Assembly (NCBI GenBank): GCA_963693365.1
Contig: CAVNZM010000006.1
Span: 5,869,264-5,933,263 of the forward strand
Source: Amoebidium appalachense
Lineage: Eukaryota; Protista; Ichthyosporea
Direction of reading: 5' to 3'
Length of the DNA: 64,000 bases
A program made the position numbers and the translations under genes. Positions 1 to 64,000 of this stretch are shown piece by piece; within the stretch, counting starts at the first letter, position 1, and every line of letters begins with the position of its first letter. The notes under the pieces were generated by a model that saw only the letters and a program-made list of their open reading frames with translations, had not been told where the DNA came from and made no database searches.

Positions 1-525
1 TCCCTACCCTGACTTGGGCCCTCCCTGAGGATGGGCTCTGCTTATGACGCATACTGTGCGCATGGATGATGTTGCATACTTGAATGTTTGCCTTTGCATG
101 TGTCCTGCACCATGCTTCTCATCGTGTATGCGTACTTCGTACCGTGTTCCGCATTCAAACCCCCCCCCCCCCCCCCCCCCCTCTCTCCCCGGCCATTACC
201 GCAGGCACAGATCCTTTGGTGTCAAGTTTACGTTCTTTATTTCCTCCCCCCTCCTCCCCCCTTCCCCCCCCCCCTCCATGTTTCCCACCCTCTAGTCAAT
301 ATATGCCCCTTTCAAAACCTCCATCCCCCCCCCCCCCCCCCCCCCAGCCCCCCAGCTCCAGCCCCACCCCCACCCCACCCCCTCTCTCCCTTCCCCCTCA
401 CTTCCCCCCCCCCTCTCTCCCCCTCCCCCCTCCCCCCCCCTTCCCCACACACACACACAAGAAAAAAAGAAAAAAATCACCACCACCACCACCACCATTG
501 CTAACCTTTTTTTTTCTCTCTCTAG

Positions 526-2698
<2,173 letters not shown>

Positions 2699-3286
2699 GT
2701 TACAGTTCTAAATTTTATTCTATTTTAAAAAGTTGAAATTCTAAAATCCTAAATCTTATGATTTAATGGTATGTGGATTGTTCAAATTAATGTGCCGGGT
2801 CGCTCGGTTTATTAGATAGAAATGGGGCCTGTAGATGGGTCTCAAATGTCGAGATCATTAATAATCGATCTTTCTCGGTTCCACGCCAGGCTTTGGATGT
2901 ATGTATGTGTTTGGCCGCTGGGTATATTAGGGATGGGATACGCTTAAATTGCATTTCAATAGATAGATAGGCTTATGTGTAATAGCAAATATGACGGTAT
3001 GTATAATTTGTGCGCTGTGTCTACAAATTGGATCTTCAAATTTTATAATAAAAGGAGGCTGCATTTGGTTTGGGCCTAAAATAAATACAACGTGTGTTTG
3101 TGACACGCTTGACACCGGCCAAGTGTGGCTGACGTCATTGCCAGTTGAATTACGAATTTTCATTGACCTGCTTCTGCAAGTAACGGGATAGCGTTCGTTT
3201 TTAGGTTTTTTTTTGTATTTGAATGTGGGTGGGTGGGTGGGGGGCTCCCCGAGGGATGTGTGACAACTCCCTCCCATCTGTGCACC

Positions 3287-3321
<35 letters not shown>

Positions 3322-3647
3322 ACCCACCACCACCAACCGTTACTTCTTCCTTTGCTTTTGACCAGCGCTTCAAATTTTGATTGGGGCTGAGTTATCACGC
3401 ACAATACATGTGTTCGTGTGTGCGTCTGCAACTTGTGTGCCGTGGCATTTGGGGTGTGTTAATGTGTCAGAATGGGAGGCATGCATGACTGCATGGGCAG
3501 AGTGTGCACATGCATTATACATTCGGCACTGCTGATCATTACGTGTTGTGTCCCACATGTGTGTTTTACTAAATGTCGGCAGTGCGTGTGTGCGTGCGTG
3601 CGCGTGTGCGTGCGTGCGTGCGTGTGTGCGTGTATTTGTGTGTGTAT

Positions 3648-3732
3648 CACAGTGCTTGAAAATCCTTTTATATACGCTGTAGGTTGGCACACAGTGCTTG
3701 AAAATCCTTTTATATACGCTGTAGGTTGGCAC
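3648..3732. repeat. Two-copy ~42-bp tandem duplication
   Basis: CACAGTGCTTGAAAATCCTTTTATATACGCTGTAGGTTGGCAC occurs twice head-to-tail. Confidence 0.85.
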
Positions 3733-4802
3733 AAACGTGCATGAGCCTTCCGTGACATGTGTCTGTGTATCTTGGATGTGTGTGGGTGTTTCTGTTGCTG
3801 GTGATGAATGTATGATGCATTGTTTGCGCCGGACATATTAATATTTGGGGGGGGGGGGGGGGGGGGATTAGGGTGGAGGATCGCAGAGAGCGAGAAAGAG
3901 GTGGGGGAGGAGGGGGGGGGGGGGGGGGGGGGGGAGGGGGGATTCGAGGGGATTAAGAGAGAAAAAAAGGATCGAGAAAGTGCGCGTATGTGCGGGTCCG
4001 ACGTCGACGTCAGTTGATTTATGTGCCACCACGCAAGTAGTATGGCCCTGCGGCAGTCTGTGAGCGTGGCCGTGTATGTGTGTGTGTGTATGTGTGTGCC
4101 TGCAGCTGTATGCATGTGTGTGTGTGTGTGCGTGTGTGTGTGTGTGTGTGTATGTGTGTGTGCTAATATTACGTGCTATCTGCTTATAATATGCGTGTGT
4201 CTGTGTGTGTGTGTTCCATGTGTGTGTGCGCGCGCGTGCCGGTCACCTCGCCGCGCGTGCTTGCGTGCGTGCTTAAGTTAGTGCGCACGCGCGGTTGTGT
4301 GTGTGTGCGCGCGGGCGTGTCTGAGCATGTGTGTGACATTTTTGACCGGTGCACGTGTTAACTTGCTAACTCCAACGTAGTGTAGTGGTGAACCCGGTAT
4401 GGCCATAAGATTCTCTCGCGAGTGCACCGTAGCCAACTATGAAAATGAATGCTCGTGAAGCTGGTTGCGGTTGGGAAGGGGTTTGACAGGGTTGAGGAAG
4501 ATCGTGTGGGGAATAACAAGCCGTGGGCGGTGGGGCAGGCGGTGGAGAGGGGGGGGGGGGGGGATGGGAATGGGATGCCTAGAGTTACTACAGAAGTTTT
4601 TCTAAACTTGCATCTTTATTCATCAGATACATACAATCGCACGATATGCAGCATTGTATCATAAGGATCAAAGGTTTCGTCTAATTTTCCTTAAAGGTAT
4701 ATAGATGCGCATGCATGCAAAACTATAGCATATGTCATTTACAGTAAGGCTGCTACATATATGGTTTTTTTTTTTCGTTCACTGCCGTTTTTTACTCTTC
4801 TG

Positions 4803-5681
4803 TTACACGCGTTTTTGACTAAATTTCACACCGGTAGCACGTCCAATACTCTGCAAAATGCTTGCCCACAGACCACTGCCATACTTCTGCGCCTCCGTGC
4901 CGGCCTGAGGGCGCTGCAACCAAATAGTGGATACTGTCTTATATGCTATCGCCAGGATCATCTGGCTGACATATGCAACAGCACAAACAATGGTCCCAAC
5001 CTGACCATACAGCAGGGAAATGGTGATGGATGTGCCCCACACCAGTCCGAGAGACGCGGCCCGGTTGAAATCTTCACCTGCCGCTATCAGCAGAACAGAG
5101 ACCAACCGTGTGAAAGGTTGAGCAAGGATCAGTGCCAAGCTTTTGGCAAGGCGAGAAGTGGAGGGATACTCGGTGGAAGCAACGATTTCACTATGGTCAT
5201 ACGTGTAGAAGAGGGTGAGGACGAACAGGTTCATCACGGCACCAACTCCATACGGACGCACGTGGCGGGACATCATCCACCCGACAGGAATGGCGACAAA
5301 CAGAAGGCACGAGTAGAGCAGCTTGAGTGCAGGAAGTGGCAGCCGTATTGTGTGCGAGTCCAAAAACACTTGGGTGATCAACACGACGAGGGTGGCGTAG
5401 TAGGTCACGTAGTGGAAGTAGTGAAGTGGGAAGATGGAGCGATATTTGATGGCGTTGATACGCCCGCGGTACTTGAGGGTGAGGGCGACTGCTGGTAAGG
5501 ACAGTGGCATGTAGAAAAACAGCACGAGTTTGAGTATTGGGATGTACCCATCATACACATCGTGCATATGCATAGACAGGTTAGGTAGGTGTGAGCTCGC
5601 AGAGCCTTGTGGGATATCGATGGCCATGGTGGTGGTGTTAGCCAGCGCCATGTCGTAAAAACTAACTGCTTCGAAAGCCAT
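4803..5681 (-). CDS. Intronless 292-aa polytopic (~7 TM) membrane protein of unknown family
   Basis: Uninterrupted ORF in non-repetitive sequence. About seven hydrophobic segments and N-terminal N-glycosylation sequons (NTT, NLS). No recognised family motif. Confidence 0.7.
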   Translation of the reverse strand: MAFEAVSFYDMALANTTTMAIDIPQGSASSHLPNLSMHMHDVYDGYIPILKLVLFFYMPLSLPAVALTLKYRGRINAIKYRSIFPLHYFHYVTYYATLVVLITQVFLDSHTIRLPLPALKLLYSCLLFVAIPVGWMMSRHVRPYGVGAVMNLFVLTLFYTYDHSEIVASTEYPSTSRLAKSLALILAQPFTRLVSVLLIAAGEDFNRAASLGLVWGTSITISLLYGQVGTIVCAVAYVSQMILAIAYKTVSTIWLQRPQAGTEAQKYGSGLWASILQSIGRATGVKFSQKRV

Positions 5682-6406
5682 GATGATGTATGTGTTGGTG
5701 TATTGAATTAATCAAATAGTTTTGATTTGCCAAGATTATATATGCGTACTAATATTAGCTGTTCTTTCACTGTGAAGGTTTCTCGCGGCTGGAGCCACTG
5801 TGACTGGATTCCTTACTGAAACTGGTTGTTTGTGATTCTGACTCTGGCGGCGGATTTATACCTTTTGCATACACCCAGCTAGCCAATCGGCTACGCGGTA
5901 ATCAGTAATCTGGCGTGATTGGCTGAAAAAGATGGTCATCCAATCAAAATATTTGAAAAAAATTCTAGAACTAGATCTATATAATCTGACTGGTGTAAGG
6001 GAATCTTGGTCAGATGACAGCACTGCACGCGTCTCAGTGCGAGATGAGGGTAGGCTGTAGTGCACCATGGCATACTGTACAATAATATGTGACCACAGAG
6101 CTTATTCTAAATAAAAGCCTATCTATTGCATTTTCTTTTGCACCTACACCGTATTCTTAGACACGTAATGTTGGGCGAGCATTCGGCATGTAGGCGTGGC
6201 GTGAAGGACCGGGTTTATTCTTCGACGCGGTCCAGTACGTACTACTACGTACCTGCCAGCCGACGTCTCCATGTGATCTGACTAGTGTAGTACCATGACA
6301 TCTACAACACAAGTCATGCTTTTTCGTGTGAAGGCGGGACCCCTTGATAAATATCTTTGGAGAGTGTGGCGAGGGACGAGCCGAGGGGTGCCGGGCATAT
6401 ATGCAT

Positions 6407-6706
6407 GTATACGTATGACCATGGACTAGAGGCTTGCAGACATGGAGCGGGCAAAAAAACAAAAAAAGAAATCAAAAGCCCAAAACGAAAACTAGAGCAA
6501 ATGATCAAGCAATGGGGGGCTAAAAAGGAGGGGGGGGGGGGGGGGGGGGGGGGTTAGCTGTATACGTATGACCATGGACTAGAGGCTTGCAGACATGGAG
6601 CGGGCAAAAAAACAAAAAAAGAAATCAAAAGCCCAAAACGAAAACTAGAGCAAATGATCAAGCAATGGGGGGCTAAAAAGGAGGGGGGGGGGGGGGGGGT
6701 TAGCTA
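6407..6706. repeat. Two-copy ~150-bp tandem duplication ending in a poly-G tract
   Basis: GTATACGTATGACCATGGACTAGAGG...AAAAGGAG(G)nTTAGCT is repeated at about 6407-6559 and 6560-6706, differing essentially only in poly-G length. Confidence 0.9.
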
Positions 6707-7290
6707 TTAGCTAGGTGTAATAAAGCACGAAGTTGATATTATCGATATAAACGAAAAGTTGCACCTTGAACAGAATAAGCAGTCTGAGCCTTGCCAAACA
6801 GAGAACTCAAACATGCATAGAGGCTATGTATGGACATTCGTGGTGGTGGGCCACATGGGAGTGGGGGGAGGAAGGGGCGGGCGGGGGGGGGGGGGGGGAT
6901 GAGAAGAAAGCCTCGGAAATTTTCCTAGGAGGGGAGGGGGAGGGGCACCGGGGGACGCCGGGGCCCGAGAAACCCCTTTCTCCACAACCGGTCAGTTTTC
7001 CTTTAATTGCCCGTTCGGCTATAGATGGCCAGGATCCTCCCATCCCCCCCCCCCCCACCCCCCCCCCCCCCCCCCCCCCCCCCCCTCTCTCTCTCCCTCC
7101 CTCCTCCCCCCTCCCCCCTCTCCCCCCCCCCCACCCCCCCCCCTCTTCCCCCCCCCATCCCACGTATGACTCATCCGTATACCATACCACAACTGCCCCC
7201 GCAGTGCGCTATTGCATGTAATTTGGAGACCGTAAGAAGCGGTACATGTTGTTGCTAGCATTGAGGAAATGGTGTGTACATCAATGGGTG

Positions 7291-7365
<75 letters not shown>

Positions 7366-7637
7366 GTGTGTGTGTGTGCACTCGCGCGCACGTTCGCGTG
7401 CGCTTGTTTGTGTGTTTGTGTTTCTGCGTGTAGATTTGTGTGCGTCTGTGTGTGCGTGACCGTGTGTGTGCGTGTGCGTGTGCGTGTGTGTGTGCACGTG
7501 TGCGCGCACGCGGGCGATGGGACTTGTGTATGTATTTCGGTCTGTCTCTCTTGCTAGCTCTCGCTGCTCGTGTGCGCGTGTGTGCGCGTGTGCGCATATG
7601 CGTGCGTATCAGTGTGTGTATATGTATCGTGGTGTGT

Positions 7638-8266
7638 ACAGTCGCACCATGTCCGGCTCCCGATCACATCAAAACCACATGTAATCGGTGATTAGGCTGC
7701 ATGATTCTGCAAATTCCGCATTAAGTCAACCAATAGGCACATTAGACCGCACCAGAACCCATAGAGATGACCAATCAGAGTAGACATTCCGCGCATTTTT
7801 GTCAGGTTAAAATTTAAGTAGCACAGGTCGCCACGAAAACTGGTCGGAAACACGTGAAAACGTGTTTTCTAGCTCCTCTAGTCCAACGGAGAACTCCTAG
7901 CACACCTAACAGCCGGGCCCAGAAAAACTCAAGCGGATAGAGGTACACGTTAGCTACAGGGGACACTAAAAGCCGTCCCCGTAGGCCGGCGGGCACGGGA
8001 GTTACGCGCCGGAAAGGAGCCCCCCCTTTTTTTTCCCTGCACTTGACACAAAACCAACGTTTCCTCTTTCAGTGGTAGTGACCTTTGTCTGGGGGGAAAA
8101 ACATTAACGGCACAGAATTCACACACACAGTAGCAGAGTAGAACGCGCACAGAGTAGCCGTATCCACAGATACCAGCATCCTGCACTCACCCTTTTCGCA
8201 CACACAAAGTCAACAACCATCTAGCAAATAAACGCTACCCAAAACATAGCTGCACCCACCCCTACC
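7638..8266 (+). promoter_or_regulatory. LINE 5' UTR with probable internal Pol II promoter
   Basis: Starts with a CAGT initiator-like motif and contains two CCAAT boxes (~7730, ~7771). Promoter function is inferred from other LINEs. Confidence 0.45.
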
Positions 8267-10630
8267 ATGGAAAACCACATGGAGCTAGACGGGGACACGT
8301 CCCTCACTGCAATATCCACCTTAAACCCACCCACACCCAATCACACGGATAGGGCAACCGAGTCGGTAGAAACCACACAACCGATGGGGGAAAGCATGGG
8401 GGTGGGAGCGAACCCTCATCATCCCCCGGGCTCTGGAGGAAACGAGCGCTTGTCGGGCAAAAGAGGAAAGGAGGAAACAGAGGAGATGGAGAGGTCTACC
8501 TCACGCAGGACGGACTATGCCATACCAGGTAAAACTAACGCCCCCACCCTTTCCATACTGTGTCCCCTGCCAGCAGACGACGGACACTCTGAAGCGGGCT
8601 GGTTGGCTCGGGTGTATGACTTCGTCAGCACCCAGAACCTAGCAAACAGGTACCTGGTGCACAACCGAAACCAACGGGGCATAGAGATCATGGTAGGCAC
8701 AGAAGCAGAGTGGGAGGCACTAGTCACAGCACTGGTGGGGGAGGGCATTTTACCTGCCCCCCCACCCCACCCCTCCATCCGCCCGAACCCCACACGGTAC
8801 ATGGTCCTAATCCCGAATAGAACGGTAGAAACGTGCAATTTTCCGAGGATAGGACGAGCAAGTGACGTGGCAACCGTGCTATATGCCATAGACCTTCACC
8901 CAGTGACCGTAACCTGGCTCCCCCCAAACCCCAACTTCCGTATCGCCAGGGAGCACTGGGCGTATGAGGGTAATTATGAGGTGGTTTTTCCGGACGACGA
9001 ACACCATAGGAAACGCATAATAAATCTCCGAGAACACTTTAGGGTCAACCGGACCTCTCTAGTGGAGGAAACATACATGACGGCGGCCCCTGCAATGCAC
9101 AGGCACCGGGCCTGGGCTATCACCACACCCGGCTTAAACGAGGACACACGCCCCCCCCATCTCGAGGGGTACGATCATCGCCTCTATGAGAACACCAACC
9201 CCACCCCCCGTGTGGTGGACACCCCTCCCGAGTGGCCCCAGGCCCGACCCTTTCCGACACAGGAGGGGGGGGGGGAGGAGTCAGAGGCAGTTCTGTTGCT
9301 AATCCCCATCCCACAGTCTCACATGTGTGGGTTGTGTTGGGAGCAATCCCACAAACTAACAGACACAGAGTGCCCGTTTGTTCAGTGCCTAACCTGTCGG
9401 GAGGTGGGGCACGAACCGGATGAGTGCCCCAAAAACCGCACCAGCTGTCCGTACTGTAACCGGCCGTTACACGTACACGGAAACCCCAGTAACCCCATCG
9501 CCACATGCCTGCAACGCCGCCGAAACTGCGGTAACTGTGGGGAACTGGGCCACCCCGCATATAAATGCCAACGGAAACCCCTTTTCGCACCGGGTATTAT
9601 CGTGTTGGTGGGCTTGAGTAGTCTAGACCCACCTGACGACTCTTTCTTCGCCACCGTGATTGAGTGGCGGGACTATGTACACGTCCAGGCACTCCGCCAG
9701 GCACTCACGTACTCCGGCCTTGGCCCCCCCGGGGAGGGGGCCACCCGGGAGGGTAGAGCCGGCAGAGCCCCAGAGGTGAATAAGTGTAGGGTCACAGGGC
9801 ACCACTTCATCACCATGCCCATCCCCGTAAGCCACACGGACTACCCATACCTCCGGGACCACCCGGAGGGAATACTTCTGTCGTTTAATACCGGGGCACC
9901 AAGCCCCCGCGAATACACAGTACGTGCCCGCCTCACCACCGTGGACAGGGCGACCGTGCTCCTCGACCACCCGCGGCTAGGGCAGAGCACACATCCCACA
10001 GACAACACACCACCACTCGAGGCCCCAGACGAAGACGACCAATCATTGGCCTCCGCGCCGTCGCACCAGCCCTACCAGGCCCCGTCCCCACCTCCGCCGG
10101 TGTCGCCCACAGGGGACCCCGTGGCGGACCTGACGGCTCGAGTAAACCGGCTCGAACTACAGTTGGCCAGCCAGGGGGCCACCATACACAACGTGCACCG
10201 TGAGGTGCAGGATACGACTGCCCAGCTGAGGGGTATGGAGCAGTCGATGGTTAGCATGCTCGAACGGCTAGGGGACCGCCTTGCCCTCACACTGGAAGCC
10301 CGTTTGGGCGGGGCTAGGGGGGGGGAGGGGGAGGGGGGAGAGCACTCTACCCCAGAGACCCGAGACCCCCAAGCCACCGAGCCATTGAGGCCCACAGAGG
10401 CACAACACCCCAACAGCGGCGCCCCCCCCAACCAAGGCGGGGGCCCCCAGGGGCCCCCTCACAACGCCAACCCACACAGCCCACACGCCCATCCACACCA
10501 CACAGGTCCTCGGTTAACTCGACACGGGGAACTGACCAAGGTGCCCGTCCCCCATCGCATGGGGACGGGCAGGCATAATGCCGACCCCATCCCCCCCCGC
10601 CCGGACACCCGGCGCCGGCAAAGGGGGTAG
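8267..10630 (+). CDS. LINE ORF1, gag-like nucleic-acid-binding protein (787 aa)
   Basis: CCHC knuckles CLTCREVGHEPDEC and CGNCGELGHPAYKC, plus variants CGLCWEQSHKLTDTEC and CPYCNRPLH...C. Heptad-like segment VADLTARVNRLELQL...MLERL. Lies directly upstream of, and overlaps, ORF2. Confidence 0.9.
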   Translation: MENHMELDGDTSLTAISTLNPPTPNHTDRATESVETTQPMGESMGVGANPHHPPGSGGNERLSGKRGKEETEEMERSTSRRTDYAIPGKTNAPTLSILCPLPADDGHSEAGWLARVYDFVSTQNLANRYLVHNRNQRGIEIMVGTEAEWEALVTALVGEGILPAPPPHPSIRPNPTRYMVLIPNRTVETCNFPRIGRASDVATVLYAIDLHPVTVTWLPPNPNFRIAREHWAYEGNYEVVFPDDEHHRKRIINLREHFRVNRTSLVEETYMTAAPAMHRHRAWAITTPGLNEDTRPPHLEGYDHRLYENTNPTPRVVDTPPEWPQARPFPTQEGGGEESEAVLLLIPIPQSHMCGLCWEQSHKLTDTECPFVQCLTCREVGHEPDECPKNRTSCPYCNRPLHVHGNPSNPIATCLQRRRNCGNCGELGHPAYKCQRKPLFAPGIIVLVGLSSLDPPDDSFFATVIEWRDYVHVQALRQALTYSGLGPPGEGATREGRAGRAPEVNKCRVTGHHFITMPIPVSHTDYPYLRDHPEGILLSFNTGAPSPREYTVRARLTTVDRATVLLDHPRLGQSTHPTDNTPPLEAPDEDDQSLASAPSHQPYQAPSPPPPVSPTGDPVADLTARVNRLELQLASQGATIHNVHREVQDTTAQLRGMEQSMVSMLERLGDRLALTLEARLGGARGGEGEGGEHSTPETRDPQATEPLRPTEAQHPNSGAPPNQGGGPQGPPHNANPHSPHAHPHHTGPRLTRHGELTKVPVPHRMGTGRHNADPIPPRPDTRRRQRG

Positions 10631-12259
10631 CGCCCGACACCACACAAACACTCGGCACGGCGCAAAGTCCGGGTCCAGAGGCCACAGACATGATCCACCA
10701 TTGGAGAACACAGCCCTGGAAGCACTTGAAGGGGAGCTAGTCTCGCCCATCAACCACGCAAATTTACCACCAGCCAAACCACACAGCCACCTTCGGATTG
10801 GAACTTTAAACCTGGCCGGACCTACCACTCGTACCGGCCAGGACAAGATCGTCGAGGCAGCCAGGTGGGCTGCCTTTGCAGACATGGACGTAGTCATTCT
10901 GACGGAGACCGGGACCACCCCGGGCTCCTTCACACGCACAAAGTTTTCCATTCGAAACGAAGGTATCCCCATGCGTGCCACGTATGTATGCCCACCAGCC
11001 ACCACCACTGGACACACACACACAACACTCTCTGCCTCAGAGGCCGGTATCCCGGTGGCAGAGAGCTCGTCCAATGACCAAACCACACCGTCACTAGCCC
11101 AGGAGGAAACACGATTCCGCTACACGGGGGTGGTGATACTTACAAACGAAACGTGGTTTAGACACCAAGGAAAACCACATAGCAAAAATGCACGAATGCT
11201 AGCTATTCCATATCACACAAAACGGCACACAACGTGGGTGATAGGACTTTATCAACACACGAATGCAACACAGGGAAACGTCAGACAGGCCCGTCGACTC
11301 ACCTCACAGGTAGCCAGATTTCTCACCTCCCTCCCGGCCCCCAACGACACCACTGTCATCGTGGCCGGGGATTTCAACGAGGTGTGCCACCCTACTCTGG
11401 ACAGGGCACGGCCCGAAACCGGCCCCAGTTCAGCACAGGCAATGCCCACAGGACTCGTGCCCGGGCTGCTCCACGAGCTGATGGACGCCCATCTACTCAT
11501 AGACAGCTACCGAGCCGAACACCCCACCACCAGGGAATATACGTACCACAGCGGTCCCCACCGCTCACGCATCGACTACGTATACATCCCGGCGGCGTTA
11601 CGCCCAGCACTGGTCTCAGCCTCCGTCACGGAATTACCGGATCTTCACACCGACCACCACCTGGCCTGGTGCGAAACTGGGCCCCATCCTAACCTGCCGG
11701 GCCAGGGACCAGGGCCAACCCGAAACCAACCCACACCGAGACTCCAGCTGAAACCGAACACCACACAGGAGGACTGGGCACGTTTTACCACCGGCACGGA
11801 GGCAGCCTTCACGTCCCCCCCAACCACCACCCCTACCCAGGCGGAGGTGGAAGGGAGATGGGAGTACATGGCCGCCACCATTCTCTCGGTGGCAAAAACC
11901 ACAGTGGGCCGGACCAAGAGCAAACCAGAGAAGTCCACGTCAAAACCGACGAAGGTCTTCCCGGAGGACAACGAGCACGCGGAGCTACACCGGCTCCTCA
12001 ATGCAACGGACCGGGCGGCAAATCCACAGGGTTTCTGGGAGAGGGCCAAGGAGCTGGCCGTCCAATATGGCTGGCCAGCACCCCCTCCCCCTCCGGAGCC
12101 CCCCCCACCGGTACCCCCAACAAGCAGTCCCATCATCCCACTGTACACAGCCGACCCCAACAACCCCCCGGGCATCCCCCCCACCCCCCAGGACACCCCC
12201 CCCCTCCCCCCCAGGCACACCCGTCCCAGACGGGGTGGTATCAGGAGGAGGGGGACCCC

Positions 12260-15200
12260 GGATCCACCCAGCAGCACCAACCCACACCCACTTTGCTGCA
12301 CCAGCCTGCCGCTGGCCCAGCAGGCAGCCCCAACAGGCAGGCCCAGCATGGGCCACCCAGTCGACAGCACCAACAGGAGCCACCAAGCCAGCAGCAGCAG
12401 CCTCAGGCTGAAGCCCCTGCCGGCAGCCCACAACGGCAGCCACAGCAGGGGCCACCCAGCCTGCAGGCCCTGCATGGGCCACCTAGCCAGCAGCAACCGA
12501 TCACACCTACACTGCAGCAGCTGCCTGCAGCAGCAGATTGCAGCCCCGGCCGGCCGGCCCAGCACGGGCCACCCAGCCGACAGCACCAACAGGAGCCACC
12601 AAGCCAGCAGCAGCAGCCGCAGGCTGCAGCCCCAGCAGGCAGCCCACACCGGCAGCCACAGCAGGGGCCACCCAGCCTGCAGGCCCTGCCAGGGCCACCC
12701 AGCCAGCAACAACCGACCACACCCACACTGCAGCAGCCGCCTGCAGCAGCAGCGTGCAGCCCCGGCCGGCAGGCCCAGCACGGGCCACCCAACCAACAGG
12801 AGCCACCCAGCCAGCAGCAGCAGCCTCAGGCTGAAGCCCCAGCAGGCAGCCCACACCGGCAGCCACAGCAGGGGCCACCCAGCCTGCAGGCCCTGCCAGG
12901 GTCACCCAGCCAGCAGCAACCGACCACACCCACAATGCAGCGGCGGCCTACAGTAGCAGATTGCAGCTCCGGCCGGCCGGCCCAACACGAGCCACCCAGC
13001 CGACAGCACAAACAGGAGCCACCAAGCCAGCAGCAGCAGCCAAAGGCTGCAGCCCCAGCAGGCAGCCCACACCGGCAGTCACAGCAGGGGCCACCCACCC
13101 TGCAGGCCCCGCCTGGGCCACCCAGCCAGCAGCAACCGACCACACCCACACTGCACCAGCTGCCTGCGGCAGCAGATTGCAGCCCCGGCCGGACGGCCCA
13201 GCACGGGCCACCCAGCCGACAGCACGAACAGGAGCCACCAAGCCAGCAGCAGCAGCCGCAGGCTGCAGACCCTGCCGGCAGCCCACACCGGCAGCCACAG
13301 CAGGGGCCACCCAGCCTGCAGGCCCTGCCAGAGCCACCCAACCAGCAGCAACCGACCCCACCCACACTGCAGCAGCTGCCTGCAGCAGCAGTTTGCAGCC
13401 CCGGCCGGCCGGCCCAGCACGGCCCACCCAGCCGACAGTACCAACAGGAGCCACCACGCCAGCAGCAGGAGCCTCAGGTTGCAGCCCTAGCAGGCAGCCC
13501 ACACCGGCAGCCACCGCAGGGGCCACCCAGCCTGCAGGGCCTGCATGGGCCACCCGGCCAGCAGCAACAAACCACACCCACCCGGCAGCAACTGCCTGCA
13601 GCAGCAGATTGCAGCCCCACCCAGCAGCACCAACCCACACCCACTTTGCTGCATCGGCCTGCCGCTGCCCCAGCAGACAGCCCCGGCCGGCAGGACCAGC
13701 ATGGGCCACCCAGTCGCCAGCACCAACAGGAGCCACCAAGCCAGCAACAGCAGCCTCAGGCTGCAGCCCCCGCCAGCAGCCCACAACAGGGGCCACCCAG
13801 CCTGAAGGCCCTGCATGGGCCACCCAGCCAGCAGCAACCGATCACATCTACACTGCAGCAGCTGCCTGCAGCAGCAGATTGCAGCCCCGGCCGGCCGGCC
13901 CAGCACGGGCCACCCAGCCGACAGTACAAACAGGAGCCACCAAGCCAGCAGCAGCCGCCGCAGGCTGTAGCCCCAGCAGGCAGCCCTCACCGGCAGCCAC
14001 AGCAGGGGCCACCCAGCCTGCAGGCCCTGCCAGGGCCACCCAGCCAGCAACAACCGACCACACCTACACTGCAGCAGCTGCCTGCAGCGGCGGCGTGCAG
14101 CCCCGGCCGGCCGGCCCAGCACGGGCCACCCAGCCGACAGCACCAACAGGAGCCACCCCGCCAGCAACAGCAGCCTCAGGCTGCAGACCCAGCAGGCAGC
14201 CCACACCTGCAGCCACAGCAGGGGCCACCCAGCCTGCAGGCCCTGCCAGAACAACCCAGCCAGCAGCAACCGACCACACCCACACGGCAGCAGCAGCAGG
14301 TAGCAGACTGCAACCCCAGCCGGCAGGCCCAAGACGGGCCATCCAGCCGACAGCACCGACAGGAGCCGCCAAACCAGCAGCAGCAGCCTCAGGCGGCAGC
14401 CCCAGCAGGCAGCCCACACCGGCAGCCTCAGCAGGGGCCACCCAGCCTGCAGGCCCTGCCAGGGCCACCCAGCCAGCAACAACCGACCACACCCACACTG
14501 CAGCAGCCGCCTGCAGCAGCAGCGTGCAGCCCCGGCCGGCAGGCCCAGCACGGGCCACCCAACCAACAGGAGCCACCCAGCCAGCAGCAGCAGCCTCAGG
14601 CTGTAGCCCCAGCAGGCAGCCCACACCGGCAGCCACAGCAGGGGCCACCCAGCCTGCAGGCCCTGCCAGGGTCACCCAGCCAGCAGCAACCGACCACACC
14701 CACAATGCAGCGGCGGCCTACAGTAGCAGATTGCAGCCCCGGCCGGCCGGCCCAGCACGGGCCACCCAGCCGACAGTACCAACAGGAGCCACCAAGCCAG
14801 CAGCAGCCGCCGCAGGCTGTAGCCCCAGCAGGCAGCCCTCACCGGCAGCCACAGCAGGGGCCACCCAGCCTGCAGGCCCTGCCAGGGCCACCCAGCCAGC
14901 AACAACCGACCACACCTACACTGCAGCAGCTGCCTGCAGCGGCGGCGTGCAGCCCCGGCCGGCCGGCCCAGCACGGGCCACCCAGCCGACAGCACCAACA
15001 GGAGCCACCCCGCCAGCAACAGCAGCCTCAGGCTGCAGACCCAGCAGGCAGCCCACACCTGCAGCCACAGCAGGGGCCACCCAGCCTGCAGGCCCTGCCA
15101 GAACAACCCAGCCAGCAGCAACCGACCACACCCACACGGCAGCAGCAGCAGGTAGCAGACTGCAACCCCAGCCGGCAGGCCCAGGACGGGCCATCCAGCC

Positions 15201-16720
15201 GACAGCACCGACAGGAGCCGCCAAACCAGCAGCAGCAGCCTCAGGCGGCAGCCCCAGCAGGCAGCCCACACCGGCAGCCTCAGCAGGGGCCACCCAGCCT
15301 GCAGGCCCTGCCAGGGCCACCTGGCCGGCAACAACCGACCACACCCACACTGCAGCAGCTGCCTGCAGAAGCGGAGGGTAACCCCGGCCGGCAGGCCCAG
15401 CACGGGTCACCCAGCCGACAGCACCAGCAGGAGGCACCCAGCTGGCAGCAGCAGATTCAGGCTGTAGTCCCAACAAGCAGCCCACAACGGCAGCCACAGC
15501 AGGGGCCACCCAGCCTGCAGGCCCTGCCAGGGCCACCCAACCAGCAACAACCGACCACACCCACACCGCAGCAGCCGCCTGCAGCAGCGACGGGCAGCTC
15601 CGGCCGGCAGGCCCAGCACGGGCCACCCAGCCGACAGCACCAACAGGAGCCACCCAGTCAGCAGCAGCAGCCTCAGGCTGCAGCCTCAGCGGGCAGCCCA
15701 CACCGGCAGCCACAGCAAGGGCCACCCAGCCTGCAGGCCCTGCCAGGGTCACCCAGCCAGCAGCAAACGACCACACCCACACTGCAGTGGCTGCCTGCAG
15801 CAGCAGATTGCAGCCCCGGCCGGCCGGCCCAGCGCGGGCCACCCAGCCGACGGCACAAACAGGAGCCACCAAGCGAGCAGCAGCAGCCACAGGCTGCAGC
15901 CCCAGCAGGCAGCCCACACCGGCAGTCACAGCAGGGGCCACCCAGCCTGCAGGCCCCGCCAAGGCCACCCAGCCAGCAGCAACCGACCACACCCCCACTG
16001 CACCAGCTGCCGCATGATCGCAGCCCCGGCCGGCCGGCCCAGCACGGGCCACCCAGCCGACAGCACGAACAGGAGCCTCCAAGCCAGCAGCAGCAGCCTC
16101 AGGCTGCAGCCCCAGCAGGCAGCCCACACCGGCAGCCACAGCAGGGGCCACCCAGCCAGCAGCAACCGACCCCACCCACACTGCAGCAGCTGCCTGCAGC
16201 AGCAGTGTGCAGCCCCGGCCGGCCGGCCCAGCACGGCCCCCCCAGCCGACAGTACCAACAGGAGCCACCAAGCCAGCAGCAGCAGCCTCAGGCTGCAGCC
16301 CTAGCAGGCAGCCCACACCGGCAGCCACAGCAGGGGCCGCCCAGCCTGCAGGCCCTGCATGGGCTACCCGGCCAGCAGCAACAAATCACACCCACACTGC
16401 AGCAGCTGCATGCAGCAGCAGATTGCAGCCCCGGCCGGCAGGCCCAGCACGGGCCACCCAGCCGACAGCACCAACAGGAGCAACCAAGCCAGCAGCAGCA
16501 GCCGCAGGCTGAAGCCCAAGCAGGCAGCCCACACCGGCAGCCAAAGCAGGGGCCACCCCGCCTGCAGACCCTGCCAGGGCCACCCACGGGCAACCAACAG
16601 CTACAGACCACACCCACGCAGCCGCAACGGCCCACAGCAGCAGAGTGCAACCCTGGCCAGCAGGCGCGGCACGGGTCACCCACCCTGCAGCAGCACCCCA
16701 CCCCCCCAGCAGCCCACCTG
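12260..16720 (+). repeat. Coding tandem array of about 20 x 216-bp (72-aa) Gln/Pro/Ala-rich units inside LINE ORF2
   Basis: Unit is approximately HGPPSRQHQQEPPSQQQQPQAAAPAGSPHRQPQQGPPSLQALPGPPSQQQPTTPTLQQLPAAADCSPGRPAQ. A single frame (11858-16924) is open throughout. Higher-order ~852-bp duplication (13921 vs 14773). Confidence 0.95.
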
Positions 16721-19700
16721 TCTCAGACAGGGAGGCAGTGGGAGGAGTGGGAGGCAACCATGCGGGAGCAACTACAACTATACAGGTCCCAACTCCGAAG
16801 GAAACGGCAAAAACTCCTTTGGTTACGGGCAACAGCAGCAGCAGAAGCACGGTGCAAGCGTATGGTGGACGAACTCCGGCGAGCACTAAGCAGCATTTTA
16901 GACCGGGGGAGTGTGAACGTCTAGGCTGCGTTAGTCAAGCACGTCACCCCAACGGGCACTGAGTACCTCACGGAGTGGGCTGACACGGAGCCCGTCATTC
17001 GTGAAACTTATCACCGGTGGACGGCCCGCAGGAACCCACACATCGAGGAGATGCTCGCCGACCCAATGTGGGCCGACATCTATCGACCGATCCCCCCCGA
17101 AGACTCCCCATTAGGGTCTATAATGCACCCGGCCACCCACGACGAGCTCCAACAGATCGTCCAAAGCCGACAGGGGGGGAAGGCCCCCGGCCCAACGGAA
17201 ATCCAGTACGAATACTTCCAACACCTGGGGCCAAAGGGGCTAGCATGGCTCCTACATATCATCAACGGATGTCTGGCCACGGGGACCACACCGAGGTCAT
17301 GGCTGCACCACACCATCCATCCCCTACCGAAAGGGGAATGGGAAGGTGACTTCGACAAAACCCGACCGATAGCACTCTTGGAAACGGCACGGAAGCTGCT
17401 AGAATCGGTCATCAACCAGCGCCTACTCTCGATCTTCCGGCAGTACCCCACCCTCCTCCCGGGGGGGAATTTTGGGTTCGTGCCGGGCCCGGGTATCGAC
17501 GGGGCGCTGGCTATCATCCGAGAGACGATAGAGGATGCCATAGACCACGACCAGGAACTATGGATCGTCCAACAGGACATTAAGAGGGCATATGACACGG
17601 TGTCTTGGCCCTCGGTGGAACTGGGGCTCACCCGCCTGGGCACAGACCCCCAGCTAATCACCCTCCTCCGGCACATGTGGCACAGTCGTACGGCCACGGT
17701 GTGCACAGACCAGGGGCACACTGAGTCTTTCCCTGTTGAAAACGGCCTGGCCCAAGGGGCTGTCCTCTCCCCCATTCTGTGGATTATATTCTACGATCCA
17801 GTTTTAACAGCCATCAAAAGGCACGGCAAGGGGTACACTTTCCACCTACCCCCACAGACACAGCACCACACACCGGCACAAACACCCCCGTGTGTGACGT
17901 CTGTAGCTTTCGCCGACGACACAACATGGTTTGGCCCCAACAAGGAGAGCATCCAGCAAACTCTCGATTTATCTGCCCCCTTTTTTTATTACCATGACTT
18001 GGAACCACACCCAGACAAGTTTTCAGTCCTCGCCCGTGGTACCCCAACACGGGCAACAGTGGCCCCCATGCAGTACCGCAAATCCCCGGGAGCACCACCC
18101 CTACCCATTCAGATCGAGCTCCCCGATGCAAACATCAGAGTGCTAGGGGTCAACATCACCCTCCAACGACACACCCGGCCCAACGATGGGAAGGCCATGC
18201 AGCTGACATTACGGGCCACCACCATACTAGCCCGTAAAATGCTGGCACCCAGCCAAGTGATCTACGTAGCCAACAGTGTGGTGGCCCCGGCCATCCTCTT
18301 CCTCCTCAAAGGGTCAGTCATCAGCAACACCACCATGCAGGCAATCGACAGCAAGTGGAGAGACCTACTCCGTCGGAAGTGTGGTTTCCACCGGAGCACC
18401 CCGTCCGGGCTGCTACACCATCCCACTCTAGGGGGACTGGCCAGCATCGTCGAATCAGCAGCCAGCACCATGGTTACGGAGCTGTGTGCCCTGCTGGAAA
18501 CACCAGGACCAGCAGGGGACGTGGTCCGGTACCGAGCCTGGCAGCAGCAACACGCGACAGGCCTACCCTACCCACCCCTGCAAGCACCCCCAGCCAAACT
18601 TTACAGGCTAGGGGGAAAGCAGCTCCACAACTATTGGGCCCATATCACGGGGATCCTTCACGAGCGGCACCTGAGTCTTGGGGAAACCCCTCCCCAAAAA
18701 ACACAAGCACCCCCACCCCACCCCCCCCCTCCCCCCAAGGAGAAGGAGGGGAAGCAGCAACAACAACCAGCACCCCTATCAACACCGTTTTCCCGGACCA
18801 CACCTTTGCGGCCCACATCGGCCCCCACACACACCCCCGTCAACTCTACACGGTGGAGGACACCATGGTACGGCCGGGGGTGTTCCGGGCGTTCCCCGAA
18901 CTGCCCCACCCCCCAGACCTACTACACCCGGGAGCTACACAGTGGTACAGGTCCATCATCAAGGGGGCCATCCCCATCGCAGACAAACTACGGCCAGCAC
19001 CCAGACCACACACCCACCACACCATTGACCTCGTGCCAAACCACCCCGTCGGTGCATTCGTGGTGGAAATAGTCAAGAACGGGCAATACGAACTCAGCCA
19101 GGTGGTGGCCCACACCACCCACAACGGGGAGGCTTGGGTCAAAATAGCCCATCTACGGGACAACACAGAGGAGGAGGGGCTGAGATGGCACCGACCCACG
19201 TGGAACGACCCACATGGAACAGCCCATTTCCGCTTTTGCCCTGGTGACTGCAAATACGGCCACTCCCCATGGAACCTAGCCTACACCCCGGCCACCCTCT
19301 CCCCCAACCCCGGGTACGCAGACGGAGAGGGGGAAGGGTTAGACACGGAGCCAGAATCGGAGTCGACGGGGCCCAGCGACGACTCCGACGACTCAGAGGA
19401 CTCTAACACCGACAGCACCAACAGCAAATACGAGCCCCCTGAGCCCCCAGCCGATAATCACACCCACAACAAGCAGTGTGTGGGGTGGACCCGTGCTGTG
19501 GAGGTGATACGGGCAGACCCCTACGTGGCCTTCAAGACCCGAATCACCACCCACATGGTAGTCCCGAAGTACCACAAGGACTTCATCAACACCGACAGTA
19601 TCGACATCTACCAAGTCATCGCACTGAAGGATGGCTCCGATCCGGCCGAGCAGTGGAGGAAGATACACCATTTCCGGCGGCATCTTCCCCCCCACCAACA

Positions 19701-20846
19701 GGCATCACCCCAGATGCTCCACCTGCAAGCCAACGAGGAAGCCACACCCTTACCGGGGGACCTCCCCGGCCCACCCCCCCCCCAGCAGCCACCACCGGTA
19801 GGGTCACCACCAGGACACAAGTGCACGGCCCACCCGGCTGACCTGCCGAGCCCACCCACTCCCCGTAGGCTCACCTACACCGACTTGGTGCCCCAGGCCA
19901 CCTATGACGAGTGGCAGCAGCAAATCACCCTGATCCCCCCAGACCAACCGATCACCGTTTATACGGACGGCAGCCTCATCCACCCGGGCAGGAGGATAGC
20001 CCAGGCCGGAGCCGGGGCGGCACTGGATACCCCGGACCGGAAAGCACCTCCAGTGACGGCCAAGACCAGGCTCCATACGGCCCTATCATCCACCCAAGCC
20101 GAACTCACAGGGGTACTACTAGCCCTCCTGCTCACCCCCACCACCACCCCCATCCACATCAAGCTCGATAACCTCGGAGTAGTCGACCGATGGACGGCAA
20201 ATATAGACCCCACCACACCCCCTCGACGCAAGCTAAAGTTCCCCCACATAGTGGAATGGGCTCACGTACGAGACCAACTCTCTCTCCGGCAACCAGGCTC
20301 TGTACAGGTATCGTGGGTGAAGGGGCACCAATCCAACACCAAACGGTACGGTCAACGGAATAACGAGGCAGACAAGGCAGCCAATGCAGGAAGAGTCCTC
20401 CCCCCTCCCCCCCCCCCCTACCTCCGGCCCCGGGGGGGGGGAAATACTTCCTACGACTACAAGGCCACCGTATCCCCGGCAACATTCCCGGTACACTGAA
20501 CCGGTTGAACAAGGACTTCCTCACCGACATGGCCGGCAAGACCAAGGCTATGTCCATACTAGCCGACCCCAGACTGCTCCCAGCCGAACGGAACCCCCTC
20601 AAGCTCAACAAGGGGCCCACACAGGCAACCATCGGGGCAGTCAGAGGAAACACTCGTAGCCTGTCCCTGGCCATGGGCACCCTGCCTACCATGGCACGGC
20701 TACACCGAGATCACCCCACCGTCGTTACACAGCCCACATGCCCCCGGTGCAGCCAGCACCCTGAGACCACCACCCACCTCTGGGCCTGCCCGGCCCATGC
20801 CGGGGAAGTCCCCACCCTGACCACCGCCATCACAGCCTGCATCCAC

Positions 20847-21611
20847 TGTTGGACATTGTGTTCATAGAAGCTAGTTCTAGTGCACGTTGTTCCTTCTGTA
20901 AGTCAGAAATGATTGCATCTTGTGAGGCCAACCTCTGCTCCAGTAGTTGGACTAGTTGCTGCAACTGTAAGTTGTCAGACATAGTGTAGTGTATGATGGG
21001 TAACTAGTCTATGTGTTTTGTGCACTGGAAACGACAGTAGAAAAGTGTAAATCAAACGTTCTGCTTCCCATGTTTGTGACATGGGAGGCACTGCTTTATA
21101 TAGTCGTTGGCCACCTCATGGTGGCCTCGTGTGCACCCTGGTGGTGGGCCATGTACAGCATGGCCGAAAAGAGAGCACAATGAAAACAAGTCGTTAAAGA
21201 TATAAAAGTTAACTGTGCACGTTGAGTGGCTAGTTAACTTGCACTAAAGCACACAAATAAACGTGTTTAACACACCAATTGCAGTTAAACGTAAATCTTG
21301 CTTCACACAACTAAAAATATTCTGAGAATATCCGGGAATAAAGCACACTACCACTCTAAGAATAGAATCCTGTGGCAAATATAGACATGACATCATCTGA
21401 ACCGGGAATATTAATTAATGAGCACAATTAGCACGTTGCTAGTGAAGCTCGTCATTGGTACAGTTTTGGCTCAAACATATAACTACCATATATGAATATG
21501 ACCGTAAACAAAAGCTCTATGCACTCGAGTGAGTGTTGAAACAGTTATTCAATTGCTCAGAAACTTTCTCTAACAGACATTGCTAGCCGGGAGTACCAGT
21601 GTACTCCAACA
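20847..21611 (-). mobile_element. Solo LTR (765 bp, copia-like termini) nested in LINE ORF2
   Basis: Termini TGTTGG...CCAACA and 5-bp TSD TCCAC (20842-20846, 21612-21616). AT-richer than the host LINE. Removal restores the frame TAITACIH|NVLHTRHP. TATATAAAG on the minus strand (~21094-21102) suggests the orientation. Confidence 0.9.
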
Positions 21612-22438
21612 TCCACAACGTCCTGCACACTCGTCATCCAAACACCCCCACGGCACAGCACCACCATACGGCAGCCACGGTGGTAGACCAATGTGCATGG
21701 ATAAACTGGATAGGAGGCAACGGTGACCCACCTGACCCCGAAGACACCAAGTGGGTCGAACGGGATTCTGCCCACGATCGGCGGGCCCACTACTTGCAGC
21801 CACCGGCACCACCAAGACCACCACCCGGGCCATCTTAGGAAAAATCACAGTAGAGTTGCAATCCTTTTTCTTTGCAAAAATTTGGCACCCACGGAACACA
21901 ACACTCCCCCCCACCCACCCTAAAATGCAAAAACACCACCATATACCCACCACCCGTAGAAAGAAAAGTATGGCTCTCCAAAAACCCAAAAAACCAACAA
22001 ATACACCCCCCACACACACCCGGCCGGCCTGTTCTGAATGCCGGAACACCCACAGACCCGGTGTGCCCTGTAAAACCCACCTTTTAGTCCACAAAAACAT
22101 CGCCACAACATACGTACACCAACACATAATGTTAGGCAGCAACCCCCCACCACCACCACCACCACACCCCATCATCCACCCATACCCACCGTAAATATTA
22201 TACACAACACCTAGGACTTCCCAATACTGTAGATCGACCAATGAGAGCCCTCGGTTAACGTTTATTGCTAGGTTTTTGAATGGAGGGGAGGACTGGAGCC
22301 TCCTGCCGGCGTGGCTGGGGTAGTAGCCCTGGGCAAAGTGTGTACTTATAGTTAGGTTGTGAAGGATGGTTTAGCTTAGCTGAACTCATAGATAGCACCT
22401 TAACTAGTGTACTGTCGGTGCTGTGTGGTAGACGGTAG

Positions 22439-22471
22439 TTTCCCTAGAGGGCCTGAAAAGGCCTCCGGGAA
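22439..22471 (+). other. 3'-terminal GNRA-capped stem-loop of the LINE
   Basis: TTCCC..GAG.GCCT-GAAA-AGGC-CTC.GGGAA lies immediately before the poly-A tail. Confidence 0.55.
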
Positions 22472-22692
22472 CAAAACGTGATAAAAAAAAAAAAAAAAAA
22501 AAAAAAAAATGTATCGTGGTGTGTTTATGTGTATCGTAGGCACACGTGTGTGTGTGTCAGGTTTTGCGTGTAGTGTGTGTGTGTGGTGTATTGATCAGTA
22601 TGTGTGTGTGTGTATGTATGTGTGTGTGTGTGTGTTTGTGTGTGTGTGCGTGCACATAATAAATGTGTGTATGCGTTTGTATGCTTATTTGT

Positions 22693-22734
<42 letters not shown>

Positions 22735-24973
22735 GTGTGTGTATCACCGTGCTGGCGTGTGCGTGTGTGCGTCTGTGTGCATCTCTCTGCGCGTGCGTGC
22801 GACGTTGCGCGCGCGCGTGTGTGTACACGTGTGTGCACACGTGTCATTGTGTGTGCGTGCGAACTTGCGTGCGTGCGTGCGTACATGCGTGTGTGTTTGT
22901 GTGTGTGTGTGTGGGTTTGTGTGTTTATGTGTGCGTGTGTGTGTCCTACTTGTGCGTGCATTTGTTTATGCTGCATGTGCATGCGTGTGTGCGCCCATGA
23001 CGCACACACGCACAAGCAGCTGAAGCATATGCCCCTACAAAGTACTACTAGCTAGAGTGTGGCTCAAGTTGACCCACTAAATAGCCTATTTTGCTATGAA
23101 ATGATGTGGATGTGGTTAGAACCATGAACGAATTGCTTCTTAGAATTATAATATATATAGGGCCTGAATTGCCCAGGCTTACATCCAAGTCTGCCGTATC
23201 CGAGCATAAAACACGCTCTGCCTTAACACATGTGTGCATATGCATGTGAATAGTCAGGGATGTGCATACATGTGAAGCTTACCAAGCCCAAAAACCGGAT
23301 CAGTTCCAATTCGTTGTTTAGGCTACAAAAGGTCATTATGAAAGCAACCAACTGGCAGCGAAAACGCAACAAACAAGAGCTGTTACAGATGCGGGAAGTT
23401 GCAACTTTGAAGTAAGTTCCGGTCACATGACCCGGCCGCGGGGCCGCCGGCGCCGGGTTTGTTTACGTTCAACGGCGCGTCATGATTGGCTTACCTAAAA
23501 GTATATTCGCTGCCTTGAACCAATGAGAATGGATAATTGAAGACTAGTCACTCTGAGGTGCTGTCTCCCTGCGGCCTCTCTTCTTCTTCTTCTTTTTTTT
23601 TTTTTTTTTTTTTTTTTTAAGTTGCCGCAGGCGACAGTCACTAGACAATGTTTGATCATGACGTCATGGCATTTATTTATTTACTTTTGGTTGGCTTAAA
23701 TATACGCAAACCTGTTAAATTAAGTAAACAAATCGTAAACAATAACATGATAAACTGTCCAGATATTTTAACATGCCAATCAACATGCTAGTTATAAAAT
23801 TTGAAAATTGTTAAAGCTATTGGATTGATGAATATAAACTATATAACAGATCAAGGACCACCGAGCGATTTGATTCGTGAATACAGCTTCATAAACCCGG
23901 CGGGAGACGTCCCGCAGCGTAGTAGGGCCACCACTTACGTAAGCCAGCGGATACAAAGCCTTGGCTAGTTGAAGACCGTTTTATTGCTTTATCAGTCGTA
24001 CACCAAATTCCTAACAAACCCGTCATTTTCTTTCGTAGAAAATATTGAAAGTAGTATTGGCATAGACTATTTTCTTCATTTTTTGCACAACAGAGTCTGA
24101 AATAAACGAAAACCGAACTCTAAACAGATACTTTCTGGGAAAATGCTCTGAGGATGAATGGTTGAGGCAGGAGCACGAATTGCTTCGCTTCAAGTATTGC
24201 CACATCTGATTGGGTAATGCTAATGTTTCAGAAATAGATGACTCTTCCTAAACTCTGTACTTAAATATATTGACATTTCCGGACCGAAAGCCATTAAACG
24301 TTTCTTGTTTCTGAGGTTGCTAAAAACATGAAAGAGCCCAAAAAGGGCTACAAGTTTTATATATCTTGTTAGAATAATTTTATATAACTCAGTTATAGCA
24401 GTTGCAGATATGATTTATGTTACTTTAGTTAAAGTGCACGTTTTTGTTAGAGCTCGTAAATTTCTAATAAACCTTTTGAGATCACGAAAGACCGTCGAAA
24501 TAAAAGTTTGTTGGGAACCGCTCAGTGCTACGGTGTTTCACGGTTTCAACGGTACACAAGGTTTGGTGCACAAAGTAACACCCGCACACACACGCGGGTT
24601 TGATTTTAAGCATACTGTGAGTACGCTCGTGTGCGTTGTTTTCGTAGTGTCTTCATAGTGTGCTGTTTCAAAGCATTTGTATCTTTGTGACTTCTGCTTT
24701 TATTCTAGTGCAAAACAAAGGAGGACAAGGAGGTTTAGAGCAAAACATAGCACCCTTCTCTCAGGTGTTGCATGCAACCTCTGCTTGTTTCACATGGTGC
24801 ACTATAGGGTTGGTGATTTAAACGCTAAAACGTCCAAAAGTTGTAGAGACCATAACCTCTGATAGCTCTGGGTTGGTTAAGACTGGAAAACACGATTGCA
24901 CAAGCAATTGGAACTCATTTTTGGCAACACCGAAAGAATCCTTGCTTGGGAGTGACGGAGAACACACGAGAGA

Positions 24974-39777
<14,804 letters not shown>

Positions 39778-40005
39778 CATCCATGGATCGGTCTAATCTC
39801 GCATTCCTGGGCAAGCCGGAAAATGCCGGAAACGCGTAGCATTGTGACACCGACTTCGGTGTTTCTGTTAAAGATGTTGTGTTTTTGTATTTATTGTCTA
39901 CGAACTAAATAGCGTGCGTGTATGTGTGTGTGTGTGTGTGTGTGCGCGCGCGCGCGCGCGCGTGTGCATGTGTGTGTGTGCGTGTGTGTGTTCACGTATG
40001 TGCTT

Positions 40006-40036
<31 letters not shown>

Positions 40037-40696
40037 GGGGGGCTGAATGAATCAAACTGATGGATACACGAAGCACCCTTACAAGCACACTGTACGTTTA
40101 AACGGATACACATGGCTCTAATATAGAAACATATCCTAATTTGGGAACACTCTTTAATTAGGGAACACACCTTTTGGGGGGCTCTTTGCACTAACGCCTC
40201 CATTTTTTTCCCTTCTTCTTAGGGTTCGTTTAGTTCCCTTAGCTTCATAGCTTCATAGAACGGGGTGTTTTGCCTTTCTCCATTGTGAATTTTCAGTTTC
40301 CAGGCGAGGCAGAGGGGCTCGAAAGGTAGCACCAATATTCTGAAATGACACTGCTTTATGTTCCCCGATCTTGCGATTTTGTTGCCAATGGATGAATTTG
40401 CAATGAATGCATGTCTTTCGAAAATTTTGCAGCAATGTGTCCTAAAATCATAATTCGTCACCTTTTTCTTGTCCTAATCTCTTAGAATCTCTCTGATCTG
40501 CCAGGGTTTTTTTGTCTCCTGCGCATACCGAATTTTAGGAATCGGTTATGGTGTTTTCTAAGGCCTAAAGCCTTAGAAAGGAGTGGATTGGTGTATATAG
40601 GTGTGTGCTCTGCACATGTACAGGCTTCATGGAGTAGACTTCTCTTTTTCATTTCTCTAGTAGCTTCTTCTTTTTTTTTTTTTTTTGTATGTTTGT

Positions 40697-40760
<64 letters not shown>

Positions 40761-41285
40761 ATGTGTGTTTTTCTGTGTGTTTTTCTGTGTGTGTGTGTGT
40801 GGTGGTGGTGGGGGGGGCGGGGGAGGAGGGGGTGGGGGGCGGGGGGTGGAGGAGGTGGAGGGGGGGGGGGGGGGGGGGGGGGGTGCATCTGACCTCTACT
40901 TTTGCTGATGTTCGCTTCAACCCAGGCCTGGCAGTGCCGGCATGTTTGCATGATTTTAAATTATTTTTGCATGATTTAATTTTAGGAGTATTTCTGTACA
41001 TACAAACGATGGTGTAAAAAAGACAAAAATGGTGTGATTGTATAGTTGCGACGAGTATTTCTGTATATTTTTGATTCAGGTCTTGCAATAAATTCGAGCC
41101 CTTTTGGTCTGACGTCTTGACAGATCATCAGCAGGGTTGTTGGATGTCATTTTGCTGATCGTTTTGTGGGCACACTTGCCCTTATACTGTACTGTCATTG
41201 TAGCGGCTGTGTATCATAATGGCACATGTGTTTTCTGTTTTCTGGGTAACTTGCTGGAAGACAGGAAATGGCGTCGGCCGGGGGA

Positions 41286-41346
<61 letters not shown>

Positions 41347-41373
41347 GGTACGAATGTATTTTATCATGTGTGT

Positions 41374-41411
<38 letters not shown>

Positions 41412-41473
41412 GGGGGGAAGGAATGGGGGAGGATGGTATATATATGCATGTGGTTGTGTCGGTGGATGTTAAC

Positions 41474-41533
<60 letters not shown>

Positions 41534-41552
41534 GTGTGTGTGTCAGACTTTA

Positions 41553-41955
41553 AGGGGTCACCCGCAACCGGTAAATATATACGAATATATATACGAATAT
41601 ATACGAATATATTTAAACATATATAAATATATATATGAATATATATATAAATATATATGAATATACATGAATATATACGAATATATGTACACGTGACCGA
41701 GAATGGCACAGCCTGTGCCACACACCGTCGTCACACACGTTCAATATCGGACCAATCAAACATCAGATACGTTATCATTCGCGCCGACTACTAACAATTT
41801 CTACGATGTACGAGATATATCAGGCTATATGCAGATATATGTAAATACATGAATATATATGAATATATGTAAATATATGTAAATATATGGTGTAAATAAA
41901 TGTATACGAATATATACGAATATATATATAAAAATGCAACTTGCGGGTGACCCCT
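41553..41955. mobile_element. MITE (403 bp) with 15-bp TIRs and 5-bp TSD
   Basis: AGGGGTCACCCGCAA (41553-41567) and TTGCGGGTGACCCCT (41941-41955), flanked by CTTTA on both sides (41548-41552, 41956-41960). AT-rich ATATATACGA-type subterminal repeats, non-coding. Confidence 0.85.
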
Positions 41956-42161
41956 CTTTATGGTTTTGTATGTGTGTGTGTGCTGTGGTGTTTGCGCTTG
42001 TCTTCTGTTTTAGTGTACGCGCACGTGCGCCCGCCACCCCAACCACACACGTCCCTTTCCACCCTCGATCACACAAACATTCCGGTCACACACTTCTCAA
42101 ACCACACAATCTTAAAACTTCCACCTTTCGTTTGAGGGTGGTGGTGGTGGGGGGGGGGGGC

Positions 42162-42196
<35 letters not shown>

Positions 42197-42263
42197 GGGG
42201 GGGGGGGGGGGGGGGGGATGCAAACGACGGCCAGAGGGAGAGGCCGGGGGGGGGGGGGGGGGG

Positions 42264-42305
<42 letters not shown>

Positions 42306-42419
42306 TTGTAAAAGTTGGAGGTAAGTGAGGGGGGGGGGGGGGAGGGGGGGAGGGGGGCATAGTGCTGCCCAGCAGACACACAATACCCGGCATCTTGTCA
42401 AAAAGCCCCCTCCCCCCCC

Positions 42420-42459
<40 letters not shown>

Positions 42460-42812
42460 GCACCGTGATTCCTCTGTTCTCCCCGCTTCCTCAACCACGC
42501 TGAAGCCCCCCCTCCCGCCACGACGATATCGTTACACACAGTCATAAACACAGTGTTAAAGTTTATGAAAACGTTGTGTGTGTGTGTGTGTGTTGTGTAT
42601 ATGTGTGTGCGATTGTGTGTATGTGTGTGTGTGTCTGTGTGTGTGCCTGATGCTGGTGGTGATGATCGAAAAGGGGGGGGGGGGGGGGGGGCGCTCCCTG
42701 CCAAACAGACAAGCACCCCCTCCTGTGCTCTGCTTGTGTGCACGGCAGGAAGCTTCGATCATCGGGTGTGTGTGTGGACATGTGTGCTGAAAGCGGATGT
42801 GTATACCATCCC

Positions 42813-44056
42813 ACATGTGTGCATCTGTACATGTACATGTGCATCTGTACATGTACATGTGCATCTGTACGTGTGTGCATCTGTACGTGTGTGCATCTGT
42901 ACATGTGTGCATCTGTACATGTGTGCATGTGTACACGTGTGCATCTGTACATGTGTGCATCTGTACATGTACATGTGCATCTGTACGTGTGTGCATCTGT
43001 ACATGTGTGCATCTGTACATGTGTGCATCTGTACATGTGTGCATCTGTACATGTACATGTGCATCTGTACGTGTGTGCATCTGTACATGTGTGCATCTGT
43101 ACATGTACATGTGCATCTGTACGTGTGTGCATCTGTACATGTGTGCATCTGTACGTGTGTGCATCTATACAAGTGTGCATCTGTACATGTGTGCATCTGT
43201 ACATGTGTGCATCTGTACATGTACATGTGCATCTGTACATGTGTGCATCTGATGATGTACATGTGTGCATCTGTACATGTGTGCATCTGTACATGTACAT
43301 GTGCATCTGTACGTGTGTGCATCTATACATGTGTGCATCTGTACATGTGTGCATCTGTACATGTACATGTGTGCATCTGTACATGTGTGCATCTGTACAT
43401 GTACATGTGTGCATCTGTACATGTGTGCATCTGTACATGTACATGTGCATCTGTACGTGTGTGCATCTATACATGTGTGCATCTGTACATGTGTGCATCT
43501 GTACATGTGTGCATCTGTACATGTACATGTGTGCATCTGTACGTGTGTGCATCTATACATGTGTGCATCTGTACATGTGTGCATCTGTACATGTGTGCAT
43601 CTGTACATGTACATGTGCATCTGTACATGTGTACATCTGTACATGTACATGTGCATCTGTACGTGTGTGCATCTGTACATGTGTGCATTTGTACATGTAC
43701 ATGTGCATCTGTACGTGTGTGCATCTATACATGTGTGCATCTGTACATGTGTGCATCTGTACATGTGTGCATCTGTACATGTGTACATCTGCACGTGTGT
43801 GCATCTGCACGTGTGTGCATCTGCACGTGTGTGCATCTGCACGTGTGTGCATCTTTTCATGTGTGCACCTGTACATGTGTGCATCTGTACATGTGTAAAT
43901 CTTTTCATGTGTGCATCTGTACATGTGTGCATCTGTACATGCGTGCATCTGTACATGTGTAAATCTTTTCATGTGTGCATCTGTACATGTGTGCATCTGT
44001 ACATGTGTAAATCTTTTCATGTGTGCATCTGCACGTGTGTGCATCTGTACATGTGT
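42813..44056. repeat. Minisatellite, 16-bp unit (GTGCATCTGTACATGT) with 20/22-bp variants
   Basis: About 1.25 kb of direct tandem copies. Confidence 0.95.
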
Positions 44057-44793
44057 GGTTGCAGAAGAGGATTGGTGCATACGCGAAGACAGTGTATTTG
44101 TACGGTATTTGTATGTGGGTGCAGTGTATGCGTGGATTTTGCATACGGCCAATTGGGCTTATGTGGATTTTTATGCCGTGTGAGTAGGTGGGAGGTGTGT
44201 GTGTGTGTGCATGTGCGTGTGCATGTGTGTGCGTGTGCGTGTGCGTGTGCGTGTGCGTGAGCGTGCGCGTGCGCCCGTGCATGCCTGCGTGCGTGCACGT
44301 GTGTGTGTGTGTGTTTCTGAGGTGCGTGTGTATTTCGTTCATGTACGGACCTGTGAGTGCAGTGTGTGCTTGGATTTTGTGCATCAAGCCATTAAACTAA
44401 TATTTGTGTTTGTTTTGCGTGCGTGTATGTGTGTTTTATACTGTAGTTTTGTGTCGTCACAAACTGTTACCTATGTTCTGTGCGTTGGAGCATCGCATTG
44501 TTCACAAGCACGTTTTTCGTGGTAGTGTATGCGCATGTGCACATGGTTATAGAGAGATTGGGCTGATTCAAAAAAGACCAGACTCGTGTTATACTATATG
44601 AGACCAGGAAGGTGTTATACTATATGGCGGGGAAACAGGAGGGCAAGAAATAAAGGAGGGAGATATACAGGTTGGAAGCAAGTTGGGAAACGTTGCACAC
44701 CAAATCCTGGTGGGGCGGGGAGAGGGGGGAAGGGGGAGGGGAGGTGGGGAAGGGTGTTGTAGATGGGGATGGGGTGGGGAGGGTAAGAGACAA

Positions 44794-44837
<44 letters not shown>

Positions 44838-45234
44838 TGTGTGTGTGATGTGTGTCTTTGTGTGTTTTTTTTTTTTTTTTTTTTTTTTTTTTTGGGGGGA
44901 GGGGGGGGGGAGGAGGGGGGAGGGGGGGGGCTGGGGTCGTGGTGAAAGACACTGACTCGTTTTTTCAATCATTGTTTTTTTACTCGACAGGCCAGGGCCA
45001 TCTAGGCACACGTGCTGGGCTGGAGATTGACTTCAACAAATACACACATGTGGCATACACAAGGCCTACAACAAAAATAGTATACATATGGCTACCGCCA
45101 CTCACACTACTTGTTTTGCTCAATACATGGGGATGCAATAGTCTGCCAGAGATAGCATCAGGAACGTGTCCGCGCTAAACTAGCAGCTAGTCTAGGAGGC
45201 GTTGTAGTGCCGGCACCTGATTGGGCGCTGGCAT

Positions 45235-46806
45235 TTAGTAGAAGCGGTAGGCACGCTCATTGCCCCACGTGTAGTCACGGCGCTGGCGGTGGCCGTCCTC
45301 GTACTTGTTCTTGCCGTCCTCGTACTTGTTCTTGCCGTCCTCGTACTTGTTCTTGCCGTCCTCGTACTTGTTCTTGCCGTCCTCGCCGTCCTCGTACTTG
45401 TTCTTGCCGTCCTCGTACTTGTTCTTGCCGTCCTCGCCGTCCTCGTACTTGTTCTTGCCGTCCTCGTACTTGTTCTTGCCGTCCTCGTACTTGTTCTTGC
45501 CGTCCTCGTACTTGTTCTTGCCGTCCTCGTACTTGTTCCTGCCGTACATGTTCTTGTTGTCCTCGTACTTGTTCTTGCCGTACCGGTCGTCATACATGTT
45601 CTTGTTGTACTTGTTGTCCCCGTACTTATTCATGTACATGTTTCCTTCGTACTTGTTATCCTCGTACTTGTTCTTGCCGTACTGGGTGTTGTGCTCCTTC
45701 TTCTGCACTTTGCTGTAAGACCCCTGCCCGTAGTCCTTGCCGTAACTGTCCTCGTACTTGTTCTTGCCGTCCTCGTACTTGTTCTTGCCGTCCTCGTACT
45801 TGTTCTTGCCGTCCTCGTACTTGTTCTGCTCCTTCTTGCCGTAAGATTTGGTGTCTTTGCCGTAGCGATCCTCGTACATGTTCTTGTTGTCCTCGTACTT
45901 GTTATCCTCGTACTTGCTCTTGCTGTACCGGTCGTCGTACATGTTCTTGTTGTACTTGTTGTCCCCGTACTTGTTCATGTACATGTTTCCCTCGTACTTG
46001 TTATCCTCGTACTTGTTCTTGCCGTACTGGGTGTTGTGCACTTTGCCGTACGTCTCCTGCCCGTAGTCCTTGCCGTAACGGTCCTCGTACTTGTTCTTGC
46101 CGTCCTCGTACTTGTTCTTGCCGTCCTCGTACTTGTTCTTGCCGTCCTCGTACTTGTTCTTGCCGTAATCCTTCTTCACCTCCTTACCGTAACGGTTATC
46201 CTCGTACTTGTCCTTGCCGTAGCTCTCCTGCCCGTACATGTCGCGGCCGTAGTAATCCCTCTCGTAGGCCTGGCCGTAGTGGTCTTTGCCCATTCCCTGG
46301 CCGAACGAATCGTCGTGGTTGCTCTGACGGCCGTAGGAGTGGCCGTAGTGCTCGCTGCTGCCGTAGTAGGCCCCATCGTCGTACTGCTGCCGGCCCATGC
46401 CGTACCCGTGGCCATACTCCTGCCCGTACGAGTCGTCGTACTGACCGTATCCTTCGTCATAGTCGTCGCAGCGGCAGTCCTGGCTGTATTCCTCGTTCTT
46501 GTCATCCTCTTTCTTGCCGTAATCCTTCTTGTCGTCCCTCTTGCCGTTGTAATCCTCCTTCTTGTCGTCCTTCTTGCCGCCCTTGTGGTCCTTTTGGTCC
46601 TCTTTCTTGTCTCCGCCCTTATTCGAGACCGTCTCTGTGCCTGTGCGCAGCGTCAGCACTTTGGGATCCCACGTGGCTGGCTCTGTGCCGGCCGGCTGTG
46701 CCGATGGCATTGCTGCGGCGGTGGTTGGCGAGGCAGCGCCCAGGGCAGAGGGCAGGCAGGCCGCAGCCCCAAGCACGGCCAGAAGACGAATGCTGCTGGG
46801 CTTCAT
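45235..46806 (-). CDS. Secreted Lys/Tyr/Asp/Asn/Gly-rich repetitive protein (523 aa), intronless
   Basis: Signal-peptide-like N-terminus MKPSSIRLLAVLGAAACLPSALGA. Many DGKNKYE heptads and a larger internal duplication (NTQYGKNKYEDNKYEGNMYMNKYGDNKYNKNMYDDRY twice). Strong G/C third-position bias in this frame. Confidence 0.88.
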   Translation of the reverse strand: MKPSSIRLLAVLGAAACLPSALGAASPTTAAAMPSAQPAGTEPATWDPKVLTLRTGTETVSNKGGDKKEDQKDHKGGKKDDKKEDYNGKRDDKKDYGKKEDDKNEEYSQDCRCDDYDEGYGQYDDSYGQEYGHGYGMGRQQYDDGAYYGSSEHYGHSYGRQSNHDDSFGQGMGKDHYGQAYERDYYGRDMYGQESYGKDKYEDNRYGKEVKKDYGKNKYEDGKNKYEDGKNKYEDGKNKYEDRYGKDYGQETYGKVHNTQYGKNKYEDNKYEGNMYMNKYGDNKYNKNMYDDRYSKSKYEDNKYEDNKNMYEDRYGKDTKSYGKKEQNKYEDGKNKYEDGKNKYEDGKNKYEDSYGKDYGQGSYSKVQKKEHNTQYGKNKYEDNKYEGNMYMNKYGDNKYNKNMYDDRYGKNKYEDNKNMYGRNKYEDGKNKYEDGKNKYEDGKNKYEDGKNKYEDGEDGKNKYEDGKNKYEDGEDGKNKYEDGKNKYEDGKNKYEDGKNKYEDGHRQRRDYTWGNERAYRFY

Positions 46807-48131
46807 GGTGCTGGTTCAAAAATAATATGGTATCCTAAGGGGTGAAAAAAACAAAGATGAAGAAAGGTAGTAGAGATTAAAAAATTTTAACGTGTGCAAA
46901 CTGGAACTCCGAGCTCAGAGGTAGCGCGGGTGTAGTTGTGTTCGCTTGGCTGGCTCGATCCTGTGAGACGTGTGATAGAAACGGAGCTGAAAATGGCTTT
47001 TGTAGCCGAAGGGTGTGACAGTACTCCCATAACTCTGCAAACCTGACACTTGCAATGATACTTGGTAGAAATTTGGGGAGCGTGTGGCACAAAAGTCACC
47101 AATAGTAGGACCAACAGCATAGAATCGTTATGTTGTACCATAACACAATGACGATAACACTATTGACATTTGTAACACATTATCTATCACACAGACTCAG
47201 CCCGCTAGTTTAGCTATACCTTCAACGATATGTTGTATTTCCTGTTCATCCTGAGCTGTCATGGTGCTCGCCCTACCTGTCTCCAGTACATCGGTATCAT
47301 AGCTGCTAGCGCTAGCTGCTGGTCCGGGGAGATTGCGTAAATTTGTTCGTTAGTACATACTGCCTAGCAGAAGCCTCGTGTCTTCTTCGGATACCTTTGG
47401 TTACATTCGTTCACATGGGTGACTTTAAGTATATATCATCAACTTCTAACAGTTCCCTTTTCTTCTGCCCATCAGGGCCAACCGCAGCCTGAAAGATCAC
47501 CCGCGTCGTTTTGGATTTCAGATAGGAATGTTGGTAGCGCGATTGTATTGGATCCTTAAATCGCGTATCCATATTTGGTACGTATTAGCGCAATTCGATT
47601 CGCCATATCTAGATCTCTCAAGTTCGTGAGATCTTGTTCAAGATCTCTCGCATACATATTTGTAGTCGGTGTGACCTGGGTCGAAGAGTGACCACGCGAG
47701 TGAGCTCTCAGCTGAGATTTGCTGAGAAAAAGGCAAGGAGGGCCCGGAGAGAGAGAGATATAGAGGGGGGAGGGTGGGGGGGGGTTGAGGGATCCAACGG
47801 AGGTAGGGAATGTGGGAGTGAGTGAGCTCGAGGAAAGGAGGGATCCGGAGGCTGAGGTGGATGGGTTGGGGGCAGGGCCAAAGGATAAGGGGGGGGGGGG
47901 GGGGGGGGAGGCGGAGGCTGAGATCTGCCGAGAGAGAGGGAGAAGAGGAGGGAGCCGGAAGCCCGGGGGGAAGGAGAGCCGGGGGGGGGGGGGGGAGGGG
48001 GGTGTTGCAGGAAAATCACGTGTCCAGGAAATTCGTACTCCCCCTAAACCCCCCGTTCAGGAAAATCACGTAACCCGCCTATATGTTGGATACGTGATTT
48101 TCCTGGAACCCCTCCCCCCCCCCCCGTCCTC

Positions 48132-48284
<153 letters not shown>

Positions 48285-48561
48285 CATGTGCATTTGCCTG
48301 CACATAGAAGAAGGGGGGGGGGGGGGGGGGGGGAACGAAAAGGACTGTGTGCTGAGGATTAATGTAGGGGTGAATGACTTCTATAATCACGCTAGGGGTA
48401 CCTCCGCGTTTACGTTCTGGCTGTGACATGGGGAAGGGATAAGGGAAGGGGGCAGGAGGGGGGGGGGGAGGGGGGGGGGGGGGGGGGGGGGGGGGATGGA
48501 ACATGATGAGATTACTAACATTAAGGGACCTCTTTGCGGGCTGTACACACACAGACACAGA

Positions 48562-48600
<39 letters not shown>

Positions 48601-49074
48601 CACACACATACACACACACACACACACAAAACAGCCGATATGTACAGCTTGTCAGTGCCGTTCGTGATGGGGAATATTGTCGGGAATTTGACACCTATGT
48701 CACTGGCGATCACATCTACAGCGTCCAGTGGCCAATACGTCTCACCCTCGCGCAAGGTGCGGAATGTTACATTTGACTGTAACACCGGTCATCTATTGGA
48801 GAGGTGGCTGTCCACTATTATGGCAAAGATTACATTACAGTAATGCCTTATATTTAATTATCAGTGATGGCAAATAAGGAATGTATGTCTATTCGAATAT
48901 TATATTATCGATTGGATCAAGTTTGACTGCAAGCATGCACAATTATTATTTTTTTTCAATTTGAGAATGGATTAAATCGGTTATTTGGGGCAGTGTTGAA
49001 TGGTTCGAATTTGATTTCAGAAAAAAAAATAAAAATTTAACACCATAAAGGGGTTTACACACCATAAAAACCAT

Positions 49075-49237
49075 GACGTCACCGTTTCCGCGGAAACAGA
49101 GTAAATTGATGACGTCATAATTGCGTCACTGTTTCCACGGAAACAGAGTAGATCGATGACGTCATAAATGCGTCACTGTTTCCGCGGAAACAGAGTAGAT
49201 CGTTGACGTCATAATTGCGTCACTGTTTCCGCGGAAA

Positions 49238-49238
<1 letters not shown>
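49075..49238. repeat. About 3.5 copies of a 47-bp tandem unit containing palindromes, inside the Ginger-like element
   Basis: Unit carries CTGTTTCCGCGGAAACAG and ATGACGTCAT palindromes. Confidence 0.9.
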
Positions 49239-49299
<61 letters not shown>

Positions 49300-49361
49300 G
49301 GGGGGAGGGGGTTGTTGTTAAGTAGAATATCTTTTAACCAATTCATAATGTATGTTTTTCA

Positions 49362-50264
49362 GGGAGGGTACTGGCGAAACAGCGCTATCCACACGAGTTC
49401 TGAGGGCCTATGAGTCGCTTCAAAGCTCTTTGCCGCCCACACGTCTGACTCAGACGGCCTGGGGCACTTAGGCCGGGATTCTGCGATGGCTGCCTTCAAT
49501 GCACCGTACTCACTTGTTATGGGGAATGTTCGTGCACTGATGGATAAAATAATCCGGAACTGTGCTGCATGCCTGATACGGAAAACCATCCCTGCAAAGC
49601 CCCAACCACGGACGGTTGTTACTGCCGACAGGCCAGGACTAATCGTAAGTTGGATGTGTGGGAAGGTGAAAGCTGGGGTGGGAGGGAGGGGAAGGGGGGG
49701 GGGGGGGGGGGGGGGGGGGGGGTAAAAAGGAAAGATGGATGTTTGGAGACCGTTTGCCCATTACGATAGACCTTTCGCCTATTAAAAGTTTGATGGAAAT
49801 GGCACGCTGACATTAAATTCGGACCCTGGCAGGTTCTCCTGGATTTCAGTGGGTGTCCAGAAGACCCTCGGCGCATGCTTTTGGGCATTGACCATCACAG
49901 CAAGTATGGGTGGGGGATACCGGTGAAAGCGGAAACCACAGAGGAAGTTATCCGATTACTGGAGCGAATTTTGATGGACACCGATATCATTGAACTGTGG
50001 CTCGACAACGGCGGCAGCTTTGTATCGAACGAGTTCAGGGCATGGTATACGCAGCGGTGCATCACTATCATGAATCTCAAAGCATTCAGTCCCCAGGGGC
50101 ATGGTGAGATCGAGCGTCTGCACCGCACTATACGTGGGTTGCTGGAGACCGCGTTGGCTGCTGACCCGTCGCTCGATCAATCCTTTCCGGTTACACAGAA
50201 CCTGGCAAGCTTTTTGATCAGGTCATCATCCAATACAATCGGTGGTATCACTCCACACTCCACC
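49362..50264 (+). pseudogene. Intron-split HHCC + DDE (rve) integrase/transposase of the Ginger-like element
   Basis: Exon to 49644 encodes AAH...GHLGRD...CAAC. GT-AG intron 49645-49832. Exon 49833-50264 encodes LLDF, IDHHSKYGW, DNGGSF, PQGHGEIERLHRTIR. In-frame TGA (or frameshift) at 49411. Flanking exons unresolved. Confidence 0.85.
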
Positions 50265-50284
50265 GTGTGTGAGTGTGTGAGTGT

Positions 50285-50372
<88 letters not shown>

Positions 50373-50409
50373 ACATGCCAGCTGATACCGAGTGTCCCGA
50401 GGGGAGCCC

Positions 50410-50445
<36 letters not shown>

Positions 50446-50970
50446 GGGGAACCCCAACTAATTGATTTCTCCTTGTAGTCTTTATGGTGTCTCGTAGAGA
50501 AAGTAAACCCTGATATATAGTCACCACCCGACATCTATGTACGTGATCATGATATACCGCTGAGGGGATATTCCGAGCAAACCCCCCCCCCCATACCTGA
50601 GACTGGTTCTCTTTGCCTCGAGTAAACAGCGTAAACCCCTTTATAAATGCTGACTTTTTGAAAACCGAAACGAGTCCAACACATGCACTATATCTGTAAT
50701 GGGAATGCTAATCTGGCCCACGTTCCTGGATGAACGTGTTTCAAATTGAAGACGGGCGACGTGGATCATAAAGTGGTTCCTTGCACAATGTGTGTTCCGT
50801 AAGTCAGTGATGTTGAAAAGTCATAGAGCTTAAACAGTCCCAGTTATCCACGAACTGATTCGTGAACATTCACGATTGGCTCACTGCTCTCTTGAAATTG
50901 CTATATATATTAATCCATCTGGATATCTGCACTCTTAATGTATGAGTGATTACCGTGGTTTCTATTCAGC

Positions 50971-51001
<31 letters not shown>

Positions 51002-51341
51002 ATACACACAGTTTTGTCACACATATAATAATCACATGATCCACCCCCCTCCCCCCTCCCCCCGCCCTCCAAACACACACAGACAAAAAACAGTGCAGAC
51101 ACAGTTGACGATTCATGAAACATGCTTTGGTGACGGGATGATCGATGGGATCATTGCACGTTTATTGGCCACTCCCTCAACCCAATAAGATTTCTTTCCT
51201 GGTGCCCAGCACCACATATGTATCGCATATGTCCACTCATACACACACCCCTTCGTGAATAGCTATGGCAATGTGATCGAAAATTGATGAAAAAAAAAAA
51301 GTAAGTGAACTCAAACTAATTAATCAACTATCAGCATATCC

Positions 51342-51383
<42 letters not shown>

Positions 51384-51896
51384 GGGGACGGGGGGGGGGG
51401 GTCCAGGAAAATCACGTATCCAACATATAGGCGGGTTACGTGATTTTCCTGAACGGGGGGTTTAGGGGGAGTACGAATTTCCTGGACACGTGATTTTCCT
51501 GCAACAGGGGGGGGGGGGGGGGGCTCAGAGGGATAGAACTCCGAGGGAGAGAGGAGAGAGGGAGTCTCAGGGAGAGACGGGAAAGAGGGAGAGAGAGAGA
51601 GGGAGGGAGAGAGAGAGAAGGGGAGAGAGAGAGGGAGGGAGAGAGACGGCCTGAGGGGCCGGAGGGAGAGAGCATCATGACTCAGTGAGAGAAGGGAGAT
51701 TAGCCATATAAGGTGCGCGATCCTCTGGCATCGGCGGCTACGCCACCGGGTTCGAAGCTTTGTTGTAAGACTTTGGCTACACCTCTTCGTTTTTTGTTTT
51801 TTTTGGGTTGTTGTGTTCACACTGCTTGCAGTATGAAGTATTCGTCATTTTTAAACGTGAACTGATGTTGTTTCCACCTACATATTCACCTCTCAG

Positions 51897-53160
51897 GCAT
51901 TATCGCTACGTTGTTCACATATGTAACTACTTGCCGAGGCTCTGCATCATCTTATGTTTGCACGAAAGACTCAAATAATCATTCTCATCGAAAATTGGCG
52001 CAATCTTTCCCCGGCTCCGTGGGCTATGGCCGAGATGCATTGGCTGTTTGCTGCCGTCACAGTAACGCTACAAACATGTGTGCAGATTTGCAGGAAATTC
52101 TTTAGAAATTCCACCTCCTTCTCTTCCTCCTCTTCGCTCTCTACTTCTTCACCTTCACGGGGAGGGGGGGGAGGGATTGCGCCAATTTTCTATGGGGTTT
52201 GTTTTCGCGACATCACACCGCTGTCCACTTTTTGCACCAACATTACAAAGTTCGTTCTGAAGAACGACGCAAGCCTGAGGGGAATGCCGGTGTTGAGGTT
52301 GAACGCTGTCGCCCAGTTGCCGCATCTGCGCATCTGCGTGTGCTTGACGTGGGGGATTCATTCATCACCGCTCATCTGGCCATGGCTTTGCGTTCCTGCC
52401 CCACTCTCAAGCACATCATCTGTGGGCTGCGGTGATTTCCGTCCCCTCTCTCCCCACACGGGGATTGAGGTCTTGGAATGTTGCGACGTTTTCCCAATCA
52501 TGCCCCCTAGTGTGTCAAGTTGGCCCCTCACGCGCTTTGTCGCGCGCGTTCGCCCGGAGAGTTCAGGTATGGTCGGTCCTGAAGACATAAACTTCGTACG
52601 CACAGCACCTCGGCTGCGTCATTTGAAAATGGAACTGTACGCCACAGGAGACATCTCCCCAGTGTCTTCCTGCACCGAGTTGACGTCCCTCCGGACTAAT
52701 GCCGGGGACCTAACCCAATTTCCGCGTGCACCCAGTTGCGGTTCCTGTCCGTTGTTTCGGGCCACGCCACCGATTTATCCCCCTTGGCGCCGTGCAGAGA
52801 GCTGACGCACCTCGAATGTGCTCTCACGTCCCAGCATATCCCAGTATCCCAGCCCTGGATATCTCGCCGCTATCCAACATGACGCGGTTGGTGACGCTAC
52901 TATTGCAAATACAGACGAAAATCTACACGTTTTCCCCGCTATCTGCGTGCGGAAATTTGGAAGACCTTGCCGTTACTTTCGACCCGAATTACATGCCGGA
53001 TACGATCCCCCTCATGCAATGCGGGCGTTTGCGCAAATTTATGGTGATGCACCCCCCCCCCCCCCCCCCGCGCGAACAAATTTGGCCAGCTGGAACCGCT
53101 GATTTTGCACCCGACGCTGCAAAAAATCGTGCTGTTGCATTCTTCTTGAGTGCGACATGA
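51897..53160 (+). pseudogene. F-box-like/leucine-rich-repeat protein, frameshifted
   Basis: LRR-like units spread over different frames: DISPVSSCTELTSL, DLSPLAPCRELTHL, DISPLSNMTRLVTL, TFSPLSACGNLEDL. Weak F-box-like LAEALHHLMF...TLQTCVQICRKF, with a stop upstream. Confidence 0.6.
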
Positions 53161-53620
53161 GGAGGAAGAAAATGTGGAGAGAATGGGGGTTTTTGCGAGC
53201 GAGTGCCGGGAGAGGGAGATTGAGGCTACATTGAGAGCGTACTGATTGGGCGGGCGGGCGGACATAAAAAATGCCTGGATTGGTGCCAATCCCACTGTTT
53301 CTTTCGTAGTTGTGTAATGATTTTTATTTATATATGTATTTATATTATCATTTGGATATGTGAATATTGTTTTTATTTTTATATTATATTGACTTTATTG
53401 CATCACTCAAGTTGAAATATAACAAAGGAGATTCTGCAGATATATTGGGAATATGTCATTAATTATTTTTTTGTGGGGCCGGTACCCACATACTATGATA
53501 CGGCGGTTGTACTCAACAAAGACTTCCATTCGCTATTAATTTTAACTTATTTTTAAAATTTAAATGAAACCTGTATATCTGTTGATCAGAAATGGGTAGA
53601 GCAGTTTGTGGTAGCCCTAT

Positions 53621-53651
<31 letters not shown>

Positions 53652-53668
53652 GGGGTGGGTGGGTGGGT

Positions 53669-53705
<37 letters not shown>

Positions 53706-55667
53706 TGATGGTGTTCTGTTGTTCTGACACATCTCTTTTCTTTTTTTCCCTTTGAAACCGAACCTGGAACGGTCGGGGTTAGACTTTTGCAGTTTTGCCT
53801 GCTGCGGGTGCTGTGTTGATTTTGCTCGTATGATATTGATATTGCTCATATTTAAGTTCATAATCATTGTAGTAAGTATGTCTTGCTTTTTTTCTTTTTT
53901 ATTGTTGCATTCAGGATACACGCACGCGCACGCACATATATGTGCCCGCATGCAATCGTTTGCACACACACATACCCATACTGTAACGATATTTTATGTG
54001 TGACTGTACGGTGTTATGTATAAGCTGGTGAAACCAAGCACTGGTTTCGGCTGGTGGTTGTCCTTACTAGAATGCTCCATGATTATTTTTAACTATAGGA
54101 CACGGGGTCCCTCGTGCATTAATACATCTAAGTTATTGTTGAATTCGTGTATCAATACACTGCCCGTTTGATAGAATAAGGTGACAGCTGCATACCAATA
54201 TATGCTTTTGCTAAATACATAGATGCGACGCCAACCTTGGTTATTTCTAACAAAACTGTTGTGTTTGCCAAATATGGTTATTTCTAACAAAACTGTCGTA
54301 TGCCAAATATGGTTATTTCTTACAAAACCTTTCCACTAGGTGTATAAATACGTGAGGGCCCCCAGCACCTACCCATGCGTTTTGCATGCATAAACACGGT
54401 ACACTCCTGCTGCACTGAGGCTATAGTATACACCTTCACACATACCGCCGGGCTTACACTACACCTAAAAACACTACGAACTAGCTCTGAGTAATAGTGT
54501 AGTGTGCTTGCGACAGACTGAGTGTGTGTTCTTGCTGTGATGATGTTTGCAATTGCTGGTGTGCCAAAAGTGTTGCCCCCCCCCCCCCCCCCCCCCGTCC
54601 CCTCCCCCCCCCCCCCCCCCCCCCTCCCCCCAGGCCCCGGGAAAACCCCAATTGTTATATACACTTTGTATCCATCTTTTTGTGTTTGTCAACTCTTCCC
54701 CCCCCCCCCCCGCCGCCGCTATTCCACACCTAGGGTCCCCCCGGCACCTCCTGGACCCACCCCAAATTCCTCCCCCCCCCCCTCCCCCCCCTCCCCCTTT
54801 CCATAGCCGATGACCCAGCACACACCGTATTCTATCTCATATTTCTATTTGTGCCACATACTCCCCCCTCCCCTCCGCCGCCACCCCCCATCATCCCCCC
54901 CCCCCCTTCTCTCCCCCCCCCCCCCCCCTCCCTCCCCCCCCCCCCCCTCCCCCCGCCGGCGGCCCCCTCCCCTCTCTCCCCTCTTCGTGTGAAGTGGCAA
55001 GAATACATGATTGTGCTCGGTTATGATTCCCTGAGCTCACAAAAAATGGTTTCTGATTGGCCGGAAAGTTCACCTCAGGCTGATTGGTTATTTGGCGCCG
55101 TCCCGTCTCTAGGAAGAACATGCAAGTTGCCTTAAAAAACTACACACACGCCCTCATCAACCCCCCCCCCCCCTCTCCCCCCGCCCCCGCCCCTCCCCCC
55201 CCCCCCCTCCCCCCCTCCCTCCCCCCCCCCCCCCCCCCCCCCGTGTCCGCCCCTCCCCCTGCCCACCCCCCGCCCTCCCCCGGCCCCCTTCACACACCCA
55301 CACCCACACACTCATCACCACGACCAATCCACCAAATGGGAAAAAAGATCTATGGCCATGGATCCAGAAACAGCCGATTAAGGGAGGGAAAGTGATGCGC
55401 ACCCACGCGTGCCCATACATTTGCGTGAAGCGTGTGTGTGTACATGTGTGTGTGTTTGTGTGTGCGCTCGTGTGCGTGTGTGCGTGTGTGCGTGTGTGTG
55501 CGTGTGTGCGTGTGTGTGTGTGTGTGCTTGTGTGTGTGTGTGCTTGTGTGTATGTGTGCTTGTGTGCGTGTGTGCGTGTGTCACAGTGTGTGTGTGCGTG
55601 TGTGCATGCGTGCGTGTGTGCGTGTGTGCGTGTGTGCGTGTCACTGTGTGCGTGTGACACTGTGCGT

Positions 55668-55719
<52 letters not shown>

Positions 55720-56058
55720 CACTTGTCTGTGTCTGTCTCTCTCGGTGTGTGTTTGTGTGTGTTGTGTGTGTGTGCACGTGTGCATGTGTGTGAGAAGAGG
55801 GGGGGGGGGGGGGGGGGGGGGGACCTAGGCAGGTTAAGTGCGCTTACATGGGTGTGTGTGTGTGTGTGTGTATGCACGCGCCCGCGTGTGTGTGCGTGTG
55901 TGTGTTGTGTGCGTGTGGGCCCGGGGGAGGGGGATGGGGCGGGGGGGGGGAGGGGGGGGGGGGGGGGGTTCAAACTTCGCTTAACTGCATGGAATGCAAT
56001 CGTAGTGTTACCTATGACAGCCTGGGCATAGTTCTGTGGTGCAGCTTATGGCCGCGCG

Positions 56059-56128
<70 letters not shown>

Positions 56129-56308
56129 AACACACAGTTCCACAACATGTTAATAAATCCTATAATTCTACACGCACATACTTCTCCCCCTCTCCTCCCC
56201 CCCCCCCCCCTCCCCCCCCTCGGTTCACTGTCCACACAACCCAGCGCACCCCCCCCCCCTCCCCCCCCTCCAGGGCCTAACCAGATCCAGCTGGGTCAAC
56301 TTGCTCCG

Positions 56309-56675
56309 AGCAGAATTATTCTGCAAAAAGCAGAATTATTCTGCAAAAAGCAGAATAATTTAGCAGAATTATTCTGCAAAAGCAGATTATTCTGCAACAG
56401 CAGTATTATTGCTTTAAGTAGAATTATTCTGCAAAAAGCAGAATAATTTAGCAGAATTTTTCTGCAAAAGCAGATTATTCTGCATCAGAAGAATTAGTAG
56501 AATTATTCTGCAAACAGCAGAATCAATCTGGCAAAAGTATAATTATACTGCTGTTTGTGGAATTAATCTGCTAAAGGCAGAGTAACTCTGATGTTTGCAG
56601 AGTGATCCTGCTTTTACAAAATGATTCTGCCTTTGCAGAATAATTCGGCTTTTTGCAGAATAATTCCACTTTTTG
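56309..56675. repeat. Array of GCAGAATTATTCTGC palindromic units (possible transposon subterminal remnant)
   Basis: Many copies of AGCAGAATTATTCTGCAAAA, with reverse-complement copies at ~56630-56675. Confidence 0.8.
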
Positions 56676-56789
56676 AAAGTTCACTCTGACAATGTGGTTG
56701 GGGCGTCCCTCCCCTCCACGGACCCTTTCCCTACGCTCACTGCAGATTCGGATGAGTGAGCCAAGTAACATGGGCATACAACTGCCCCG

Positions 56790-56825
<36 letters not shown>

Positions 56826-57030
56826 CCCCCCCCCCCCCCCTACCCTCCCCAAGGAAAAAAGAAAAAAAAACATCATAACACGCCGTCATGACACATCGTG
56901 TACGTGTATGTATAGATGTGCGTGCGTGCGAGCGTGCGTGTGTGTGTGTGTGTGTGTGTGTGCGTTGTGTGCGTGCGTGTGTGCGTATGTGTAGTGCCTG
57001 TGTGGGTACGTGTGTGCCTGTGTGTGTGTG

Positions 57031-57100
<70 letters not shown>

Positions 57101-57101
57101 C

Positions 57102-57150
<49 letters not shown>

Positions 57151-57711
57151 CGGGCGCGTGTGGTATTACATACCATATGATCACAGTCAAGATATCCGGC
57201 ATGCATGGTGATGCACACGGATCAGCCCGGCACTGATAGTGACCCCCCCATATGATGGGCCACTTTTCGGGTGTGTACACGGGCACACGCATGGGAATGA
57301 GGGAGAGATTAAAGGAGGGGGGGAAGGAGGGAGGGAGGCAGGCGGGGAGGGGGCAGGGAGGATTGGGGGGGCGAGAGGGAGGGAGAGAGGGAGGTGGAGA
57401 GGGAGGGAGGGAGGGAGGGAGAGGGGGAGGGAGGGGAGGGGGGGGAGGGGGCGAGAAAGGGAGGGATGGAGGGGGAGAGGGGGGGGGGGAGGAAGGGGGG
57501 GAAGGAGGGAGGGGTGGGAAAGCGGGGTACAAGGGGGGGGGAGAGGGGAGGACGGAGGAAGGTTTGTGTGACTCGGTCTTGGAGAAAAAAGGGGTTCACC
57601 CACAATTCTTTTCAAGCTTTCATTAAGGGGTGTAACTCGTCAAATCAATCATATTCGAATTATCTATCCATCACAATGATAATCTGTATACTACTCTGAC
57701 GCCGCAAACCC

Positions 57712-57765
<54 letters not shown>

Positions 57766-58079
57766 AAAAAAAAAAAAATCCGTTTGTGTAACTGGACTTG
57801 ACATCTGTTGGTAGCACTAGCAGACATTCATTTCATCTCCTGTGGATTCAACATATCTTGTCTATAGTTTTTCGCGTATCATACCTGTTGGTAAATAAAC
57901 GTAAAGAGCACAATACATCTGATGTTATGGAGCACATGAGCGAAATTACAACCAACGGCATCTGGTGCAACATCTCCAAGATTTTCTGGTCGTGATACAA
58001 ATATTATCTCTGTATCAGGTGTCACAGTATATCAACATATCCAACGTTTAGAATTATATGCGCAAAATACCAAAATACC

Positions 58080-62895
<4,816 letters not shown>

Positions 62896-62924
62896 GTTCT
62901 GAAATCGTAAAAAAAGGAAAAGAA

Positions 62925-62966
<42 letters not shown>

Positions 62967-63480
62967 AAATGAACGAAAGAAAGACAAACAACACGACAGA
63001 AGAGAATATAATAAGAATGCGATGCTTTTGAAAAAATTGTAAGGGAAGAAGAGAAAGGAAAAGAAAAAAGAAAGGAGGAGGGAAAGGAAAGGAAAGAAAG
63101 CTTTCGGAAATGGAACGGAAAACGAAAAGGGAAAGAAAGGTGAAAAGGAAAAGCAAAGGAAAAGGGAAAAGGGACAAGAAGGAAAAATGGAAAAGAAAAC
63201 AAAAGAGAGAAAAGAAAAGAGAGCAAAAAGAAATAGAGTAGGTGATGGTGTGTTAATATCACCGAAAGGAGACTAGATGTGAGAGTGACGTGCCTTGAAA
63301 CGAAAAGAAAAGAAACGTGGGGGTTTCGGTTTGAAGCAGACGTCTTCGATCTTTTTTTTCTTTTTCTTTCTTTTTCTTTTTCTTTTCTTATTTTTCTCCC
63401 CGGCCTTCAAAAATGCACATGAGAATAAAGGTAGGAACTAAAAAGAAGACGAGAAAAAAGAAAAAAAGGAGAAAAAAAAA

Positions 63481-63511
<31 letters not shown>

Positions 63512-63569
63512 GGTTGTGACCTCAAGTTGAGTGATTAATCTGGTGTCATTGTAATCGTGCATGATCGTG

Positions 63570-63609
<40 letters not shown>

Positions 63610-64000
63610 GAAACATGATAATGGTGCCGGCATCACATTCGACAGCTACACACTATGTCTGACAGCTGTGACATGAAGGTGACGTGAGCACGAAACGGTC
63701 GCGTGTGAATTTGCCACACATGACATTAATATTTGAATCAAAGCACCGTGTGATCGCCGATAAAGGAACTAGAGGAAATGACGGTATAGTATCTTCTGTT
63801 GTATCAGGAGCAATGCTATTCTTAGCATTCCTTACTAATTATGATACCAAAGTGAATATTGAGTTATGTATATATGCATTGAGTAATCGACGAGTAGCAA
63901 CTCACATGAACCTCAGAGTCTCTGATATTTTCAATATTAGTGTGACATTGTGTAAAGCATGCTGACAGGTAAAGATGGAGTATGTCACATGTGCCTATTA

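What the first reader, a model, noticed from the sequence alone, without database searches (positions are those of the whole stretch)
12213..16740. Giant in-frame Gln/Pro tandem array (~1500 aa) between endonuclease and RT of a LINE
Seen: about 20 diverged 72-aa units with internal length variants, yet one frame stays open for over 4.6 kb and runs straight into the conserved pre-RT linker (WEEWEATMREQL...). The array is bracketed by related sequences (AHPSQTG at ~12215 and AHLSQTG at ~16712), suggesting it grew from the linker itself. It also has an ~852-bp higher-order repeat. Known: the EN-RT linker is normally only about 200-250 aa. Inference: ORF2p may carry a huge disordered, prolamin/prion-like domain (a condensate scaffold or long tether for the nuclease), making a roughly 3600-aa protein. 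I know of no described equivalent. Caveat: CAG-rich sequence is naturally stop-poor, and another frame is open for 2.4 kb.
Basis: partly seen in the sequence, partly recalled or inferred. Interest (0 to 1): 0.85.

Follow-up and report, generated by a model that had tools for sequence, protein, structure and literature searches.

The report
Giant coding repeat inside LINE enzyme
A 14.9-kb copy-and-paste retrotransposon carries twenty tandem 72-amino-acid glutamine/proline repeats with no stop codons between its nuclease and reverse transcriptase, which would make its enzyme about 3,600 residues long by looping a predicted disordered 1,500-residue chain out of a spot where its closest relatives have under 20 residues; this copy is broken, but the repeat is likely a trait of the whole family.

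Summary
The array is real: 20 units of about 216 bp (12341-16663) inside a full-length LINE (15-bp target-site duplication, poly(A), ORF1, EN, RT, RNase H). This copy is not one ORF. EN is out of frame with the array at a C7 run (12206-12212), a TAG lies 61 codons past WEEW, three more homopolymer frameshifts follow, and a solo-LTR-like insertion interrupts the C-terminus. Contigs of 4 of 4 public runs lack the TAG, and one bridges unit 20 to RT without gaps, so the family reads through. The EN-side junction is not bridged. The array has 0 stops where 4-5 are expected (P 0.002-0.006) and 7 of 7 in-frame indels, but no amino-acid constraint. It replaces a 15-19-residue loop that maps to the apex of the ORF2p tower hairpin; EN-RT spacing is 1,842 aa against at most 512 in 82 relatives. 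Best reading: a coding minisatellite, grown from a linker duplication, that loops out of ORF2p and is held in frame by selection. A nuclease tether is unlikely by geometry, and the composition does not fit a prion-like scaffold. No described equivalent was found. New variant of a known kind.

The parts
7623..7637 (+). 5' copy of a perfect 15-bp target-site duplication, in a GT-rich tract
8267..10630 (+). ORF1, 787 aa, intact, two CX2CX4HX4C zinc knuckles
   Evidence: no Pfam hit
10578..12212 (+). ORF2 start (only ATG in frame at 10536-10800), APE endonuclease (Pfam PF03372 at about 10803-11621), ascending arm of the tower, and a Pro-rich loop from 12072
12206..12212 (+). C7 run at the end of the poly-C stretch where the EN frame and the array frame part by one base in this assembly; not bridged by any contig shown
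12201..12281 (+). Diverged left duplicate of the linker segment (AHPSQTG...)
12263..12340 (+). Partial repeat unit, also present as the 66-nt insert at the end of unit 6
12341..16663 (+). Twenty tandem 216-bp (72-aa) Gln/Pro units; no stop codon, all length changes multiples of three
13860..15330 (+). Recent internal duplication at 852-bp offset (units 8-10 and 12-14)
16696..16921 (+). Functional linker copy (AHLSQTG, WEEW at 16739), homologous to the long descending tower helix
16922..16924 (+). TAG in this copy; contigs of 4 of 4 runs read TCG
16925..18740 (+). RT (Pfam PF00078 at about 17351-18154) and thumb/wrist region; frameshift in poly-C near 18710-18740
19948..20391 (+). RNase H domain; frameshift in poly-C/G near 20400-20440
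20673..20786 (+). C-terminal zinc-binding motif (zf-RVT, below Pfam cut-off)
20847..21611 (.). Nested 765-bp TG...CA insertion with a 5-bp duplication (solo-LTR-like); contigs of other copies skip it
21617..22194 (+). End of ORF2 after the nested insertion, with one more homopolymer frameshift at 21761; stop at 22192-22194
22483..22524 (+). Poly(A) tail (27 nt) and the 3' copy of the target-site duplication (22510-22524)

Best explanation
The array is a stop-free coding minisatellite inside ORF2 of a LINE family that likely grew, after a local duplication of linker DNA, in the loop predicted to form the tip of the ORF2p 'tower' hairpin, so it would loop out as a predicted disordered 1,500-residue chain while the nuclease stays near the reverse transcriptase. 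Steps: (1) About 80 nt of linker were duplicated (similarity shown; order inferred). (2) A 216-bp unit between the duplicates expanded by slippage, template switching or unequal exchange (unit relationships shown; process inferred). (3) A LINE copy mostly mobilises its own RNA with its own ORF2p (established for L1; recalled), so copies with a stop or frameshift in the array died and only open arrays spread (stop and indel depletion shown). (4) The amino-acid sequence is free to drift (shown), so the array acts as a tolerated passenger or bulk spacer rather than a sequence-specific domain. (5) The copy in this window is young but disabled.
For: Selection for an open frame: 0 distinct stops against 4.05-4.78 expected from re-placing the 129 distinct substitutions (P 0.003-0.005, three context models, 5,000 permutations each). 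The other two + frames have 4 and 4 against 2.9-3.2 and 2.2-2.4 expected. P is 0.006 on 13 of the 20 units after dropping near-duplicates. Seven of 7 length events are multiples of three; the microhomology-aware null gives 0.001-0.04. No amino-acid constraint: synonymous fraction 0.30 against null 0.29 +/- 0.04. Family-level presence: contigs of 4 of 4 runs (4 studies, one possibly the source) hold array units. The TAG is absent from the covering contig in 4 of 4 runs, and one contig of X10 runs from unit 20 to 17715 with 0 gaps. Other copies exist: contigs skip the nested insertion in X10 and X11, and several different flanks follow the poly(A). Two other homopolymer frameshifts are read in frame by contigs (21761 in X1, X3 and one of two X11 contigs; 20406 in X11). 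Site: the WP-to-WxxW loop is 15-19 residues in the 4 closest relatives and about 1,555 here. In the model of relative P0106 it lies between helix 473-479 and the 47-residue helix 490-536. The profile alignment puts it at a gap near residue 333 of human ORF2p, inside the tower helices 301-370 (PMC10830420, passages). The array model has no secondary structure, pTM 0.12.
Against: No contig shown bridges the EN-to-array junction, so an in-frame join there is inferred, not shown. The X11 contig has 24 letters that do not fit just before 16739, so that sample may have another junction (letters not shown). A passenger of 4.5 kb should cost a LINE full-length insertions, and the flanking duplicates offer an easy way to lose it; yet the units are 11% diverged while the laid ORF2 contigs mostly differ from this copy by under 3%, so it has lasted many cycles, which points towards some benefit. 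No protein or translation evidence. The apex mapping rests on a 20-sequence model of a relative and a gapped profile alignment.
Confidence: 0.6

Rival explanations
1. The array is translated in frame and is useful: selection acts on its length and Gln/Pro disorder rather than its sequence. It would serve as an entropic brush that shields or solubilises the ribonucleoprotein, partitions it into granules, or keeps host restriction factors away from the tower.
For: It persists despite its length: units are 11% diverged on average, up to 19%, so it is much older than the present copies. It is still expanding (403-bp exact duplication). The summed contig depth at its unique left border matches that of EN (431 and 353 in X1, 2,710 and 2,730 in X3), a rough hint only that array-less copies are not common. 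The tower moves and contacts EN in human ORF2p (PMC10830420 and PMC7617806, passages).
Against: No amino-acid constraint and no avoidance of hydrophobic or aromatic changes (15 against 12.9 expected; 3 against 2.0). Aromatic residues are 0.5% and proline 23%. None of 82 relatives has anything like it.
Confidence: 0.25
2. EN and array-plus-RT are not one polypeptide in the family. The one-base offset in the poly-C stretch is real, and RT is reached by ribosomal frameshifting or separate initiation, giving a split ORF2 whose RT part has a long disordered N-terminus.
For: The assembly has the offset and no contig shown bridges it. Tower-base fragments of human ORF2p may complement in trans (PMC10830420, passages).
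Against: All four frameshifts in this copy lie in homopolymer runs, and two of the other three are read in frame by contigs. One X1 contig matches up to 12212 and leaves 7 letters unaligned after the C7 run, which fits a different run length. All six close relatives inspected have EN and RT in one ORF.
Confidence: 0.1
3. The array is a non-coding minisatellite, or an assembly expansion, peculiar to this dead copy, and the frame is open by chance because the sequence is CAG-rich.
For: This copy is broken. Short-read contigs cannot confirm that there are exactly 20 units, and the 852-bp duplication is nearly exact.
Against: The array frame has the most one-step routes to a stop (21 against 13 and 13) yet no stops. 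Units differ by up to 19%, which an assembler does not invent. Unit variants and both borders are in independent runs, and the array is joined to a stop-free RT there.
Confidence: 0.05

Closest known systems
Human LINE-1 ORF2p and its tower/linker domain (PDB 8SXT, 8UW3, 9HDR, 9K6I; PMC10830420, PMC7617806)
   Same: APE endonuclease, helical linker/tower, RT and C-terminal zinc motif in the same order; best PDB hit by profile (E 1.5e-87) and by fold of a relative (E 2.8e-28).
   Different: The human tower spans residues 240-440 with a short apex; here the apex holds about 1,550 residues. This element also has RNase H and a 787-aa zinc-knuckle ORF1.
Unnamed EN-RT-RNase H LINE group with P0001, P0002, P0106, P0111 and Glomeromycota (Rhizophagus, Geosiphon) elements
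   Same: 44-49% RT identity to the nearest members; the window groups with four of them at 99% SH-aLRT and with the Rhizophagus elements in a 97% group of a quick tree.
   Different: Their intact ORF2s are about 2,030-2,040 aa (P0001, P0002) with a 15-19-residue loop at this site; none of 82 measured relatives has EN-RT spacing above 512 aa.
X domain of Drosophila telomeric retrotransposon ORF2 (PMC13534243, passages, citing Casacuberta and Pardue 2003)
   Same: A glutamine-rich extra region in the ORF2 protein of a non-LTR element.
   Different: About 400 aa and C-terminal; here about 1,500 aa, between EN and RT, and built of 72-aa tandem units.
Large non-LTR ORFs with a Josephin domain (Haematococcus P0023, P0024, P0028; Dualen/RandI name recalled)
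   Same: About 3,000-aa non-LTR proteins exist.
   Different: Their size does not come from the EN-RT linker: spacing is 358 aa in P0024. They fall in another branch.
Satellites and minisatellites derived from transposable elements (review PMC9659126, passages)
   Same: Tandem repeats born from TE sequence, some from LINE ORF2.
   Different: The passages seen list them as satellite DNA; none is described there as kept in frame inside a working ORF2.

Membership tests
APE-type non-LTR retrotransposon (LINE) | APE endonuclease upstream of a non-LTR RT | tested here: met
   PF03372 E 6.6e-10 and PF00078 E 1.7e-22; best PDB hit L1 ORF2p
APE-type non-LTR retrotransposon (LINE) | Poly(A) tail and target-site duplication | tested here: met
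   A27 at 22483-22509; identical 15-mers at 7623 and 22510
APE-type non-LTR retrotransposon (LINE) | ORF1 with nucleic-acid-binding motifs | tested here: met
   Two CCHC knuckles in a 787-aa ORF
APE-type non-LTR retrotransposon (LINE) | Dispersed multi-copy family | tested here: met
   Contigs skipping the nested insertion, different flanks after poly(A), variant contigs
Autonomous (active) copy | Intact ORF2 in this copy | tested here: not met
   TAG, four frameshifts and a nested insertion
L1 clade in the strict sense | RT groups with L1 elements | tested here: inconclusive
   Quick tree (careful search unfinished) puts it apart from the Capsaspora and plant-element group, but the backbone is weak (71); no human L1 row in the tree
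Proto1 clade (name recalled) | RT groups with Proto1 references; RNase H present | not testable with these tools
   RNase H is present; no reference sequences were available, and the one paper listed was not read
Coding minisatellite | Head-to-tail units kept in one reading frame | tested here: met
Coding minisatellite | Unit number varies among copies or strains | not testable with these tools
   No genome held; short-read contigs do not span the array
Prion-like domain | Q/N-rich, proline-poor, with aromatic stickers (criteria recalled) | tested here: not met
   Q+N 25%, P 23%, aromatic 8 of 1,505, longest Q run 4; PLAAC not run
Drosophila telomeric-element X domain | Gln-rich region of about 400 aa at the ORF2 C-terminus | tested here: not met
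   Position and size differ

The most novel reading that the evidence does not exclude
An active LINE family makes a single ORF2p of about 3,600 residues in which a self-amplifying, 1,500-residue Gln/Pro brush sprouts from the tip of the tower and is kept because its bulk is needed: a retrotransposon that evolved its own giant disordered shield or granule-targeting module by repeat expansion inside the enzyme.
Probability: 0.25. Interest if true: 0.85.

Novelty: new variant of a known kind. Interest (0 to 1): 0.62.

Why it matters
The tower of LINE ORF2p was first seen in structures in 2023-2025. It is dispensable for RT activity but needed for retrotransposition, and its role is open (PMC10830420, passages). 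A natural family that appears to keep jumping with 1,500 extra residues at the tower apex is a ready-made test of what the tower does, of whether the apex is a permissive fusion site in LINE proteins, and of how much disordered bulk and RNA length target-primed reverse transcription tolerates. It also shows a minisatellite evolving under frame-only selection inside a selfish element. Short-read assemblies and protein databases would miss such a structure: no family member turned up in four protein searches.

Tried and rejected
No whole genome is held, so other copies could not be aligned. Protein searches for a family member found none: lengths 1,090-3,110, 1,301-4,141, the array-linker-RT junction at 157-501 aa (no hit), and all representatives (best identity 53% over a 197-aa fragment). 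An exact family pattern had 0 matches in metagenome contigs; viral contigs gave no relative; a profile scan of metagenome contigs gave 3 distant loci at 25-31% that were not examined. Expression: no RNA holder listed; X10 is only guessed to be RNA and contig depth cannot show RNA level, so it is not used. X11 has no cover at 16600-16738; a hole proves nothing. ESM Atlas gave only scores of 0.84 or less to unrelated low-complexity clusters, a blank. The structural second look was filled by the EN domain and says nothing on the tower. The careful tree did not finish. Earlier findings: none. A guess that the host is a choanoflagellate with described LINEs found no support: the survey reports only two partial SLACS-like elements (PMC6875170, passages). 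The host was left unnamed. The nuclease-tether idea was rejected on geometry and the prion-like idea on composition. Literature: five searches for an equivalent (listings only) showed none. The library lacks most subscription journals and Repbase Reports, where such an element could be described. No supplements were opened.

Full report
Observation. The window holds a tandem array of 20 units at 12341-16663: 13 of 216 bp and 7 of 189-282 bp, preceded by a partial unit and followed by a degenerate end. In one + frame it encodes a 72-aa unit; over 1,505 codons Q is 24.5%, P 22.8% and A 11%. That frame has no stop in 12213-16740, while the other + frames have 11 and 6. Units differ by 11% on average and up to 19%. 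The two flanks share about 80 nt in the same frame (score 63; 500 shuffles give mean 24, maximum 41).

The element. The array lies in a full-length LINE at 7638-22509, bounded by identical 15-bp duplications and ending in A27. ORF1 (8267-10630, 787 aa) is intact with two CCHC knuckles. ORF2 has an APE endonuclease, RT, RNase H and a weak zf-RVT match. This copy is not one reading frame. EN is in a frame one base off from the array, with the switch in the poly-C stretch ending in C7 at 12206-12212. A TAG stands at 16922-16924. Further shifts lie in homopolymer runs near 18720, 20410 and 21761, and a 765-bp TG...CA insertion with a 5-bp duplication interrupts the C-terminus. Counting lengths only, the family ORF2 would be 3,615 aa.

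The family. No genome is held, so I laid contigs of public runs on the two flanks. Of 24 runs listed, 20 hold the stretch or part of it, from 6 named studies. On the left flank, 4 of 4 runs hold array units. On the right flank, the contig covering 16923 reads C in 4 of 4 runs, giving TCG rather than TAG, and one X10 contig runs from unit 20 to 17715 with no gap. Contigs drop rare variants, so the TAG is either private to this copy or an assembly error; either way the common form reads from array into RT. Other copies exist: contigs of X10 and X11 skip the nested insertion, and differing flanks follow the poly(A). Two of the three downstream frameshifts are read in frame by contigs (an extra G at 21761 in X1, X3 and one of two X11 contigs; two bases fewer at 20406 in X11); the one near 18720 is not bridged. 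The EN-side junction is not bridged either, and one X1 contig leaves 7 letters unaligned after the C7 run. An in-frame EN-array join is therefore likely but inferred. As a rough hint only, since depth is no copy number, summed depth at the array's unique left border matches EN depth in X1 and X3. Against a uniform family, the X11 contig has 24 letters that do not fit just before 16739. One of these runs may be the source of the assembly.

Selection. A frame-blind alignment gave 129 distinct substitutions and 7 length events (-9, +66, -12, -3, -6, -27, +6; the pairwise aligner split the -6 into -7 and +1). Re-placing the substitutions at random sites with the same base or context gives 4.05-4.78 stops in the array frame; none is seen (P 0.003-0.005). 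The other + frames have 4 and 4, about as expected. The array frame has the most one-step routes to a stop (21 against 13 and 13), so CAG richness works against the open frame, not for it. On 13 of the 20 units, dropping near-duplicates, P is 0.006. Seven in-frame indels of seven have probability 0.001-0.04 under microhomology-aware nulls. In contrast, the synonymous share is 0.30 against a null of 0.29 +/- 0.04, and changes to hydrophobic or aromatic residues are not avoided. Selection keeps the frame open but does not hold the sequence.

Where it sits. Among the 252 proteins fetched, 82 had both a measurable EN end and RT start. Their spacing has median 304 and maximum 512 aa, against 1,842 here. 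In the four closest relatives the loop between a WP motif and a WxxW motif is 15-19 residues; here it is about 1,555. An AlphaFold model of relative P0106 (mean pLDDT 74, 20 sequences) places that loop between helix 473-479 and a 47-residue helix 490-536, and the model matches human ORF2p best. The profile aligns this region to a gap near residue 333 of human ORF2p. Passages of PMC10830420 define tower helices at 301-370 as a flexible hairpin, dispensable for RT but needed for retrotransposition. Passages of PMC7617806 show EN docking on the long linker helix. An insertion at the apex would loop out and leave EN close to RT, so it is not a tether. A model of two units shows no secondary structure and pTM 0.12, consistent with disorder though the alignment is shallow. 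With 8 aromatic residues in 1,505 and 23% proline, it does not fit recalled prion-like or sticker-rich criteria.

Mechanism. Most likely (0.6): a linker duplication seeded a 216-bp coding minisatellite at a permissive loop, and cis-preference (recalled from L1) purged copies whose array broke ORF2, leaving a long, drifting, in-frame passenger. The main rival (0.25) is that its bulk is useful, since it is much older than the present copies and costs 4.5 kb of reverse transcription. A split ORF2 (0.1) and a private or artefactual array (0.05) are less likely.

Comparison and novelty. It is an APE-type LINE. A quick tree groups it with unnamed metagenomic elements and Glomeromycota elements, and clade assignment is inconclusive. 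The closest described parallel is the Gln-rich X domain of about 400 aa at the C-terminus of Drosophila telomeric-element ORF2 (PMC13534243, passages). A review of TE-derived satellites lists LINE ORF2-derived satellite DNA, with no in-frame case in the passages seen (PMC9659126). Five searches for an equivalent showed none in their listings, within a library that lacks most subscription journals and Repbase. Verdict: a real and unusual new variant of a known kind; interest 0.62.

Noticed in passing
window 20847-21611: Solo-LTR-like TG...CA element of 765 bp with a 5-bp duplication nested in ORF2; contig depth over it is several times that of the adjacent LINE sequence in all four runs, so it is likely a separate abundant family.
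   Followed up: partly
window 7280-7637 and 22524-22950: The LINE sits in a GT-rich microsatellite tract on both sides (score 0.38; 7.5% of 120 host bins reach 0.3). One insertion only, but it may hint at a target preference.
   Followed up: partly
window 11879-12106: X1 holds a second contig with 7 differences over this stretch of the tower region, suggesting a second subfamily.
   Followed up: no
window 10578-10630: The first in-frame ATG of ORF2 lies about 50 nt before the ORF1 stop, so the two ORFs overlap.
   Followed up: no
window 10930-11130: The endonuclease has a Thr/Ser-rich insertion of roughly 50 aa relative to its closest relatives.
   Followed up: no
window 18796-19620: Contigs of X10 and X11 skip 823 bases here, a possible internally deleted subfamily.
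   Followed up: no
window 6406-6699: Exact 153-bp tandem duplication (100% identity) ending in poly-G; a very recent duplication or an assembly artefact.
   Followed up: no
window 49794-50462: Weak integrase core (rve) match, E 8e-05: a fragment of another mobile element.
   Followed up: no
window 1172-2167 and 29309-30205: Host exons matching DUF455 (E 2e-22) and, weakly, an MFS transporter, amid CA and poly-C rich sequence.
   Followed up: no
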